Shown one piece after another: positions 1-64,000 of a stretch of 64,000 nucleotides of DNA; the stretch's first letter is position 1, and each line of letters starts with the position of its first letter. Origin of the DNA: a virus. The notes below the pieces were generated by a model. That model did not search any database. It worked only from the letters and a program-made list of their open reading frames with translations, and was not told the DNA's origin. The position numbers and the translations under genes are program-made. The DNA lies in IMG/VR virus record IMGVR_UViG_3300032893_000012, positions 45,322 through 109,321 of that record; one strand, 5' to 3'.

Positions 1-224
1 GAAAGGTGCTCTGCAACGAAACCTGATCCATTACCTCGAACCGGAGAGAGTGATTGCTGTGCCCACATTGGAATTGGTCCTTCACAATCGACGCATGCTG
101 GTTTTCGCGTCGGCAGTCGTTGCTGTTGAATGCAGTCGGCCGAACGGAGACCCTCATCGGTCGGGCCTTGTACGGGGACGTCTGTAACGAAATTCGGATG
201 CCCGTAAGCTTGAGCGGGGGTCAT
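1..224 (-). CDS. Hypothetical protein, runs off the window edge (MTPAQAYGHPNFVTDVP...)
   Basis: ATG at 224 overlaps the TGA of the upstream gene (ATGA); frame open to position 1. Confidence 0.55.
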   Translation of the reverse strand, partial: MTPAQAYGHPNFVTDVPVQGPTDEGLRSADCIQQQRLPTRKPACVDCEGPIPMWAQQSLSPVRGNGSGFVAEHL

Positions 225-445
225 GGGAACCTCGGTGGAGCTAATTGCTGTTGCGGCTGCGGATCAGGCCCGGCGCCGATCGCTGCACCGACAAAACCGC
301 CAAAGACCGCTCCGAGTGCGACGCCTGCCTCTTGAGCGTCACCACGGGTTAGTCCTCCAGGGAATCTGGTTGCGAGCTGTTCACCGACGATCGCTCCCAC
401 GATGACGCCAAGTCCGCCGCCGAGTCCAGCTAACGCGCGGCTCAT
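221..445 (-). CDS. Small glycine-zipper membrane protein, putative virion membrane protein
   Basis: ATGA-coupled start at 445; two GxxxG hydrophobic segments; resembles 14916..15167. Confidence 0.7.
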   Translation of the reverse strand: MSRALAGLGGGLGVIVGAIVGEQLATRFPGGLTRGDAQEAGVALGAVFGGFVGAAIGAGPDPQPQQQLAPPRFP

Positions 446-1329
446 GGGACATCGCTCCCGATGTTCTGGTCGAACACCAGCGCTCCGGCGATGGATCCAT
501 ATTGCGCGAACGTCGGATACGCAGCAACGAACCGATCCTCGGATCCGAGGGCAGCGATCTGTTGCGCCGAGACGGTTGGATCGCTGAAAAATGGATTCGT
601 CGACGGATCGTTTTGACGCACACTCGCGAACAGCGCGACGTCGCACGGAACAGGTAGAGGCACATCGAGCACGCGCTCGCTTCTCGTTGTGCGCCACGGA
701 TATCGGAGCTCGTGAATGTTGCCGAGACTAGCCGCGAGAGGCGTACCCCACGGACGTCCACCGTTCGGAGCCGTGTACGGCGCAAGATTTTGAAAAAGCA
801 ACGCAGGTGAAAGAGAGTCCTGGAAGATAAACCCGTCCGTGTTGAACGGATTTCTGGTGTCTCGTTGCACCTTGTTGATCACCATCACGTGCCAGGAGAT
901 GTCGCCGTCGAGCGGATGCCAAAGCGGGCTCTCGATCTCCTTACGGAAAGTGACTGTGCTGCCCAGCGGTGGCCCAGAGATGGCTCCGTCTTCTACAATC
1001 GGTATCCGCGCAACGAGTTCGGCGTACTGGCGGATCCCGACCAGACGAACGCCACAATTGTCCGAACTCTGCTCGCCGGTACCAAAGCTCGCTCGCGCCA
1101 GAAGAAATAGATATCGCGCGTCACCGATAGCTGCGCTCGGAACGGATGGGACTACGAGACCCGTGTAGGCGTTCGTGTTGTACGGATCGCTTCCGATGAA
1201 TCCGAACTCGGAATTCGGACCTACGGTGACGAGTTCCTGTCTCCCGTTCGCGAGTACCGAACGGATCTGTTCCGCTACACCGCCGGGGCGGTATTGCATA
1301 CGGATCACGTTGTCGGTCTTAGCGGCCAT
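442..1329 (-). CDS. Hypothetical beta-rich protein, putative virion structural protein
   Basis: 295 aa ORF coupled in the operon downstream of the capsid candidate; alternating hydrophobic pattern. Confidence 0.6.
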   Translation of the reverse strand: MAAKTDNVIRMQYRPGGVAEQIRSVLANGRQELVTVGPNSEFGFIGSDPYNTNAYTGLVVPSVPSAAIGDARYLFLLARASFGTGEQSSDNCGVRLVGIRQYAELVARIPIVEDGAISGPPLGSTVTFRKEIESPLWHPLDGDISWHVMVINKVQRDTRNPFNTDGFIFQDSLSPALLFQNLAPYTAPNGGRPWGTPLAASLGNIHELRYPWRTTRSERVLDVPLPVPCDVALFASVRQNDPSTNPFFSDPTVSAQQIAALGSEDRFVAAYPTFAQYGSIAGALVFDQNIGSDVP

Positions 1330-1331
1330 TT

Positions 1332-1979
1332 TCAGCGCGTGGGTAGAAGCAGTTGCAAATCTGGTGTTTCGATGCCCAGCTTGCGCAAATTCGAACGCGC
1401 GTCTGCGTCTGAGAGATCGTCTATGGTCTTATCTAGAAATTGCCACCCTAGAAACGTGAGCGTCACGGTGTACGGGACACTGACCGGCGTCTGCGTGAGG
1501 ATCGCGCTCACCTTCACGTTCATCTGCTTGTAAAGCGGCCATCCTTGTGGCCAGGTCACAGCGAAGACATCGATCAGATTGCCGAGATCCGTGAACGTGT
1601 CGTTGATGGCGTACTTCGGGCCTCCGTAAGCGTCCATCCTGATCCCGACACCCGTTTGCCCGCTCTGCTTCAGCTGGTTGAAGTAGGTCGATTGGAACGG
1701 ACTTCCAGCGAAACTGTTCTGCTGAAACAGGTTGTACGAGACGCGCTCGATGAGCGTGTCTTGAGTCAGGTTGTTCTGAAAGCTCTGAACTACCGGCGGT
1801 GCGTTCACTGTGCTCGAGGAGAACTGGATCGGAATATCGAGCACGGTCGGCACGCGGGGGACGCCAATGATCATGGCGTACGCAAATCGCGGTGCGTAGA
1901 TAGCGAGATTCCTCACATCGAAATCACGAGGCTGCAAGGCGGGCCTTCTTTCTTTGGCGGTATTTCTCTTGCCGCACAT
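1332..1979 (-). CDS. Hypothetical beta-rich protein, putative minor capsid/structural protein
   Basis: AGGAG SD before ATG 1979; strand-like segments (MNVKVSAIL, YTVTLTFLGWQ). Confidence 0.6.
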   Translation of the reverse strand: MCGKRNTAKERRPALQPRDFDVRNLAIYAPRFAYAMIIGVPRVPTVLDIPIQFSSSTVNAPPVVQSFQNNLTQDTLIERVSYNLFQQNSFAGSPFQSTYFNQLKQSGQTGVGIRMDAYGGPKYAINDTFTDLGNLIDVFAVTWPQGWPLYKQMNVKVSAILTQTPVSVPYTVTLTFLGWQFLDKTIDDLSDADARSNLRKLGIETPDLQLLLPTR

Positions 1980-2078
1980 TGCTCCTGACAGAAAAATCCG
2001 CATGCGGCTTTACTGTCTTACAGCCGCCGCAAAACTTCTCTACTTGTGTGGCAGTCGACTTCAAAAACTTGTTCTCCT

Positions 2079-2125
2079 GAAACGCGACGAGCGGCGCGGC
2101 GCTGTTTTCGCCGGCGCCGCTCGCG
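2079..2125 (-). terminator. GC-rich hairpin downstream of the capsid candidate (terminator/stability element)
   Basis: Arms cgagcggcgcggcg / cgccggcgccgctcg, followed by a short T run on the minus strand. Confidence 0.5.
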
Positions 2126-2173
2126 CTATGTGCTTAGAAAAGGCGATCGACCTTCTTCGGCACTCCTCTCGAA

Positions 2174-3511
2174 TCAGCCAGCCTTCTGCACGAGCTGCGG
2201 CGCGTTCTGGCTGCAGTATGCCTTCCAGCCGCCGGGCATTTCCCAGCCCTTGATCTTGATACCGATCTTCAGGATGCCACCCTTGAAGACCTCTCGGCAG
2301 ACGTTGACCGACTGCTGGATCAGCACCGGCGTCGCGTCGAGCGTCTGCTCCAACATGACGTTGTTTGCGCCTGAAGCAATGGCGCCTGCGGTCGGTACAC
2401 CGTTGCCTGCCGCAGCCCCCACCTGTGTCGAACAGGAAAGATTCGTGTCCGGCGAGATGTTGACACCGAGAGGCTCGTTGTTGATCGTGACTGCCTGGAG
2501 CATGAGCGCCTGGTGCACGGCGTCCTGCACGACGAACAGCATGCCGATGGGGATACCGCGCTCGAGGAAGCACGGACTCTCGATCGGCCGGTACATCTGG
2601 CCACGGCAACCGTAGCCCTGCCACCGGAGACCGCCCCACGTAACCGGTGCGAGATCGAAGTCGCGCGTCGGGTGGAACACGCCGACGTTGTTGGTCGCGC
2701 TCGTGCTGTTGACGCTGCCGACGCGCCTGAAATTCACCGGAAGGAAGATCGTCGCCGATCCCTTCGAGCGATAGAGCGCGTTGACCGCAGCCACGAATTC
2801 GATGATCGGCACCTCGCTCGTGCCGCTCGCTTCGGCGTCCGCGAAGGATCCGAAGTACGAGACGTCGGCCGCGAGCTCGTTCAGTACGAGCTCACGCTGC
2901 GAGGTCTTCCATTGGAACTGGTAGGCGTTGATGAAGTTCCAACCTGCACGCCACACGTCGGCACCGAACTCGAACACCGCCGGAGACGGCGGCGTATCGC
3001 TCGTCGGAGTCGCGCCGGCGAACTGTCCACCGAGTGCGCCGTTGAAGAGATCGTTGGCGGTGAACACGTCCGGTGAAGGAGGCGGAACCTGCGTCGTTGC
3101 CGGCGCCGCGAAAGCGTTGCCGATCGTCGAGAAGCTCATTGGTTCGCAGAAGGTGTGCACGCCGACTCCCTGAGCGAGGATATCGGTTTGCAAGATCCCG
3201 TTGATGAGGAACGTCGAATCGATCGACGCCACTCCGGGCACGCTCGATGAACCGCTGAGCAGGTTCACCGTGTCTCCGAGAGTGGCGAGCGCCTCCTCGG
3301 CAGTGAGCGGCAGAGGGATCGTCCAGACCACCTCTTCGATGACGGGGATGTTGCCGAATGAGCAACGAAGGCACTTGTCCATCGCGGCTGCGGCGAGCGT
3401 GCCGTCGATCTTGTTGGGGTCGAGACCGAGTCCAAACTGCGGACGCGCCACTTTCGGCTGGTCTCCGCCGAAGGTCTTGATGGTTCTGCCGATGATGCTT
3501 CTCGAGGACAT
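2174..3511 (-). CDS. Candidate major capsid protein (445 aa, fold unverified)
   Basis: AGGAG SD before ATG 3511; strongly C/G-ending codons; flanked by hairpins; beta-rich; follows the core-protein gene. No family motif recognised. Confidence 0.45.
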   Translation of the reverse strand: MSSRSIIGRTIKTFGGDQPKVARPQFGLGLDPNKIDGTLAAAAMDKCLRCSFGNIPVIEEVVWTIPLPLTAEEALATLGDTVNLLSGSSSVPGVASIDSTFLINGILQTDILAQGVGVHTFCEPMSFSTIGNAFAAPATTQVPPPSPDVFTANDLFNGALGGQFAGATPTSDTPPSPAVFEFGADVWRAGWNFINAYQFQWKTSQRELVLNELAADVSYFGSFADAEASGTSEVPIIEFVAAVNALYRSKGSATIFLPVNFRRVGSVNSTSATNNVGVFHPTRDFDLAPVTWGGLRWQGYGCRGQMYRPIESPCFLERGIPIGMLFVVQDAVHQALMLQAVTINNEPLGVNISPDTNLSCSTQVGAAAGNGVPTAGAIASGANNVMLEQTLDATPVLIQQSVNVCREVFKGGILKIGIKIKGWEMPGGWKAYCSQNAPQLVQKAG

Positions 3512-3570
3512 GATTTTTCGAGCTCCTGTTTTGCTTCGCCGTTTCTCTGGGCCGACGCGAAGCGTCTCTG

Positions 3571-3612
3571 ACACCTCAACCCCGGGGCTCGAGGCCTACC
3601 GGGGCGAGGTGT
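3571..3612 (-). other. Intergenic stem-loop between the core protein and capsid candidate genes
   Basis: acacctc..ccccgg / ccgggg..gaggtgt nested inverted repeat. Confidence 0.45.
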
Positions 3613-3626
3613 TTCACTGAACGAGT

Positions 3627-5312
3627 TCAGGTGCCGGGCAGGTACGGCAGCTCCTCGCGACTTTCTCCGAGGAAAGCGGAGTGACCGGCGAGCGGATCGC
3701 CTACGCACCCGCACGACGGATCCGAATGCGGTCGCGCCTGTGGCCCGGGACCGACGTCTGAGGGCGGTCCTGGTTGCCAATCCTGGCTCACGCCAGGTTG
3801 ACCCGGATTACCGCGTCCGTACGGCGCTCCGGTCCCCATGGACTGCGCCACGGTCGGGTAGTCGCTTCCGGGACCACCGGTTCCCCACGTGTTTTGCACG
3901 GTGGGGTACTGGGAGTCCTGAATGCCGGTGGCGTTTCGCAGCGCCTGGCCAGCATCCGGGTAAGGCGACTCCGCGGCGAGCGCGAACGGACCCACGTCGG
4001 CTCCGGAGAGCACGCCAGCCACGGCAGTCACCTGCTTCTGCTGCATGTTCAGGGATGCCGCGACCTCCGCTGGATAGAGGCGCACGATGATGCTCTTCTG
4101 GAGCGACGGAGGACTCGTGTCCTTCGGTGTGAGCATCGGCATGAGGAAGTTGTTCCAGAACATCCGGAACAGATTCACTCCGGCGCCGAGCGCCAGACCA
4201 TCCAATGCCGCTTTCCCTGTTCGATTGCGGACGGCATACGCCGAGAGCAACGCTGGCGCGGCAGCGACCCCGACTCCGGCGCCGATGCGCATGAGGTTGG
4301 GACGCATGGCCACGTTCAACGTGTTTGCGAGCGTGCCCGAACCATCGCTCGTAAACTTGTCGGTCGGCTTCGGATCTGTCGAGGACGGATTGTACGTAGC
4401 GAGCAAGCGATCGATGCCGTCCGCTAGAATGAAACCGACGCCGCTGGTGACAACCGCCACCGCGAAATCAGCAACACCCATTCCGCTTCCGCCTCCGCTA
4501 GATGCGTGCATACGCCGACTGTGACGCCGACGAGAATGACGACGACGAGGCGATTCCATCACGTGCGCTCGGCGCCGGCTGTGGCGCCTGCGACGACGAC
4601 GCGGAGCTTCGCTCACCACCGCTTCTCGAGTGGTTCGCCTACGCGCGTGCCGGCGCGTCTTCTTGCGACGCCAACCCTTCTTGGCTGCCTTCCGGTGACC
4701 GGAGGGGTTACCGCGCCACGCCTGCACGTTGCTATGCACGCGACGCCGATGCCGGCGACGTCGCCACTTCTGCTGCGGCGTGAGCACGCGCTTGCGCGTT
4801 CGACGACTTGCGCGGGCCTGTGTCTTGCGCGCTCGGCGACGACGCCTCCGCTTGGGGGCTGCCACCGATGTAGCTGCACGAACGCGCCGGCGACGCGCGC
4901 GCTTGGGCGCACTCTTCTTCTTGCTAGAGCGACGACGACGACGGGGTGAGGATACTTTCGCAGTTCTGGCCATGCTTTCCTCTCGAGCGACTACGGCGCG
5001 GATGCCTTTGCCGAACGGGACGGTCCGTTTGACTTTGGACCCTTTCGGATCGAATTGACGGATGCGGATGTACTGGTCGGTGACGTCCACCTTCCCGTAC
5101 CGGTAGCCGTGAGACCTAGCCCACGCTTTCGCCTTGCTCTCGGTCCACCCGGCGCTGCGATGAAACAGCAACGATTGGACAGACATCGATTTCGACTCGT
5201 GCGGCGCAACGGCGTCCGTACGCGGGTATGCGATCGGAGATGGCCTGTTTCGCGCGACATCACTACGGCGTGATTCGCTGAGATCGGCCAGTCGATCGTC
5301 GTAAAGACCCAT
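3627..5312 (-). CDS. Arg-rich protamine-like core protein with a small N-terminal domain and membrane segments
   Basis: QSLLF..WT..KAKAW..HG..KVDVT..IRQFDP domain; about 160 aa poly-Arg tract; three hydrophobic Gly/Ala segments. Start uncertain; internal SD + ATG at 4973. Confidence 0.7.
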   Translation of the reverse strand: MGLYDDRLADLSESRRSDVARNRPSPIAYPRTDAVAPHESKSMSVQSLLFHRSAGWTESKAKAWARSHGYRYGKVDVTDQYIRIRQFDPKGSKVKRTVPFGKGIRAVVAREESMARTAKVSSPRRRRRSSKKKSAPKRARRRRVRAATSVAAPKRRRRRRARKTQARASRRTRKRVLTPQQKWRRRRHRRRVHSNVQAWRGNPSGHRKAAKKGWRRKKTRRHARRRTTREAVVSEAPRRRRRRHSRRRAHVMESPRRRHSRRRHSRRMHASSGGGSGMGVADFAVAVVTSGVGFILADGIDRLLATYNPSSTDPKPTDKFTSDGSGTLANTLNVAMRPNLMRIGAGVGVAAAPALLSAYAVRNRTGKAALDGLALGAGVNLFRMFWNNFLMPMLTPKDTSPPSLQKSIIVRLYPAEVAASLNMQQKQVTAVAGVLSGADVGPFALAAESPYPDAGQALRNATGIQDSQYPTVQNTWGTGGPGSDYPTVAQSMGTGAPYGRGNPGQPGVSQDWQPGPPSDVGPGPQARPHSDPSCGCVGDPLAGHSAFLGESREELPYLPGT

Positions 5313-5539
5313 GTCACGATGCACTGACAGGCTCTCAGCGCAACCTATTACGGTCAATACGATGGCAAATAACGAGACGAATCACGCGCGCGTTGCCATC
5401 ACGCGAATGCGCGTCAACACCCCGACTCAGCACATGTCTAAAAATTTAGTATTCACGCGATGTTACGCATGAACACCCTCGTGACAATTCGACGCCAAAT
5501 ACCACTACGACATCGGCGTAACTCGAGCACCGTTTCTGT

Positions 5540-5572
5540 TCAACGAACGTTAAACAATCGTCAAACGATCGT
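5540..5572 (-). repeat. 3 x 11-bp tandem array (consensus ACGTTCGTTTG), putative operator
   Basis: Minus strand reads acgatcgtttg acgattgttta acgttcgttga; same unit at 12535 and 26199. Confidence 0.65.
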
Positions 5573-5576
5573 TTGA

Positions 5577-7208
5577 TTATCGGATGTTCGGGTAGAGCAG
5601 ATCGAGCAAAGTTGTGCGTTTACGGTGCACGCCGCCGAGCGAGCCTTCGCTCATACCAACGAAGTCTCCCGCACCGATCTCTTTTGCGGTCTTCCCTGGT
5701 TCGACCCACCACTCTTTTGCGTTGGGAGAGACGTGTCCGACGGGATAGTTCGTCGTTCCGTCCATTCTCACCCAATCTCCGAGGTCATCTTCGAACGCCA
5801 TGAATACGTGTGTCGGTACTTCATACGGCGCACGGTGACTGCTTCCGATGATCATGGCGTCGATACCGATCGACATCACCGCTGCGGCGAGCGTGATAGC
5901 CGCTTCGTCACAGTTGCTTACGGTTACGTCGTGCTCTGGGAGGTAGACGTAGTGATCGTCGGTAGAAATATCCCAGCAAGGGACTTTTCTGACGGATCGA
6001 TCTATCGATCGAACCGACAGTGTGAGTGATCCTTTCTCCCGTTGACCGACACGCCACAGAGGATGCTTTCCAGCTCCGCCATGTTGCTCTGGAGTGAGCA
6101 TTTTAACGCTTGTCATCTTGCCGAACATACGATGCAGTACGCGCACCTGAAGCATGAGTTGTCTGCTAGTCGTCGAATACGTACGCGTGGCGGCGCCGGT
6201 GTTCTTCGTGCTATCGGCCATCAATCCGCGCAAGGCCGCAGCGGCGCTAGCCTCTTCGAGATTAATCGTTTCCAGATGTTTAAATCTCGCTCGAGATCCT
6301 AGTCCGGCTATCCGTGAAGCCCATTCTCTATCTTTGATCTCGATGTATTTCGCGTGCCAGAGAGTCTCGATCCCGAGGCGTTCGCAGATGGCCTTGACCT
6401 CATGCTTCTGTTCTTCTTTGCGTTTGCCGTCGCGACCGCCAATGCGAAATTTCAGATGCGGCAGATTTTTGTTTTTGCTCGCTTCCACCCATCCGTCTGC
6501 GAGCGTCAGAGCTTCGACGTACATGCGATCCGGATCAACTCGCATCGATCCGAAAACGATACGTTCTGGTTGGAGAAGTGCGTCTCCCTCCGACAGATCA
6601 GTCACGCGGACACGCTCAAATGCGTTGCAATCTTTTTGGTAGCAGGCTCCGTGTGCTGACCGACCGTGCGGACACCTGCCGACATATACCTTGTGATCGC
6701 CGGTCAAATGCATCGTCGAGCCGTTGCTCATCTCGATAGCATCGACCGAAAGCGCTCCTTTTGCCCATTTTTGCGTAACTTCGCTCCACTTGTCCTTGCC
6801 CCAGATACGATCGCCGATATTGATCTTTTCGATCGGAATGAATTCAAAATCGTCGCGTAGGAGCAGCGTTCCTTCCGGGAAGCAATCGCCGCCGATGATG
6901 CAAAGCCCTCCCTCGTCGAGACAGAGAAGCTGGTTCGGTGTCGCCATAAATTCTCCCATGACTGGGTCAGCGACGTACGGAACCTTCTTTCTGAAGGCAT
7001 CGAGAATACACTGCGCCTTTTGACGTTTCCCGCCACGTGACACGCCTTTTTTGTCGAGCTGTTGGAGCACCCAGGCGCGCAATCTCGGACTCATTCGTGC
7101 GGACCATGCGCGGTCGGCCACCTCTTGCAAGGATTTCTTCGCTCCCTTAGCGCCAGCAGGGTGCGGTCCAGCATCTGTCTTCACTCCATTTATAGGCTTG
7201 TCGATCAT
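5577..7208 (-). CDS. Transglutaminase-like Cys enzyme (putative protease) interrupted by an intein
   Basis: Spliced extein reads YVADP..GGD|CDEAAITLAA..THVF..WVRMDG, the Cys-His-Asp triad of the transglutaminase-like fold; 219 aa after splicing. Confidence 0.85.
   Translation of the reverse strand: MIDKPINGVKTDAGPHPAGAKGAKKSLQEVADRAWSARMSPRLRAWVLQQLDKKGVSRGGKRQKAQCILDAFRKKVPYVADPVMGEFMATPNQLLCLDEGGLCIIGGDCFPEGTLLLRDDFEFIPIEKINIGDRIWGKDKWSEVTQKWAKGALSVDAIEMSNGSTMHLTGDHKVYVGRCPHGRSAHGACYQKDCNAFERVRVTDLSEGDALLQPERIVFGSMRVDPDRMYVEALTLADGWVEASKNKNLPHLKFRIGGRDGKRKEEQKHEVKAICERLGIETLWHAKYIEIKDREWASRIAGLGSRARFKHLETINLEEASAAAALRGLMADSTKNTGAATRTYSTTSRQLMLQVRVLHRMFGKMTSVKMLTPEQHGGAGKHPLWRVGQREKGSLTLSVRSIDRSVRKVPCWDISTDDHYVYLPEHDVTVSNCDEAAITLAAAVMSIGIDAMIIGSSHRAPYEVPTHVFMAFEDDLGDWVRMDGTTNYPVGHVSPNAKEWWVEPGKTAKEIGAGDFVGMSEGSLGGVHRKRTTLLDLLYPNIR
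5913..6884 (-). mobile_element. Intein (324 aa) with a LAGLIDADG-type, possibly degenerate, endonuclease region
   Basis: Block A CFPEGTLL, block B LTGDHKVY, LTLADGW / LRGLMADS / STTSRQL blocks, block F-G CWDIST..VTVSN followed by +1 Cys. Confidence 0.9.
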
Positions 7209-8257
7209 CGGCGATTACGCTTTCGGTTTGTCAGATAGATCGCACTTCCTACGACTCCTGCCCCGAGGAGTCCGATTCCCGCCATCGCTCCGACGCTGAG
7301 TCCAGATGATGCAGTCGCTACAGGTGCAGCAGGCGTGATAGGCGCAACAGGTGATACGGTTACATGCGGTGCGCACGCAGTCGGAGCGCTCCCTAGCGCC
7401 TGCGCTAGAGCGCTCGCTGTCGCTTGCTCGTAGTTGCTCGTGTTGATCGGAACTGGGTTAGCGCCGGACGAATTCCAAGCCGTTTTGAAGGCGTGAACCG
7501 CTGCGTTGACGCTGCTTCCGGGGTGCGTCACCGACGTGCAGTAACTCGGATCGGCGACAATGGCGGCTACTGCGGCTCGTGCGGCATCGGCTACTGAGGT
7601 AGGCGGCGCCGGGACATCGCCGTAAAACGCTTGCAGCGCTAGCCTAGCCGATGACATCGCATCCGAGAGATCGTGTAAGACGTCCGAACGAACCTGAAAG
7701 GAATCGTTGCTATTTCCGGCAACGATTGCAGCACTAAGCGCCGGAAGTCGAGCGCGCGCTTTACTGGTGCTCTTACGTACGTCTTGCGCGTACGGGATTG
7801 CGTACACCGCAGGGGACCCACTGCCGACGATTTCCGAGACCGATGCATCCACAACATTGGCAGCATTTTCAGCGGCGTCGCCGAATCCTTGATCTCCCAT
7901 CGCAGCAAGCGCACTGACCTTCGCATTCGCCGCATCGAGCGCGGCGTAGTCGGCGAGCACTCCAGCGGCCGCATCACCGAGAGACGATGGCGTGACGCCA
8001 TCCATATGAGGAAGCGCAGCGAAGTACGCCCGGGGACGCGTATCCAGTTCGCCAGAGAACCACTTCTCCGGTAAGTTGAGAACCTCGCCCTCGCGTAGAT
8101 CTTTGAACGTAACGAAACCGTTCGGAAGACGCTTTGCCGCCTTGTGAGGGTTGGCGCGCACGATGTCAATTGCGCATTTTGGGCAGCCAGCCATGTCCGG
8201 CCGACTGGCGATACTAGCCGGGCTATCTCCAGCCTGAACGACGTAAGTCCGCGTCAC
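7205..8257 (-). CDS. LysM-domain protein with a C-terminal membrane anchor
   Basis: TYVVQAGDSPASIA..IVRANP..LREGEVLNLP; C-terminal hydrophobic helix followed by RKRNRR. Confidence 0.8.
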   Translation of the reverse strand: MTRTYVVQAGDSPASIASRPDMAGCPKCAIDIVRANPHKAAKRLPNGFVTFKDLREGEVLNLPEKWFSGELDTRPRAYFAALPHMDGVTPSSLGDAAAGVLADYAALDAANAKVSALAAMGDQGFGDAAENAANVVDASVSEIVGSGSPAVYAIPYAQDVRKSTSKARARLPALSAAIVAGNSNDSFQVRSDVLHDLSDAMSSARLALQAFYGDVPAPPTSVADAARAAVAAIVADPSYCTSVTHPGSSVNAAVHAFKTAWNSSGANPVPINTSNYEQATASALAQALGSAPTACAPHVTVSPVAPITPAAPVATASSGLSVGAMAGIGLLGAGVVGSAIYLTNRKRNRR

Positions 8258-8310
8258 GCCTCAAAGACTACGCGCTAGTCATGAGGGTCGTCCAGCAGCA
8301 GCTGGAATCT

Positions 8311-8502
8311 TTAGGCGTATTCGCGCTCTGGCTGGTGTACGACAGGGCTTCCGTTACCGTCCGCGAGCCGGATTCCTTCATTTTCGACTGCCATCCGTAC
8401 GAGCGGACTCTTGAGGAGTTCGAGTAACTTGATCGCTTGTTCAAGCCCCTGATGGTCGTTCGCCGCTTCGATCGCAACGCTCATTGTGACGCGGTATCTC
8501 AC
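8311..8502 (-). CDS. Hypothetical protein
   Basis: GTGA-coupled 63 aa ORF in the operon. Confidence 0.6.
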   Translation of the reverse strand: MRYRVTMSVAIEAANDHQGLEQAIKLLELLKSPLVRMAVENEGIRLADGNGSPVVHQPEREYA

Positions 8503-8774
8503 GCAGAGAACCCCGCATCAGGCTGCGGCTCAGGCGGCTGTGGAGCGTTTTCCTGCGGAGGCGTGTCAGAAGTAATCGGAGGAGCGCTAGGCGGCGTCGA
8601 ACCCACAACAGCAGCAGCGAATATTTCTCCAGCTATCCGAAAAAGATTCGGATCGATTCCACGCAAGTGTCTCAAAGTGTCGTGGATAGCGTTCAGTGTC
8701 CAACGCCGCCCTACGTCTTCGGCATACTTGAGCACTTCATCGTCAGTGAGTTCAACTTGAATAGAAAAACGCAT
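8499..8774 (-). CDS. Hypothetical protein with a Pro-rich tail
   Basis: TAATG coupling at 8774. Confidence 0.6.
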   Translation of the reverse strand: MRFSIQVELTDDEVLKYAEDVGRRWTLNAIHDTLRHLRGIDPNLFRIAGEIFAAAVVGSTPPSAPPITSDTPPQENAPQPPEPQPDAGFSA

Positions 8775-10456
8775 TAGGAGTTTCCTTGTCCAGAAATATT
8801 CGGTGGTGCCCACGTCTGTCGCGATGCAGGTGAAGGCGAAATAGGCGGCGGTAGATTCGCTGGCGGAGGAGGAAGCGGCGCTGCGGTCGGGGGCAATTGA
8901 TGCGGATCCACCGCTGCCGCAACGAATCCTGGCGGTGGTTGGTAGTCTGGCGGCACCTCTAAGTAGCCTGGCGGCAACACGCGCTTCTGTTCTGGAGCTC
9001 GATTTTGACTCTTCTGGATCGCCTCGCGTTGTTCACCGAGCCACTTGAGAAAGCTTCCCAGGTTCGCCGCTGCAGATTCGCCCCAGCGCATAGTGCCATC
9101 CGCTTTGCTGTACGCGATCTTGCCGTTGCCAGTATCGAGAATTTTGATCGGACTGTCGTCTTCTTCGGTCGCTACCGGTTCCGGCGCTTCTCGCTCTTCG
9201 TCCGTCCCTAGAATACTTCCAAATTCTTTCGCGGTAGCTACAGCCGTGCGTACCAATGTCAGCGATTCTTTGAGATGCTCCGCCGCAGTTTGCTGGCGCG
9301 GTGGCTGCTCACTGCTGTATCGCGGTGGCGGTGGCGGCGCCTGACCTGGATCTCCTTGCGGGTAATACTGACGCTGAGGCCCCATGCGCGCGCCCGATCC
9401 GGGCCCCATGTTCGGAACGAACAGCGACGCTAGTCGGTCGATCGGTACGAAACCGAGCGGCGTCCACACCGTGCCCTGAGGAGCAGGTATCGGGGGCGCA
9501 CCCATCATTCCTGGAACGAAGCTTGGTACCGCTGGCGGCGTCGGCGGCGCTCCCTGCGTTACCTGTTGCGGCTGCATGGACTGCGCGAGAGTGAGCATCC
9601 GCTGGAACCATTCCATCATCGTCGGCATGTCCGCCCCCGGTGGGGGCATTGGCGGCGGCGGCGGAGGAGGCGGCGGCGCTTGCGGCGGAGGCTGCATGCT
9701 CTGAACTATTTGCTGCATCCGCTGAAACCACTCGAACATCGTACCCATGTCGGGTCCAGCCGGCGCCTGAACAACGACTGGTACTTGCGGCGGCTGCGGC
9801 GACGGAGCTGTCGCAGCTGCGGGCGGATACGCTGGTTGCGGCTGCGGGGGCGAGTAACCAGGTTGAGCTGGATAACCGGGCAGCGGATACTGTGGTGGAT
9901 AGCCGGGCGGATATGGATATGACATCGGCTGTCCTTGCTGCGGTCGAGTATCCGGCAATGTGATCTTACCGTTACCGCGAAACTGCTTGCTATTGGTGTC
10001 GAGGATTTTGACCTCGTAGTCGGCCTCACCGTGCTGGCCGTGAATGATCTTGAGCGCGTCGTAGAGTTCCGCCGCGGATCTTGGACGACTGATGATTACT
10101 TGCTGGACCGGAGTTCCAGTAAGCCGTCTAACGTGTATGTCGAGTGTGTTTGCTGGCCAATACCGAAGAAGCGTCTCGTACGTGGTGAGCAGATCACCGG
10201 TGTTGAACGAGACCTTGCTCTGGTTCGAGCGCTTCTTGTCGACGATAGCGTCGAGGCGACGGTTTTCACGTACGCTTTCGGCGTCGACGGCGCCTATCGC
10301 GCGAACGGCATCTTCGGATGCTACGAGTTCGCCAGTGTCCTCGTCACGTTCAGCCCCAACCTCGGCCAGGACGTCGGCCTCGTCCTCCTGCGCAGGTGTA
10401 TTCGAGGCTGTATGCGCAGGAGGCGATTCACTGCGAATTCGTCTACGTGTTCCCAT
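8774..10456 (-). CDS. Pro/Gln-rich low-complexity protein with an internal duplicated helix
   Basis: 560 aa; poly-Pro tracts; DMxTMxEWFQRMxxxxQSMQP occurs twice. Confidence 0.75.
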   Translation of the reverse strand: MGTRRRIRSESPPAHTASNTPAQEDEADVLAEVGAERDEDTGELVASEDAVRAIGAVDAESVRENRRLDAIVDKKRSNQSKVSFNTGDLLTTYETLLRYWPANTLDIHVRRLTGTPVQQVIISRPRSAAELYDALKIIHGQHGEADYEVKILDTNSKQFRGNGKITLPDTRPQQGQPMSYPYPPGYPPQYPLPGYPAQPGYSPPQPQPAYPPAAATAPSPQPPQVPVVVQAPAGPDMGTMFEWFQRMQQIVQSMQPPPQAPPPPPPPPPMPPPGADMPTMMEWFQRMLTLAQSMQPQQVTQGAPPTPPAVPSFVPGMMGAPPIPAPQGTVWTPLGFVPIDRLASLFVPNMGPGSGARMGPQRQYYPQGDPGQAPPPPPRYSSEQPPRQQTAAEHLKESLTLVRTAVATAKEFGSILGTDEEREAPEPVATEEDDSPIKILDTGNGKIAYSKADGTMRWGESAAANLGSFLKWLGEQREAIQKSQNRAPEQKRVLPPGYLEVPPDYQPPPGFVAAAVDPHQLPPTAAPLPPPPANLPPPISPSPASRQTWAPPNISGQGNS

Positions 10457-10459
10457 CGT

Positions 10460-10849
10460 TCAAACTTGCGCCTGTCCGCCCGTCGTCTGCTGCGGTTCTT
10501 CCTCTTCTGGTTCGGTTCCGTCAGATTCGGCTGCCTCGAGTTCGTCAGCGAAGACCTCGAGAGGCATCGCCTCTTGTACGAATCGAATTCGACCCATTGG
10601 AACGAAGTCGCGCATACCTACTGCGTCACCACCTTCAACCGCATCCAAATACGAGAAAATCTCGATTCCTCCGCCCGCATCTGTTCCAATGAACATACGT
10701 ACGACTTTCGCGCCTGGCACGTGCGGATGCTCGCTACCCACCGCCCATCGTGTGGTCTCAGGCTGCCCCGATACGGGAGCTAGATTGTCACTGATCACGA
10801 GTGTGACCATTGGATAGGTCGGAGGCGGAAGCTTAAAAACTGTCGTCAC
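10460..10849 (-). CDS. Hypothetical acidic protein
   Basis: GTGA-coupled 129 aa ORF. Confidence 0.65.
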   Translation of the reverse strand: MTTVFKLPPPTYPMVTLVISDNLAPVSGQPETTRWAVGSEHPHVPGAKVVRMFIGTDAGGGIEIFSYLDAVEGGDAVGMRDFVPMGRIRFVQEAMPLEVFADELEAAESDGTEPEEEEPQQTTGGQAQV

Positions 10850-11448
10850 AGCGCGTTATCCTCCAAGAATGAGTAGTAGCTCCGCCTACGAGCGTCGCCG
10901 GCGACGATAATGTGGTCGAGGAACTTGATGTCAATGGTTTCGAACGCATCAACGAAGGCGTCTGTCGTTTCGATGTCCGCCTCGCTCGGTTCGGCTTCGA
11001 TGCCCGACGGGTGTACGTGGAAGATGATCACCGCGTGCGCCCCGTCCGCTACGGCGGCTTGAAGAGTCGGTAGGATGGGTGCCATCACGCTGGACGGCTC
11101 CCCACGTCCGGTCTCAGCAAGACCCTTGAATCGTAAATGCAGATCAAGCGTCACGACTCCGAAAACCTCATTGACCTCGTCTTCGATGGCCTCACCGATG
11201 AGATGGAAGGCCTTTTCCGGTTCGTCGAGCGGTCCGATCTGATCTGAGAGCGCGTTACACGCCGCGAACCTGTCAGCGTCCTTCTGAATCGTCAAAAACG
11301 GACGGCACCGCGCGCCGCGCTTGCCATCGATGATGAGCGGTTCTACTTCGCGCGGTCGTCGCGGGGCCACCCGATCCCGTACAATACCGCGGATGGCATG
11401 TTCCGAGACTCCGTGCATGCGAGTAAGCGGCCTGCACGCGCAAGTCAC
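10846..11448 (-). CDS. JAB/MPN (RadC-like) domain protein
   Basis: EVFGV..HVHPSG..PSEADIETT..FLDHIIV, an intact JAMM motif. Confidence 0.9.
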   Translation of the reverse strand: MTCACRPLTRMHGVSEHAIRGIVRDRVAPRRPREVEPLIIDGKRGARCRPFLTIQKDADRFAACNALSDQIGPLDEPEKAFHLIGEAIEDEVNEVFGVVTLDLHLRFKGLAETGRGEPSSVMAPILPTLQAAVADGAHAVIIFHVHPSGIEAEPSEADIETTDAFVDAFETIDIKFLDHIIVAGDARRRSYYSFLEDNAL

Positions 11449-11753
11449 GCTACAGCCGCCTGTATTGATGCGCCTTTCAGATCGACAAATTCATCTAGCG
11501 ATACGCCGCGCACGCGGCAGATCGCTTCGTCGATCTTGAAAGTGACGCAATGCCTCTTGAAGGTCATGTCGTACACTTTTTGTGCCACGACGATGTCTCC
11601 CGGCTTGTATCCTGCAGCCTCTGCCGCTGGACCAACCTCGTCGAGCAGGAAACAGCGCGTGACACCTTTCGCGTGATCAAGCACCAGTTCACTGGTCGGT
11701 TTCGGCACAAGAGCGCGTCCGATGACCCAATCGTTAACAGGTTCGAGCTTCAC
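11445..11753 (-). CDS. Divergent GroES-like co-chaperonin
   Basis: MKLEPVNDWVI..ELVL..VGP..KPGDIVV..DEAICRV follows the GroES pattern (LxPLxDRV, VGxG, GDxV). Confidence 0.65.
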   Translation of the reverse strand: MKLEPVNDWVIGRALVPKPTSELVLDHAKGVTRCFLLDEVGPAAEAAGYKPGDIVVAQKVYDMTFKRHCVTFKIDEAICRVRGVSLDEFVDLKGASIQAAVA

Positions 11754-12334
11754 GTCTGTTCCTCTTCTTGTTCGATAGTGAATCGATCGTAGAAAGACTG
11801 CGAAGGTGACGGAGGGGTTAGCGCAGCGATGGTACCGTCCGTATTCGGCGGAGGTTCGACCGTTGCGCTTTGAAGGCGAGCCAGTTCCGCTTTCGTTGTT
11901 TCGAGCTCGATCTCGAGAGCCATACGCGAGGTTAATACTTCACTGAAATACTCACGACTTGGGGCGAAGTACGGTTCCTGTGCCGGCGGACGCGCAGCGA
12001 GAGGAGCAAACTGTCGTGCGGCGTTCAATACAACGAGAGCGTTCATGCGCTGTTCGCGGTCAGGGCAACCTCGAGTGATCAGAACAGCAGGCTTCCCTGA
12101 ATCTGAAGTGTCGTAGCGATCGTTTACGCACGGTTCCGTTTCATCGTCTTTGCCGGGACAGCCGTTCACGTGCGCGCATCGTTCAAGTATTCCGAAGGCA
12201 GCGCGCGCCGCAATCTGCCAGCCGACTTTGTTGCGCCACAGAGCGAGCTTGACGGCGTTCCAGTCGCGTACCGATATCGGTACCTTCTGATCGACTGGAG
12301 TTTCGAGCCCCTGCCTTCTTTTTTCGTTCATCAT
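11750..12334 (-). CDS. Hypothetical protein
   Basis: 194 aa coupled ORF. Confidence 0.65.
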   Translation of the reverse strand: MMNEKRRQGLETPVDQKVPISVRDWNAVKLALWRNKVGWQIAARAAFGILERCAHVNGCPGKDDETEPCVNDRYDTSDSGKPAVLITRGCPDREQRMNALVVLNAARQFAPLAARPPAQEPYFAPSREYFSEVLTSRMALEIELETTKAELARLQSATVEPPPNTDGTIAALTPPSPSQSFYDRFTIEQEEEQT

Positions 12335-12681
12335 CAGATCGTCGCTCCGTCTGGTTCAACGATGCGGATGTACCCGTCGCTCGGAGGGCGCTTAGCCGCT
12401 TGAACAAGGATCGAGCGCATCCACGCGCTCATGCTTAGTCCGCGTTTCTTCGCTCTTTCTTCGATCAAACGGTACTGAGCCGGCGTGAGCTTGACGCCCG
12501 CGGTCTTGGCCTTGAGCGGTAGACGTTCGGTTGGACGTTCGTTTGCCGTTCGTTTGCCTTTCGTTGACGCTTTCGTATACTGCTCTCCGTCCGCTAGACG
12601 TGTCAAGACGCTAGACGTAGACTCAGCGTACGGATGGCACAGTTCGGCATCGGACCTGAACTCGCGGCACAGTGCCCACAA
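12334..12681 (-). CDS. Ribbon-helix-helix DNA-binding protein (start uncertain)
   Basis: KTAGVKLTPAQYRLIEERAKKRGLSMSAWMRSIL, CopG/MobC-like; no clear ATG near the domain. Confidence 0.7.
   Translation of the reverse strand: MWALCREFRSDAELCHPYAESTSSVLTRLADGEQYTKASTKGKRTANERPTERLPLKAKTAGVKLTPAQYRLIEERAKKRGLSMSAWMRSILVQAAKRPPSDGYIRIVEPDGATI
12535..12567 (+). repeat. 3 x 11-bp tandem array overlapping a putative sigma70 promoter
   Basis: acgttcgtttg ccgttcgtttg cctttcgttga; TTGCCT(12554)-N16-TATACT(12576). Confidence 0.65.
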
Positions 12682-13047
12682 GCGTCGACGCCAGACGGTT
12701 GGCGTCCGTGGTCACCTGACGCAGATGGGCCAATTCCGGACGCTCTAGCTGCGCGCGCGGCTGCTCTTGTGGGCGATCAGGCGACCGCGCTCGGAGCGAC
12801 AGAAAGCTATCCTCTTCCAGGGGTTACGACACTTATTCGAATCGAACCACGTGTCTGGGGACGCGATGCACAGGGCGCACTCGTCGAGGGGTGCTTTCGA
12901 AGTGGCGGTGTCTATCTACCGTACGGAACCCCGGCAGGCGCAGCGACACCGAGCGACGACAAGCTCGCAAAAACAGTTGGAGTACTCACCGCGGTGAGCC
13001 TGGTGGTCGGAACTGCGGCAACGATTGCTACCTGGGGACGTCGATGA
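12634..13047 (+). CDS. Membrane-anchored protein, putative virion protein
   Basis: C-terminal TM helix followed by GRR; N-terminal QFGIG motif. Confidence 0.7.
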   Translation: MAQFGIGPELAAQCPQASTPDGWRPWSPDADGPIPDALAARAAALVGDQATALGATESYPLPGVTTLIRIEPRVWGRDAQGALVEGCFRSGGVYLPYGTPAGAATPSDDKLAKTVGVLTAVSLVVGTAATIATWGRR

Positions 13048-13226
13048 CCATCGAACGTAATGGTCGTACTGTTGTTGGATTCGGAGATGAGGCTGTTTCG
13101 CTTCCGATCAAAGCGCCGCCGTCGACGTGGACCGTTGCGCTCGCGACGAGCGTCGTTGGCGCTGCGACAGGATGGGTCATCGAGGAAATAGCGAGCAACA
13201 TCCGAGGTCGAAAGAAGCGCCAATAA
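13044..13226 (+). CDS. Small membrane protein with an NGxxVVGFGD leader
   Basis: ATGA coupling; hydrophobic helix and basic tail. Confidence 0.7.
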   Translation: MTIERNGRTVVGFGDEAVSLPIKAPPSTWTVALATSVVGAATGWVIEEIASNIRGRKKRQ

Positions 13227-13849
13227 TGAACGAGCAGATTCGAATCAATGGCGCATCTGTCGTCGGGCTCGGGGACGCGAAAGTTGTGGCGCCTCCAAGT
13301 TCCCGTGTAGCGCAAACACTCGCGGATGCTTTTCTCGGTGCGGCAGCGGGAGCAGGGCTCGGTGGGCTTATCGGAGGGAAGACTGGCGCACTAATCGGCG
13401 TCGCGGTTGGGGGTATCGGTGTGGGAGCAGTTACGTATGCGGTGCTGGGAGAGGATACGTGGAATACATCACCTCTACCTCCAACAACGACATCTGTCTG
13501 GCGCCAGCTCACTCAACCGACTGACAGCGTGAAGGCGGGAGAGGAGATGGCCGTAGCGATCTTAGGACCCAACAGGACACCTCTGTCGCCGGATCTGATC
13601 GCGCAGCTAGATGCTGCACTTGCATTGATTCCTAGCTACAACGTGACGGCGCTCATAGCGAAGTATCCGCCAGGAACATCGCCGCCTGCAAACGATTGGC
13701 CCTCAGACTATGTGATACCGCCCGGAATGAGAGATGATTTCGGTCCCGGCGCGTATCGCGTGCTACTTCGTGCGCTTATCGATTCCCCTCCGACGTTCTG
13801 GCACTCCGTACCATCAAATGTCGGGACGTTCGGAATATGGGCACGATGA
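13226..13849 (+). CDS. Glycine-zipper membrane protein with an NGxxVVGLGD leader
   Basis: TAATG coupling; GAAAGAGLGGLIGG..GVAVGG. Confidence 0.7.
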   Translation: MNEQIRINGASVVGLGDAKVVAPPSSRVAQTLADAFLGAAAGAGLGGLIGGKTGALIGVAVGGIGVGAVTYAVLGEDTWNTSPLPPTTTSVWRQLTQPTDSVKAGEEMAVAILGPNRTPLSPDLIAQLDAALALIPSYNVTALIAKYPPGTSPPANDWPSDYVIPPGMRDDFGPGAYRVLLRALIDSPPTFWHSVPSNVGTFGIWAR

Positions 13850-14400
13850 AGTACGGCGGTTACTCTGAAGCGGAGGCAACGATGATCTTTCTCGGCGAAA
13901 CGGCGTTCCTAGGCGCGTGTCCCGTCATTCGGCCGGAAGGGATCTATCTCGATGGGCAGCGTGTGATTAGATTTGGGCTCGGTGCCGTAGAACGCAAAAA
14001 TCCGCTACCTGCAGGAAGATACTGGGTCGATGTTTTCGCAAAAGATTCAGACGCTTTTGGCGCATGGCTCAACTCAAATAAAGCCACCGTTCAGGTACGC
14101 ACAACGGAACATTTTGACTCGGATCCGGTACGTGATTGGTACCTGTTTGAAGTAAGCGTTCCGACTCCGTGGCAGGGACCTGGTTTTCCAACTATCGCTG
14201 GGCCGCACGTAACGAGTTCGAGCGATACCGCACAACGACCCGATCCAGTACCTTCAGTCGCGACACAGGTTGAAAAAGAACTCGCGGATCTGAAAAGCGC
14301 AACCAGAACCGCGACATGGATCGGTGCTGCGGTTCTCGTCGTGGTTGGTGGAGCTCTACTCGTCTACTACGTACCTCGCCCTGCAACGCGATCTAGATGA
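13846..14400 (+). CDS. Membrane-anchored protein with a DGxxVIRFGLGA motif
   Basis: ATGA coupling; C-terminal TM helix. Confidence 0.7.
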   Translation: MKYGGYSEAEATMIFLGETAFLGACPVIRPEGIYLDGQRVIRFGLGAVERKNPLPAGRYWVDVFAKDSDAFGAWLNSNKATVQVRTTEHFDSDPVRDWYLFEVSVPTPWQGPGFPTIAGPHVTSSSDTAQRPDPVPSVATQVEKELADLKSATRTATWIGAAVLVVVGGALLVYYVPRPATRSR

Positions 14401-14603
14401 CGCTTCGAGCTCGCATTCAAGAATTGGAAGAACGAGTCGAAGCGATAGCCGCAGAACTCGCTGACGTACGTCAAAATCTACTCGAAGCCCTAGCGCGAGC
14501 AATCCACGGGCCGTCCCAACCGCCCCCGATACTCTCACTTCAGTCGCAAGACCCAAGCGAGAACGACGATGCCGACCACAATCACGAAAAGAATAAACGC
14601 TGA
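14397..14603 (+). CDS. Small coiled-coil protein
   Basis: ATGA coupling; heptad pattern. Confidence 0.5.
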   Translation: MTLRARIQELEERVEAIAAELADVRQNLLEALARAIHGPSQPPPILSLQSQDPSENDDADHNHEKNKR

Positions 14604-14858
14604 CGGGCGCGCGTTTTTCAATAGGACGCGGAGCCCAGTCGGACGAAGCGAAAACTGCGTTTCGCTCGGCAACTCATCTCGATAGCGATCGATCGCACTC
14701 TGGCTCTGCCGATCCTCTGCCTCGCCCTGCAGTGTCGCAAGTTCGTTTCCGAGTCGTCGTACACGCCCCCAGATCACGATAACCTCGGCTTTTAGCTCAT
14801 CGACTTCCCGCTCCAGGTCGAGTCGGCGCTGGCGTTCATCAGTCGGCATACCCACCAA
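14535..14858 (-). CDS. Coiled-coil protein with a C-terminal TM helix (holin-like architecture possible)
   Basis: Heptads followed by FILFVIVVGIVVLAWVL. Confidence 0.55.
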   Translation of the reverse strand: MVGMPTDERQRRLDLEREVDELKAEVIVIWGRVRRLGNELATLQGEAEDRQSQSAIDRYRDELPSETQFSLRPTGLRVLLKNARPSAFILFVIVVGIVVLAWVLRLK

Positions 14859-14915
14859 GGTAGCGCGAACTCACGCATTTCGCTTGACGGTACCGCAAGC
14901 GGTACTCTCGGGTTG

Positions 14916-15167
14916 TCAGCGCGGTAACTGTTGCGTCGGTACTGGTGCGGGTTCGTCACTTCCGATTGTCCCACCGATGAATGCTCCGACCACTGCGCCG
15001 GTCGCGCCGCCAACCACCATCGCGTCTTCGATATCTGCGCCACGTTGAGCCGCAGTGTATCTGACGCGCGGACGATACCGCGCTGCGTAATGCCCAGCGG
15101 CAGCGCCGGCAGCACCCCCGACTAACGCACCAAGCGCGCTCCAGAGACCAGTCTTGGCGTTGCTCAT
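14916..15167 (-). CDS. Small glycine-zipper membrane protein
   Basis: Two GxxxG helices; similar to 221..445. Confidence 0.7.
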   Translation of the reverse strand: MSNAKTGLWSALGALVGGAAGAAAGHYAARYRPRVRYTAAQRGADIEDAMVVGGATGAVVGAFIGGTIGSDEPAPVPTQQLPR

Positions 15168-15179
15168 GGAATTTTGCTT

Positions 15180-15578
15180 TCAGTTCGTAGCTGTCGTCTC
15201 GTACGAGACGGCGAACAACACGGTGTCCATCGTCAAAGTGTCATTACCGCGAGCCACGACGAGCCATAGTGCCTCCGCTTCCGAGGGAAGGTGCACCATG
15301 CTGTGCGCCGACTTGTGGGCGATCGTGAGTGCGCGTAACAATGCGGGCGCTTTCGAACCCATTTTCTCTCGAAACCATTTCACGTAGGCGGGGCGTGGCA
15401 TCGCCTGAAAACCACTCGGGTCCTGCTCCGACACTAGAAGAACGAGATCGCTCGTCTTGAACGTATCGCGCGCAACTCGATAGGCGCCGAGAATGTCTTC
15501 CGGCGCGAACAGTTGCGTGATCAAGCGTTTGCAGTTTTCTGCTGTATTCGGAGCGAAATCGATTCCTGTTCGACGCAT
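15180..15578 (-). CDS. Hypothetical protein
   Basis: GAGGAG SD; 132 aa. Confidence 0.65.
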   Translation of the reverse strand: MRRTGIDFAPNTAENCKRLITQLFAPEDILGAYRVARDTFKTSDLVLLVSEQDPSGFQAMPRPAYVKWFREKMGSKAPALLRALTIAHKSAHSMVHLPSEAEALWLVVARGNDTLTMDTVLFAVSYETTATN

Positions 15579-15604
15579 CTCCTCATGCTACCATATCTTT
15601 CGCC

Positions 15605-16222
15605 ATGGTCGGAATCGCGCAACACGTTCCGCTCTTCACCAAGATGGTCGATAGGTTAGCGCCGATTTCCGCCGAGCTTGCATCGGCGTTCAAGGCAGCT
15701 GGAATAGGGGTCGTCGGACGCTACCTGGAAACGCTTACTCCGTACGAACGCGACAATCTGTTCGAGGTCGGACTCGGAATTTTACCCCTCTCGAAGGCGC
15801 CCCCTCAACCTCTCTCGGCAGCGTTCGGGCGCGCTCGTGCTGAGGAGCTACTTCAAAAAGCGTCGTTGCTCGGCGTTCCGGCAGGCGTGCACCTCATGAT
15901 CGATCTCGAGGCGCAGCAGGGGGATCACACGGATGTCGTTGGCTACGACAGCGAACTTTCAACCGAGATCGCTCGCATCGGTTACATTCCGCTCGCGTAC
16001 ATCGGAGCCGATCAGCGACTCTCGAGCGCAGAACTGTTCACGCTTCCAGATATCCATCTCTACTGGCGTGGTGGATCGCTCGGCATTCCGGAACCGGCAT
16101 GCGGGTTCGCTATTTGGCAAATTCCACCGCTCGAACAGCAGGTATGCGGTTCGATTGTCGACATGAGTCTCACTGGAGCCGATCTACGCGGACGTCGACC
16201 GATCTTCTGGTATCCAGACTAG
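15605..16222 (+). CDS. DUF1906 / Rv2525c-like (GH25-related) putative peptidoglycan hydrolase
   Basis: AAGIGVVGRYL..LT..E..GLGILP..G..RA..LGVPAG..IDLE..GY...Y..WQ pattern. Confidence 0.7.
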   Translation: MVGIAQHVPLFTKMVDRLAPISAELASAFKAAGIGVVGRYLETLTPYERDNLFEVGLGILPLSKAPPQPLSAAFGRARAEELLQKASLLGVPAGVHLMIDLEAQQGDHTDVVGYDSELSTEIARIGYIPLAYIGADQRLSSAELFTLPDIHLYWRGGSLGIPEPACGFAIWQIPPLEQQVCGSIVDMSLTGADLRGRRPIFWYPD

Positions 16223-16770
16223 TTCCACTGTTTTCCGTTCACTGGATTCGGACACGCTCCCTCTATGCCGACGTATCCGGTCGTGTTTCCTTCGTAGCCC
16301 CAGACGTAGTTTTTTGGATCGCTCGATGGCGTCTGTACGACATGGATCGCGGTACCGCACCCAGGAGCGACATGACAGTCTCCGCTTCCTGTGGAGGCAG
16401 TGTATGACGAGCATGCCATCAACGCTTGATATATGTTGTACGTACGCAACGGTACGCAGTCGATCCAAACCTGTCCGACACCGTTGTCGTGTATTACGCC
16501 CGAACAGGTCTTGGCTGCTCCACCAGTTCCGGAGCCTCCGGCGCCTTCAGACACTTTCCCAGCTTCGTTTTCGCTAGAGTCGGTGGCGCCACCTGCGGCA
16601 TCACTGTCGACGGTTACCGCGTCGAACGCACCATCAGCTGGGGTTAAGCCTCCGTCGTTCTGGTCGTTACTTGGACTCGCGAAACTGGGTTCGAATCCGA
16701 ACGGGGATCCAGGGTCGCAGCCAGCGACTACCAGCATGCTCAAAACCAGCTTCACCTTCATGTTTTTCAT
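16219..16770 (-). CDS. Cys-rich lipoprotein with a Gly/Asp linker
   Basis: Lipobox VVAGC; GAGGSGTGG linker; Cys-rich C-terminal domain. Confidence 0.7.
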   Translation of the reverse strand: MKNMKVKLVLSMLVVAGCDPGSPFGFEPSFASPSNDQNDGGLTPADGAFDAVTVDSDAAGGATDSSENEAGKVSEGAGGSGTGGAAKTCSGVIHDNGVGQVWIDCVPLRTYNIYQALMACSSYTASTGSGDCHVAPGCGTAIHVVQTPSSDPKNYVWGYEGNTTGYVGIEGACPNPVNGKQWN

Positions 16771-17126
16771 TTGATCTCTCCGAGCACTTCCAGATCGAAC
16801 GATATCGGCAGCTTCAAATCGAAGTTTTCACAACCATCGACATGCTCCGTTCGACCTTCGCAGACAGCGCACGCTGAATATCCAACCGGCGCGTAAGACG
16901 AAGGCTCGCGACCGAGTTTCGTGATCACACGCTGGCGCACACGAAGTTCGATGAGTGCTTCATCGGCGGCGCGTTTCGCGCACTCACGATCGGACGTTCG
17001 CATCTCGTAGGCATACGCTCCGGTATTCTTCTGCGTCGCTTCAGACAGCAACCGCGCGAATATGTCGCCCCAAAAACGACGCTCGATATCGTCCCTGAAC
17101 TCGATCTGCTTCATGACGTGACGCAT
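16767..17126 (-). CDS. Hypothetical protein
   Basis: GGAGG SD; CxxC..H..C near the C-terminus. Confidence 0.55.
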   Translation of the reverse strand: MRHVMKQIEFRDDIERRFWGDIFARLLSEATQKNTGAYAYEMRTSDRECAKRAADEALIELRVRQRVITKLGREPSSYAPVGYSACAVCEGRTEHVDGCENFDLKLPISFDLEVLGEIK

Positions 17127-17151
17127 TCTGGATACCTCCGGCGTCGATGAC

Positions 17152-17409
17152 TTATGCCTTTTCCCGAGTCAACTTCCAGATGCTGTACGAACCCCGATCA
17201 AACAAGCGCGCGATCTCGCGGTAGCCCATGCTCTTGGTGCCGCGTAGCCATCCGTAAACCGCTCGTCGCGCGGCGATGACAGGACCCGTGCGGGGACCCT
17301 CGTAGATCTCCTGGAGCGAGACGCGGGTCGCCTTTGCGCGCTTCTCTAGCTCGGGGCGGAGACCGCTTGAGTCGAGTCGCTTGAGGAACTTTTTGTAGGA
17401 ACGCGTCAT
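17152..17409 (-). CDS. Stand-alone DnaA C-terminal (domain IV)-like HTH protein
   Basis: SLQEIY..PR..VIAARRAVYGWLR..MGYREIARLFDR resembles the DnaA-IV ARQIAMYL..SLPEIGxxFxRDH pattern. Confidence 0.6.
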   Translation of the reverse strand: MTRSYKKFLKRLDSSGLRPELEKRAKATRVSLQEIYEGPRTGPVIAARRAVYGWLRGTKSMGYREIARLFDRGSYSIWKLTREKA

Positions 17410-18395
17410 CGTGTCGCACTCCTGGTCAGCGCGGAGAGGAGCGCCTCGACGACGGTCGTCATCTCTCTGACATCACCGAGATCGATCCATTCCCCCGAAT
17501 CGCTCACGCGGTATGCGTGATACGAAAGTACGTCGATGCCGCACTCACCGAGCTTCCGCCGACGGCGATCGGCGACATGGTCCCACCAAGAGATCGAGAC
17601 CGATCCGTCGTCGCCCGCCGTGGCGGTGCCGGCGTAGCCCGCCGTGGCGATGCCGCCGTCGCCCGCCGTGGCGGTGCCGCGTGCGCCCGCCGTGGCGGTG
17701 CCGCCGTCGCCCGCCGTGGCGGTGCCGGCGTAGCCCGCCGTGGCGGTGCCGGCGTCGCCCGCCGTGGCGGTGCCGCGTGCGCCCGCCGTGGCGGTGCCGC
17801 GTGCGCCCGCCGTGGCGGTGCCGTCGTCGCCCGCCGTGGCGGTGCCGGCGTCGCCCGCCGTGGCGGTGCCGGCGTCGCCCGCCGTGGCGGTGCCGGCGTA
17901 GCCCGCCGTGGCGGTGCCGGCGTAGCCCGCCGTGGCGGTGCCGTCGTCGCCCGCCGTGGCGGTGCCGGCGTAGCCCGCCGTGGCGGTGCCGAACACGCAT
18001 GCCACGGATGGGTAAGCCCCCTGGATCAGGGCAATCGCACCGGCGCGGTCGCCCGCGAACACCACGAAGCCGCGCGGCGCCTTCGACTTGCCGCCCCCAT
18101 CTTCGGTGATCGGTACTACCTCGCTGGCAACGGCGGCCCAGACGAGCCATTTCGCATCGTCATATTTAGAGAGAAGATTCGCCTTCCCTTCGCCGCGAGG
18201 TAGGCCGTGCAGGCCATAGCCGCAGCAGTCTCGCGACGACCAGTCTGGCGCGGAAACAAGCCCGCGTTCGGGCCATGTGAAGTCGCCGTACGAGCGCATT
18301 GCAGCGGAACAAGTGCGTAGAAGGAGGAGTAGGTCATCCGGCGCGCACCTGAGTGCCGCAGCAGCTTCGTGGCGGATTGATTTCAGGTCGATCAT
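17406..18395 (-). CDS. Phage protein with 16 octapeptide GTATAGxx repeats (ice-nucleation-like beta-solenoid)
   Basis: N-terminal SYGDFTWP..APDW..CGYGLHG domain followed by perfect octapeptide repeats. Confidence 0.8.
   Translation of the reverse strand: MIDLKSIRHEAAAALRCAPDDLLLLLRTCSAAMRSYGDFTWPERGLVSAPDWSSRDCCGYGLHGLPRGEGKANLLSKYDDAKWLVWAAVASEVVPITEDGGGKSKAPRGFVVFAGDRAGAIALIQGAYPSVACVFGTATAGYAGTATAGDDGTATAGYAGTATAGYAGTATAGDAGTATAGDAGTATAGDDGTATAGARGTATAGARGTATAGDAGTATAGYAGTATAGDGGTATAGARGTATAGDGGIATAGYAGTATAGDDGSVSISWWDHVADRRRRKLGECGIDVLSYHAYRVSDSGEWIDLGDVREMTTVVEALLSALTRSATR
17607..17990 (-). repeat. 16 x 24-bp coding tandem repeat
   Basis: ggcaccgccacggcgggc plus 6 variable nt on the minus strand. 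Confidence 0.95.
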
Positions 18396-18631
18396 TACTA
18401 ACTGTTCACCTTCCGTACAACATCTACGCCACCCGCGCAAGTTTCCTTCCCCACAAAGCCAGCGAGCCCCCTTTTGGAGGCTCTTTCAAGACGGACTGGA
18501 TACCGCTGGTATATCCGGTAATTAGCAGGGCTGGCACGACGATATTGACTGCTGCCGCGCAAATGGCAACGGGAAAAAATACCCGACGCCTTGACGATCC
18601 CCGGATCTCTGCGGGACACTCCTCGTACAAG

Positions 18632-19033
18632 ATGAGCCTTCCCCCGCGACGCCGAGTCGTTGCGGCTTCCGTCCGGCGGCCGCCGGCGGAGCTCCGCGCC
18701 GTGAGGGTCATCTTCGAGCACGACCCGAACCCGGAGACCTCGTACCTCGAGCAGGACGAGTTCCGGGAGCGGCGCGAAGCCTACGGGCGCGACGAGTGGT
18801 TCCTCATCGGTTGTCGCGTCGAGGCCGATGTCGTCATCGCCCCCGAGACGGTAATGCAGACGCTCAGAAGCAGCGGCCTCAACGGCATCGAGAGCGACAG
18901 CGAACAAGATGAGCTCGACGAGATTGCGCACCAGGAATGGATGCGGCTTCGTGACGTATTGAAGGCGGTGGGAGTTTCCACCGAGCAGTTACCCCTGGAA
19001 GTCGACCGAGAGTGGGTCGAGTGGAGAGTGTGA
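18632..19033 (+). CDS. Phage-type hypothetical protein
   Basis: D..PETSYLEQ..R..AY..DEW..IG..SSGLNGIESDS. Confidence 0.7.
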   Translation: MSLPPRRRVVAASVRRPPAELRAVRVIFEHDPNPETSYLEQDEFRERREAYGRDEWFLIGCRVEADVVIAPETVMQTLRSSGLNGIESDSEQDELDEIAHQEWMRLRDVLKAVGVSTEQLPLEVDREWVEWRV

Positions 19034-20119
19034 ATGGCAACGGCGGTAGACAAGAAGAAGTGGGACAGTCTCCACGCGGCGTACGCGAAGGCGCACGAGG
19101 CGCTGTCTGAATATGAGCTCGCTCTCGGCTCAAAGTACGGCCACAACTTCAACGCTTCATGGCTCACTCGGGGGCAGCGTGACAAGCTCGACAAGCTTCA
19201 TGAGAAGAAGAGCGCAATCGGTGACAAGATCATCGACCTACTTGTTCACGTAAGTCCACGCGGTGACAGGTGGCTCTCCGGAGTCCCGTCGTGGTGGCTC
19301 CGCGAAAGACTCACCTGGGAAGACGCCATCCGACCCGTCAACGAACCGTTGTCCGTCGTAGTCCCCGGAGCGTGGGGTTACCCGGACGGAACCGTACAGG
19401 AGAATGTAGCAGCCATGCCTCGATCACTAAGCACCGATCCAAATCACCTTCGAGAGATTCTGGAAAAAGGCGTCGTCCTCGTAGGCGGCGAGGTCGTCGA
19501 CAACAACTCGATCGATCTCGACAGCGACGAACCGGTGGTGGTTGCCATCGTCTTCAATGCCACCGGCACCGGACGCCAACCGGGCGCGATCAGCGCCGCA
19601 CAAGGCGATCATCCCGACGCCGCGCTCGAGGTTGCGCACGAGATCCTAGAAGAATGGGAACACGAACACTATGGGCGCGACGAACACGCTACCGAGACGT
19701 TTGACGGACAAATTTGGGAGCTGCCAGTCGACGCTTTCCTCGAAGCCATCGAAGGTACCGAAGCCGAGAAACTCCTCGATATTGTCGGGGGTGAAGACAA
19801 CGAAGAGATCGACGAGGAAGAAGAAGAGGAAGTCGACGAGGAAGAGGTCGACGACGAAACCGACGAAGACGCCGATCTGAGAGAGTCATCGAGAAACGAT
19901 CGCCCAGACGACATCAGAGTCTATTGGGACAGACAGGATCCTCGCAACGAAGGATGGGCGTACAACGCCTACTGGCGAGACGAGCGCGGGCGAATCACCC
20001 ACGAGGATTCAGGTCCAATCGAAGGAAGGCGAGACATGTCCGACGCGACTCTAACTAGTCGCGCCAGAGCCGCCGTCGGATACCCCGGAACGAGAATACC
20101 GGTGGAGGTTGTAAGGTAA
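19034..20119 (+). CDS. Three-module protein with an acidic tract
   Basis: GGAG SD; modules separated by VQE and LRESS linkers; D/E tract. Confidence 0.75.
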   Translation: MATAVDKKKWDSLHAAYAKAHEALSEYELALGSKYGHNFNASWLTRGQRDKLDKLHEKKSAIGDKIIDLLVHVSPRGDRWLSGVPSWWLRERLTWEDAIRPVNEPLSVVVPGAWGYPDGTVQENVAAMPRSLSTDPNHLREILEKGVVLVGGEVVDNNSIDLDSDEPVVVAIVFNATGTGRQPGAISAAQGDHPDAALEVAHEILEEWEHEHYGRDEHATETFDGQIWELPVDAFLEAIEGTEAEKLLDIVGGEDNEEIDEEEEEEVDEEEVDDETDEDADLRESSRNDRPDDIRVYWDRQDPRNEGWAYNAYWRDERGRITHEDSGPIEGRRDMSDATLTSRARAAVGYPGTRIPVEVVR

Positions 20120-20508
20120 TGTTCCCCCTCCTCTGGCTCCTCCTCGGCGCCGGCCTCGGTACCGGCGTCACGCTCCTTGTCAAACAAGCCTCGAGCTCGA
20201 CGCTGCTACCGGGGCAAGTCTGGACCGTCGTCATGCTTGCCCGTCCAACAAAGGCGTGGGTCGACATCTCGAAGGGCGACGTCGCGCGAGCAATCAGAGC
20301 AGCGCTGGCGAACATCGGCGTTTATCCGATCGATGCATTTTGGAGCGGCAACTACCAGCTCACTGTAGCGGTCTCCGTCACCGCAACGACTGAGCTAAAA
20401 ACGGGTGCTGCTCTCACGCTCAATTCCGAATGGGCTGACCAGGCAACGATCACCAGCATCAATCAGGCGCCAGCGTCAGTGCCGGTTCAGATCCCAAGAT
20501 TCCCCTAG
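20119..20508 (+). CDS. N-terminally membrane-anchored protein ending in PRFP
   Basis: TAATG coupling; hydrophobic N-terminus. Confidence 0.7.
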   Translation: MFPLLWLLLGAGLGTGVTLLVKQASSSTLLPGQVWTVVMLARPTKAWVDISKGDVARAIRAALANIGVYPIDAFWSGNYQLTVAVSVTATTELKTGAALTLNSEWADQATITSINQAPASVPVQIPRFP

Positions 20509-20520
20509 GAGTGATAATTC

Positions 20521-20871
20521 ATGGCCGAATGGAGCAGAGCGCACGCCGACAAGTACGCCAACCAGATCGAAGATCTAGAAAAGCGGCGATTGATCTCGGC
20601 CAAGAAGTTTCGCAAAGAGGTCTCGGGCATGATCAAGCAGTTCGTCGCTGACGATAACGAGCTTCTTCAGAAGATACTCAACTACGAAAACAAGTTAGAG
20701 GAATGGGGGATCACGTCCCTTGCCTCTAAAGACGAAGTCGATTCGAGTTCACTCAGTGAACCGCGGGACTACGTCGTGGACCAGATCGAAGAAGACGTGT
20801 TCGAAGATCTCAGAGAACAGATCGAAGAAGCGGATGAACAAGAAGAAGAAGATGACGAGGAGGGAGACTGA
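20521..20871 (+). CDS. Acidic hypothetical protein
   Basis: AGGAG SD; D/E-rich C-terminus. Confidence 0.7.
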   Translation: MAEWSRAHADKYANQIEDLEKRRLISAKKFRKEVSGMIKQFVADDNELLQKILNYENKLEEWGITSLASKDEVDSSSLSEPRDYVVDQIEEDVFEDLREQIEEADEQEEEDDEEGD

Positions 20872-21152
20872 TGCACCTATCCGGAGGATTCGAAGATGCT
20901 CCAGGTGAGACGGTGCGCCCCCCATGCGCCGCTCTGCCCTCCGGGCAAGCTGCGTACAATCTGATCTCCGGTGACTGGGGTGCGTTGCTACCTACGATCG
21001 GGACTACTGCCGCGCGCGCCGCACTGATCGGAGTCGGAATGGCGGTCGCTGGCGAACGAAAACATCTCGTGCGCAACGCAGTCGGCGGCGCACTGGCGGT
21101 CGAGGGGTTCGTGCTCCTGTGGGCCGCTGTGACACGAAACGCACGGACTTGA
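20871..21152 (+). CDS. Small membrane protein
   Basis: TGATG coupling; two hydrophobic helices. Confidence 0.65.
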   Translation: MHLSGGFEDAPGETVRPPCAALPSGQAAYNLISGDWGALLPTIGTTAARAALIGVGMAVAGERKHLVRNAVGGALAVEGFVLLWAAVTRNART

Positions 21153-21163
21153 GAGGCAAAAAA

Positions 21164-21973
21164 ATGGCAACGCGCAAAAAGAAGAGTTCCCGCAAAAATG
21201 CGACTCATCGAGAGCCGGCAGACGAACACGCAGCAACCGAACTGGTCATGTTCATCGAGAACACCTCTGACCTGTCTCCCGACGGACCTAGCGGACAGGG
21301 TCACAGTGTTCTCCTGAACGCGCTCCGCAAGTGGCGCAAGGGCACCTACGACCCGACCATGGCGGTGCGTCTCTTCGAGTACCTCACCGAGGCGGGGGCG
21401 AAGCGATATCAGAAAGAATTCGGCTCCGACTCTCCGATATTCAATCCAGCGACCAGACACGAGGCTGCGCGGCAGCTCGAGGCTAGCTTTCGTAGCTCCG
21501 TCGAGCGCGGGGAGTACGACCATGTCGATACGCGCGTCGGAGCGCGCTCGGAAGAAGTGAGCGAGGCGGCGCGTAACCCATCTCCACGCGGACTGGTGCG
21601 CGAGCGTGGAGGTGATCGACCGATCGGGATGACCTACGGCACCCTTCCTCCCTTCGAAAAATTCGAGCGCGATATCCGCCGCCCGAATCCCGACGAGAGT
21701 GACGGAGGCGCCTACTGGCCGCCGGGGACGATCTATCCCATGGAGCTCGTCGACGCGCACGAAATCGAGCTCGCCGAAGATTACGGTCTGAATGAGTTCG
21801 AAGCCGAGCGTCGAAAAACTGGGCGTCACAGCGGCGTTCGCGGGTTTCGAGGAAACGAAGAAGAGATTTACGGATTTCTCAAGCACCTCGTCGAATGCCT
21901 CAATGACGGCGACGACGGAGCTGGCGATCTCGCATCATCGATCATGACCACCCTCGGCTACGAGTGGATCTGA
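21164..21973 (+). CDS. Two-module phage protein
   Basis: ATELVMFIEN..RKWRKGTYD..AVRLFEYL..GAKRY.KEFG module, VSE/VRE linker, second module. Confidence 0.75.
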   Translation: MATRKKKSSRKNATHREPADEHAATELVMFIENTSDLSPDGPSGQGHSVLLNALRKWRKGTYDPTMAVRLFEYLTEAGAKRYQKEFGSDSPIFNPATRHEAARQLEASFRSSVERGEYDHVDTRVGARSEEVSEAARNPSPRGLVRERGGDRPIGMTYGTLPPFEKFERDIRRPNPDESDGGAYWPPGTIYPMELVDAHEIELAEDYGLNEFEAERRKTGRHSGVRGFRGNEEEIYGFLKHLVECLNDGDDGAGDLASSIMTTLGYEWI

Positions 21974-21984
21974 GGAGAGCACCA

Positions 21985-24123
21985 ATGGCAAAGCGATACA
22001 TCGGCGACGCGGTCATCACGATCGCGTACAGGGACCAGGGGGACTACGCAGGAACGATCAGGGCCGGCGGGTACACGTGGCGGTTCGACAACCTGTGGCC
22101 CTCTCAGAGCGGATTCGGACCTGGCATCGGGTACGACTCGCCCGAGGCCTACGACCAGATGGCGCAGAGCGCGGTCAACTTCGGGTCTAATCCGTCTGAA
22201 GAGAGCTGGTCTCCTTCGGAGGAGGTGGCGAGCGCCATTGCAGATGCGACACAGGGAGCGATGGATGATCAGGGGAACTACGAGGTGAGGCGGAGCGCGA
22301 AGGGGATGGCGCGTGAGGAGTCATCCCATCGAGACGGCTACTACATAGTCCAAAGGCGGCTCAGGAATGGGCGCGTAGTAGAGTTCGAATTCAATCGCGA
22401 TGAGAAGGACGAAGCGCTCGCCGATGCGAAGAGGTTGGCCGCTGCCGCCGATCCTGGTGAGGTGGTACGTCTGCTAACGCTCGACAACGAGCTAGTATGG
22501 TCGTCGGCGCAACTTAACGAAGCGCCGACCCATCACGTCGCCGACTTCAGCACCCTCGACGACCTAGTCGCGCACGCGCGCCAAGAAGGCGCGACGCACG
22601 TGCTTCACATCGACGACGAGATCCATCTCTACTTCAAACGTCGCGATGGTCGCTACGAGAAGTCGGAGGTCTGGCAGAAGGACGGTTACTGGCACACGCA
22701 GGGGCCGGGGTCGCGGGCCGTGGTGAGTCGGCCGCCGACGAATGCGCAACCAATCGGAGAACAACGGCGGACGGCGGAGACAGTAGCGCGCAAGCCGCGC
22801 CGGCGAGAACCTTCGACCGTTAGGCGAGCCGAAACGGCCGGCATCGAGTACGCCAGCGAACAGATTGGCAGCGAGCACTTCATGAACTGGGTCAACGACC
22901 AGCTCGTCGAGGCGAGTAAGATGGATCCGTCCCGGGTTCACCCGCTCGAGACGAAGGCAGACGCCGCGCGGGCCGCGCGCGCAATGCTTCAGCAGCTCGA
23001 ATGGGATACGAAGCGAGATCTCAAGGCAACCGATATCGAAAGGCAGCTCGGTATCGATCGCGCCACATCGGATGTGATCAGCGCGTTCAATGAAGGACTT
23101 CACCGCGGCCTGAGCAATCCATCGACGGTGGATTGGCTCGCTGAAGAGATTTTGGAACAGAACAAGGGATTACGGGGTGGGGGCGCCAAAGAGACAAGAC
23201 GACACTCCGGCCCTCAACCCAACTCGGAAAATCGCGCGCGTCTCGCTGGATACATCGCACACGCGGTCATGTACGACGTCTCAACGTCGCCGAACGATCT
23301 CGTCAGGGCCTATCACCTCTCACCGGAGGAGGCGCAAGCGGTACTGTCTGATCAAGGCGGTTGGTTCGGTCCGGGCGGAAAAGGATACGCCGCCTACGTC
23401 AAGCACATCGAGAAGGTACTCAAGAACAAGGAGTGGTTCTCGGCGCCGGATCCGAAAGCTATTCCTGGCGCGGCGCGTGCGTACGGGCGGTATGTATGGC
23501 TACTCGAGAATGCTGCTTCCGGAGACCAAGGACGCAAAGATAAGTCAGACACGGAGGAGCTCCAGCGAGAGCTCTCCAATGTCGGATTCAACGGATGGGG
23601 GCTCGCTATCGACAACTGGCCCGAGGCACAACGCTACTACGACGCCGCTCCGAGCGTGTACCGTCGCCACCGTGGCGAAGTGCGTGAGAGCTCCACCGTC
23701 CGCGACTACATCGCCGTCGACCGCAACGACCGCAAGGTCGCCGGCCCCTTCCGGAGCCGTGGCGAAGCCGACAAGCACGTACCGCCGGGCGGCTACGTCA
23801 AGTTCTCCTCGTCGCAGCATAGGAAGGCGCCGCCGCCGCCTTCGTCGTATCCAATGTTTCGAGAGGGCGACGGAATAGCTGAACGCCTGCTTGCCGCTGG
23901 GGCTAAGACATACGCCATGATGCCAGACGCTGTCGCCAGCGTCCGCGGTTTCAACCCGGCACAAGCGATCTTCTTTGCGATGACTTCTAGGCGGAAGGAC
24001 GCCCGTGTAGCCGCTGCGGCTATTGGCAAGAGTGAAATGGAGCGAACCGCACGTCGGATTGGCGGTGTAGTCAAGCTCGGCTACGTAGTAGATGGCGTCG
24101 CGTACGTTTTGCCGAAACCATGA
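21985..24123 (+). CDS. Large multi-module (polyvalent-like) protein
   Basis: GAGGAG SD; about 7 modules separated by short hydrophobic-x-E linkers. Confidence 0.8.
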   Translation: MAKRYIGDAVITIAYRDQGDYAGTIRAGGYTWRFDNLWPSQSGFGPGIGYDSPEAYDQMAQSAVNFGSNPSEESWSPSEEVASAIADATQGAMDDQGNYEVRRSAKGMAREESSHRDGYYIVQRRLRNGRVVEFEFNRDEKDEALADAKRLAAAADPGEVVRLLTLDNELVWSSAQLNEAPTHHVADFSTLDDLVAHARQEGATHVLHIDDEIHLYFKRRDGRYEKSEVWQKDGYWHTQGPGSRAVVSRPPTNAQPIGEQRRTAETVARKPRRREPSTVRRAETAGIEYASEQIGSEHFMNWVNDQLVEASKMDPSRVHPLETKADAARAARAMLQQLEWDTKRDLKATDIERQLGIDRATSDVISAFNEGLHRGLSNPSTVDWLAEEILEQNKGLRGGGAKETRRHSGPQPNSENRARLAGYIAHAVMYDVSTSPNDLVRAYHLSPEEAQAVLSDQGGWFGPGGKGYAAYVKHIEKVLKNKEWFSAPDPKAIPGAARAYGRYVWLLENAASGDQGRKDKSDTEELQRELSNVGFNGWGLAIDNWPEAQRYYDAAPSVYRRHRGEVRESSTVRDYIAVDRNDRKVAGPFRSRGEADKHVPPGGYVKFSSSQHRKAPPPPSSYPMFREGDGIAERLLAAGAKTYAMMPDAVASVRGFNPAQAIFFAMTSRRKDARVAAAAIGKSEMERTARRIGGVVKLGYVVDGVAYVLPKP

Positions 24124-24395
24124 CTCTCGCCCAGATCAAAAAACTGCTCGACCGCGTAGAAGAAGCAGCCGCGCAGGTCTCGGACGACATCGAACAAGCC
24201 ACCGACATCGCTGCCTCGCAAGCGGCTTTGCACGAGCTGGCACAGCAGGCGCGCACGCTGGCGTCGCGTGCCCAAAAAATCGTCGACCTCCTGAGAGAAA
24301 AATCGGACGAGTGCACCACCGCTGCCGACTCGGCGGAAACGCTTGTCGGCGATCTCGAAGCGATCGCCGATCAGCTGGAAGGATTCGAAGATTGA
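24120..24395 (+). CDS. Acidic coiled-coil protein
   Basis: ATGA coupling; heptads. Confidence 0.65.
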   Translation: MTLAQIKKLLDRVEEAAAQVSDDIEQATDIAASQAALHELAQQARTLASRAQKIVDLLREKSDECTTAADSAETLVGDLEAIADQLEGFED

Positions 24396-25339
24396 TTCGC
24401 CTCGTCGGTACGTGTCCCGTCTGCGAGCGCCAGCAAAAGGTGACGCCGCAGCATCGGATGGTTCATCACGGCTACCGTCGGCCTGGCGTCGGTCACATCT
24501 TCGGTGACTGCCCTGGCGTCGGCTGGCCGGCTTACGAGATCTCGTCCGAAGGTTGCGTAGCGTACCGCGAGGGACTCAAAGAGACTCGATCGCTCCGTGA
24601 AGAGGCGCTCCGACTTCTTCGGATGCGCCCGGAAAAGATAGATGTCTATTCGAGCTTCTCAAAAAAGTACAATACGTACCGCCGCGACCCTGAAGACCGA
24701 AACGAAAGCTACAACTATGAGCAAGCACTGCGAAACAGGATCGCAGAGATCGAGTACGAGATTCGCGCCATCGACGCAGCGTTACTTCGGATGACGGAGC
24801 TCATCGAGCGGTGGGCGCCGGCGCCCCTCGTCGAGATCGACGAAGAGGGTCTCACGCCAGCGAGACGCGAAGAGCGCGCCGCCCGCAAGACCGAACGCGA
24901 CACCAAACGCGCCGAGCGACTCGAGAAGCAAGCAGCGACGCGCGCGAAGCAGAACGAGCGCATGGCGCGCAAAGCGACGACGCTACTCTTCTTCTTCAAC
25001 GAGTTCGAGCGTCTCGCGGCGCTTCCACCGAGCAAGGCGCGCGCCGACTACGCGCGCGACCTGATGTTCGAGGCGAACAAGACAAAACATAAAATCAACT
25101 ATCCGTGGGATCTTCACGCGATGAAGTTCGAGATACCCGGCCCGTGGCAACAGCTTCACGCTCGCGCACAGAGAACGCTCGTCGCTCTCGGCCTCGCGCG
25201 TCCGTGGGAACACGGCAACGGAATCGAAGTCCTCCAGGTGTACAGACCGTGCGGGAACAAGATCGTCGTTCCGTCCCTCGACCGCCCCGCCGGTGAAGTG
25301 CTCGATGACATCGCGCACATGCCTCCGCCTAGAGAGTGA
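24392..25339 (+). CDS. Phage protein with an N-terminal Zn-binding motif and a coiled coil
   Basis: TTGA coupling; GTCPVC..HHGY..PG..GDCPG. Confidence 0.7.
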   Translation: MIRLVGTCPVCERQQKVTPQHRMVHHGYRRPGVGHIFGDCPGVGWPAYEISSEGCVAYREGLKETRSLREEALRLLRMRPEKIDVYSSFSKKYNTYRRDPEDRNESYNYEQALRNRIAEIEYEIRAIDAALLRMTELIERWAPAPLVEIDEEGLTPARREERAARKTERDTKRAERLEKQAATRAKQNERMARKATTLLFFFNEFERLAALPPSKARADYARDLMFEANKTKHKINYPWDLHAMKFEIPGPWQQLHARAQRTLVALGLARPWEHGNGIEVLQVYRPCGNKIVVPSLDRPAGEVLDDIAHMPPPRE

Positions 25340-25344
25340 AGCCA

Positions 25345-25581
25345 TCACCGCGTCCGTCGCGCGATCGGGGTGCCCGGACTTGTCGGGGGATCATCGTCAT
25401 GACCATCCGGCAGGACAACAGTCGTAGAAAGTTCTCCAGCGCGATCTAGCGGAACCCGCCAAGTCTTCTCGAACACGAAACATACGCATCCGCATCGCTT
25501 GCACCAGAACACCCGATCGAGCATCGTGTGCCAGTGATCACTGCCGCATAGGCACGTTTCGCTAAGCGGTACATCGGACAT
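25345..25581 (-). CDS. Small Cys-rich (Zn ribbon) protein
   Basis: CLCG..WCKRCG. Confidence 0.55.
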   Translation of the reverse strand: MSDVPLSETCLCGSDHWHTMLDRVFWCKRCGCVCFVFEKTWRVPLDRAGELSTTVVLPDGHDDDPPTSPGTPIARRTR

Positions 25582-25649
25582 GGTGTCGTACTTTCAGGAC
25601 CGCACTTTCAGGGTTGCCTCTCGGTTCGCACCCGCGGTACTCCCGCTTG

Positions 25650-26177
25650 ATGCACGCTCTAGCACTCTACCTCCTCACGGTCCTAACCATCATTGCTCCC
25701 AAGCTCGATATGACGAGAGCGCGTTCGATTTCGACGGATATTGCTGCGGTGGTCGTCTCCGACGAGCGCGCGTTCAGGGATGACGCAGACGGACACAAGA
25801 CAGCGTTACTGCTTCTTTCGATTGCGCACTTCGAGACGGGCAAATCGTGGGCGGCATGGATCGACGACGGGCGATGCAACGATCCCGCATGGCGCGCAAC
25901 GCATGCGAGCTGGCTTCGAGGCGGAGACTGCGACGGGGGACGCTCCTACTCAATGTGGCAACTGCTCGTGCCAGGTAATCCGAGATACGGAAAATCTCTC
26001 GTGGCAAATCGCCAGCTAGCTGTTCGAGCTGCGCTCGCGCACGCGCGCATGAGCCTCCAGTTGAACGGCAATCTCTGTGCGTACTCCGGTGAACGTCCGC
26101 CGCACTGCTCGAAGGCGAAAACTAGGCTCGAAACAGCGCGCGAATGGGCCGAACGTTTTCCTTATATCACTCAGTGA
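25650..26177 (+). CDS. Lysozyme/lytic-transglycosylase-like protein with an N-terminal signal anchor
   Basis: LLLSIAHFETG (catalytic Glu at helix end), DGGRSYSMWQL, LCAYSG. Confidence 0.6.
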   Translation: MHALALYLLTVLTIIAPKLDMTRARSISTDIAAVVVSDERAFRDDADGHKTALLLLSIAHFETGKSWAAWIDDGRCNDPAWRATHASWLRGGDCDGGRSYSMWQLLVPGNPRYGKSLVANRQLAVRAALAHARMSLQLNGNLCAYSGERPPHCSKAKTRLETAREWAERFPYITQ

Positions 26178-26198
26178 TTTGGCGCATTGACCAAGACA

Positions 26199-26231
26199 CC
26201 ACTCGTTTGACGTTCGTTTGACGTCTGGTTA
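26199..26231 (+). repeat. 3 x 11-bp tandem array upstream of the collagen gene
   Basis: ccactcgtttg acgttcgtttg acgtctggtta. Confidence 0.6.
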
Positions 26232-26321
26232 ACACAACACCGCGACTAGTCAGGTACCGCATCGACCGTGATAGAGTGCTCCGGGCGGTCCGAAAATGCC
26301 CTTCCGAGTACCTTTACCTGA

Positions 26322-29476
<3,155 letters not shown>

Positions 29477-29490
<14 letters not shown>

Positions 29491-30058
29491 TGTTTCCGCC
29501 GAGCTCGACCCATCCGTAACTGATCAAGACGTCGGCGCTGTACATCTTGCAGATGATTGCAAGAGATCCGTTGGCGAAGGTGGTTCCGGTTGGAGCGCCA
29601 GGAATTGTCGTAGGAGCCGATAGAGTCAACGAGCTCCAGTTGAGACCATACCCTAACCCTAGTTGAGGACCATTGGCCTGATAGAACTGTCCGTCCGAGG
29701 TCGACAACGCTGTTGCAGTAACCCAACACGTGATCGTGTTCATCGGAGAAACGTGATTATAGAGCTCGACATGTGCGCTTCTGACTCCCGCGGAATCGGC
29801 AGTGTCATCTCGTACGATGGGACACACCGTGTAACAGTAGTCTGTGCTGGACGCCAGCGTCGGCATGATGAGAGCCGTTCCGTAGGACATGTCATAGTTA
29901 TGGGCTAAAGTGAAGGATGCTGCGCTAGAGCAAGCCCTGACTTGACAAGCCGTTGCCGGGGCTGACTTGTAGTCGTAGACTACGGCCGCCTTGATATTGT
30001 CTCGATGGAGCGTACAGGCAATTCCTAGCACTATGACTATCTTTACTAGCTTCGACAT
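29477..30058 (-). CDS. Secreted beta-rich protein
   Basis: Signal peptide MSKLVKIVIVLGIAC; Cys pairs. Confidence 0.65.
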
Positions 30059-30321
30059 TTGTCTTTTACCTTCTTGAACGTAATCGAACCGCCGCACCGA
30101 CATGCGTAAGAGATGGTCCAAAATGTTGACGTCGTTTCACCCATACCGACACTGACGATCGGTAATGTTTTTGCCTGCTCGAAAGAATATGCGTAAGCAC
30201 AGTTCGAGCACGTTACTCGAGGTCTTTCAAAGAACCTCACGATGCGTGCCCGGAGACGCCCCAATAAGGACGACTCCGGGATGAGCGTGAACACAAGCGG
30301 CCATTCGGCGCGAGGCATCAT
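30046..30321 (-). CDS. Small Cys-rich protein
   Basis: CSNC..CRCGG. Confidence 0.5.
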   Translation of the reverse strand: MMPRAEWPLVFTLIPESSLLGRLRARIVRFFERPRVTCSNCAYAYSFEQAKTLPIVSVGMGETTSTFWTISYACRCGGSITFKKVKDKCRS

Positions 30322-30327
30322 CGACGA

Positions 30328-31695
30328 TTACCTCAGATGAACGTAGTCGATCTGGCTCGTAGCAGGCAGCGTTGCCGGATTGATGGTCCCGCCGCCAATC
30401 CCGCCTATGGCAGTGTTGATAATCAAGAACATGGGCGTGTTCGGTACATAGCTAGCCGCAACTGTGCACGTCGTTGCGCCGTCGATCTTCCAGATGAGTG
30501 ATCCGGGCGTCCATGCGAGCGTGTAGACGTGAAAGTTCGCGCTCGTGTCAGTGGTCGCTGGACCGCATCCGTCATCATGGCCGTTCGAATGAAGCTGCTG
30601 GTTCACGTGGCCATGATCCCCGTTGAGGATTTCTGCGATGTCGATCTCGTCCGACCCGGGCGCTGGCCAGTTGCAGCTGCATTTGTTGTCCGCGCTCTCG
30701 AAGTTGGAAACCTGACAGTTCGCGCCGAGCAGCCACACCGCCGGCCAGGTCGTGCCGCCGGCGAGTTTCGCTCGGACGTCGAGCGTCCCGTAGGTGAACG
30801 AGAAGGACCGGAACTGCACGCCGCCCGAGGTGAACTGCGGATTCGCTGTCATGTTGTAGTTGGAAGAGAGAGAAAGCAGGCCGCCTGACGCGGCTACATT
30901 GTCCGGCGAGTAGAATTCGAGCTCCGCGTTGCTCAAGTCTCCAGGCCGATCGAACGTAAACCACTGAGTTCGATCGAGACTGTCGAATTCGTCCGACCAG
31001 ACGAGCGCGCCGCTAGATCCACCTGAACCTACTGTGCCGCCGGAACCGACCGTTCCGCCTGAGCCGACTGCTCCGCCGGATCCAGACGATCCGCCGGTAC
31101 CTGGCGCTCCACCAGATCCGGCGTCACCCGCTGTGACTACGGCGCCGTAGAAACCGGCCGTTGTGGGGCTCCAGGTCTGCCCACCACTCGGATACGTCGC
31201 AGGGAGACTCGAGAGACTCGTTCCGCTCGTTGTGCGAGAGATCGTGCCGCTCGATGCTCCGCAATAAACCGGTATACCGCCACTGCTAGGTCCTAGGAGC
31301 GCTAGCCAGTAACGCGTACCACTAGTCACGGTGACGGAAGGAACGGTCACGGTGTTCCAGCCAGCTACAGGTGAAGCGACTGTCCCGGATGTGAGAAGCG
31401 CAGTCGGAAGTGTTCCGCCTGAGTTGCTCGAGTAAAGCCCGATCTTGATTTGCGAAGCCCCGTTTCCGGAAGCAACACAAAGGCTCAACGAGTTGAGTGT
31501 CCCGCTCGCTGTCGCGGTGTATCGCCACGCTTCGGCGGAGCCTGCGTTGTTGTTGTCGGTAGTCGTATACTTCGTCGTGTCACCGACGAGCACTGTCGTC
31601 GATGTCTGACTCACCGTTCCGATATCGTCACGGGCAGACGGTGCGCAAGCAAGCGCCACGAGCGGCGCGACCAAGAAGGCAAACAGGGTTTTCAT
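30328..31695 (-). CDS. GH16 glycoside hydrolase lipoprotein with an N-terminal beta-sandwich and a Gly/Ser linker
   Basis: Lipobox ALAC; LVWSDEFD, WPAVWLLG, catalytic EIDIAE, FHVYTLAW, IDYVH. Confidence 0.9.
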   Translation of the reverse strand: MKTLFAFLVAPLVALACAPSARDDIGTVSQTSTTVLVGDTTKYTTTDNNNAGSAEAWRYTATASGTLNSLSLCVASGNGASQIKIGLYSSNSGGTLPTALLTSGTVASPVAGWNTVTVPSVTVTSGTRYWLALLGPSSGGIPVYCGASSGTISRTTSGTSLSSLPATYPSGGQTWSPTTAGFYGAVVTAGDAGSGGAPGTGGSSGSGGAVGSGGTVGSGGTVGSGGSSGALVWSDEFDSLDRTQWFTFDRPGDLSNAELEFYSPDNVAASGGLLSLSSNYNMTANPQFTSGGVQFRSFSFTYGTLDVRAKLAGGTTWPAVWLLGANCQVSNFESADNKCSCNWPAPGSDEIDIAEILNGDHGHVNQQLHSNGHDDGCGPATTDTSANFHVYTLAWTPGSLIWKIDGATTCTVAASYVPNTPMFLIINTAIGGIGGGTINPATLPATSQIDYVHLR

Positions 31696-33086
31696 TGGTT
31701 TCCTCTTTCTTTGAACCATTCTAACATTTCGTCGAATGACACGAGCCCGAGCAGTTCCTTACGATGCGTAACGAGATCGGTGTAGGTCTCTGCCGGAAGC
31801 GACGGGATCCCATCATCAGATCTATTTGGAATTACGATCGCCACACCGTAGTCTGCGTCGACGGTACGTACCATATGGTTTCCCTCGCGACGAATCCGCA
31901 CAATAGCCTTCCAAACATCGCCGGTCCACTCTCCCTGCACCTGCGGCACCGCCTGCATCGCTTCGGTTGAAGGGTTCGCGTCATGCACAACGACTACACG
32001 CGAAATATTGCAGGCACTCTCGATGTCTTGATAGGCTTGCTCGGAGTGGTGAAGACCGTCGACGAAAGTAATGTCGTATGGTTTCACCGCGAACCCGTCA
32101 AAGAACGCATCTGAACTGCAGCGGTAAAATACATTTGCGGCGGATGGCCCCTCGACAGCCGGAGCTGGGTCGACGCCTTCTTTCCACCGAATATCGACCT
32201 TTCGTAGCGTCTCGCCGGAACCGATCCCGATTTCGAGATAGCTCTTCGCGTCGATACGACTCGCGATGGCGTTAATGACGTCCCATCGGTAGATCTTTCT
32301 AACAAGCGTGCGCCACATGCCGCGGTGAGTTCTCTTCCGGAGCGAATAGGCGATCGGTGCACCATCGAAGGGAGTCCGGAAGAGAAGCGATTCGTCGCCT
32401 CTTGGGTCACCTCCCCACTTGCGTTCGAATTGCTCGAGGCCGCGACGAATTTGCTTCTGTGACTCGTCAGACCAAGAGCCGCGGACGGCGTGTTTGAACT
32501 CGGTCTTGACGAGCACGGGCTCGATACCACCGAGCTTCATGCGCCAGCGGTAGTCGGAGTCCTCGTAGTACGCGGGGTAGAACGACTCGTCGTAGGGACC
32601 GATCTTTTGGTAGAGCTCGGGCGAGTGGAGGAAGAGGCACCAGCCGCTCGCGTCGAGGCCGCCGTCGGCGATGACGAGCGGAGTCATCAGGGCTCTCTGC
32701 CGAAACGAGTCCGATTCGGTAGAGGCGAGCGCGCGGGTTCCCTCGTATTGCCCGACCAGATCCTGGAGCGTGGTCTCGCCGAGCTCGACGTCGTCGTTCG
32801 AGATGACGACGAGGTCTTCGGCCGCCTCGTCGAGGATTGCGTTCCACGCGGCGGCGACGCCGATGTTCGAGCCCGGTTCGAGGACGCGGACGGTCCTCCC
32901 GTTTGAGAGGGCGTGATGAATGACGGGAGAGCCTTCGAGCTTCGCGCGGAACTCGCCGCCGTTGTCGACGATGAGGTATCCGTCGAGCTTGTAGGTGGCT
33001 TCGGCCGAGGCGAGAAGACGCTCGAGGAGGTCGTAGCGCTTGAGGACCGGGACGCCGAGGAGCATGTGCCGGTGTTCCGTATCCAT
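31692..33086 (-). CDS. GT2 glycosyltransferase fused to a class I SAM methyltransferase
   Basis: IVDNGG, NIGVAAAWN, SNDD, YYEDSDY; then YLEIGIG, FVDGLH, VVHD. Confidence 0.85.
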   Translation of the reverse strand: MDTEHRHMLLGVPVLKRYDLLERLLASAEATYKLDGYLIVDNGGEFRAKLEGSPVIHHALSNGRTVRVLEPGSNIGVAAAWNAILDEAAEDLVVISNDDVELGETTLQDLVGQYEGTRALASTESDSFRQRALMTPLVIADGGLDASGWCLFLHSPELYQKIGPYDESFYPAYYEDSDYRWRMKLGGIEPVLVKTEFKHAVRGSWSDESQKQIRRGLEQFERKWGGDPRGDESLLFRTPFDGAPIAYSLRKRTHRGMWRTLVRKIYRWDVINAIASRIDAKSYLEIGIGSGETLRKVDIRWKEGVDPAPAVEGPSAANVFYRCSSDAFFDGFAVKPYDITFVDGLHHSEQAYQDIESACNISRVVVVHDANPSTEAMQAVPQVQGEWTGDVWKAIVRIRREGNHMVRTVDADYGVAIVIPNRSDDGIPSLPAETYTDLVTHRKELLGLVSFDEMLEWFKERGNQ

Positions 33087-33493
33087 TATTCTGGTTCTAT
33101 GTGTCGGTCGTTGAGTTTAAAATACGCTACCTCGACGGGTTCGCCGACCCAGTTTTTCCCGTCGTAATAGCGCGATGTGTTTTGTCCGTAAGGAAACCAC
33201 CCACTGCTTTGTTGGCATTCATCGCATGTACAACGGTTGCCCATGCTGCCGCCAACTTCGTGGCCGCCGTACATTCTGGCGCAGCGAGGACACTCGGCCC
33301 AGTAGTAACCGCAGAGCAAAGCATAGAGCCAGTTGATCGAACGAATGCGTGTCGGTAATTCATGCCCCTTCTCATGTTTTCGACGCTCTCCGATATTCTC
33401 CGAGTACCAACGCGCGGGGATCGCGAGCGCGATGTAGAGACACAAAAGCCCGAACGGTAAAATGAGAATAGCAGTGAAGATGTAGAGAATCAT
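33086..33493 (-). CDS. Membrane protein with a Cys cluster
   Basis: N-terminal TM; CPRC..GGHE..C..C. Confidence 0.55.
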   Translation of the reverse strand: MILYIFTAILILPFGLLCLYIALAIPARWYSENIGERRKHEKGHELPTRIRSINWLYALLCGYYWAECPRCARMYGGHEVGGSMGNRCTCDECQQSSGWFPYGQNTSRYYDGKNWVGEPVEVAYFKLNDRHIEPE

Positions 33494-33762
33494 TTGCGGC
33501 CCCTTTCCAAGTTCTCCCAATAGCGTATCAGACGGCAATCTCCGCGGTGTGGCCCCTCGCGACCGCCACCGCAATCGCAGAGCGACGGCTCCGGAGCAGA
33601 CGGCTTCGGCTTGAACGTCGCTTGCACCCAAATCGCCAGAAGGCCTGTGAAAATCGCTAGCGCTGCGCCTACTGTCACATCACGCAGCGCCCAACCTAGG
33701 TTGAACGCAGAGACGCAGAGCATGTTGATTCGAAACGCCTCCTGCACGTCCTTTTTGTTCAT
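33490..33762 (-). CDS. Small membrane protein
   Basis: ATGA coupling; two hydrophobic segments; CDCG..H..C. Confidence 0.55.
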   Translation of the reverse strand: MNKKDVQEAFRINMLCVSAFNLGWALRDVTVGAALAIFTGLLAIWVQATFKPKPSAPEPSLCDCGGGREGPHRGDCRLIRYWENLERGRK

Positions 33763-34571
33763 CGGGCCCCTCCGAGCGCCAAGAACCGTTCCCGCGCCTC
33801 CTCCGGCGACCCGTCCTTGAGTGCCTCGAGCGCCATGTGGGCGATCAACTCGTGGCTCCGCCGGACCCCGCTCCAGTTCGCCGCCAAGCTCGTGTGATCG
33901 GCGTAGTAGAGATCGAACTTCTCCGGGTGCTCGATAACGATCCTCCCCAGCATCATCTCGTCGGTGACGGCGAAGCCGAGATCGAGGCAGCGCGCCCACT
34001 CCTCTGAGATCCTGTCGGCTAGCCACTCAATCTCCGGCGCCCGCGCCGACCAGAGCCCTCCCCCAACGGGCCACCAGTGCCGCGAGTAGTAGACGTCGAG
34101 GTCCTCGCGGGCGTATCGGGGTACATGGGAGATCGACGCGAGGCGGATCTTGCCAGGGGCAGGGTCGCGCCGCGCGACGTCGAGCAAGCTGTCCTCCGGC
34201 GCGTGCGGAAGGCCAAAGTCGACCCAGGTGAAGACTTCTTCCGTCTGAAACTGTTCGAGGTTCGTCACCATCCGCATCCACCGATAGCGCTCCTTCATGA
34301 GGAGGAGGTAACGCGCCGTGTCCTTCGCGGGGTCGTACTGAAACTTCGACCGGGAGAGGAGCGCGTCGACGCGGGGAACATCGCTGAAATCGAGTCTCGG
34401 GGTCGCGACGTACACCATCTTGCGCTTTACCGGGAGGGGGAACGTGTCGGAGAAGTAGACGAGCGGCACGTCCTGGGAGAAGAGCCACTTGCCGCGCTGC
34501 ATCCACTCCTCGGTCGACGTGCGCCGCGGTTCGTGGTGGGAGAGATCGATGAAGCCGGTGACGAAGATCAT
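33759..34571 (-). CDS. HtrL/WlaTC-family glycosyltransferase-like protein
   Basis: IFVTGFIDL, Y..LMK.R, FTWVDFG, GGG.W.., TDE. Confidence 0.75.
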   Translation of the reverse strand: MIFVTGFIDLSHHEPRRTSTEEWMQRGKWLFSQDVPLVYFSDTFPLPVKRKMVYVATPRLDFSDVPRVDALLSRSKFQYDPAKDTARYLLLMKERYRWMRMVTNLEQFQTEEVFTWVDFGLPHAPEDSLLDVARRDPAPGKIRLASISHVPRYAREDLDVYYSRHWWPVGGGLWSARAPEIEWLADRISEEWARCLDLGFAVTDEMMLGRIVIEHPEKFDLYYADHTSLAANWSGVRRSHELIAHMALEALKDGSPEEARERFLALGGAR

Positions 34572-35353
34572 CCTCGTACCCGTTCGAGGACGAGCGCGTT
34601 CTTCAGGCGCTCCACCATCCGGAAGCGCCACCCGACGATCGCCTCCCAGTAGTGGAAGACGTACGAGTCCTCACCGTTGATGTCCTCGATCACGTAGTGA
34701 CCGCCAGGGGCCACGCGCGAGTGGAAGTTGACGAGCGTCGCCATCTGCATGTCGGGTCGGTGCCCGCCGTCGTCGATGATGAGGTCGAACGATTCGTCTC
34801 GCCGCCACGCGAAGAACTCGGCAACGGAGATGGCGTTGGTCGAGTCGCAAATCCCGGTCTCGATCCGCGGTTCCGAGAACTGCGTGTCCTGCTGCACGTC
34901 GAGCCCGAGTAGCGTCGCGTGCGGGAGGTAGTCCCGGAACGCGCGGAGGCTCCCTCCCGGGCGATAGCCAGGACCGTGGAAGCCCACCATCGTGCTGAAG
35001 GCGTGCTCTTCCAGCGTGCCGATCCCAATCTCGAGGAGGCGAAAAGGCTCGCGGCGCCGGGGTGAGAGGATGCGTTCGTACATCGGCGCGTAGCCGTTTC
35101 TGGCTTTGTCGGTGCCGTGCTCCTCGAAGAGATCGTGGAGCGCGATGGTGCCGGCGTCTTTCAAGGGGCTTTCCTCGCCTTTCGTCTTGCTTGATAGCAA
35201 TGCTGAGGCATCTTCTTTTCTCATTCCGGAGAGGAGCTCGAGCGCCTCTCGATCGCATTCTTGGCCACTTGCCGACAGGACTCCGCGAGCGATGATCTCG
35301 TCTAGGCCTTCCTGTTCTTCCTCATCCACTTCGACGAGCGTGATAGTGCTCAT
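34568..35353 (-). CDS. Class I SAM methyltransferase (sugar O-methyltransferase-like)
   Basis: HGTDK, LLEIGIG, GGSLRAFRDY, FDLIIDDGGH, GGHYVIED. Confidence 0.85.
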   Translation of the reverse strand: MSTITLVEVDEEEQEGLDEIIARGVLSASGQECDREALELLSGMRKEDASALLSSKTKGEESPLKDAGTIALHDLFEEHGTDKARNGYAPMYERILSPRRREPFRLLEIGIGTLEEHAFSTMVGFHGPGYRPGGSLRAFRDYLPHATLLGLDVQQDTQFSEPRIETGICDSTNAISVAEFFAWRRDESFDLIIDDGGHRPDMQMATLVNFHSRVAPGGHYVIEDINGEDSYVFHYWEAIVGWRFRMVERLKNALVLERVRG

Positions 35354-36402
35354 GCGTGTTTCCTTTTTTCGCCTAGTGGCTCCATCGCAATTTCCACACG
35401 ATTCGGCTCGAAAAACGTCAGGTGGGCGGAACCTCCTTCGTTCATACCAAAGCTCGCTACCAGCTGATCTCCGTCCCAACCAAGGCCAGCACAGAATTCA
35501 ATCCCGTCCAAGCGAGCGAAGTAAAACGGCTCGCTCACGGAAGTGATGCGGAAGTCCGAGTCGAATCGAATGAAGCGATGTAGATAGAACCGCTCGTTTT
35601 CGCGGTACGCCACCTCGTGCGCGAGACATAGATAACCCGCACCGAACTTCACCAGCTGCGAGCCCCCGCGGATGTCTGTCAAGCACACCGGAGTCTCGTG
35701 CCGAGCGACTTCGACGGTACGAACGCCATTCACGGACACCGCTATGGTCGGGTCGCACGTGTAAAGGAAGAGTCCAGAGCTTCCAGACACCGGCATCCAG
35801 TTTTTCTGGAGCAGATGCGCTTCGTAATCGCGGATCACCTTCACGTCTACGACGTTCCAAGCCTCGTCGAAGTAAAGGCAACCCATCTCCGAGCTTCCAT
35901 ACGGATCCCCGTGATCCGTGCCTGGAAGTAGGTTGCGCAAGCTTCCGGAGGCCCAGTACGATCCATCCGCGTTCCTCACCAAGCGGAGATCCTCGAAACC
36001 ATGCGCCCTGAAACCGTCGTCACACGCCAGGATTCCGGTCGCATCCCTGATCTCGGTGGCGCTCTTTACGCTCCAATTCGCGTCGAGCTCGACGACATAG
36101 CTCCGGGTGCGCAGGTTTCTGAAGCCGTCGAGCGTGAGCGGCTTCCACTTCGACATGAAGTAATTCACCGTACGCACGACGGACAGGCGACGTTCCTCCA
36201 AGCAGATCGAGGGATTGATGGGGAGCCATCCGTCGTCTGGAGACCACTCGATCTTGGTCGTCCGGGCGCCGAAGAGCTCGGAAGAGGACCTCGCGAAGTA
36301 GGTGAAGACGTCGAGGGCTTGGGACCTCATGACGGGACTTACGGTCAACTCTGCGAGCTTTTGGAGCATCTCTTTCGACGACTCACACGCGTTCCAGGGC
36401 AA
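35350..36402 (-). CDS. Beta-propeller glycosidase-like protein
   Basis: NPSI, GFEDLRL, QKNWMP, RGGSQ, YLHRF, IEFCAGL; paralogous to the C-terminal half of 38861..40978. Confidence 0.7.
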   Translation of the reverse strand: MPWNACESSKEMLQKLAELTVSPVMRSQALDVFTYFARSSSELFGARTTKIEWSPDDGWLPINPSICLEERRLSVVRTVNYFMSKWKPLTLDGFRNLRTRSYVVELDANWSVKSATEIRDATGILACDDGFRAHGFEDLRLVRNADGSYWASGSLRNLLPGTDHGDPYGSSEMGCLYFDEAWNVVDVKVIRDYEAHLLQKNWMPVSGSSGLFLYTCDPTIAVSVNGVRTVEVARHETPVCLTDIRGGSQLVKFGAGYLCLAHEVAYRENERFYLHRFIRFDSDFRITSVSEPFYFARLDGIEFCAGLGWDGDQLVASFGMNEGGSAHLTFFEPNRVEIAMEPLGEKRKHA

Positions 36403-36907
36403 GCGCGTTCGGACGACGGTCGAATGGACGGAAGCGCCATCCGGCGATGGCCTCCCAAAAATGGAATACGTATGAATCTTCGCGTTCGATGCCTTCGATC
36501 ACGTAGATGCCGCCCTTACGCACCTTTCGGTGAAAGTTGACGAAGGTAGCCACCTGAGCATCTTCGAAATGGTCGCCGTCGTCGATGATGAGGTCGAACC
36601 ACCCGTCTCGACGCCACGCGAAGAAGCGCGAAACTCCGAGGGCGTCAGTGGAATCGCAGGTTCCTGTTTCGATGCGCTCTTCCGTGAACCGTGCACTCGG
36701 ATCGATGTCGAGCCCAAGGAATGTCGCGTTCGGACAGTAGTCGCGAAAGGCCCTGAGGCTTCTTCTGCTCGTTCCGGCGCCGATCTCCAAGATCCTAAGC
36801 GGAGCGCGCTTTCGAATCGGATTGAAGATCCGTTGATACATCCCGGAATAGCCATTTCGAAGCTTGTCGCTTTCGTGCCGTTCGAAGATCTCGTCGAGTT
36901 CGCTCAC
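36383..36907 (-). CDS. Class I SAM methyltransferase, paralog of 34568..35353
   Basis: HESDK, ILEIGAG, SLRAFRDY, FDLIIDDGDH. Confidence 0.85.
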   Translation of the reverse strand: MSELDEIFERHESDKLRNGYSGMYQRIFNPIRKRAPLRILEIGAGTSRRSLRAFRDYCPNATFLGLDIDPSARFTEERIETGTCDSTDALGVSRFFAWRRDGWFDLIIDDGDHFEDAQVATFVNFHRKVRKGGIYVIEGIEREDSYVFHFWEAIAGWRFRPFDRRPNALALERV

Positions 36908-38487
36908 GTGTGCTTCCTCACTTCACGCATGGCCCAGAGGAGCTTCTCGAGCTCCGCATCGTCGAGCTCGCACTTGCCGAGTACATACGAATCCCAGAGC
37001 CGCGCCTCCGCGAGCTTCGCCACCTCCCAGTCCCCCGCAGCTACCGCCGGCAGGAGCAAGTTGCCGATCGGCGCGCCTGGGTTCTCGCGCACGCCAACGT
37101 AGTTCATGATCATCTGGGCATAATCGCCCGGATACCAGTTGAAGAGATCGGGTCGACGCGCGTGCACGAGCGCCATGATCTGCTCGTCGGCGTGTCCGTA
37201 ACCCGCCTCGAGCGCACGCACGAATTGCTCCTCCATGAGGGTCGAGACTTCGTGCATCGAAGCCCGATCGCCCGTGTAGAACCCGCTGCAGAACGTGCAG
37301 CCGCCGCAGGAGGACGCCGGATCAGCGCATCCCCCCTTCCCGTAGAATGCCGCGAGATCCGTCGGCGGGGGCTGGTAGCCGATGCGGCAGGTCGAGAAAC
37401 CGTGTCGCCGGCAAGCGAGCGCGTCGTCCAAGTACATGATGTTCCGGATCCCCATCCGCTCGACGCAGATGTTGATCCAGGCGTAGAACGGCGCCTCCGT
37501 CACGTCGATCGCGTGCTTCAACATCGCCGAGCGCGCCATACAGAAGAGGTAGTAGGACGCCGTGTTTCGGCGATCCCGCGCGCACTGGTGAGCGCCGTGG
37601 CGGTTCTCCCAGATTCGCTCTCGATGCTCGTAGAGAGGAAAATCCGAGAACCGTTGACAGACGACCATCGTTCTCGAGTGGAGAAACTGAGGACGCTTCC
37701 GCCACACGGCTTCTTCGAACTCCGGCTCCGTGAAGACAACGAGATCGTGCTCAGCGGCGAGCGTTCCGCTCGAGTGCTCCTCGAGATACCACGACGGCGG
37801 CCGCGACGAGAGCTCGGGGTTAGCGTCCGGTTCCTTCGTGAGGTCGAAGTATCCGGTGACGAGCGTCCAACCGGAAAGGTCCTCCGAGCTTGGCGCCTCG
37901 TTGAAGTAGATACCTTCTCGACCGTTGATGGAAACGAGTCCCGTTCCCGACCAGTGGCCAACGCTCGTAAGATCGATCTTCTGCCGGCGTGGGATTTGGT
38001 ACCAGACCTTCTCGCGGAGAGCCTTGAAATGCCAAACGTCGTCGAGAAGGACGATGCCCCGATAGCCGTTGTTTTGAAGCCACGAGAGGAACTCCGCTTC
38101 TCGCGTCCCCTCGTGCGGGTCGATGTCGAGGAGGATGAGCGGGCTCTTGAGGAGCTCTTCCCGAATGCGCTCGCGACCCTCGGGAGCCACGATGTCCCGG
38201 ATGAACCGGAGGATGTTCGGTTTTCGGTCGACGATCGGCGGGGCGTTGTCGGCTACGTCGTAGGTCACGACGGTGTTCTCCGGGTTGTAGGAGAGCGCGA
38301 TCGCGGAGGCGCCCCGGTGCGTCCCAATATCGAAGATCGTCCCCGACACCTTCGTCGAGAGGTAGGCGAGGAGCCGGTAGTGCTCGCGTCCGGCAGGCGC
38401 GTAGAACTCGGGGTTGTCGCGCGCGAAGGGGCGGAGTTCTTCGAGGGAGAAGCAGCGGACGTCGTCGGCGATGATTCGGAGGGTCAT
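36904..38487 (-). CDS. Methyltransferase + HtrL/WlaTC-like fusion
   Basis: EHYRLL, DIGTHRGASA, LDIDPHEG, LLDD; then TLVTGYFDL, YAWIN, GHADEQ. Confidence 0.8.
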   Translation of the reverse strand: MTLRIIADDVRCFSLEELRPFARDNPEFYAPAGREHYRLLAYLSTKVSGTIFDIGTHRGASAIALSYNPENTVVTYDVADNAPPIVDRKPNILRFIRDIVAPEGRERIREELLKSPLILLDIDPHEGTREAEFLSWLQNNGYRGIVLLDDVWHFKALREKVWYQIPRRQKIDLTSVGHWSGTGLVSINGREGIYFNEAPSSEDLSGWTLVTGYFDLTKEPDANPELSSRPPSWYLEEHSSGTLAAEHDLVVFTEPEFEEAVWRKRPQFLHSRTMVVCQRFSDFPLYEHRERIWENRHGAHQCARDRRNTASYYLFCMARSAMLKHAIDVTEAPFYAWINICVERMGIRNIMYLDDALACRRHGFSTCRIGYQPPPTDLAAFYGKGGCADPASSCGGCTFCSGFYTGDRASMHEVSTLMEEQFVRALEAGYGHADEQIMALVHARRPDLFNWYPGDYAQMIMNYVGVRENPGAPIGNLLLPAVAAGDWEVAKLAEARLWDSYVLGKCELDDAELEKLLWAMREVRKHT

Positions 38488-38864
38488 AACGGCAGGATCT
38501 CCGCCCAGTGCGTGGGCCATTCCTTCAGTCCGCAAGAGAAGTCCACCGTGTGAGCGAACCAGATGCTCCCATCTTTCGTTCCCTCGTACCTCTTCGGCGT
38601 CCAATTGACGACCCGCACTGCACCGTCCTTCCAGCGCCCCAGGACAACTTTCCCGGGTTCTGGCTCTCGCTCCTCGACGGCTACCCACGATTCTACAGAA
38701 CCGCCAATTCTGTGGAGTTCGACGACGACGAACCCATCGTCTTCCTTGCCGTCGTCAGTAAGAGCCAACCCGTGCGGCTCGAGGAGTTCTGCAACGCCGT
38801 CGATCACATCCTCGATGTGCGAGCGATGACCAAACTCAACTGAGCCCAATAGTTTCTTGCTCAT
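38484..38864 (-). CDS. DUF551-like phage protein
   Basis: WVAVEEREPE..PTHW. Confidence 0.6.
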   Translation of the reverse strand: MSKKLLGSVEFGHRSHIEDVIDGVAELLEPHGLALTDDGKEDDGFVVVELHRIGGSVESWVAVEEREPEPGKVVLGRWKDGAVRVVNWTPKRYEGTKDGSIWFAHTVDFSCGLKEWPTHWAEILPL

Positions 38865-40978
38865 GAAGTCCGACCTTTCATCTCAAGCTGCTCAGCATCG
38901 TCCGGCGAAAACACGATGAACCGCGCCTCACGATCCTCGAAGCTGTAGGTCACCAGCATGTCGTCACCAACAGGAACAAGTCCGGCAGCGTACTCAATCC
39001 CCTGATGGTCGAAGGTGAATACGCGACTCGCTTCCGTGATCTGGCCATCCTCCTCCGAGAAGAAGCGATGGAAGTACACGTTCCGATCCTCGACAACCTT
39101 GCCGTTCTCCTCGCGGTAGTGATTGATCCGCTCGTGTACGAGCCCGCAACCGTTGTCTGAGTCGAACGCCCCACCTCGCCACATCCCCGCCGACATCGGT
39201 GGCCATGTGCGGATCCGTTCGGTGCACTGCCCTGTCTCGAGATCGATCTCGAGCACGACGAAAGGATCGTATGAGTAGATGAGCTCGAGGCGCCCTTTGT
39301 TGCTCCGTGGAACCCAGTTCTTTTCGCAGTCGGTTGCCTTGTCGTACTTGAGATCCGTAAGGTGCATGACATCGAGCCCGTCGCTCGACAGACACCCGAG
39401 CACGACCCGTGGCCCCCGTGGGGGGTGCCCGTCGAACGTAGTCGCGGTGAACCAGATCTGACCCTGGTGCAAACACCAACGCTGGTCCTCGAGCCCTCGA
39501 ATCTGGTCGTGTGCGCGCCAACCGTTCCAGAGCCCGTTCTGGATACCTACCCGCTGCGTACCAAGAAACTCCTGCTTCGAGAAGTCGGCCGAAAGCCTAA
39601 CGACGGCCGTCTTCGTACGAATGACTCGATCCGGATCGCGCGACTCGTACCACCGCCCTCGCTCCTGCGAGTAGTTCACGAGACGTACGCCCACGAGGAA
39701 TCCGTCGCCACTTCGCACGATCGTCGGCGTCGACGGCGCCCAACGACCTCCCTCGAGCACCTCTTCAGGGATCTCGAAGATGCCGCGGTGTTTCGCCTTC
39801 ACCGCCGGTGGCGTGTAGAAGCCGGCCGTTCGAAGGACGAAGTCTTGAAACCCTGCTCCGCGCTCGCGCGCGTACGCGAGGCGGTCGCATGCCGCGAGAC
39901 CGCCTTCGAGATCGCCTACGTAGTACGACGCGATTGCAATTTCTTCGTTCGCCTTCGCCGTGCGCGCACTCTCATCTACGAAGAGCCGATCCTTCGAAGG
40001 AGGAAGACTCGATGCAGTCTTCGCAAAGAGAAGCGTGAGTGCATTCTTGCCCATCAGGCGGAAGTGCTTCGCGATCTCTGCCGGCACCTCAGGCCGCCCC
40101 GGACGATAGTTGTAAGCGTCGAGCAAGATCTCGATGCCAGGGCCTGGCTTACCAGTAAGGCGCGTGAGGTGGAGCTCGGTGAGCCCCTGCTTGTACCTCG
40201 AGAACCACCGCTCCTCGTCCCAATCGCCGGCGTCGTAACGCTTCTGATAGAACTCAGACGCCGTCCGAAAACGCCCGATGGCGATTTCTGGACGCTTCAA
40301 CTCTTCGGCGCGCTGCGCCCAGTGGTAGTGGCTTTCAGCAAGGTAGAAAAGCGCACGCACGCTTGACGGATCGTCTTCTAGATCCTTCACCAGGAGCTCG
40401 ATGTCGCGCTCGTGTTTGCGTCCGTGTTCACCGCCATCGTTTTGATCATCAATCCAGACGCCGTCGAACCGGATCGGGAAGACGTCGGGGAACGGAGCCC
40501 AGTGTTCGTGGGTTCTTCCGACACAACGCCAGTCATGATCCAGTCGGATGAGCCGAACATTTTCGTACACCAGTGCTCCGCTCCGCTGATCGAGGCAATA
40601 GACCGGGTACACGAGTCTCTCCCGAAACTTAGGATCATCGACCCTGAGCACCATGTCCGCGTCAACGAGGAGTAGGTAAGTGTTCGTTCCGTCGAAATGA
40701 AATTCGCGGAGCGCATGTCGGCGAGCTGCCTGCGCCGCACGAGTGCGGTTGTACCCGAAGTCCCGCCATGGCTCGCGTACAACGTGGGCACCGTGTTCAC
40801 GGGCGATCTCTTCGGTCCGATCGCGACCGTTGACGGAGACGACCATCAGGTCGACGTGAGGCGAAACAGACGCGAGGCAACGCCCGATGACCCGCTCCTC
40901 GTTGCCGGCGATCATCGACAGAACGATCCTGGGCGTGCGGACGGCGTGTCTGGAAACTTCAACTAGCGGGTGAGTCAA
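38861..40978 (-). CDS. GT2 glycosyltransferase + TPR + beta-propeller fusion
   Basis: SMIAGNEERVIGRCLAS, DFGYNR, VDAD, THE; RALFYLAES TPRs; GLEDQR, EKNW, IEYAAGL. Confidence 0.88.
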   Translation of the reverse strand: MTHPLVEVSRHAVRTPRIVLSMIAGNEERVIGRCLASVSPHVDLMVVSVNGRDRTEEIAREHGAHVVREPWRDFGYNRTRAAQAARRHALREFHFDGTNTYLLLVDADMVLRVDDPKFRERLVYPVYCLDQRSGALVYENVRLIRLDHDWRCVGRTHEHWAPFPDVFPIRFDGVWIDDQNDGGEHGRKHERDIELLVKDLEDDPSSVRALFYLAESHYHWAQRAEELKRPEIAIGRFRTASEFYQKRYDAGDWDEERWFSRYKQGLTELHLTRLTGKPGPGIEILLDAYNYRPGRPEVPAEIAKHFRLMGKNALTLLFAKTASSLPPSKDRLFVDESARTAKANEEIAIASYYVGDLEGGLAACDRLAYARERGAGFQDFVLRTAGFYTPPAVKAKHRGIFEIPEEVLEGGRWAPSTPTIVRSGDGFLVGVRLVNYSQERGRWYESRDPDRVIRTKTAVVRLSADFSKQEFLGTQRVGIQNGLWNGWRAHDQIRGLEDQRWCLHQGQIWFTATTFDGHPPRGPRVVLGCLSSDGLDVMHLTDLKYDKATDCEKNWVPRSNKGRLELIYSYDPFVVLEIDLETGQCTERIRTWPPMSAGMWRGGAFDSDNGCGLVHERINHYREENGKVVEDRNVYFHRFFSEEDGQITEASRVFTFDHQGIEYAAGLVPVGDDMLVTYSFEDREARFIVFSPDDAEQLEMKGRTS

Positions 40979-40991
40979 CAGATCCTCTCCT

Positions 40992-41375
40992 TCATGGTGC
41001 CGGTTCGACACTTTTCAGTCTAAACCACGACTCTCGACTGAGTATGTTCATGACATCTTCGGCGCGGTCGGACTGCACTGTGATGATCTGCACCTCTAAA
41101 CCAGTCGCTTGTAGATACGTTAAAAACGTATCTCCGAATGAGCGCAACACAGCTCTCTCGTCCATTTTCTCTGGAAAACGAATGGAGTACCACCGTTTTT
41201 CATCGGTGCTATCGAACACCTTCTTGTCGTTATGGTAACGGAACCGGTACATAGCCTCCCAATGGCTCGCTCCTGCGTCCTTCCACACTGCTGCCATCAC
41301 ATCGAACGGAACGTTCGTGGCGCAGGCGAAGTACCAGCGCGAAAAAAAGCGGCCGTCTCGAACTTCGATTGTCAT
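40992..41375 (-). CDS. Hypothetical protein
   Basis: 127 aa ORF in the operon. Confidence 0.6.
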   Translation of the reverse strand: MTIEVRDGRFFSRWYFACATNVPFDVMAAVWKDAGASHWEAMYRFRYHNDKKVFDSTDEKRWYSIRFPEKMDERAVLRSFGDTFLTYLQATGLEVQIITVQSDRAEDVMNILSRESWFRLKSVEPAP

Positions 41376-41378
41376 GTA

Positions 41379-41642
41379 TCATTGTCCTCGGATTCGCTTG
41401 GCAATACGATCCCGCGCCCGTTCAGAAGCCTCTAGCTGCCTACGAAGAACAGCGCGCTGCTCTAGAGATGATTCCATAATCAGGCGCCGCCGAGTGTCGC
41501 CGATGACCTCTTCGAGTTCTGTGAAGAGTTCCTCGTCAGTACGAGCAAGGGCGCGCTTCTTGAGATCGTCGTCGGATGACATAGGTGTGAAGCGTAGCTC
41601 GGCAGGAAGAATTGCGCGAACAGGAGTCGCCATCTTGGTCAT
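41379..41642 (-). CDS. Coiled-coil hypothetical protein
   Basis: ATGA coupling. Confidence 0.55.
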   Translation of the reverse strand: MTKMATPVRAILPAELRFTPMSSDDDLKKRALARTDEELFTELEEVIGDTRRRLIMESSLEQRAVLRRQLEASERARDRIAKRIRGQ

Positions 41643-41845
41643 ACCTGTATTCCTGACACTCTGCTCTCTCCCAAAATCCACCGGTGGATGGTGCGTCGAT
41701 CAACCCCGAGCGCAAGCGCCGCCTTGGACTTGTTGCCACGATGGAGCATCAGTACCGCTTTGACGTATCTTCGAAGAAGCTCATCGAGCGAGATGAGTCC
41801 CTCGTCGGTCGTGGCACATTGGTTGAGAATTTGGACTAGCGTCAC
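41639..41845 (-). CDS. Stand-alone Fis-family (HTH_8) DNA-binding protein
   Basis: SLDELLRRYVKAVLMLHRGNKSKAALALGVDRRTIHRW. Confidence 0.85.
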   Translation of the reverse strand: MTLVQILNQCATTDEGLISLDELLRRYVKAVLMLHRGNKSKAALALGVDRRTIHRWILGESRVSGIQV

Positions 41846-42099
41846 AATTTTTTCCTGTATTCGAGAATGTCTCGAACTTGAATATCAAAGCGTTCGCTCA
41901 GAGCCATTGCGAACTGGAAGTCATGTTGAGTGGCGTCGGGAAAACCCAAGACACGAGATACATACGCCACTGCTTCAGTTTTGCTCTGACTGTTGACAGG
42001 TGGCATCGGAGCGTCCTCGACGGTCACGCTCCTGTAGCGGCCGTTTGGGCGGATGTTGACCTGGGCGGGGGGTGGAATACCGAGACGGGTGGCGGCCAT
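41842..42099 (-). CDS. Hypothetical protein
   Basis: Coupled ORF. Confidence 0.55.
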   Translation of the reverse strand: MAATRLGIPPPAQVNIRPNGRYRSVTVEDAPMPPVNSQSKTEAVAYVSRVLGFPDATQHDFQFAMALSERFDIQVRDILEYRKKL

Positions 42100-42327
42100 C
42101 TACTTCGTTTCCATCAAGAGACGCTTCGCGAGTTCTTCTTTCGCCTTCTTAAGCCACAAATCCACTTTCCCTTGCTCTGTTGCGAGCAAGTGTGAAACGT
42201 AGGTCATAGATGCCTGTTGTCTTCCGGCACTCATGATTGCGTCAACAAGCCCGTCTGTTGTTAATTCGTCGGGTTGATCTGACCAGAATTCCAACCCTTT
42301 TATACATAGCTCATTAAGTGCGCCCAT
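42100..42327 (-). CDS. Hypothetical protein
   Basis: Coupled ORF. Confidence 0.55.
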   Translation of the reverse strand: MGALNELCIKGLEFWSDQPDELTTDGLVDAIMSAGRQQASMTYVSHLLATEQGKVDLWLKKAKEELAKRLLMETK

Positions 42328-42423
42328 TTTTTAACTCACAATGTCCTCATAGGATCACTCCCAATATACGTTCATCCTGCTTCGCTAGCGCGTGTTCGAT
42401 GGCGTCGCTCGCCTCACGAGGAG

Positions 42424-42621
42424 TCATACTTTTTCCGTCGTCGCTGAGCGGCACCAGGCTTCATAAACACGCACGGCGAGGACGCCGTATGGCGTCAGGT
42501 CGAACTCTTCGTCTTCTATGCGTATGAGCCCTCGTCGAGCGAGATCGTTGGCGTGCACCTAGGAGATCCCCTTCTTCGGAGGTATGAGCGCCGCGTAGTC
42601 GCGCGGAGAGAGAGATTTCAC
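42424..42621 (-). pseudogene. Small winged-helix-like ORF with an in-frame TAG
   Basis: MKSLSPRDYAALIPPKKGIS*VHANDLARRGLI..LTPYG; coupled at both ends (GTGA, ATGA). Confidence 0.45.
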
Positions 42622-42878
42622 TGGAGCACCATCATGAGCCAGCGCTCGACCTTGGTTACATCCTCGCCGTTGCGGAGTTTGGATGCGGCCTCCTCGATCG
42701 TTTCGGCTCGGATTATATCTCTGCGCGCGAGCGCCGGCCATTGTTGCGGCTCGACGTCTTTGACGCCTTCGACGTCTTCGTTCGATGCTGCCGGCGTTCG
42801 GGTGCGCTCGACGTGTCTCAACCCTAGCCATGTCACGAAAGACAGGAATGCAAGAACTGCGACCACAATCGTCATCAT
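42618..42878 (-). CDS. Small membrane-anchored protein
   Basis: GGAGG SD; N-terminal TM. Confidence 0.6.
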   Translation of the reverse strand: MMTIVVAVLAFLSFVTWLGLRHVERTRTPAASNEDVEGVKDVEPQQWPALARRDIIRAETIEEAASKLRNGEDVTKVERWLMMVLQ

Positions 42879-43020
42879 CGAAACCTCCGAACGGCTCGGC
42901 GACACGCCGCTTGAGCTCCTTTTTTTCGGTCGTCCGTCATGGTGCTCAAAGCAGCGGCCACGTCTCCGACTGCAAACTCGATAGCTTCGAAGTCCGGGCC
43001 GTTGATCGGGATGCGGATCG

Positions 43021-43401
43021 TCATGGCTGCTTTCCGAAGCGCGCTTCGTCGTACTTCCGGAGTACGCTCTGCGCGTCTTCGCCGGGCGACGCCGAAAGAA
43101 TGATGCCATTGAACGTTCCTCGCACCGTTTGCCAGAGGCGGTCCGAGTGGAACACCATGTCACTCGCGAATTGTCCGATATCACCGCCTAGCTCGAACCA
43201 GTCCGCGCGATTCTTCTCCATTTGCGCGACCTGTCGGTTGCGCCGCTCCTCGGTTCGGAGTTCCTGCTCGTACTTCTCAAGCTCCAGGCGGAAGGTTCGA
43301 GCCGCTTCTGAATTCGGGTATGGCTGGTCTTTGCTCCCCGTCATGCGCTGAAACGCCACGGTGAGCCGACCGATCCGGATGAGATGGTCCCTGGGAGTCA
43401 T
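43021..43401 (-). CDS. Hypothetical protein
   Basis: ATGA coupling. Confidence 0.6.
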   Translation of the reverse strand: MTPRDHLIRIGRLTVAFQRMTGSKDQPYPNSEAARTFRLELEKYEQELRTEERRNRQVAQMEKNRADWFELGGDIGQFASDMVFHSDRLWQTVRGTFNGIILSASPGEDAQSVLRKYDEARFGKQP

Positions 43402-43685
43402 GTTACCTTCTGGCGGAGCGGATCGACAGTTTCCCATCGTCCGTCTTCCGTCTCGTACGCGACGAAACAAGTCCAGCTATGTGGCCCGAAACGCGCCGCG
43501 ACGAACCGACACCTGATACCGACGCTCACGGCGAGCGCGATGACGAACAAGCAGGCATCGTCGGCGTCTACGACACCGGACCACCGGCGGTGAAGTTCGT
43601 CGACGAGCGCGCGCATCTTGGAGTTCCGGTCGGGTTCGCTGTCCGTCAGCTCTCGTGCGAGGCGACTGATGTAGTCGGCGTTCAT
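43398..43685 (-). CDS. Minimal, apparently inactive transglutaminase-like protein
   Basis: VDADDACLFVIALAVSVGI..WTCFVAYETEDGRWETVDP aligns by eye with GDCDEAAITLAAAVMSIGI..THVFMAFEDDLGDWVRMDG. Confidence 0.65.
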   Translation of the reverse strand: MNADYISRLARELTDSEPDRNSKMRALVDELHRRWSGVVDADDACLFVIALAVSVGIRCRFVAARFGPHSWTCFVAYETEDGRWETVDPLRQKVT

Positions 43686-43870
43686 TCTTCCTCACTCTCA
43701 CGCATATCGCGTGCGCCTGCCGCCGGCGTCGGTTCGAAGTCGAACTTGAGCTGAGCTCCGCACGCCGGACATTTTTCCGGTGTGTCGGATGGCTTGTCGA
43801 TCGGATGTGTGAGTCGGCACTCCCGACACCAGACTACGAGAGCCCCGATTGGACTGGTGGACACTTTCAT
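43682..43870 (-). CDS. Zn-ribbon protein
   Basis: CREC..CPACG. Confidence 0.6.
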   Translation of the reverse strand: MKVSTSPIGALVVWCRECRLTHPIDKPSDTPEKCPACGAQLKFDFEPTPAAGARDMRESEEE

Positions 43871-44022
43871 CGGAAACATCCCGCAAGAAGTACCAACGGC
43901 CACACCGCAACAACGAACAGGAAGTCGAAAATGGTCATCTCGCCGCAGTCGACTCGTTCGGTAAAGAGAACCGCAACGATGACGCCGAGGATGAGGTAGC
44001 CGGTGATGAGGAGGGCGGTCAC
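43867..44022 (-). CDS. Small two-TM protein
   Basis: YLILG..VAVWPL. Confidence 0.5.
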   Translation of the reverse strand: MTALLITGYLILGVIVAVLFTERVDCGEMTIFDFLFVVAVWPLVLLAGCFR

Positions 44023-44167
44023 TGTATCTCCACACGCACCGAAACGATTTCGTGGTCCAAACTGGACGAGATGGGGCAACCGAAGTCGAGCAGCGTCGGA
44101 TGGCCGCGATGGGACCACGGGATTACCGCGACGAGCTCGTTACCGATCAGGAGGCCGTACCAGGTGG

Positions 44168-44551
44168 TCATCGCCCTTCTGTCTCTTCTGCGAGTGCCTG
44201 CGGCTCATGAGCCCTCAACCGGCTTGCCCACTTCCGAGCGAACGCAGCCCGCTTCTCAGGGTGAATCGCGCACTCGGGGTTCGCGGCGATCTTGCGTAGC
44301 TCACGTCTCAGATCGAGGCCACGTCGGCGATAGGAACGCAGGATGGCTTGCAGGTTGTGTGCTGCTAACTCGCCGCTGGAGGGCTGTATACCAGCGTGCG
44401 CGCGCACGACGGTGTCAATCATATCGACCGCGGTCTCAACCATCGTCGACGTCGGACGAGGCTTCTTAAGCTTGCGCACCCAGCTCGGTAACGGCTGTCG
44501 TGAGCGATAGAACTCGAGATCGGTGTAGGTCGGAAAGGCCATAGTGTTCAC
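44168..44551 (-). CDS. Hypothetical protein
   Basis: GTGA coupling. Confidence 0.55.
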   Translation of the reverse strand: MNTMAFPTYTDLEFYRSRQPLPSWVRKLKKPRPTSTMVETAVDMIDTVVRAHAGIQPSSGELAAHNLQAILRSYRRRGLDLRRELRKIAANPECAIHPEKRAAFARKWASRLRAHEPQALAEETEGR

Positions 44552-45096
44552 GCGAGCTCCGTGTTGAGGGCCTCGGGGGCAACTGCGCGCACGGTCCCGA
44601 CCGCGATGGCGCCAGTGAAAAGGCCGCCAAGATGGCAGCCAAACGAGGCGCTTTCGCTACCGCCGAAAAAGGCGAACCAGACATTGACCGCTCCGAAGGC
44701 GAGGACGAAACCGAGGAGTCGCGGCCTCAACACTCCGGCAACCGCGAGGAGCCCGAAGATCGCCCCACTGGCTCCGACCAGGGGCGTCGTGGTGTTCGGG
44801 TCAACCAGGTAGTGGACGCCGGCGCCGCCGAGTCCCGCGGCCGCGAAGAGGGCCAGGAGAGCGATGCTCCCGAGGGCTCCCTCGACGACACCGCCGAAAA
44901 CGATCAAGAAGGCCAGATTACCGGCCAGGTGTAACGCGCTCCCCGGATCGTGGAAAAACACGCTCGAAAGAGCTGTTCCGAGTTCCGCCTTGGCTGGAAC
45001 GAAGCCGTAGGCCCGGCAAAGTGCCATCCCGTCCCCGCCCAGCTCGAGGCCATAAATTCCAGCCATAACGACCGCCAGAAGAACCGTTGCTCTCAT
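44548..45096 (-). CDS. Rhomboid family intramembrane serine protease
   Basis: FFH..HLAGN..FG..VE..LG, catalytic GASG, HLGG; multiple TMs. Confidence 0.92.
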   Translation of the reverse strand: MRATVLLAVVMAGIYGLELGGDGMALCRAYGFVPAKAELGTALSSVFFHDPGSALHLAGNLAFLIVFGGVVEGALGSIALLALFAAAGLGGAGVHYLVDPNTTTPLVGASGAIFGLLAVAGVLRPRLLGFVLAFGAVNVWFAFFGGSESASFGCHLGGLFTGAIAVGTVRAVAPEALNTELA

Positions 45097-45130
45097 GTTG
45101 AGTCCTACGATGAGTACCCCGCCGGTCTTC

Positions 45131-45185
45131 CCTTGTCAACCGTTGAATCTTATTTGGTTGACAAGGAAGGTCTGTCGTATACCAT
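45131..45185. promoter_or_regulatory. Divergent promoter region with back-to-back TTGACA boxes in an 11-bp inverted repeat
   Basis: ccttgtcaacc-N14-ggttgacaagg; rightward TTGACA-N16-TACCAT; lies at the strand switch. Confidence 0.65.
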
Positions 45186-45244
45186 GCGTAGGAGCTCCAG
45201 GTCAGGACCCCGAGTTCGGGGACCCCCCAAAGGAGACACCCAAA

Positions 45245-45532
45245 ATGGCCAGAAAGAATTCACTTGCAACGATTCGCAACACCATGAGCGTCGCGGAGCT
45301 CCACTCCGTTTCTCGGGAGACGGCGCTCCTCGCGGCGAATCGGGAGGTCGCCTCGCTCGAGGAGGCGCTCGAGATCATCGACCGCGCCAAGACCGCCGCC
45401 GAAGCCGTATTCTCGACTACCGCCTCCGTCCACGCGCGACACGAAATCGTTGCGGCGGCCGTCGCGCTCAGCGGGGCGGTCACTCATCTGGGGGCGGCGA
45501 TCAAGTCGATCACCTCAGGAGGCACACCGTGA
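45245..45532 (+). CDS. Helical hypothetical protein
   Basis: AAGGAG SD. Confidence 0.65.
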   Translation: MARKNSLATIRNTMSVAELHSVSRETALLAANREVASLEEALEIIDRAKTAAEAVFSTTASVHARHEIVAAAVALSGAVTHLGAAIKSITSGGTP

Positions 45533-45750
45533 CCCCGGTGGTAGTCGTCGGTCAGATCTGGATCGACAACGACAAGCGACTCGAGGGTAAGCGTGCCGTC
45601 CGCATCGATTCGCTCGATCACAGTCATGCGCACTGCACGGTCGGCTTGATCGTCGACGGCGCGTTCGTCCCTGCCAACCGTCGGACCGACATCCTTCTGA
45701 AGCGATTCCGCCCTACCGCGACCGGTTACCGGCTTGCTGAAACGCCATGA
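45529..45750 (+). CDS. Small phage-type protein
   Basis: GGAGG SD; VGQIW.DNDKR..R.VRI..RFRPT.TGYRL. Confidence 0.6.
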   Translation: MTPVVVVGQIWIDNDKRLEGKRAVRIDSLDHSHAHCTVGLIVDGAFVPANRRTDILLKRFRPTATGYRLAETP

Positions 45751-45956
45751 AGAGAAGAATTTTCGAAGCGCGTCTCGACGTCGAACGAGCCGCCCGCAAG
45801 ACAACCATCGAGCGCGCGCGCCGAATGACGGCCGAACTCCAGGAGCACGAGAAGCTTCGCAAGACCCTCGAAGCTGTACGCGCAAAGCTCGAAGCGCATC
45901 GTGTGAAGCAAGAAGCGTCTCGCGATGTGGTGGCGCGCCCTCGGGGCGAGCCGTGA
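45747..45956 (+). CDS. Coiled-coil protein
   Basis: ATGA coupling. Confidence 0.55.
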   Translation: MKRRIFEARLDVERAARKTTIERARRMTAELQEHEKLRKTLEAVRAKLEAHRVKQEASRDVVARPRGEP

Positions 45957-46327
45957 CGATGACATCCAGCGAAGCAAGTGAACTGCTCGGGCGTGTAATC
46001 GGCGACACGCCCGAGCAGCTCAAGTTCGCTCAAGCGCTCCGACGAGCCAAACAGGCGCTCGACATCCTCACAGTGCTCGATGAGCACCTCGGTTTGAATG
46101 AGCCAGTCACGATCGAAAACCGCGCGTTCGAATGGTGCGTGACACGCGGTCATAGAACGCATATTGGTAGCGATCCGACTGACGCGCTCGAACAGCTCTG
46201 CGCCACGCTCACGGCCGAGGCGCCTGATATCGAATGGGCAGCATGCCCCGGTTGCGGCGAGCTCAATCGTGTTGACGGGGGAGCCGTAGTCCACAAGAAA
46301 GGCTGTCGAGCCTTCGGGCGTCTGTGA
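45953..46327 (+). CDS. Hypothetical protein with a C-terminal CxxC..H..C motif
   Basis: GTGA coupling. Confidence 0.55.
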   Translation: MTMTSSEASELLGRVIGDTPEQLKFAQALRRAKQALDILTVLDEHLGLNEPVTIENRAFEWCVTRGHRTHIGSDPTDALEQLCATLTAEAPDIEWAACPGCGELNRVDGGAVVHKKGCRAFGRL

Positions 46328-46342
46328 AAAAAAAAAAAAAAA
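46327..46342 (+). repeat. A16 homopolymer
   Basis: 16 consecutive A between a stop codon and the next ATG. Confidence 0.9.
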
Positions 46343-46345
46343 GAG

Positions 46346-46540
46346 ATGGCACCCAAGAAGCAAGAACAGTGGATTCAAACCGCGATCCGTCTGCCCAAGG
46401 AGTTGCTCGATCGAGCAGAGAAAATCGCAGACACGATGCGCCAACCTGGAGTGAGATTCAAACGCGCGGACGCCATTCGCGTAGCGGCCACTCGCGGCAT
46501 GGAGATGCTCGAAAATGAGCATGCCGGTAAAAAGAAGTGA
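46346..46540 (+). CDS. Ribbon-helix-helix regulator
   Basis: QTAIRLPKELLDRAEKIA..RADAIRVAATRG. Confidence 0.75.
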   Translation: MAPKKQEQWIQTAIRLPKELLDRAEKIADTMRQPGVRFKRADAIRVAATRGMEMLENEHAGKKK

Positions 46541-46725
46541 AACTGCCACCCGGATTCCCTGAGAAAATTTGGCTCGTCGTCCGTCCGAGCGGAGAACGTC
46601 ATTTCATCCATCGAGAGCCGCTCGAAGGAATGGCGGAATGGGCGAAGGGGCTCGATGCAACAATCGTCGAGTATTCATGTGGCACCGTTGTGCATACCCC
46701 ACCGCAACGAAGAAAGAACGTCTAA
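46537..46725 (+). CDS. Hypothetical protein
   Basis: GTGA coupling. Confidence 0.5.
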   Translation: MKLPPGFPEKIWLVVRPSGERHFIHREPLEGMAEWAKGLDATIVEYSCGTVVHTPPQRRKNV

Positions 46726-46776
46726 AATGTACGAAGTCGACGCCTCATACCCATCAAAAGAAGGAAGACCAATACC

Positions 46777-47574
46777 ATGAGAGTTCACCTGATGTGCATC
46801 GATGCACAGAACGATTTCACCGACCCGAACGGCTCGCTCTACGTCAAGGGCGGCGACGCCAACGTCGGACGCACCGCCAAGATGATCGAGCGACTCTTAC
46901 CGAAGATCACTGAGATCACGACGACGATGGATAGTCATCGGAAGATCGATATTAGTCACCCCATGTGGTTTCTGGACGACCACGGAAAGCACCCGGCCCC
47001 GTTCACGCTGATCACAGCTGCGGACATCGAGTCCGGCAAGTGGCGAACGACGCAACTCTCCGCGCGGAAGCGGACCATCGCCTACCTGAATGCCCTTGCG
47101 GCCACGAACCGCTACCCGCACGTCATCTGGCCGGAGCATTGCTTGATCGGCGACCAGGGGCACAACATCCATCCGACGCTCGCCGCCGCCATCCACGCTT
47201 GGGAAGAGAAGCGCTACGCGATGGTCGACGTCGTCACGAAGGGCTCGAACCCCTGGACGGAGCATTTCTCCGCCGTGCAGGCCGAGGTGCCCGATCCGGA
47301 GGACCCCTCGACGCAGGTAAACCGCCGCCTGATCGAGGCGCTCGAGAGCGCCGACATCATCATATGGACCGGTGAGGCACTCTCCCACTGCCTCGCAAAC
47401 ACGTTCCGAGACGTCGTGAAAAACTTCTCGGATCCCGCCTACGTGCAGAAGATGACGCTCCTCACCGACGCGACGTCTCCAGTGCCGACGTTCGAGAAGT
47501 ACGGCGAGGACTTCATCCGAGACATGACCGCGCTCGGGATGAAGCTCTCCACCACGACCGACATTCTGAGCTGA
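46777..47574 (+). CDS. Nicotinamidase-like cysteine hydrolase (isochorismatase family)
   Basis: IDAQNDF, GSLYV, MDSH, WPEHC, TKG, GEALSHC: D-K-C triad plus metal ligands. Confidence 0.9.
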   Translation: MRVHLMCIDAQNDFTDPNGSLYVKGGDANVGRTAKMIERLLPKITEITTTMDSHRKIDISHPMWFLDDHGKHPAPFTLITAADIESGKWRTTQLSARKRTIAYLNALAATNRYPHVIWPEHCLIGDQGHNIHPTLAAAIHAWEEKRYAMVDVVTKGSNPWTEHFSAVQAEVPDPEDPSTQVNRRLIEALESADIIIWTGEALSHCLANTFRDVVKNFSDPAYVQKMTLLTDATSPVPTFEKYGEDFIRDMTALGMKLSTTTDILS

Positions 47575-47587
47575 AGGGAAGACGACG

Positions 47588-48334
47588 ATGCCCATTCTAG
47601 GAGATGATGACTCGATGGAAACGCACCGCCTAGGCGGGAGCGGATTTCAATTTTCCGCCACGAAGATCTCGAACCTCGGAGCCACCGAATATACGCTGTT
47701 TGGATTGGCGGTGGACTCGAGCGGCAGCGTGAGCGGGTTCAAAGGAGAGATCGAGGCGTGCGTGAAGAGCGTCATCGAGAGCTGTCAGCGCTCCCCGCGC
47801 GCCGACAATCTCATGGCCAGAGTGATCACGTTCGACCATCAGATCGAGGAGGTGCACGGATTCACTCCGCTCGCGGATTGCCATCTCGCCAAGTACGCTG
47901 GCATCCTCAACCGTAGCGGCGGTACGGTGCTCTACGACGCATCGACCACGTTGATCGAATCCGTTGCTACATATGGTCGCTCGCTCATCCAGCAGGACTA
48001 CTGGGCAAACGGCATCGTATGCGTGATCACGGACGGACAAAACGAGCACGGGACGCTCACCGTCAAATCCGTCCGGGCGGCGCTCGAACAGGCAAAGCAG
48101 GGCGAGTGTCTCGAATCGCTCGTGAGCATCCTAATCGGCGTCAACGTCACGAGCCCCACGGTCCAGCGGGCGCTCGAAGCGTTCAAGAGCGAAGCTGGCT
48201 TCACTCAGTACGTCCAGACATCGGACGCGAATCCGAAGACCTTGGCGAAACTAGCGGGGTTCATCTCGAAGAGCGTCTCGAGTCAGTCGCAGTCGCTCGG
48301 TACGAAGATGGCAAGTCAACCGGTCACGTTCTGA
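47588..48334 (+). CDS. vWA domain protein (TerY-like)
   Basis: MIDAS DSSGS, GGTVLYDA, VITDG. Confidence 0.88.
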   Translation: MPILGDDDSMETHRLGGSGFQFSATKISNLGATEYTLFGLAVDSSGSVSGFKGEIEACVKSVIESCQRSPRADNLMARVITFDHQIEEVHGFTPLADCHLAKYAGILNRSGGTVLYDASTTLIESVATYGRSLIQQDYWANGIVCVITDGQNEHGTLTVKSVRAALEQAKQGECLESLVSILIGVNVTSPTVQRALEAFKSEAGFTQYVQTSDANPKTLAKLAGFISKSVSSQSQSLGTKMASQPVTF

Positions 48335-48343
48335 AGAAGTACG

Positions 48344-49138
48344 ATGGAGACCGACAGCTTCTATCGAATGGGATCGACCCATTCGGTGTGCCAGGACTAT
48401 GCGGCTTCGGGCGTCTCTCCTTTCGGAGACGTCCGAGCCGCAGTCTCCGACGGATGCTCCACCGCCCTCGATAGCGACTGGGGCGCCCGCTTTCTTGCGC
48501 GCGCGGCCATGACCGAGAAGGAGATTGGAACCTTTTCGGTTCTCGATGCGGCGAAGGATATGATCGCGGCTTCTCGCCTTCCGCGTCAAGCGCTCCGGGC
48601 GACCCTTCTCATCGCCTACGTCTTGTCAAACGGCGAAGTGAGAGCCTACCGGTCCGGCGATGGCGTCATCGTGACGCGGGCGCGCAGCGGCTTCGTCGCG
48701 TACGAACGCGTGGAGTTCGAGGGAAATATGCCGCCTTATCTCTCCTACATAGGCGTCCATTCGGACGTCGATGAATATTACCAACTCTGTCGCACACAAA
48801 CGATCACACTCGGCGCGCGCGACCTCGGTGGCAAATGGACTCGGAAAGAGTCTCAGGATTTTCCCTCGGTCATCGGACATTCGTCTCTGCTTGGAAGCCC
48901 CAGAGAGCTCGATCTGGTGCTGCTCTTCAGCGACGGGGTCGAGAGCTTCCAGGACCGTGACGGCAACGTCGTGCCTCTAGAGACCATCCTCGATGAGCTC
49001 CTGGCGATCCGGAACTTCAAGGGGCAGTTCCTCGGACGAAGGTGCGGAGCGTTCCTGCAACGGACGTGTGCCGAACGTGGCTGGAAGCACAGCGACGATT
49101 TTTCGGTCGCTGGGATCTACTTCGGAGACACGCAGTGA
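48344..49138 (+). CDS. PP2C-family protein phosphatase
   Basis: H..CQDY, AVSDGCS, GDG, FSDGV, SDDFS. Confidence 0.88.
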   Translation: METDSFYRMGSTHSVCQDYAASGVSPFGDVRAAVSDGCSTALDSDWGARFLARAAMTEKEIGTFSVLDAAKDMIAASRLPRQALRATLLIAYVLSNGEVRAYRSGDGVIVTRARSGFVAYERVEFEGNMPPYLSYIGVHSDVDEYYQLCRTQTITLGARDLGGKWTRKESQDFPSVIGHSSLLGSPRELDLVLLFSDGVESFQDRDGNVVPLETILDELLAIRNFKGQFLGRRCGAFLQRTCAERGWKHSDDFSVAGIYFGDTQ

Positions 49139-50847
49139 AAGTCTTCGTCAAAGGCAAAGGGGAGATCACACTCACCCAATCGAATTACGTCGCCGAAGGT
49201 GGCCAGGCGGCCGTGTACCAGCGCAACGGTACCGCCTACAAAGTGTACACGGATCCGGCGAGCGCCATTCCGGAGGCGAAGTTCTCGCAGCTCGCCGCGA
49301 TTCAAGACGCCGACGTCGTGAAGCCGGTGGACCTACTCATCGATCCGAAGACCAGTCAGCCTATCGGCTACTCGATGCGTTTCGTCGACGACACCTACGC
49401 GCTCTGTCAGCTCTTCCCGAAGGCCTTCCGCGACCGAAACAGTATTGGGCCTGCCAAGATCGCGAAGGTCGTCGAAGAGCTCCAAAAGCACGTCTCGAAC
49501 ATCCATCGCGCCGGAGTCCTCGTCGTCGACTTGAACGAAATGAACATCCTCGTAAGCCGTGCGATCGACGCCGTTTTCATGATCGACGTCGACAGCTACC
49601 AGACACACGAGTACCGTGCGGAAGTCATCATGCCATCGGTGCGAGACTGGTCAGTCTCGTCTTCGGCCTTCTCGGAGCTCTCGGATTGGTTCTCGTTCGC
49701 GGTGCTCGTTTGCCAGCTCTATCTTGGGATCCATCCCTACAAGGGAACGCATCCCGGCTCAGCGAACATCGCCCCTGACCAGCGGCTCGAGTACCGGATG
49801 CGGAACCATGTGTCGATCTTCGACACATCCGTGAGTCTCCCGAAGGCCTGCGGGTCACCAGACTCGATCCCGGCCGTTCAACGAGAGTGGCTCCGGGCAG
49901 TCCTCCAGGGCGGCAAGCGTCTTCCTCCGCCTGTGACAGGGGCCGCCGTCGCCCCGGTCGTGCAAGCGCAGCAGGCGGTGCTGAAATTCGGCGGTCGACT
50001 TCTGGTCACGGAACTCCGAGGCTTCGAGGAACCGGTGCTCGCGTTCGCTGTGTCATCGGTATTCACGATGGCGCTCGTTGCGAGCGGCATTATTCTAAAC
50101 GGAGTGACTGCCACACGTGGCCCAATCGAGGGAACGATGCTCCTCGGGTTCACGCCGAAGATGGGTCGCCCAATCGCGTTGAATCTTCACCGAGGGATTC
50201 TGCGCCTGTACGAACTCGCTGACCGCCGCGTAACGGAGCTCCCGATCGCGGCGAAAGAGATCACGAAGAGCGGCGAGCGTTTCTACCTCCGAAACGGAAC
50301 ACAGGTGCTCGAGATCGACTTCCGTGAGCAACCCGACAAGCTCATTGTGACAGCGGGGCACCCCGTCGCGAATGTCCTCGAAAACGCCTCCCAGCTTTTC
50401 GACGGCGTAGCCATCCAGAACATGATCGGCTCGACTTTCATCTCACTCTTCCCTCGGACGCAGGCGGGATATCAGCTGCGGGTCCCTGAGCTCGACGGCT
50501 ACAGGATCGTCGAGGCGCGCTTCGAGGGTCGTGTACTGATGGTCGTCGGGACGAAGGCCGGCGAGTACCACCGGCTCGTCTTCTGTCTCGATGAGGCGTT
50601 TACGACGTACCGGCTAGTGACAACGTTCAGAAACAGTGCCCCGGGCGCTGTAAACTTCACCGTTACTGACTCGGGTGTTTGCGTGAGCGTTACCGAGGAC
50701 GAGAAGATCGTTGCATACCCTCCCGGCATGGCCAGCGAAGTAGTCATCTCGGATCCTGCCATCGGCGGCGACATGCGGCTTTTACGCGCTGACGGGAAGA
50801 CCGCCTTCCTACGGGGAAACAAAGTTTTCGCGATCACTATGAAGTGA
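49135..50847 (+). CDS. Ser/Thr kinase (TerY-P/YegI-like) with a long C-terminal beta-rich domain
   Basis: AEGGQAAVY, AYKVY, VDLNEMNILV, IDVDSYQ, SDWFSFAV, GIHPYKG. Confidence 0.9.
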   Translation: MKVFVKGKGEITLTQSNYVAEGGQAAVYQRNGTAYKVYTDPASAIPEAKFSQLAAIQDADVVKPVDLLIDPKTSQPIGYSMRFVDDTYALCQLFPKAFRDRNSIGPAKIAKVVEELQKHVSNIHRAGVLVVDLNEMNILVSRAIDAVFMIDVDSYQTHEYRAEVIMPSVRDWSVSSSAFSELSDWFSFAVLVCQLYLGIHPYKGTHPGSANIAPDQRLEYRMRNHVSIFDTSVSLPKACGSPDSIPAVQREWLRAVLQGGKRLPPPVTGAAVAPVVQAQQAVLKFGGRLLVTELRGFEEPVLAFAVSSVFTMALVASGIILNGVTATRGPIEGTMLLGFTPKMGRPIALNLHRGILRLYELADRRVTELPIAAKEITKSGERFYLRNGTQVLEIDFREQPDKLIVTAGHPVANVLENASQLFDGVAIQNMIGSTFISLFPRTQAGYQLRVPELDGYRIVEARFEGRVLMVVGTKAGEYHRLVFCLDEAFTTYRLVTTFRNSAPGAVNFTVTDSGVCVSVTEDEKIVAYPPGMASEVVISDPAIGGDMRLLRADGKTAFLRGNKVFAITMK

Positions 50848-50855
50848 GGAAGAAG

Positions 50856-51062
50856 CTAACGCAAAGCATTCGGAAATCGGAGCCGCACCGCCTCAGTCGG
50901 CACCTCGATAATCTTATCGGTGTGCGGCGGTGGCATCGAAATCTTAACTCGTACTCGAGGTCCAAGATCGTCGATAACGACTCCCTCACCTCGCTTCGCG
51001 ACAGCGACACCCTTGATCGTCTCCATGTAGGTGACGAGTACCATGCGGTGGAGCTTGCTCAT
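50856..51062 (-). CDS. Small SH3-like hypothetical protein
   Basis: 68 aa; GEGVVID..VRVKI. Confidence 0.5.
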   Translation of the reverse strand: MSKLHRMVLVTYMETIKGVAVAKRGEGVVIDDLGPRVRVKISMPPPHTDKIIEVPTEAVRLRFPNALR

Positions 51063-51068
51063 TGAGAA

Positions 51069-51338
51069 TCACCGACGCCTCGAACGCTTGAACCGATCCG
51101 CCACGGTCTTCACGCTTGCCGATAGCTTCGGATCCGTGACGAAGTCGAAAATGGTCTTCGCGGCCTGAACGGTCTCGTTGCTGTTGTCCAGGATGCCGTC
51201 GAGCGGGCTCGCCAACAGATCGTACTTGGCGATAATCTTGACAGCCCGGAGCGCCGCCGCGATGCGTTCCTCTCGCGGCGTGCGCTCATCGACTGCCAAA
51301 GCAACGAGCCCGCGCGCCTTTTTGCGCGCGGCGCTCAC
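51069..51338 (-). CDS. DUF2786-like helical protein
   Basis: KARGLVALA..TPREE..AAA..IIAKYDL. Confidence 0.55.
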   Translation of the reverse strand: MSAARKKARGLVALAVDERTPREERIAAALRAVKIIAKYDLLASPLDGILDNSNETVQAAKTIFDFVTDPKLSASVKTVADRFKRSRRR

Positions 51339-51535
51339 TTGGAGGGCTCGTACGGTTCGTCGCCTGTGTTGATCTTATTCAACGCCTTCTCGAGCTTCTG
51401 ATAGTGCTTGAAATCATCCGGAGCGATGACTGCGCGTTCCTCTTCACCGAAGATACTATCGAGAAATTCGCTCTTCTCTCGGAGAATCTCGAGATACGCC
51501 TCGTCGATCACTACTTTATTCTGCTTCTTTGCCAT
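51335..51535 (-). CDS. Hypothetical protein
   Basis: GAGG SD; coupled. Confidence 0.55.
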   Translation of the reverse strand: MAKKQNKVVIDEAYLEILREKSEFLDSIFGEEERAVIAPDDFKHYQKLEKALNKINTGDEPYEPSK

Positions 51536-51537
51536 TT

Positions 51538-51765
51538 TTACACCTCGTCCAGATCGTCATCATCATCTAGGTCATCGTCGTCGTCTTCGCCGAACTTCTT
51601 CATGTACGATTTGAGCATTCTGTCGGCGTACGCAATCGACATGACCGACATGTCCACGGCCACCTCTTTGGTGTCGCCGGGCTTGTCGGGTTCTTCGTAC
51701 TGAGCGGCGGCATCATGGGTCCACTCGACCCAGAGCTTCGCTTGTGCTTTTTTGCTGATTGCCAT
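51538..51765 (-). CDS. Small protein with an acidic tail
   Basis: C-terminal poly-Asp. Confidence 0.6.
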   Translation of the reverse strand: MAISKKAQAKLWVEWTHDAAAQYEEPDKPGDTKEVAVDMSVMSIAYADRMLKSYMKKFGEDDDDDLDDDDDLDEV

Positions 51766-51969
51766 CGGTTGACGATTTACACCTGTCGAATGTCGAATGT
51801 CAACCGCCGGGAGATTTTCCTTTCGGGCGCGCCGAAACGACGTGTGCTGACCATGTCTGACTATTCTCTTTCAGCATCTTGGTCATCCACACGATCGCGT
51901 CGTCGACCGACGCCTCGAATGGGATCTGGACCTGGACGGTAACAAGAAAAGTGCTCTGTTTTTCGCTCA

Positions 51970-52473
51970 CTATAAGGCTCCGTAGCTCGCAGTCTCGGCT
52001 AGAAACGTTTCCGCCCAAATCCGGTGCAATGCATCACGTGGTCGTGCGAGCTCCTTCTCAGCAAGCGCGCGAAGCACGTCAATCCCCGCTGGTTCCTTGA
52101 GCTCAGAAAGGAGCCACTCGGCGGCAGCGTCGAGGCGCGCGTCTTCTTCCTGGGTACGCTCACGATGTGGCACAGGTAGGTAGAAGATCTTTTTGAACTT
52201 CTTGGCGATTCGCCCTATTTCGGTATCGTTTGCCATCTGCCGTGCGGCGTAGGTCATCGCGTATATGGCCGACTTGTGACTCTTTACACCGAACATGGTT
52301 GCTATTTCTGGATACGACGGCTGAGGAGTCCAGGTATTTCGGACGTACCACATCCCGATCCGCTTGGCAGCCATCGCGGTCCTGCCGACGTGTCCACTCT
52401 TCGTCAACAGCGCCTCGTCGAGGTTGAAGGCGAGCGCTAACCGCCGAACTAGCTGATCTAGCGCGTGATTCAT
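51970..52473 (-). CDS. DnaA C-terminal (domain IV)-like HTH protein
   Basis: AAKRIGMWYVR..SYPEIATMFGVKSHKSAIYA..D. Confidence 0.75.
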   Translation of the reverse strand: MNHALDQLVRRLALAFNLDEALLTKSGHVGRTAMAAKRIGMWYVRNTWTPQPSYPEIATMFGVKSHKSAIYAMTYAARQMANDTEIGRIAKKFKKIFYLPVPHRERTQEEDARLDAAAEWLLSELKEPAGIDVLRALAEKELARPRDALHRIWAETFLAETASYGAL

Positions 52474-52481
52474 CTTCTAGA

Positions 52482-52511
52482 ATTTTATTCCTTGCGCAAG
52501 AGATATGTCAA
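52482..52511 (-). promoter_or_regulatory. Sigma70-type promoter for the DnaA-IV gene (near-leaderless), divergent from the XRE gene
   Basis: TTGACA-N18-TAAAAT on the minus strand, 8 nt before ATG 52473. Confidence 0.65.
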
Positions 52512-52530
52512 GTGTTACATCATCCGCAGC

Positions 52531-52719
52531 ATGGCGAAAACACGCCCCTGGGACGCAAGGCGAATCAAATCTCTCCGAAAACGAACGGGTGATACGCAAG
52601 AGGAATTCGCGCATCGACTTGGTGTCTCATGGGTCAGTGTCAGCCGGTGGGAAAACGGAAACTCGACCCCGACGAACGCGACTCAGCGTGCACTCGAGGC
52701 GCTCGAAGCAACGCTTTGA
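52531..52719 (+). CDS. XRE-family HTH regulator
   Basis: IKSLRKRTGDTQEEFAHRLGVSWVSVSRWENG..P. Confidence 0.92.
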   Translation: MAKTRPWDARRIKSLRKRTGDTQEEFAHRLGVSWVSVSRWENGNSTPTNATQRALEALEATL

Positions 52720-52753
52720 TGGTCATCACCATCATGGAGAAAGAAAAAACAGC

Positions 52754-53306
52754 ATGAACCCGAACAACCTGGAACTGAACCAAGGCGACAACTTCATCTT
52801 CGGCGTCGACGTCTCTGGCTCGATGCGAACGACCGACTGCCCTGGAGGCATGGCACGGATCGAACTTCTTGAAGGAGAAGACGATTCAGTTCGCGCGCGA
52901 GGCGTCGAAGTACGATCCGGATGGCATCGACGTCATCACGTTCGGCCACCAGATCAAGGTGCTCGCGAACATCACGGCCGACAAGGCCGCAGATGCCATC
53001 GGCGCGCTCCGTGCGGACGAAGGCGCAACGATGACACACGAACTCATCCGGAAGGCCTGGGATCTCCACAAGGCCGGCAAGTACGAACAGACGGTGCTCT
53101 TCATCGCAACGGACGGCGATCCGAGTGACAGAGACGCAGTCAAGCAGGCGATCATCGACATCACGCAGAAGGTCGACGACGAGCGCGAGTTCAACATCTC
53201 GTTTCTCACCGTCGGCACCCCGGACGCGAAACTTCAGGCATTCCTGACAGCGCTCGACGACGTTCGTCGGCGCGTTGAACGACTGAAGTCCTATCGGACT
53301 AAGTAG
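52754..53306 (+). pseudogene. Frameshifted vWA domain gene
   Basis: VDVSGSM in one frame; after about 52865 it continues in another frame (KEKT..YDPDGID..ATDGDP..LTALDD). Confidence 0.75.
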
Positions 53307-53341
53307 GGTTCCCTCGGGGAGTGAGATTTTCCGAGGGAACC
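53307..53341 (+). other. Stem-loop after the vWA pseudogene
   Basis: ggttccctcgg / ccgagggaacc 11-bp perfect arms. Confidence 0.55.
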
Positions 53342-53538
53342 AAGGAACAAAAGCATGTTCAGTTTATTTCTGGAGTTGATCGGGGTCGCAAGCGTTGCCG
53401 GCGGCTGCTACGCGAAGTGGGGACCGGACGGATACTGGAAGCGCCTCGCGAAGTGCCTCGGGTGCGACTGGAGCAGTGCGATCAGTTTGAAGCGAGACTG
53501 ATGCGTCCGGGGCGCGCACTCAAGAAAAGAACAGATAA

Positions 53539-53964
53539 ATGCCGACAACACAAAGTGAAGATCCAGACGAGGCGGTTCATCATCCTCGGCACTACAATCA
53601 ACATCCAAGCAACATCGAGTGCATCGAACTCATCGAGCACTTACCAGCCAACTTCGCGAACGCCGTAAAGTACATCTGGCGCTGCGGACTCAAGGCGACC
53701 TCGACACCGCTCCGCGATCTCGAATCGGCGAAGTGGTACACCGAGCGTGAGATACAGCGGGTGGACTTGTTCGAAATATATGACGAGTCCTATAACCGAT
53801 TGCGACCACCGAAGACAGACGTAGTCTGGCGCGTTCTTGCCAAAAAGGTCATCTCCGTCGACGTCAACAGTACACTTGGCCGGTATCTGGATGCACTACT
53901 GATCGAAGACTACGACAGCATGATTGAGGTGCTCGATATTGCAATCGCAGAGCCGAAAAAATGA
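53539..53964 (+). CDS. DUF3310 domain protein
   Basis: VHHPRHY..IECIE..NAVKYIWRCGLK..DLESAKWY. Confidence 0.88.
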   Translation: MPTTQSEDPDEAVHHPRHYNQHPSNIECIELIEHLPANFANAVKYIWRCGLKATSTPLRDLESAKWYTEREIQRVDLFEIYDESYNRLRPPKTDVVWRVLAKKVISVDVNSTLGRYLDALLIEDYDSMIEVLDIAIAEPKK

Positions 53965-54806
53965 ACAAAGAGAAACACCAAGCCGCAGTAGATGCGCTGA
54001 ACGACCTGATTCTCAGTGAACTACAAGGTGAAGATCGACAACGCTTCGCGTCGGTGAAGAGGCTCGCCGTGATCGCTCAAAAGCTGCTGCTCGAGAACGA
54101 TCTGCGCCCGGAAGACGCGCGGAGACTGCGATTCCCTGGAGACGTCGACGGTGACTTTAACGGTCCCGATTTTGCTGTCGGAGGCGGACAGATCCTTGCT
54201 GGCGGCTTCGGGGGCGACCAAAACCAGATGGTGCGCGAAATGCTTGCTGCGCTCAATCCGGTGATGAAAACTCAACAGGAACAAAACGTAGCTAGAGAAC
54301 GCGAAACCGTGGCTCGTGAACTGAACCAGTTACTCGCTGCGCGCGACAAGCTGAAACCGAGTGAGCGTTTTCCGGTAACGGAACGCATCAACGAAATCCT
54401 CACGGAGATGAAAGGAAAAGAAGATGGACTTTCACTGGTACATGCCGTCGATGTACGGCGACATCAGACTGGAACGCGTTTCGGCGGAGACGACGAGAGT
54501 CGTCCTGAACGGCCTATCTCCGACGGAGAGGGACGCGATGCGGGCGCTTCTCAAGCGAGCGACGCAGGACGGCCCTATCCGGAAGGCCTGGCTCCAGGAG
54601 ACGCCAAGCCTCGACCTCGACTCGATGGAGAAGCAGGAGATTTCGCTCTCCGCTCCCATCTCGACGATCCAGTTCTTTCTGCAGAAAAGCCTGAAGCCTC
54701 ACAGGAAGCAAGTGTCGGCGGTGCTGTTCACGAACGGCCGAGTCGAACAGGTGACGGAGGCGACGCTCCAGACGATCGACTCGCCGAAGGAGATATCCCC
54801 TTCTGA
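53961..54806 (+). CDS. Helical protein with an overprinted disordered tail ending GDIPF
   Basis: ATGA coupling; the last 383 nt overlap the next gene in another frame. Confidence 0.65.
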   Translation: MNKEKHQAAVDALNDLILSELQGEDRQRFASVKRLAVIAQKLLLENDLRPEDARRLRFPGDVDGDFNGPDFAVGGGQILAGGFGGDQNQMVREMLAALNPVMKTQQEQNVARERETVARELNQLLAARDKLKPSERFPVTERINEILTEMKGKEDGLSLVHAVDVRRHQTGTRFGGDDESRPERPISDGEGRDAGASQASDAGRPYPEGLAPGDAKPRPRLDGEAGDFALRSHLDDPVLSAEKPEASQEASVGGAVHERPSRTGDGGDAPDDRLAEGDIPF

Positions 54807-55194
54807 GAAACCAAAAACGGCCGTGACGGTCGCTCAGCCGACACTTGGTTGCCCAGCTCCGGACTTCATCGACGTGGAGATCCGTGCGACGCGCGTCCTA
54901 AAAGCGTTCCTGAGCGCGGAGCAAATTGCCGACTTCGAACGGCGGCAGCAGTTCATCGCTGTAGGAGCCGACACAGGACATCGGTATCTACTGACGTCGC
55001 GACACTCGAAACACGCGCTCGGCACTACTAGCTTTCGCTCGCTCTACGACGTCGATGAGCAGCGTGCGTTCTGCGTGCACGACTGGGAGGTGCCGGCGTC
55101 GGAGGAACTCCTCGGGCTTTTCGTTCACTTGTCGCTGCCGGGACTCGAACGGTACGTGCGAAACGTTCCGGATCGGGATGGATTACTAGGGTGA
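54424..55194 (+). CDS. Hypothetical protein
   Basis: AAGGA SD; globular-looking 256 aa. Confidence 0.75.
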   Translation: MDFHWYMPSMYGDIRLERVSAETTRVVLNGLSPTERDAMRALLKRATQDGPIRKAWLQETPSLDLDSMEKQEISLSAPISTIQFFLQKSLKPHRKQVSAVLFTNGRVEQVTEATLQTIDSPKEISPSEKPKTAVTVAQPTLGCPAPDFIDVEIRATRVLKAFLSAEQIADFERRQQFIAVGADTGHRYLLTSRHSKHALGTTSFRSLYDVDEQRAFCVHDWEVPASEELLGLFVHLSLPGLERYVRNVPDRDGLLG

Positions 55195-55367
55195 AGGAGC
55201 GCGTACTCTGCCCCCGCTGCCGCTCATCGCGACTCGACACCGGTCTCAGAAAAGATCCGGCGACCGGAGAACTTCGCAAGCGCTGCTGCTGCGAGCAGTG
55301 CGGGCATCAGTTCTGGAGAAGCGAAGGAATCGCCGAAGGTAAGAAAGAGCTACCCTATGAGAGGTGA
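55191..55367 (+). CDS. Zn-ribbon protein
   Basis: GTGA coupling; CPRC..CEQCGHQF. Confidence 0.55.
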   Translation: MKERVLCPRCRSSRLDTGLRKDPATGELRKRCCCEQCGHQFWRSEGIAEGKKELPYER

Positions 55368-55370
55368 ACT

Positions 55371-56171
55371 ATGGGCTCCCACCTAATCGACGGCAAATTC
55401 CAAAGTGACAAGTACCCCACGTGCCCCAGAGGGAAGGTGCCGCTCTCGATCGAGGATCCGATGGCGCAAGATCTACTCTGGGAATACGCACAAAGGCGTC
55501 GCTCAGTCGACGGCGAGTTCTCGGCCGATCTGGAAACGGCGCTCGGTATCGCCGGCTACGAGCTGAGAGAACGCAATAACAGTGCCCCATGGCCTCGTGT
55601 CGATCGGTACATGTCGGACTCCGACCTCTCTATAGCTGCTGACCACATCAAAAAAAGCGTCGACTGGTCGAAACTACCGAAACTCGCCGCCATCTTCGAA
55701 AACCGTCCGAGCGTCAACCGTTACTGGCACGAGCTCGTCGCGCTCACGCTGACCTCGCTCGAGGTCAACGGTGAAGCAATAGCGCGACGCAATGTCGCGC
55801 AAGTCTCCGAGTGGTGTCCAGTTCTCATCGAGTCTCCGTTCGGGGGCGAGACCGGAACCGACGAAGAGTACGCACGAAACCGCCGCTACCTACAGCGCTG
55901 CATTCGGGACTGCCTCGAGCGCGGTGAGACTCCGTACGCTTCGCATCAGATGCTCACAGAAGCCCTCGATGACCGTATCCCCGAACAGCGAGAGAAGGGA
56001 CGACAAGCCGGACTAGCAATGCGACGCTTCTTTCCCAAGCGAGTCTTCTACGTCGATTACGGCATGTCGACCGGTATGGCGTTCGCGCTGGATCTCTACG
56101 AACGAGAACATCTGACGTACATCACACGACGGATTGGTCATGAAGAAGAAACAACAAATTCTGATCGGTGA
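55371..56171 (+). CDS. Fusion of a small phage domain and a nucleoside-deoxyribosyltransferase-like domain
   Basis: FQSDKYP..GKVPLS; then IESPFGG..RN..Y..CIRDCL.RGE.PYASH..YVDYGMSTGM. Confidence 0.65.
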   Translation: MGSHLIDGKFQSDKYPTCPRGKVPLSIEDPMAQDLLWEYAQRRRSVDGEFSADLETALGIAGYELRERNNSAPWPRVDRYMSDSDLSIAADHIKKSVDWSKLPKLAAIFENRPSVNRYWHELVALTLTSLEVNGEAIARRNVAQVSEWCPVLIESPFGGETGTDEEYARNRRYLQRCIRDCLERGETPYASHQMLTEALDDRIPEQREKGRQAGLAMRRFFPKRVFYVDYGMSTGMAFALDLYEREHLTYITRRIGHEEETTNSDR

Positions 56172-56475
56172 GCCCGTAGGTAACGGCATGCGCGCCGGCG
56201 TCATGCGTCGCGAAGATGGAAAAGTGCAACCGGGGGTGTTCGCTGATCTCGGCTCAGGTAGGCCGTTGAGTGCTGGCGACGAGCTCATTACCTCGGAGGA
56301 TAAGCCGGGAGAATGGTGTGACGCGAAGACCATCTATCGATATCCTAATGAGGACGTCGTGGAGGAGGCGTCGTCTGTCGTCACGTTGAGCGGCCCTCCG
56401 CAGGTGGCGACGCCGGCGTACCGGGCCGGATACGACAGGATTTTTGGAAAGAAGCAAGAGGTTGGGATCGCGTGA
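56140..56475 (+). CDS. Hypothetical protein
   Basis: C-terminal GPPQVATPAYRAGYDRIFG. Confidence 0.6.
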   Translation: MKKKQQILIGEPVGNGMRAGVMRREDGKVQPGVFADLGSGRPLSAGDELITSEDKPGEWCDAKTIYRYPNEDVVEEASSVVTLSGPPQVATPAYRAGYDRIFGKKQEVGIA

Positions 56476-56629
56476 AAATAAGAACTATTTCAACGCGCGA
56501 TGGCAAAATTGAGTGGCGCACGCATGCCACACAGATTGGAGGTCTGATGGTCCGTTACATAGCCCATATCACCGGGCATGACGTCTACCCGGCCGCCCGT
56601 TGGCGCGAATTCATCTCCAGGGGGCAGAC

Positions 56630-56869
56630 ATGAAAGACGAAGCGCTAGAATGCGAGATCGCCTCGACCTTCCAAGAGGGAATATCCCTCGATCGCGCGAG
56701 GAAGCTCTACAGAATTGCCGCGCACATCGCACGAGTCGCATACCTGGAATGCGTTGCCACCGGTGGCGATCCGAGCGCGGAATACGAAGCCGCCATCGAC
56801 GACGTTCAGAAGCAATTCAAGGGAGAAGACGATGGAAGTCGACATAAGAAAACACCAACAGATCCGTGA
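56630..56869 (+). CDS. Hypothetical protein
   Basis: Purine-rich SD before ATG. Confidence 0.5.
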   Translation: MKDEALECEIASTFQEGISLDRARKLYRIAAHIARVAYLECVATGGDPSAEYEAAIDDVQKQFKGEDDGSRHKKTPTDP

Positions 56870-57182
56870 TACGGTTCATGCCGGGATCGCAGCTCTGCGG
56901 GTTCAGGGGAGACAGATCTGGGGGGAGACGCGACATCCGCTCTCTCAAATCGTGCTTCGGTTAACGGTTGGCGTTGGCGATCTAGCGCGACTTTCTAGAG
57001 ATCACGCGCTGGGTGAGACCATTTGGCCCGGAGAGGATCTCCGCCAGCTCAAAAAAGAACTCGGCAACGTCATCTTCTCGACCATCCGCTGGATCGACGA
57101 CCTCGGTCTCGATGTGCTCGAGTGTCTCGATCTCGCGATCGAGGCGCAGGAGAAGTTTGCGGCAAGTGGGAGGCCGAGATGA
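56832..57182 (+). CDS. MazG-like helical protein with degenerate acidic motifs
   Basis: LTVGVGDLAR..KKELGNVIF..DLGLD. Confidence 0.5.
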   Translation: MEVDIRKHQQIRDTVHAGIAALRVQGRQIWGETRHPLSQIVLRLTVGVGDLARLSRDHALGETIWPGEDLRQLKKELGNVIFSTIRWIDDLGLDVLECLDLAIEAQEKFAASGRPR

Positions 57183-57547
57183 ACCCGTTGAAAGAAGGGG
57201 TGCGCGTGGTGTTTCCGATGCGCCGCGGTACCGTGGAGATCGTTGACGGCAGCGGTGCTGGCTCGTTCGCGGTCAAGTTCGACGGGGCACAGGGCGAATT
57301 GCAGTGGTTCGACTTCTCGGACAACTGGATCGAGGAAGCGATACTCCCCACGGAACCAAAGACGCTCCGTGACCGCATCGCGCACGCAATCAACGCGACG
57401 AGCTCCGAGAATGGCTCGAACACGCCGGACTTCATCCTCGCCGAGTTCTTGACCGAATGTCTTGCTGCGTTCGACAAGACGGTGCAAGCGCGAGCCAAGT
57501 GGTACGACCGTATGGATCAGCCGGCGGCGTCGAGGAAGGTCAAATGA
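57179..57547 (+). CDS. Two-domain phage protein
   Basis: C-terminal IN..S.ENGSNTPDFILAEFL. Confidence 0.65.
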   Translation: MNPLKEGVRVVFPMRRGTVEIVDGSGAGSFAVKFDGAQGELQWFDFSDNWIEEAILPTEPKTLRDRIAHAINATSSENGSNTPDFILAEFLTECLAAFDKTVQARAKWYDRMDQPAASRKVK

Positions 57548-57909
57548 AGAAGGCGAAGGCGAAGTACATAACGAGAAGAGGTACTCCGAGGAAACGCGGT
57601 ATTCGACGAAGGCGCTTGAAGTTTCGGCCGCCAACGAAAGCTGAGATCAAGAAGCGAATTCAAGCGGCGTTCACGTCACGCTTCGGCGCGATCTGTTTTT
57701 ACCTCGGATTCGATCTTGGTACAGATCGAGTTCTAGAGAAAGCCGCGAAACAAAGGAGCGTCGGCTCCGGCTTCGATATCAGCTGCGGTCTCCGCGACAT
57801 CGAGTTCCAGTTCAAGACACGCGCTCACATGCTCGCTTGTGTCAAACGGATCAAGGCGACGAAAATCAAGGGAGTGACCGTGATGATTAGCGAGACCTGG
57901 AAGGCGTAG
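57544..57909 (+). CDS. Basic hypothetical protein
   Basis: ATGA coupling; GSGF..RDIEF. Confidence 0.55.
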   Translation: MKKAKAKYITRRGTPRKRGIRRRRLKFRPPTKAEIKKRIQAAFTSRFGAICFYLGFDLGTDRVLEKAAKQRSVGSGFDISCGLRDIEFQFKTRAHMLACVKRIKATKIKGVTVMISETWKA

Positions 57910-58338
57910 ATGATCCATTTCGCCCAACGAAGAGTCGCCGCCTGGGTACTCGAAGTGCTCGGGCCCGAGTCGCTCTCCAATCCCAAGGAGCGCGCGCTTC
58001 GGTTCGTGGAGGAGGCTATCGAGCTCGCGCAAGCGTGCAGCCTCGACGCCGAGACGCTGCACAAGCTCGTCGACTACGTCATGCAGCGACCAGTCGGAGA
58101 TCCAGAGAAAGAGATCGGGGGTTGCTTCATCACGCTCTATGCGGTCGCAGAAGCGATCGACGCCGACGCCGATGCGGCCTTCACTCGAGAACTCAAGCGA
58201 GTTCGTAATCCGGAGGTCATCGAGCGCGTTCGTCGGCGACAGCAGGAGAAGCGAGAGGCGCTCATAGCTGAGCCGCGCAAAGATGAGGCTCGCGAAGATG
58301 GTTCGAAAGATGATAGAGAGCGCCCGGCGTCGCCCTGA
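57910..58338 (+). CDS. MazG-like nucleotide pyrophosphohydrolase-fold protein
   Basis: ERALRFVEEAIELAQA..RPVGDPEKEIGG. Confidence 0.6.
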   Translation: MIHFAQRRVAAWVLEVLGPESLSNPKERALRFVEEAIELAQACSLDAETLHKLVDYVMQRPVGDPEKEIGGCFITLYAVAEAIDADADAAFTRELKRVRNPEVIERVRRRQQEKREALIAEPRKDEAREDGSKDDRERPASP

Positions 58339-58368
58339 GCGGGTCTCGGGGCGTCGCCCGGGGGCCCT

Positions 58369-58626
58369 GTGAGGCGTGACCTTTCTTTCTGGGTCACGAT
58401 CCGCGAACGCGGGCACGACCGGCGCACCGGCGCGGTCGCAGAGATCTTCGAAACCGTTGACGGCTACGGGTGGCGCGTGATTCACGCGGAGGGACAGATG
58501 CGCGGAGAAAGCGTTTCACAGAAGGGAGCGCGGGCTGCTGCTCGGCGGTTCGTGCGGAAGCTGCCAGACCGCCAAGAAGAGGGGCGGCCGCCGAAACAGA
58601 TGACGATTTTCGAGAAAATTGGCTGA
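58369..58626 (+). CDS. Hypothetical protein
   Basis: 85 aa ORF; last gene of the rightward operon. Confidence 0.45.
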   Translation: MRRDLSFWVTIRERGHDRRTGAVAEIFETVDGYGWRVIHAEGQMRGESVSQKGARAAARRFVRKLPDRQEEGRPPKQMTIFEKIG

Positions 58627-58651
58627 AGGAGTGAAATGAGGCCGCGGCGAG

Positions 58652-58667
58652 TGTTTCACGTGAAACG
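58652..58667. promoter_or_regulatory. parS: parS-like centromere site
   Basis: TGTTTCACGTGAAACG, 15/16 match to the chromosomal parS consensus TGTTTCACGTGAAACA; intergenic between convergent genes. Confidence 0.75.
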
Positions 58668-58681
58668 TTGGTGGGTGGCGG

Positions 58682-59245
58682 TTAAAGGGAGACCTCGAGC
58701 GGGAACACCACGGCATCGGCGCGCAGGTAGAGCGGATGCCCCGGCTCTCCGTCCTTCGTGAGCTTCAACGCGAAGACGCGGATTCCATGCGCATCGAGGA
58801 GTCGGAGAACGTCACGCCCGCGGGCACCGCCGAGCTTGCCCCACCCAGCGACGACGATGCCAGCACGCTTCGCCATCGACAGGATGTGCGCGTCGTTGTC
58901 GGGGCCGATCGCCTCGGGGTCAGTCGGCAGGAGCTTCGGTTTTGTCTCGCGCCATGCCCGCGCATTCGCGATACCTGCCCAGCCGTAGCCCCACGTTCGC
59001 GCGTATCCGATGCAGCGAGTGACCGTCGGGTCCGGCTCGAGATGCGTCGCCGTCGACGGATTCGCGAGGCAGAAGAGCGCCATCCGGTCGTCGTCAACAC
59101 CGGTGGGCCATTCGAGCTCGTAGCGGTATAGGCCAAGACCGTCCTTGCCGCCTCCGTCCATCGAGAAGACGACGCGGGGGGCGCTCAAGGAAGAGCGAGA
59201 GGGCGGTCCCCGGAGCCAGGCAGCGGCGCGTTCCATGGTCGTCAA
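58682..59245 (-). CDS. DUF1643 family protein
   Basis: YRYEL.W..LANPSTA..DPTVTRC..WGYG..N..VVAGWG..TKDGEPGHPLY. Confidence 0.9.
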   Translation of the reverse strand: MTTMERAAAWLRGPPSRSSLSAPRVVFSMDGGGKDGLGLYRYELEWPTGVDDDRMALFCLANPSTATHLEPDPTVTRCIGYARTWGYGWAGIANARAWRETKPKLLPTDPEAIGPDNDAHILSMAKRAGIVVAGWGKLGGARGRDVLRLLDAHGIRVFALKLTKDGEPGHPLYLRADAVVFPLEVSL

Positions 59246-59381
59246 CCGTCGAACCTCTCGTCATAAGCGAGCCCGCAGTCAGGACACCTCCAGTGCCCGC
59301 AACCCGGATGACACTCGCGCATTCGTCGGTGCACGCACGTGATGCCGCGAAGTATCGCGTGCGCGTATGCCCACCACTCTT

Positions 59382-59555
59382 TCACGCCGCTCGCGCCTTC
59401 CTAACGAACTGCTTCTCGAGCGCAGCTCGCACGATCGCGCTCGTCTTGACCTCTGCTCCGATCTTCTTGCTCATCCGCTGACGCTCGCGCTCAATGGCGA
59501 GCGTCAGTTGACGCGGAAGCCGGATGTTCAAGTAATCGACGTTCTTCACGGCCAC
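59382..59555 (-). CDS. Ribbon-helix-helix regulator divergent from the primase gene
   Basis: YLNIRLPRQL..SAIVRAALEK. Confidence 0.65.
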   Translation of the reverse strand: MAVKNVDYLNIRLPRQLTLAIERERQRMSKKIGAEVKTSAIVRAALEKQFVRKARAA

Positions 59556-59685
59556 GATAAGTAACACGACCGAGCCGTGTTTTACAATCCCCACGGTTTG
59601 CTTGACGCACCTTCCACATAGCGCCTAGTCTCGCTCTTCCCGCCAGCCTCGATCTGAAGAGGGAACCAGCATGGAGGATTCGACC

Positions 59686-62472
59686 ATGAGCGACACAGGT
59701 GACGACGCCGTAGACCCGCCTCCTCGTCCACCAAGTCTCTCGATCCCCGAATCTCTCCTGACCGTAGAATCGACCGAAGACGCCGTCGCCATTTGCTCCA
59801 ACTGCGGCCTCCGCCCGCTCCTGCTCCACGCCCCGACGCCCGAGGGCGGATGCACCTGCGGCAAGGTACACGACAAGACCGCGAGCGGATCCTCATCGAC
59901 CGGCAAGCATCCGATCCAGTCGAACTGGCAGAAGCGCGAGCTTACGCTCGACGATCTGCGCGACCAGATGGCGCGCCTGCGGTTCACGCCGAACGTCGGC
60001 ATGGTGCTCGGCAAGCAACGCGACGGCGAATACATCATCGCGGTCGACGTCGACGACGAGGCGCGCTTCGCGGAGCTCGAGGTTGAGCTCGGCCCACTCC
60101 CGGAGACCCCGCGCTGCGACTCTGGGCGGGGCTACCGCCTCTTCTTCACACTGCCGCAGGAGATCGACGTCTCTCGGTTGAAGAACGTCACAGGGCTCGG
60201 TAGCGAACCGGGCGCCCCGAAACCTGGCGTCGACATCAAGGCTGAGGGCGGGCAGGTCGTCATCGCGCCGTCGTTGCATGCCAATGGCAAGCGGTACGTC
60301 TGGACGCGTGTCGGCGAGATCGTACCGCTGCCGCTTCAGTGGGCCCTCAGACTCGTCAAGCCGCCAGAGATCCCGAAGTTCATCGCGAAATACACGCCGG
60401 CGCAGATGAACAAGCCTGGGCACGCGCGTAACCGCGCGGAGCGCTACCTGGAAGCTGCCGTCACCGGGGAAGCGCGCGCGCTTGCTGGATGCGGGCAAGG
60501 GATGCGGAACAACACGCTCTTCAGCAGTGCGTGTCGCATGTTCGAATACTGCGGCGGGATGCACCTCTCCCACAAGTGGCAGTGGGTTCACGACGAGCTG
60601 CTCTCTGCTGCGCGCTCCTGCGGGCTCCCCGAACACGAGTCGCGAGCCACGCTGTCGAGCGCCGAGAGACGGGTACGAGAGAGCGGCAAGGTTCGCTCGC
60701 CGATGGTGCTCGCGGATCCGGCGCCGCCGTCTCAGGAGCCGCCGCCGGGGGCGGGGGATGCGTGGGAGCCGGAGACGCCGCTGTTTACCAGCGCGCCCAT
60801 TTCCAAATCTGCAAAGCCAGAAATCAGAGTTACCCACGAAGTAATGGAAAATGCCACGGAGGCGATAACTGCTCTGAAAAGAGATCCGAATATCTACAAG
60901 CGAGAGACAAAACTGGTTTTCATCGCTCGCGTCTCACGTGAGCAGAGCGATGAATCAGAGCCAGTCATGGGAGACGACGGTGAAATACATCGTCAGCTCG
61001 TTGAAGGATCGCCTCAAATATGTGAAATGGAGACACCGACACTTCGTGAACGACTGTCTGCTGTTGCCACCTTTAAAAGATGGAACAACAGAGCACAGGC
61101 ATACATACCAATAGTTCCAACCGATGAGATAGTCGGAGCTGTCAAAAAAAGATCTGATTGGCCAGGTATAAGACCACTCATAGGAGTTGTGGAGACTCCA
61201 ATTCTTAGGGCTGATGGAAGAATCGTTCAGGAAGAGGGATACGATCCGATAACTCGTTACGTGTACATGCCTAGCGAAAAATTCCCCACTGTGACTGATG
61301 ATAAGGCCACGCAAGAAAATGCGCGATGGGCCCTTCGGTTTCTGAGTGAATGCTTCTGCGATTTTCCGTACGTAAACGAAGCACACAGATCTGTACCGAT
61401 AGCAGCTATTCTTACGCTCATCGCAAGACCTGCGATTCTTGGATCAGTGCCGGCGGTACTGTTCGATGCATCAACACGAGGCTCTGGTAAAACGCTTCAG
61501 ACCGACGCAATCGCAACAGTTGCCACCGGTCGCGGCGCACCGAGAATGAATTACACCAGTGACGAAGTAGAACTGGAAAAAATCCTCGCTGGTTACGCTC
61601 TTCGTGGTTCTTCTTTCATTTGTTTAGACAACATCCCTGCCATGCGTCCCTTCGGTGGGGGCCCAATGGACCGAGTCATCACAGTACGTGATGACGTAGA
61701 GTTAAGGATTCTCGGTTCCCACAAAGTAGTAACGCTTCAATGGCGCGCCATGATCATGGCTACAGGTAATAATATTAGCTTCTATGGAGACACCAGCCGT
61801 AGAGTTCTTATGGCAAGGCTAGAACCTACCGAAGAGAAACCGGAGCAGCGCACGAAGTTTAAGCACGATGATCTACTTGGATGGATTAGAAATCAAAGAC
61901 CGCGCCTTGTGTCTGCTGCACTTTTGATCATTCGCGCCTACTTCAGAGCAGGGCGCCCGGATATGGGATGCGCCAGATGGGGTAGTTTCGAGGAATGGGG
62001 CAAACTGATTCCTCACGCAATCGTGTTTGCCGGCGGAGCCGATCCGATGCTTGCCAGGCCGGAGATGGAAGAGGAAGTAGACGATCAGCTGCGCAGCATT
62101 CGCGTCATCATGGCTGGGATGCAAAGGATGGTGGGAGACGAGGAATTTCGTTTGAGCTCCGTGATCGATCTTCTATTCAGGAGCCAGAGGACGCCTGATC
62201 CGAAGAACGGGGGCTTTCTTCCAGATGGACTGGAAGACATTCGAGATGCCATAGAAACGCTTGTTGGGAAGCGGGGTATGAAATTCGAGGGCAGGATGCA
62301 GGTGCCGGACCCGGTGGAACTGGGACGCCGTATGGCTTCGTTTAAGGGTCGTGTGATCGGCAACATGCGTATCATCACGAAGACGGGGGGAGGGGGCGTC
62401 ATGAAATGGCGTATTGCGTCAATAATCTCCCCAAGTGGCACGAATTTATCCACCGACAACTCAGTCCATTAG
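59686..62472 (+). CDS. Bifunctional primase-polymerase fused to a P-loop helicase-like domain
   Basis: CTCG..GKHP, NVG..VDVD, GVDIK..GGQVVIAPSLHANG.RY.W, GMRNNTL (PriCT-like), Walker A GSGKT, LDN, ATGNN. Confidence 0.9.
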   Translation: MSDTGDDAVDPPPRPPSLSIPESLLTVESTEDAVAICSNCGLRPLLLHAPTPEGGCTCGKVHDKTASGSSSTGKHPIQSNWQKRELTLDDLRDQMARLRFTPNVGMVLGKQRDGEYIIAVDVDDEARFAELEVELGPLPETPRCDSGRGYRLFFTLPQEIDVSRLKNVTGLGSEPGAPKPGVDIKAEGGQVVIAPSLHANGKRYVWTRVGEIVPLPLQWALRLVKPPEIPKFIAKYTPAQMNKPGHARNRAERYLEAAVTGEARALAGCGQGMRNNTLFSSACRMFEYCGGMHLSHKWQWVHDELLSAARSCGLPEHESRATLSSAERRVRESGKVRSPMVLADPAPPSQEPPPGAGDAWEPETPLFTSAPISKSAKPEIRVTHEVMENATEAITALKRDPNIYKRETKLVFIARVSREQSDESEPVMGDDGEIHRQLVEGSPQICEMETPTLRERLSAVATFKRWNNRAQAYIPIVPTDEIVGAVKKRSDWPGIRPLIGVVETPILRADGRIVQEEGYDPITRYVYMPSEKFPTVTDDKATQENARWALRFLSECFCDFPYVNEAHRSVPIAAILTLIARPAILGSVPAVLFDASTRGSGKTLQTDAIATVATGRGAPRMNYTSDEVELEKILAGYALRGSSFICLDNIPAMRPFGGGPMDRVITVRDDVELRILGSHKVVTLQWRAMIMATGNNISFYGDTSRRVLMARLEPTEEKPEQRTKFKHDDLLGWIRNQRPRLVSAALLIIRAYFRAGRPDMGCARWGSFEEWGKLIPHAIVFAGGADPMLARPEMEEEVDDQLRSIRVIMAGMQRMVGDEEFRLSSVIDLLFRSQRTPDPKNGGFLPDGLEDIRDAIETLVGKRGMKFEGRMQVPDPVELGRRMASFKGRVIGNMRIITKTGGGGVMKWRIASIISPSGTNLSTDNSVH

Positions 62473-62547
62473 CCGCGCGCCTATAACCTTCTGATCTGGT
62501 TGGCACGGATTATTCCAATCAATTAATTTCGATATCTTATGAACCTG

Positions 62548-62742
62548 TTACAGTATTACTTGAGTGGGGTGGGTTGATAGGGTGGTGACCCTACCGCCGA
62601 TTTTTCGAAAATCCTTGTGAGTTTGTCAGAATGCGGGCGACGATTTTCTCGTCCAACCCACGGCACGTCTCTATGGATTTTCGAATCGTCCGTGGTGACC
62701 TGGCCACCCCTCCCATCCTACCCAACTCAAGCATCACTGTAA
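62548..62742. repeat. Imperfect inverted repeat of about 67 bp with a 60-bp spacer, candidate replication origin
   Basis: Left arm ttacagtattacttgagtggggtggg..ttcgaaaatcc (62548-62614) mirrors the right arm 62675-62742; AT-rich patch immediately left. Confidence 0.7.
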
Positions 62743-62744
62743 AA

Positions 62745-63308
62745 ATGAGCAACAACTACTACTGCTCTCTCTGTGGAGAGAAGAATGTCAGTCAGCTTTG
62801 CGCCATCTGCTTCTGCTGTAGACAGATCCTCAAACGAAACCGTTCTCAGTCTGAACGGCCGCCGGAGGGTAACTGTTTCTACTGTCAGGAGTACTTCATC
62901 GAGCTCACTACAGACCACGTTGTGCCGATAATAAGAGGAGGCCCAGAGCTGCCGTGGAATCTTGTGGCCGCATGTTTGCACTGCAATCTTCAGAAGAACG
63001 ATCGGATACCATCCGAATGGTGCCCTCAAAATGAGGAAGCAATAAAGATTCAGAAGAGCGTGTCCAACATCTTACCGAGAATGAGAAACGGTAAACTTCT
63101 CGACAACGAGTCGGTTATTTATTTCAGAACGTGGGCGCTCACCACGAGCTTCGCCGCCTCTCTTTCGGAAGCTATGAACTCGCTTAAAAAGTCAGACTCT
63201 GTTGGCAAAAGAATCTACACACTATGGACGAGAACTCATGATTTGCGAGTGCATCTAATCGATCATCCGAAGGTGCTTGGGGCTAGGCTTCCTCCGGAAG
63301 AGGAATGA
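62745..63308 (+). CDS. HNH endonuclease with Zn fingers
   Basis: CFYC..TTDHVVP..RGG..NLVAACLHCNLQK. Confidence 0.9.
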   Translation: MSNNYYCSLCGEKNVSQLCAICFCCRQILKRNRSQSERPPEGNCFYCQEYFIELTTDHVVPIIRGGPELPWNLVAACLHCNLQKNDRIPSEWCPQNEEAIKIQKSVSNILPRMRNGKLLDNESVIYFRTWALTTSFAASLSEAMNSLKKSDSVGKRIYTLWTRTHDLRVHLIDHPKVLGARLPPEEE

Positions 63309-63330
63309 AGCAGACGAGGTAGGTAAGAAT

Positions 63331-63831
63331 ATGCCACTCTATCACCGCGCCACCTGCGGCGACTGCGGAGTCCTTGAAGGCCAGATCCACGAAGACGGCT
63401 GCGACATGGAGCGCTGCGCATTCTGCGGCTGGCAGCGTATTTCGTGCGGCTGTCCCGAGAAGCACTTCTATCCCGACTACCAACATCTCATAGATCTTCC
63501 CAAAAACTTCGAAACACTCACTCGTGAGGAGAAAGCTTCGGTTGCTGGTCTTCCTCTTAGCGTCTACGAGAACGGGCTCCCCGACGAGCAGGCGGCAGAG
63601 TGGGCTCGTATCGAATCCGAGAGGGGTCGCTTACCGTTCATCTTGTATCCGAATATCTGCAGGCGCTGTGGACAGTTGTGGCCGAAGATGTTCCGAGTTC
63701 CAGACGAAGAGTGGAAGAAGTACGTCCAGCCATCTGAGCAGAGAGAGATGCTTTGTTGGGGTTGTTACGCACAGATCAGGCTCTACATCGACGGGAAGCT
63801 TCCTGGGGATCCTGAGTTTGTTTCAAGATAG
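63331..63831 (+). CDS. Cys-rich Zn-binding phage protein
   Basis: CGDCGV..GQIH..GCD.ERC..CG.Q.ISC.C; CRRCG; LCWGC. Confidence 0.75.
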   Translation: MPLYHRATCGDCGVLEGQIHEDGCDMERCAFCGWQRISCGCPEKHFYPDYQHLIDLPKNFETLTREEKASVAGLPLSVYENGLPDEQAAEWARIESERGRLPFILYPNICRRCGQLWPKMFRVPDEEWKKYVQPSEQREMLCWGCYAQIRLYIDGKLPGDPEFVSR

Positions 63832-64000
63832 TGAAAAGAAAGAGCAAAACAAAACGTCTAGCAGAACGAGACGGAAGTGTTTGTTGGTTATGTCGACGCC
63901 CGGTTGATTTGTCTCTACCCAAGACTCATCCGCAGCATGCGACATGTGATCATGTTGAGCCCCGCAGCAAGGGCGGCAGCAATCACTTAGATAATCTTCG

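Follow-up and report, generated by a model that had tools for sequence, protein, structure and literature searches.

The window, i.e., the whole stretch of DNA that was analysed (64,000 nucleotides), comes from an uncultivated bacterial virus, the record of which is 109 kb long. On its minus strand lies an open reading frame at 3627–5312, closed by the stop codon TGA (3627–3629); the longest frame begins at TTG 5357 and encodes 576 aa, and the start that is conserved, ATG 5312 (MGLYDDRLADLSE), coincides with the N-terminus of many database homologues. Since 24 distinct loci carry the frame in open and homologous form, and since 978 database proteins match its product (E ≤ 1e-3), the ORF is not a product of chance. 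These 24 loci, on viral contigs of 13–125 kb, were recovered with patterns from the loop between hydrophobic helices 1 and 2. The product consists of five parts, namely a 15-aa N-peptide, a 69-aa basic domain (the QSLLF domain), a 172-aa Arg/Lys arm, hydrophobic helices (two strong and one weak) and a Pro/Gly-rich tail, and the gene is called the arm-anchor gene here (Table 1). An earlier note on this DNA had read the ORF together with its QSLLF-domain motif, its Arg tract with SPRR, its hydrophobic segments and its Pro/Gly tail, and all of them are present; of the three hydrophobic segments counted there, two are clear and the third is marginal.

Table 1. Features of the arm-anchor gene and its flanks (positions in the window; Kyte-Doolittle values are means)
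Feature	Positions	Strand	Observations
Candidate gene-specific promoter/operator TTGAC-N15-TGAGAGCCT	5329..5357	(-)	About 16 nt 5′ of ATG 5312; conserved blocks
Long-form start ATG 5312 and N-peptide MGLYDDRLADLSESR	5268..5312	(-)	83% mean pairwise identity, most conserved protein segment
Variable Pro/Arg-rich linker	5187..5267	(-)	14% mean pairwise identity; length differs among loci
QSLLF domain, 69 aa	4980..5186	(-)	QSLLF..WT..AKAW..HG..KVDVT..RIRQFDP; strand, helix, four strands in the AF2 fold
Candidate internal start, GAGAGGAAAGC then ATG 4973–4971	4971..4984	(-)	GAGG at 4982–4979, 5 nt before ATG
Protamine-like Arg/Lys arm, 172 aa	4458..4973	(-)	Net charge +68; Arg blocks between short A/V/T/S/E spacers
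Conserved motif within the arm QAWRGNPSGHRKAAKKGWRRKK	4659..4724	(-)	Shared by near and distant homologues (P0075, P0089 and P0129 among them)
Hydrophobic helix 1 MGVADFAVAVVTSGVGFIL	4425..4481	(-)	Kyte-Doolittle 1.89 over 19 residues
Highly conserved loop ADG.DR.LATYNP...KFTSDG.GTLANTLNVA	4287..4424	(-)	Most invariant columns of alignment A2
Hydrophobic helix 2 IGAGVGVAAAPALLSAYAV	4230..4286	(-)	Kyte-Doolittle 1.71
Weak third hydrophobic segment after basic turn RNRTGK	4155..4211	(-)	Kyte-Doolittle 1.08, marginal as a membrane helix
Pro/Gly-rich tail and stop codon	3627..4112	(-)	22 Pro and 23 Gly in 161 aa; motifs kept in A2
Stable RNA hairpin between the arm-anchor gene and the 445-aa gene	3571..3612	(-)	MFE −32.4 kcal/mol, z = −4.4 against shuffles; T-run absent

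The gene order in the loci is invariant: w560, w350, a TGase-like gene, the arm-anchor gene, w466, w223 and w295. Among the genes of the particle module, w466 is the most conserved (64–88% identical), and the arm-anchor gene stands directly before it in the 24 loci. The 445-aa product of the next gene is a capsid candidate; since its AF2 model is poor (pLDDT 33, from a shallow alignment), the capsid role rests on conservation and position. A profile search of this neighbour against PDB sequences gave no match, and nothing was returned from the ESM Atlas.

When about 100 ORFs of the 109-kb record were scanned with Pfam and PHROGs, no terminase, portal, capsid or FtsK-type family and no family of packaging ATPases was matched, with the reservation that a missing match is not proof of absence. 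As part of the best explanation of the locus, the virus would belong to an undescribed lineage of large bacterial viruses in which no terminase, portal, packaging ATPase or HK97-type capsid can be recognised. LysM and peptidoglycan-binding domains, ThyX, ParB and the use of Shine-Dalgarno (SD) sequences point to a bacterial host; the genome also encodes a protein-kinase-like ORF, PP2C and other host-interaction genes. Two further clues are too weak for naming the host: one 5.8-kb contig was binned in a Binatia MAG, and a Polyangiaceae MAG contained a match of 35 residues. Among 50,697 phage records searched with tblastn, there was no relative of the whole protein and none of the QSLLF domain; neither Pfam nor PHROGs matched the whole protein, the arm on its own, or the anchor with the tail.

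Arginine arm, hydrophobic helices and QSLLF domain

The arm contains 58 Arg, 14 Lys, 1 Asp and 3 Glu, so that 34% of its residues are Arg, and the word SPRR occurs twice and APKR/APRR three times. Over 12 homologous arms, Arg accounts for 33.6% and Lys for 9% of the residues, the length is 159–269 aa and the charge is +55 to +92. That is to say, the arm has what marks protamine/P6.9-like proteins, namely at least about 30% Arg arranged in blocks, with few acidic residues. The sequence identity of the arms is 31%, while the anchor and loop are 55–58% identical; since composition is kept, sequence is not, and length varies, a charge-based role of the arm fits. The distant homologues P0112, P0129, P0089 and P0056 begin directly with the Arg tract, which is followed by the anchor. 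The earlier note had made its reading depend on homologues that keep the Arg tract, and membrane-domain homologues with acidic N-termini and no Arg tract do exist (known from protein records alone); in these a separate Arg-rich gene may lie alongside.

Helices 1 and 2 provide what is expected of an integral membrane protein, namely one or more hydrophobic helices about 19 residues long. In the tail, the motifs LYPAEV, DVGPFAL, GPGPQ and CGC.GD..FLG are conserved in A2, and one subgroup of homologues has an insert of about 600 aa.

The QSLLF domain lies in a 71-aa stretch (4974–5186) with a net charge of +9, and its AF2 model has a pLDDT of 90.6 and a pTM of 0.79. Structure matches in BFVD (TM 0.76–0.86) include phage proteins and one iridovirus protein, and the nearest ESM-Atlas clusters are 70–77-aa viral proteins, some of them from Preplasmiviricota (score 0.91, a lead only). 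A profile search against PDB sequences gave no match. Foldseek against PDB returned RRM-like noise only (E > 0.6), the best Z of a wide VIA-align search (4.6, subtilisin prodomain) was within background, and the weak Pfam words, i.e., DUF5894 in 8 of 24 members (best E 0.021, 11 residues) and Ish1, were not significant. The domain is missing from four of the 24 orthologues (L019, L024, L037 and L039). Elsewhere it often terminates membrane-anchored cell-wall hydrolases (SLT, SLT_3, glucosaminidase), and stand-alone QSLLF proteins of 68–130 aa also occur; in the genome itself, no second copy of the N-peptide or of the QSLLF domain was found. The QSLLF domain is an unannotated mobile viral module, widespread and without a solved relative.

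Candidate internal start and upstream element

The Arg tract begins, in frame, with ATG 4973–4971. The position of this ATG behind an SD sequence, which the earlier note had pointed out, is read directly from the DNA, and the internal start proposed there gains support from comparison. All 24 loci have a Met at this junction, and its distance from the QSLLF domain varies. An SD core precedes this Met by 8–16 nt in 21 of the 24, compared with 35/330 (10.6%) of the remaining in-frame Mets in these genes; the loci behind these counts are related, not independent. The baseline for all ATGs in the genome is 14%. As the spacing changes, the SD core is rebuilt from different codons (EES, EET, RGP, KTR, NKD, GVT and others). 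The junction motif is retained in orthologues without the QSLLF domain, and the REE junction is missing where the QSLLF domain ends other proteins. The database proteins P0015, P0018, P0024 and P0025 begin at the junction Met, as far as the protein records alone tell, and no natural split gene was found in any locus whose DNA was read. Inside the ORF there is thus an in-frame start codon that is conserved and has a ribosome-binding site to itself; the conservation of both across the loci supports, rather than proves, a nested start.

The leader of ATG 5312 has no Shine-Dalgarno sequence, and an SD core precedes that ATG in only 1 of 19 loci. Further upstream, the blocks TTGAC and TGARAGYCT are conserved at a fixed spacing in an alignment of 17 loci, and just before the TTGAC element (at 5448–5477) the DNA can form a hairpin which, with its T-run, resembles a terminator. 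The upstream element suggests that the arm-anchor gene heads its transcription unit. TTGAC-N15-TGARAGYCT was also considered as a general late promoter and rejected, there being no second close match in the window. The Met heading helix 1 was likewise rejected as a third start, with an SD sequence in few loci only. A point against the nested start is that the SD core before the junction Met comes from Glu-Glu codons in most loci, and these could be kept for protein reasons, e.g., as a cleavage site.

Proposed holding of viral DNA at the viral membrane and other explanations

The preferred explanation, to which a probability of about one half is given, is that the arm-anchor protein is a protein of the structural module that holds viral DNA at the viral membrane and that may be made in a long and a short form. 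DNA binding, the virion and membrane location, the topology and the use of the second start are inferred here; DNA condensation and inner-membrane tethering, both proposed in the earlier note, are plausible, and the composition, the hydropathy and the position in the block of particle genes fit them. Two or three hydrophobic helices would be placed in the viral membrane. Since an arm of 172 residues with a charge of +68 cannot cross a membrane, it would stand on the cytoplasm-facing side, where it would bind and neutralise viral DNA in the manner of protamines, adenovirus pVII/mu and baculovirus P6.9; through neutralisation at the membrane, the genome would be condensed against the membrane and wrapped, instead of being pumped in. 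The long form, made from ATG 5312 behind its short SD-less leader, would carry the N-peptide and the basic QSLLF domain, and the short form, made from ATG 4973 with its good SD sequence, would consist of arm, anchor and tail. The tail may lie on either side of the membrane, since the third helix is marginal.

Several known systems resemble parts of this arrangement. Internal ATG codons with their own ribosome-binding sites give lambda C/Nu3, Mu I/Z and lambda S107/S105 shorter products that share the C-terminal part of the longer one, by which both forms co-assemble; these are protease/scaffold or holin/antiholin pairs, whereas the second product is only predicted here. In protamines, baculovirus P6.9 and the C-terminal domain of the hepatitis B core, as in the arm, Arg blocks occur with S/A-P-R-R words and the binding is charge-based and sequence-tolerant, which is a prediction in the case of the arm. 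Phosphorylation controls both P6.9 and the hepatitis B domain, and the genome here encodes the kinase-like ORF and PP2C mentioned above; all three of the known cases are, however, short and soluble (35–60 residues), while the arm is longer, membrane-anchored and from a bacterial virus. The adenovirus proteins pVII and pre-mu (pX) are Arg-rich and condense dsDNA in a non-tailed icosahedral virion, and the arm is predicted by analogy to act likewise. In contrast, adenovirus has no membrane, its core proteins have no anchor, it has a packaging ATPase and its host is not bacterial; no sequence relationship was detected by Pfam, no family of which matched the whole protein (E ≤ 0.01) or the arm alone (E ≤ 1). 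In Portogloboviridae, SPV1 (Sulfolobus polyhedral virus 1) has a nucleoprotein core of VP1, a lipid layer and a jelly-roll shell (PMC8459092). The likeness would lie in protein-condensed DNA within a membrane and in the lack of a recognisable packaging motor, and neither a packaging ATPase nor a terminase was recognised in the present genome. SPV1, in contrast, is an archaeal virus of 20 kb, with VP1 as a soluble protein of its own rather than an Arg tract with a membrane anchor. Mini-CRISPR arrays are a further trait of portogloboviruses.

The same role could also be filled by a maturation precursor instead of a two-start gene, a possible but not a probable reading. A virion protease would cut after Glu in [A/V/T]-x-E-[A/T/S], removing the N-peptide (L-S-E), releasing the QSLLF domain (A-R-E) and freeing mu-like Arg peptides, and the internal ATG would have been left over from a gene fusion. 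In 12 homologues, the 98 Glu residues of the arm have A/V/T at position −2 in 77% of cases (27% expected from composition) and A/T/S at +1 in 80%, Arg never standing at +1 in spite of its 34% share of the tract; the same Glu word terminates the N-peptide and the QSLLF domain. Judged by their sequence context, these words in the arm could be candidate cleavage sites. However, Glu is confined to the non-Arg spacers, so that the bias of its neighbours may mirror spacer composition, and tandem repeats and shared ancestry inflate the counts. As for known cases, T4 gp21 cuts after L/I-x-E and phiKZ gp175 after S/A/G-x-E, and adenain processes pVII and pre-mu. The head proteases that cut after Glu belong to the serine enzymes of assemblin fold, and no such enzyme turned up in the genome. 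The protease might be the Cys-His-Asp enzyme of transglutaminase fold encoded immediately upstream: intein-free orthologues of that gene match Transglut_core (E 8.6e-6, 26.4 bits, cutoff 23), and it adjoins the arm-anchor gene in all loci. Adenovirus makes its core proteins as precursors, with a papain-like Cys protease gene as part of the system, but adenain cuts at (M/I/L)xGx-G and not after Glu. Moreover, processing leaves unexplained why an SD-like sequence tracks the Met under changed spacing.

An extended form of the preferred explanation, speculative and rather doubtful, would join both mechanisms in a genome-packing device of motor-less bacterial viruses of 40–125 kb. Hundreds of short forms would condense DNA on the cytoplasmic membrane face, rarer long forms would add the QSLLF head for docking to DNA or shell, and the TGase-fold enzyme would cut the Glu sites and release mu-like peptides. 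To our knowledge, a motor fills a preformed shell in large-dsDNA bacterial viruses and protamine-like proteins are lacking. Protein-condensed cores are found in adenoviruses, baculoviruses, some giant viruses and a few small archaeal viruses. If such a device existed, core chemistry of the adenovirus type would be joined to a membrane in a phage. A conserved membrane-anchored arm of +55 to +92 in a 40–125-kb clade of bacterial viruses with no detectable motor points to a different assembly route for a large phage particle. The arm-anchor gene offers a clonable handle on it, being one gene with two candidate starts and defined candidate cut sites.

It is unlikely that the protein is instead an entry or ejection device, in which the anchor and loop would build or gate a membrane conduit (a PRD1-type tube) and the arm would hold one end of the DNA or accompany DNA on its way into the cell. 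Conservation is highest in the loop that links the helices and not in the arm, and the hydrolases that end in the QSLLF domain elsewhere are typical entry proteins; but an arm whose length varies freely suits bulk neutralisation better than a defined channel, and no packaging motor was found that would account otherwise for DNA compaction. Still less probable is a membrane-tethered nucleic-acid binder of the infected cell, e.g., one that fixes viral DNA to the membrane during its replication or compacts the host nucleoid there. Although the genome carries ParB, the kinase, PP2C and other host-interaction genes, the gene keeps an invariant place in the block of genes that are most conserved and encode beta-rich and membrane proteins, and it is followed directly by the 64–88% identical gene; the conserved upstream element suggests that it heads that transcription unit.

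The earlier note had also likened the N-terminal domain to Tlr6F, a small protein that has been reported from polinton-like viruses and virophages as well as from giant viruses and some phages (PMC4642659). The viral ESM-Atlas clusters and the iridovirus match would speak for this, but the identity is largely refuted by sequence comparison and hardly credible. In hhalign, the 24-sequence A1 profile and 72 residues of PLV-SAF2 Tlr6F (Yutin et al. 2015, PMC4642659 supplement; a single sequence, not a family profile) gave a probability of 1.6% over 14 columns, a chance FG word alone being aligned. The Tlr6F motifs KKMxAVF, HFG, RYxxRH and ILW are missing from the QSLLF domain, the order of elements differs, no Pfam or PHROGs family matched the domain, and no sequence similarity between the two is detectable. 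What they share is that each is small, of unassigned function and widespread in viruses.

Anatomy and conservation of the gene

Judged by its sequence relatives, the minus-strand ORF is a real, conserved gene. Of 1.84 billion representative proteins searched, 978 matched at E ≤ 1e-3, and 54 of these reached E ≤ 1e-30. Scanning viral contigs, genomes and metagenomes gave 23 more distinct loci, mostly on viral contigs of 37–125 kb; no cultured phage relatives were found by tblastn in phage records. In every related locus the frame is open across 500–1200 codons and the gene order is invariant: w560, w350, a transglutaminase-fold (TGase-like) gene, the gene under study, w466, w223 and w295. The identity of w466 (the next gene, probably 445 aa) is 64–88%, versus 39–59% for the gene under study, along which conservation is very uneven (see table). 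The composition of the Arg arm is kept across homologues, with a length of 159 to 269 aa and a net charge of about +55 to +92. One subgroup (L004, L005, L009, L010 and L029) carries a tail insert of ~600 aa with repeated Ala/Pro-rich helical units (..HPAVQAAV..AAQAASAAPPGTP..), which doubles the protein to 1060–1210 aa.

The open frame begins at 5357 and ends with TGA at 3627, and the conserved start is ATG 5312, whose peptide MGLYDDRLADLSE is the N-terminus in many database homologues and is kept in related loci. All parts of the architecture described in the earlier note are there: the QSLLF..KVDVT..RIRQFDP domain, an Arg/Lys tract of 172 aa (58 R, 14 K, 1 D, 3 E; net +68; SPRR twice, APKR/APRR three times), a Pro/Gly tail of 161 aa with 22 Pro and 23 Gly, and GAGAGGAAAGC ahead of the in-frame ATG 4973. 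Of its three hydrophobic segments, two are clear and the third is weak.

Features of the gene and its surroundings (identity, mean pairwise; KD, Kyte-Doolittle)
Feature	Position	Strand	Measure
N-peptide			identity 83%
Linker			identity 14%
QSLLF domain	4980-5186	-	identity 71%
Basic 71-aa stretch holding the QSLLF domain	4974-5186	-	net charge +9
QSLLF-domain hairpin KVKRTVPFGKG	5010-5045	-	
Arg arm	4458-4973	-	identity 31%
Anchor			identity 55-58%
Hydrophobic segment 1	4425-4481	-	KD 1.89
Hydrophobic segment 2	4230-4286	-	KD 1.71
Hydrophobic segment 3, weak	4155-4211	-	KD 1.08
Tail			identity 29%
TTGAC-N15-TGARAGYCT element	5329-5357	-	
Intergenic hairpin	3571-3612	-	-32 kcal/mol, z -4.4
N-terminal arm of w466	3430-3511	-	
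TGase-like gene with intein	5577-7208	-	
Collagen-repeat protein, 958 aa	26352-29228	+	Pfam Collagen E 1e-92
GH16 glycoside hydrolase	30328-31719	-	
Protein-kinase-like ORF	49042-50847	+	Pkinase E 7e-5

Signals for a proposed nested start

The start signal that the earlier note had seen at the head of the Arg tract is supported by comparison. A Met stands there in 24/24 loci, although its spacing from the domain end varies (REESM, REDKRM, REGSKTM, REEVQEKTRM, RESTSTRGPM and others), and a GAGG/AGGA/GGAG core lies 8–16 nt upstream of it in 21 of the 24, counts that come from loci related to one another. As controls, the same core precedes only 35/330 (10.6%) of the other in-frame Mets of these genes and 1/19 long-form starts, and the Met before QSLLF has no core within range. 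The Glu-Glu codons at the junction could be retained for a protein-level reason. The junction (EESM, EENM) is kept even in orthologues without the QSLLF domain; where the Glu-Glu codons are too distant, the core is remade from other residues, that is, AGA-GGT (Arg-Gly) in L034, CAG-GAG in L008 and ACG-GAG in L018, and the REE word is missing where the domain terminates other proteins, which end in ...AVVGR. The pattern supports two predicted products of the gene, long and short, the short one being possibly the more abundant. Since distant homologues open directly with 'MAK..' and then the Arg tract, the junction Met is probably the ancestral start, kept after fusion.

The long-form start has no Shine-Dalgarno sequence. 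About 16 nt before its ATG lies the TTGAC-N15-TGARAGYCT element, which 16 related loci have at the corresponding site and which, within the window, belongs to this gene only. It is preceded by a terminator-like hairpin, and its role may be that of a promoter read by an unusual sigma factor or of an operator. In many loci CGTGAC directly precedes this ATG. Another hairpin, very stable but without a T-run, lies between the gene and w466, and might fix the proportion of the two products or shield the mRNA.

The QSLLF domain and the Glu sites of the arm

The earlier note likened the N-domain to the Tlr6F family of polinton-like viruses and virophages. This identity is largely ruled out: hhalign of one Tlr6F sequence against the domain profile gave a probability of 1.6%, and the Tlr6F sequences given by Yutin et al. 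2015 (PMC4642659, supplement) carry motifs quite unlike those of the domain. Built on an alignment of 24 domain sequences, the structure model is confident (pLDDT 90.6, pTM 0.79), with the order strand, helix, four strands. No PDB relatives were found by sequence profile, Foldseek or VIA-align; good matches in BFVD, to uncharacterised viral proteins, are A0A0A0RL66 (TM 0.86), a 97-aa iridovirus protein (TM 0.81) and a 460-aa Pseudomonas phage SM1 protein (TM 0.76).

Its distribution among proteins marks the domain as a mobile module. In the top 150 representatives it is C-terminal in 39 (24 of them with a strong hydrophobic segment before it), stand-alone in 19 small proteins, N-terminal in 5 and in the middle in 9, and four orthologues of the gene lack it (L019, L024, L037 and L039). 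Peptidoglycan-hydrolase domains (SLT, SLT_3, glucosaminidase) are recognisable in 5/30 C-terminal cases, and likewise in L011. In the latter, another virus of 78 kb, an SLT-like lytic transglycosylase motif is followed by a membrane helix and a terminal QSLLF domain (5305-6198, +), a layout seen again in many database proteins. The domain is basic, and Arg is conserved at alternate positions on one strand (I-R-x-R-Q). We infer that it serves membrane proteins as a docking head on the side that faces the DNA; the domain may itself bind DNA.

In the arms of 12 homologues (n = 98 Glu), Glu is rare (4.7%) and its context is restricted: position -2 is A/V/T in 77%, versus the 27% that composition predicts, A/T/S stand at position +1 in 80%, and Arg, 34% of the tract, never stands at +1. 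Spacer composition and tandem duplication could also produce these statistics. The same word closes the N-peptide (L-S-E) and the QSLLF domain (A-R-E). The gene directly upstream encodes a transglutaminase-fold Cys-His-Asp protein; in this window an intein interrupts it exactly at the catalytic Cys (..IIGGD|C.., Hint and LAGLIDADG matches). Orthologues in L006, L022, L034 and L036 also have the intein; most others are intein-free (180–224 aa) and match Pfam Transglut_core at E 8.6e-6. Because of the Glu context and this adjoining gene, processing of the arm into mu-like peptides at Glu sites is a fair hypothesis.

Proposed role, known systems and neighbouring genes

The window covers bases 45322-109321 of a 109,321-bp IMG/VR virus record. 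Pfam scans of about 100 ORFs from this record, extended to PHROGs for most of them, revealed no terminase, portal, HK97-type or NCLDV-type capsid, or FtsK/A32-type ATPase. The matches include helicases, PD-(D/E)XK nuclease, prim-pol, ThyX, ParB, integrase and a Cas12f-like TNB domain, together with glycosyltransferases, GH16, a collagen-like protein, a kinase-like ORF, PP2C and LysM/peptidoglycan-binding domains. Since Shine-Dalgarno cores are enriched before longest-ORF starts (21/56, versus 14% for all ATGs), the host, by this sequence signal, is bacterial; the only two hints of its identity are too weak to assign it, one being a 5.8-kb contig in the bin of a Binatia MAG and the other a marginal match to Polyangiaceae.

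The positive-inside rule does not allow an arm with a charge of +68 to cross a bacterial membrane, so the arm would sit with the DNA on the cytoplasmic face; the basic turn RNRTGK, which links helices 2 and 3, agrees with this placement. As no packaging motor is detectable, 'condense and wrap' is the simplest reading, in which the arm would neutralise DNA against the membrane, which would then close round it, with a strongly conserved loop, perhaps the tail too, facing the shell. By our own estimate, full neutralisation of 109 kb (~219,000 charges) would take ~3,200 copies of the +68 arm; if some hundreds to a thousand copies neutralised the DNA in part, the figure would agree better with adenovirus.

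Functionally closest are adenovirus pVII/pre-mu with adenain, the portoglobovirus nucleoprotein core, which lies inside a membrane (PMC8459092), and protamine-like P6.9 and the HBV core tail. The tests run showed homology to none of them, and all lack the membrane anchor. For nested starts, lambda C/Nu3 is the precedent. A full-text literature search found no description of a membrane-anchored protamine-like phage protein. The present analysis newly rejects Tlr6F, describes what the QSLLF module is and that it is optional, tests the nested start by comparison, and adds the Glu-context statistics and the conserved upstream element.

The 'capsid' label of w466 is that of a candidate, from conservation and position; its predicted model has pLDDT 33. 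The family consensus of its N-terminal arm, ..KVxRVPFGLG.., resembles the QSLLF-domain hairpin, which may be chance or a common strand-docking word. The collagen-repeat and GH16 genes adjoin several glycosyltransferases and are probably fibre and glycan genes. The DNA/nucleic-acid binding of P6.9 and HBV core is under phospho-control; here the kinase-like ORF (under the curated cut-off), the PP2C phosphatase and the S/A-P-R-R words of the arm raise the idea that its DNA binding might be controlled likewise.

Follow-up and report, generated by a model that had tools for sequence, protein, structure and literature searches.

A conserved N-terminal tag on unrelated putative membrane proteins encoded at a hypervariable locus in an uncultivated lineage of bacterial viruses

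The cassette and its neighbors

We have analyzed a 64,000-nt stretch of DNA (the window) that is part of the record of an uncultivated 109-kb bacterial virus genome. Positions 12634–14400 contain a cassette of four genes, which forms a hypervariable locus in a lineage of uncultivated bacterial viruses of ~70–140 kb. The genes, here called P1 (12634–13047), P2 (13044–13226), P3 (13226–13849) and P4 (beginning at 13837, 13846 or 13882 and ending at 14400), all lie on the plus strand, run in the same direction and are translationally coupled. The product of P1 (137 aa) carries a membrane anchor at its C-terminus and, near its N-terminus, a conserved F-G-x-G followed by Cys-Pro. An ortholog lies in the same position at 8/8 syntenic loci with 52–65% identity, and the F-G-x-G is kept in all nine orthologs (9/9). 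The start of P2 overlaps the stop of P1 as ATGA. Its product of 60 aa is the minimal tagged protein, in which a short linker joins an N-terminal tag (13044–13088) to a membrane segment of weak hydrophobicity that is followed by a basic tail, and orthologs are present at seven of the eight loci. P3 encodes 207 aa, with an N-terminal tag (13226–13276), a two-helix glycine-zipper hairpin and a C-terminal domain of 130 aa; its ortholog is restricted to loci L007 and L044.

P4 is the gene of the polymorphic locus. Alternative ATG codons exist at 13837 and 13846, and the likely start is that at 13882, which is preceded by a GGAGG ribosome-binding site and agrees with the starts of the homologs, of which there are 76. 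The resulting gene (13882–14400) encodes 172 aa, divided into an N-terminal module (13882–13986), a ferredoxin-like core, and an anchor plus basic tail (~14308–14397). An AF2 model of P4 has a mean pLDDT of 79.8, and Foldseek comparison of this model with PDB and BFVD returned generic ferredoxin/ACT-like similarities alone (E > 0.03). None of P1–P4 matched Pfam or PHROGs, and the ESM Atlas was uninformative for P1.

Adjoining the cassette and divergent from it is a ribbon-helix-helix gene of NikA/CopG type (12334–12606, minus strand; Pfam NikA-like, E = 3.2e-7). It stands beside the cassette in 8/8 loci, and may regulate it. A scan for promoters and terminators around the cassette gave nothing above chance. 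Lysis-type genes are found nearby, an Rv2525c-like gene at 15605–16222 and a lysozyme-like gene in relative L001, and we have counted this proximity against a virion location for the products of P1–P4. A megablast search of a phage collection gave no match. No cellular or prophage copy was found in a scan of genome contigs.

The N-terminal tag is conserved at the protein level

The tag comprises ~16 residues, beginning Met-Asn-Glu and ending Val-Gly-Phe-Gly. An earlier note on this DNA proposed a shared leader on the three adjacent proteins P2, P3 and P4, and all the strings that it quoted, in these and other proteins, lie where it placed them. For P2 and P3 the relationship is sound. BLASTP aligns them N-terminus against N-terminus with 13/26 residues identical (E = 6e-4), and a 17-position HMM constructed from the tags of the relatives only, searched against the six-frame translation of the 109-kb genome, finds P3 (E = 1.1e-5) and P2 (E = 0.08), with the third-ranked match at E = 2.5. 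For P4 the proposed alignment fails; the string quoted for P4 is not significant as a homolog of the P2 and P3 tags by BLASTP, and gives no alignment with the tag HMM. The N-terminal module of P4 is nevertheless related to the tag. It consists of 35 near-invariant residues, and its own HMM has P4 as the sole match in the genome (E = 1e-20). The C-terminal anchor of P4 is conserved too. Long-form homologs of P4 carry the full tag ahead of a Cys-Pro block, at the extreme N-terminus, and residues 1–17 of one such homolog are 59% identical to residues 1–17 of P3. P4 therefore belongs to the tag system.

Tagged genes number 83 across 39 related loci. They occur in the cassette only, with between one and four at each locus, and always behind the conserved first gene. 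Outside the cassette there is no tag in the 109-kb genome or in eight loci of 20 kb, and so the suggestion that the element is a general mark of virion proteins has to be abandoned. Among 1.84 billion cluster representatives 17 clusters were matched in all, and in 11 of the 14 non-spurious matches the N-terminal module lies no more than a few residues from the start of the protein as called. There are exceptions among the relatives; the P4 tag of L004 is degenerate and L003 has a single tagged gene, and both were counted against the reading of the tag that we favor below.

The tags are 64–72% identical in amino acid sequence, yet 49–58% of the conserved codons differ synonymously. Conservation thus acts at the level of the protein, and the abundance of synonymous differences rules out conservation of the DNA or by recombination only. 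Similarity is higher among the tags of one genome (0.51) than between tags of different genomes (0.40; permutation P = 0.04). This is compatible with a shared, co-evolving partner, but could result from gene conversion instead.

The tag is joined to exchangeable cargo at a glycine-containing junction

A Gly-hydrophobic-Gly unit sits exactly at the junction between tag and cargo. Class-A homologs that lack the tag begin exactly at this junction, as judged from the called proteins; P0043, P0047 and P0058 are among the tag-less homologs. The hinge is of variable length, with one to four G-x-G units, which fits a linker and is still compatible with a processing site. Between the tag and the membrane anchor there are at least seven unrelated middle domains, and in P4 a near-invariant N-terminal module and anchor surround unrelated cores. 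One class of cargo is identifiable as DUF333 (PF03891), which in P0077 is matched over positions 1–46 of 47, above the cut-off (E = 7.7e-22). The domain begins directly behind the tag, within two residues of the junction, and it is found both with the short tag and with the long module in front of it. It was matched in 3/36 cassette proteins, and was not found in the window. P4 has a shortened tag with a Cys-Pro beta-meander behind it, together ~35 residues. AF2 models this module as short strands with Asp/Asn-Gly turns at moderate confidence only (pLDDT 58–76), and on this model the tag may form a beta-hairpin. The anchors of P2, P3 and P4 are loosely alike. The central observation of the earlier note, a signal-like N-terminal element on unrelated neighboring proteins, is therefore borne out by conservation in homologs, by selection at the protein level and by the placement of Gly-hydrophobic-Gly at the junction.

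The motif taken alone is a poor guide. In the 123 predicted proteins G-[FLIVM]-G occurs 50 times, compared with 64.8 ± 7.3 in shuffled sequences, and is thus depleted if anything. The enrichment expected of the generic motif is absent; it is the N-terminal tag that is conserved in homologs. Weaker echoes reported in the LysM, transglutaminase-like and core proteins can be put down to chance at this frequency, and neither the tag HMM nor that of the N-terminal module matched these proteins. Within the first 50 residues there is an excess of G-[FL]-G (12 against 5.0 ± 2.2) and of F-G-x-G (5 against 1.5), which is modest and post hoc, and arises in part from Gly-zipper membrane segments.

The capsid candidate (ORF 2174–3574) has F-G-L-G in its basic N-terminal arm (3425–3436, minus strand), flanked by basic and hydrophobic residues. 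The F-G-x-G lies at approximately residue 26 in 119/120 homologs among the matches listed (≥71% identity), and is present in five of six loci. F-G-x-G, which the earlier note pointed out in both P1 and this arm, is thus conserved in each; given the shortness of these motifs, any tie to the tag would be putative. The candidate has more than 400 homologs, on contigs of up to ~139 kb. Its AF2 model has a mean pLDDT of 36, from a shallow alignment of 72–90% identity, its family profile matched no PDB sequence, and the ESM Atlas was uninformative. Searches of Pfam and PHROG with the proteins examined did not find a prohead protease, portal, terminase or HK97 capsid.

A transglutaminase-like enzyme with a sporadic intein

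The enzyme that had been proposed to cleave the leader is encoded at 5577–7208 (minus strand), with an intein of ~325 aa directly ahead of the catalytic Cys; the extein junction has been mapped. An ortholog lacking the intein matches Transglut_core over positions 14–107 of 108 with E = 0.0023 and 18.6 bits (cut-off 23), and many of the 354 homologs bear a precomputed PF01841 assignment. Cys109, His143 and Asp159 are invariant in 120/120 homologs. Judged by its sequence, the product is transglutaminase-like and soluble, and it has a C-H-D triad. It gave no match in the PDB.

The enzyme is present in 8/8 relatives, but the intein is found only in the window and in one of those eight, and nearly all of the 354 homologs are ~220 aa in length and thus intein-less. 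Intein gating cannot then be a conserved property of the system. The enzyme adjoins LysM and peptidoglycan-binding proteins, so that a role as a cell-wall peptidase or in cross-linking is equally plausible. Enzyme and tag are found together in every genome seen, and their co-occurrence therefore discriminates nothing. The tag is no more than a hypothetical substrate of the enzyme.

Membrane topology

In all the architectures the tag and cargo are placed opposite the basic tail or loop by charge-based prediction using the positive-inside rule. The E. coli homolog of the DUF333 cargo (YoaF) is an exported lipoprotein. Taken together these suggest that the tag lies on the non-cytoplasmic face. 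It would be unusual for N-terminal domains as long as ~250 residues to be translocated when no classical signal is present, and so the topology may be wrong.

The tag has few features of a Sec signal. Its N-region is acidic, with a net charge of 0 to −2, and Lys and Arg are absent ahead of the core. The hydrophobic core is no longer than ~11 residues and is interrupted by Asn-Gly and Pro; the common P4 form retains little of it. The basic N-region and sufficiently long hydrophobic core of a Sec signal are thus both lacking. Signal peptidase requires small residues such as Gly at −3 and −1, and these are provided by G-x-G at the junction. A Leu-Gly-Gly-Cys in P4 was considered as a lipobox and rejected, as the segment preceding it is acidic, ~9 residues long and has no hydrophobic core.

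Discussion

The reading that we favor, to which we would give an even chance, is that the tag is specific to this lineage and serves in the sorting or assembly of swap-prone, putative virion membrane proteins, functioning like the capsid-targeting sequence (CTS) of bacteriophage T4. The proteins share a common build of a ~16-residue tag, a Gly-hydrophobic-Gly hinge, an exchangeable middle domain that is sometimes absent, and a membrane anchor, which is either a glycine zipper of two helices or a lone helix followed by a basic tail. The tag may be the common recognition element for a single partner, viral or host, through which a varied set of cargo proteins would be sorted to, or docked in, one membrane structure. 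The inference of a sorting or docking signal draws also on analogy. The internal proteins of T4 are diverse, and the targeting sequence, which loads them into the particle, is alone their common part (PMC3012670). As there, a short conserved peptide at the extreme N-terminus is the sole shared part of diverse, fast-evolving proteins encoded at a polymorphic locus (PMC3012670), and the proteins that carry the tag are unrelated. There are differences. The CTS has no sequence similarity to the tag, and T4 loads soluble cargo into its scaffolding core, whereas here the cargo is membrane-anchored and its loading into a particle is putative. The CTS is cut after Glu by the gp21 prohead protease, and here there is no recognizable gp21-like protease or HK97-type capsid.

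Other systems offer partial parallels. Different bodies are docked to one site on a particle by a short conserved N-terminal segment in vertex proteins such as the adenovirus fiber, through its tail, and PRD1 P5 and P31, which share an N-terminus; those are soluble spikes, unlike the membrane-anchored proteins here. The double-glycine leaders of bacteriocins and RiPP precursors resemble the tag in that adjacent genes have a conserved N-terminal leader ending in Gly with hypervariable cores, but the consensus differs and the products are secreted peptides rather than membrane proteins of 60–300 aa. No ABC transporter with a C39 peptidase was found in the cassette or its flanks. Maturation in adenovirus and NCLDV uses short Gly-rich sites that a hydrophobic residue precedes by a few positions; they lie close to the ends of structural proteins, in viruses that contain a membrane or lack a tail. 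The adenain-type consensus is (M/I/L)-X-G-G-X or (M/I/L)-X-G-X-G, and the end of the tag, V/I-x-G-F/L-G, resembles the second form only if Val is accepted, since the tag mostly has Val where those sites have Met, Ile or Leu. Moreover adenain-type proteases belong to clan CE (Ulp1-like), and the sole cysteine-enzyme candidate here is Transglut_core-like, of the papain-like superfamily.

The proposal of the earlier note, in which a putative propeptide is removed at Gly-hydrophobic-Gly by the transglutaminase-like enzyme during maturation, the enzyme also trimming P1 and the capsid arm at F-G-x-G, draws on several of the observations above. The junction motif is conserved in all classes of cargo, the natural tag-less homologs start directly past it, and DUF333 starts no more than two residues beyond it, as it would after a signal peptide. 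F-G-x-G is kept in P1 and, among the matches listed, in the capsid arm, and the triad of an enzyme common to all eight relatives is intact. We nevertheless consider this proposal unlikely. A soluble enzyme would have to reach tags predicted to be on the far side of a membrane, its neighbors suggest the cell wall just as readily, and its presence alongside the tag carries no discriminating power. In addition the hinge varies in length, P1 would lose only seven residues, and the intein is not conserved. Should the 16 residues instead be a very short, atypical export signal directing N-terminal translocation, perhaps cut by host signal peptidase past the Gly at −3 and −1, it would be understandable that the tag takes the place of the lipoprotein signal directly upstream of DUF333 in YoaF, that tag and cargo are both predicted to be extracytoplasmic, and that the core is moderately hydrophobic. 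But the tag has neither the basic N-region nor the lipobox of the YoaF signal, and its core is too short and broken; C-terminal helices serve as the anchors of the viral proteins. The best-conserved version is the commonest P4 form, although little of the core is left in it, and at +1 P1 often has a Pro, a residue that blocks signal peptidase. We regard export as quite improbable.

The shared N-terminus might also have no signal function, being a remnant of tandem duplication and domain shuffling of paralogs that has been kept for folding or membrane insertion. The genes are indeed tandem, their anchors are loosely alike, and tags are more similar within than between genomes. Against this, the tag is the most conserved part of proteins whose middles have unrelated folds, its identity has been kept despite saturating synonymous change, and it is hard to see it as part of each fold when it is found on at least seven types of cargo and on a cargo-less protein of 60 aa. 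A remnant is accordingly a doubtful explanation. The order of N-terminal Gly/Phe/Leu/Val peptide, ectodomain, membrane helix and basic tail, together with the predicted placement of the tag on the outer face, recalls class I fusion subunits, in which case a Gly-rich, moderately hydrophobic tip would be membrane-active. This seems very improbable indeed, as the tag is too short and is polar at its start, it is also carried by the 60-aa protein that has no ectodomain, several types of cargo are unlikely all to be fusogens, and no heptad-repeat core is predicted. A combination of sorting with processing is conceivable but a long shot. The tag would load swappable membrane-anchored effectors into the membrane of a new, possibly tailless lineage of large bacterial viruses, and the transglutaminase-fold enzyme would trim both the tag, at Gly-hydrophobic-Gly, and the capsid arm. 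Were it correct, this would be a bacterial-virus counterpart of adenovirus and NCLDV maturation that uses a different protease fold.

The lineage is widespread in metagenomes, a literature search found no description of it, and its virion, packaging and entry machinery is almost entirely unannotated. The tag singles out proteins that would all have to meet the same partner, and the cassette that it marks points to where host-interaction diversity is concentrated. If processing takes place at the tag, a maturation protease of new specificity would be defined. If it is a loading signal, then foreign proteins could be displayed or delivered by means of it, as with the CTS of T4.

The cassette and its genomic setting

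The 109,321-bp IMG/VR record is complete by CheckV, and the window is its right-hand 64 kb. Four overlapping plus-strand genes form a short operon there, P1 (12634-13047), P2 (13044-13226), P3 (13226-13849) and P4 (alternative starts at 13837, 13846 and 13882, ending at 14400), flanked on one side by a long run of minus-strand genes that are unannotated and look structural, and on the other by a few small minus-strand genes for membrane proteins. A ribbon-helix-helix (RHH) gene is divergent from P1. Coding scores are positive for all four under a codon-usage model trained on the long ORFs of the genome, and searches of Pfam and PHROG returned no match to any of them. Each contains a hydrophobic segment. 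In P1 and P4 this is a C-terminal anchor; P2 has a weak helix, rich in Gly/Ala/Ser/Thr, followed by a basic tail, and P3 a glycine zipper of two helices.

Directly upstream of the cassette region lies a gene for a RadC-like JAB-domain protein (10846-11448, minus strand; E 3.5e-23), kept in all relatives, and directly downstream an Rv2525c-like glycoside-hydrolase-like gene (15605-16222, plus strand). The latter is replaced in locus L001 (IMGVR_UViG_3300027991_000080) by a lysozyme-like gene (7965-8723) adjoining a 65-aa two-helix, holin-like ORF (7755-7952). Three small minus-strand genes that adjoin the cassette (14535-15578) are kept in most relatives; one encodes a coiled-coil protein anchored at its C-terminus, another a glycine-zipper protein of 83 aa (Gly-zipper_Omp, E 2.6e-6) and the third an unknown of 132 aa. 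They may be partners of the tagged proteins.

Elsewhere in the window, a 344-aa protein (17406-18440, minus strand) with a weak DUF4774 match carries about 20 tandem heptad-like Gly-Thr-Ala-Thr-Ala-Gly-x repeats, within which all three frames are open on both strands. A 958-aa collagen-repeat protein (26352-29228, plus strand; Pfam Collagen E 1e-92) is adjoined by a minus-strand region (30328-41011) encoding GH16, two GT2 glycosyltransferases, methyltransferase domains and an HtrL-like gene. VWA-domain, PP2C-phosphatase and protein-kinase-like genes stand side by side at 47588-50847 (plus strand), together resembling a signalling or defence-type triad.

An N-terminal tag confined to the cassette

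The strings quoted in an earlier note, which proposed a G-hydrophobic-G leader on putative virion proteins, are all found in the sequence. Compared N-terminus to N-terminus, P2 and P3 have 13 identities in 26 residues (E 6e-4); the string quoted for P4 gives non-significant alignments with both. G-[FLIVM]-G itself occurs 50 times in the 123 predicted proteins versus 64.8 ± 7.3 times after shuffling, and since this generic motif is not enriched its weaker echoes in other proteins are best taken as chance. A tag HMM of 16-17 residues, trained on sequences from relatives only, was run against the complete genome translated in six frames; its best matches were P3 (E 1.1e-5) and then P2 (E 0.08), followed by one with an E value of 2.5. 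The only match of an HMM for the N-module, the ~35-residue N-terminus of P4 (13882-13986), was P4 (E 1e-20).

Synteny with the window across 20 kb is seen in eight IMG/VR contigs, 38-111 kb in length. The capsid candidate, core protein, transglutaminase-like enzyme, RadC-like gene, RHH gene, P1 and P4 locus are present in all eight, P2 in seven and P3 in only one. With 31 further loci from a metagenome scan we find 83 tagged ORFs (duplicates counted) in 39 loci, one to four per locus and consecutive in one relative with four; all are within the cassette, with none outside it in the 20-kb loci. The observation is in part confirmed and sharpened: a signal-like tag is upheld, but a virion-wide scope is not supported.

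The same tag is present on P2 orthologues, P3, extra genes and long-form P4s, with the consensus Met-Asn-Glu-Gln/Thr, hydrophobic-x-Leu, Asn/Gly-Gly, x-Pro-Val-Val-Gly-Phe-Gly. The long-form P4s place it directly ahead of the Cys-Pro block, so that the link of P4 to P2 and P3 lies in its first ten residues and not in the string originally aligned. A large protein collection yielded 76 P4 homologues, falling into several classes with unrelated middles and nearly invariant ends. The N-module runs from Met-Asn-Glu through a Phe-Leu-Gly-Gly turn, Cys-Pro and three short strands to 1-4 Gly-hydrophobic-Gly units, and the C-terminal anchor ends in Tyr-Tyr-x-Pro-Arg-Arg. Searched against 1.84 billion cluster representatives, the module profile matches no more than 17 clusters. 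Three of these look spurious, and 11 of the remaining 14 are matched within a few residues of the start of the called protein.

Across loci the module has 64-72% protein identity, yet 49-58% of codons keeping the same residue differ synonymously, and the constraint is therefore on the peptide rather than on DNA, RNA or recent recombination. Tags are somewhat more alike within a genome than between genomes (0.51 versus 0.40; permutation P 0.04), which points weakly to gene conversion or to a shared partner that co-evolves with them.

Cargo and membrane topology

At least seven types of cargo are placed between tag and anchor. These are the ferredoxin-like core of class A P4 homologues (AF2 pLDDT >90 in the core and 58-76 in the module strands; Foldseek found no specific match), a helical class of ~200 residues, two other, unannotated classes, a glycine zipper alone, no cargo at all (P2), and DUF333 (E 7.7e-22). 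DUF333 begins within two residues of the junction, after the short tag as well as the long module. YoaF, the DUF333 protein of E. coli, carries a lipoprotein annotation and has a signal peptide and lipobox immediately before the domain. Cassette DUF333 genes occur in related loci L009 (9576-9956), L018 (4343-4813) and L043 (530-1000), with the domain either before or after the two-helix glycine zipper. Two cassette proteins have weak matches to CwsA, a mycobacterial cell-wall synthesis protein (E 1.4e-4).

In every architecture, whether one helix ending in a basic tail or a two-helix zipper that has a basic loop and is preceded or followed by the cargo, tag and cargo lie across the membrane from the basic tail or loop. 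By the positive-inside rule they would be extracytoplasmic, an uncomfortable placement for N-terminal domains of up to ~250 residues without a classical signal.

The transglutaminase-like enzyme and the capsid candidate

The proposed maturation protease (5577-7208, minus strand) has the features of a transglutaminase-like enzyme. An intein-less orthologue covers nearly the full Transglut_core model with a score below the cut-off, many of the 354 homologues have a family match and the corresponding JGI name, and Cys109, His143 and Asp159 are invariant in 120 of 120 homologues. Directly before the catalytic Cys is an intein of ~325 residues (Hint plus LAGLIDADG). Outside the window it is present in just one of the eight relatives, almost all homologues being intein-less at ~220 aa; the intein is an occasional parasite and no conserved gate. 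The enzyme lacks a hydrophobic segment and neighbours a LysM membrane protein, and a LysM/peptidoglycan-binding protein is encoded a few kb beyond the window. A role in cell-wall peptidase activity or cross-linking is as plausible as one in maturation. Enzyme and tag are both present in all genomes seen, so their co-occurrence is uninformative on a link between them.

An N-terminal F-G-x-G followed by Cys-Pro is kept in nine of nine P1 orthologues. The basic N-arm of the capsid candidate (2174-3574, minus strand) has Arg-hydrophobic-Pro/Gln-Phe-Gly-Leu-Gly immediately before the highly conserved body in 119 of the 120 homologues listed (≥71% identity). Within the first 50 residues of proteins, F-G-x-G shows a mild excess, at 5 versus 1.5 expected (P about 0.02, post hoc). 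These motifs keep a common-processing hypothesis alive, and are too short to tie P1 and the capsid candidate to the tag by sequence. No gene of the lineage is better conserved than the capsid candidate. Its homologues number more than 426, with 71-90% identity, on contigs of up to ~139 kb, and it has no match in Pfam, PHROG or PDB sequences. Its AF2 model (pLDDT 36) is too low in confidence to assign a fold; the proteins scanned gave no recognisable terminase, portal or capsid family.

Fate and role of the tag

The tag could later be removed by the viral enzyme, by host signal peptidase, or by nothing and so be retained. Several class A homologues lacking the module start at the exact junction position, and these natural tag-less starts, together with DUF333 directly abutting the tag, favour a separable leader. 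The variable length of the hinge favours a docking element that is retained, as does the strand structure predicted.

The closest functional parallel is phage T4, whose internal proteins are diverse, with a capsid-targeting sequence as their sole conserved part (PMC3012670). In the best-supported reading G-hydrophobic-G forms the hinge between tag and cargo, and the lineage-specific N-terminal tag would be a shared handle by which a swap-prone set of membrane-anchored proteins is sorted or docked.
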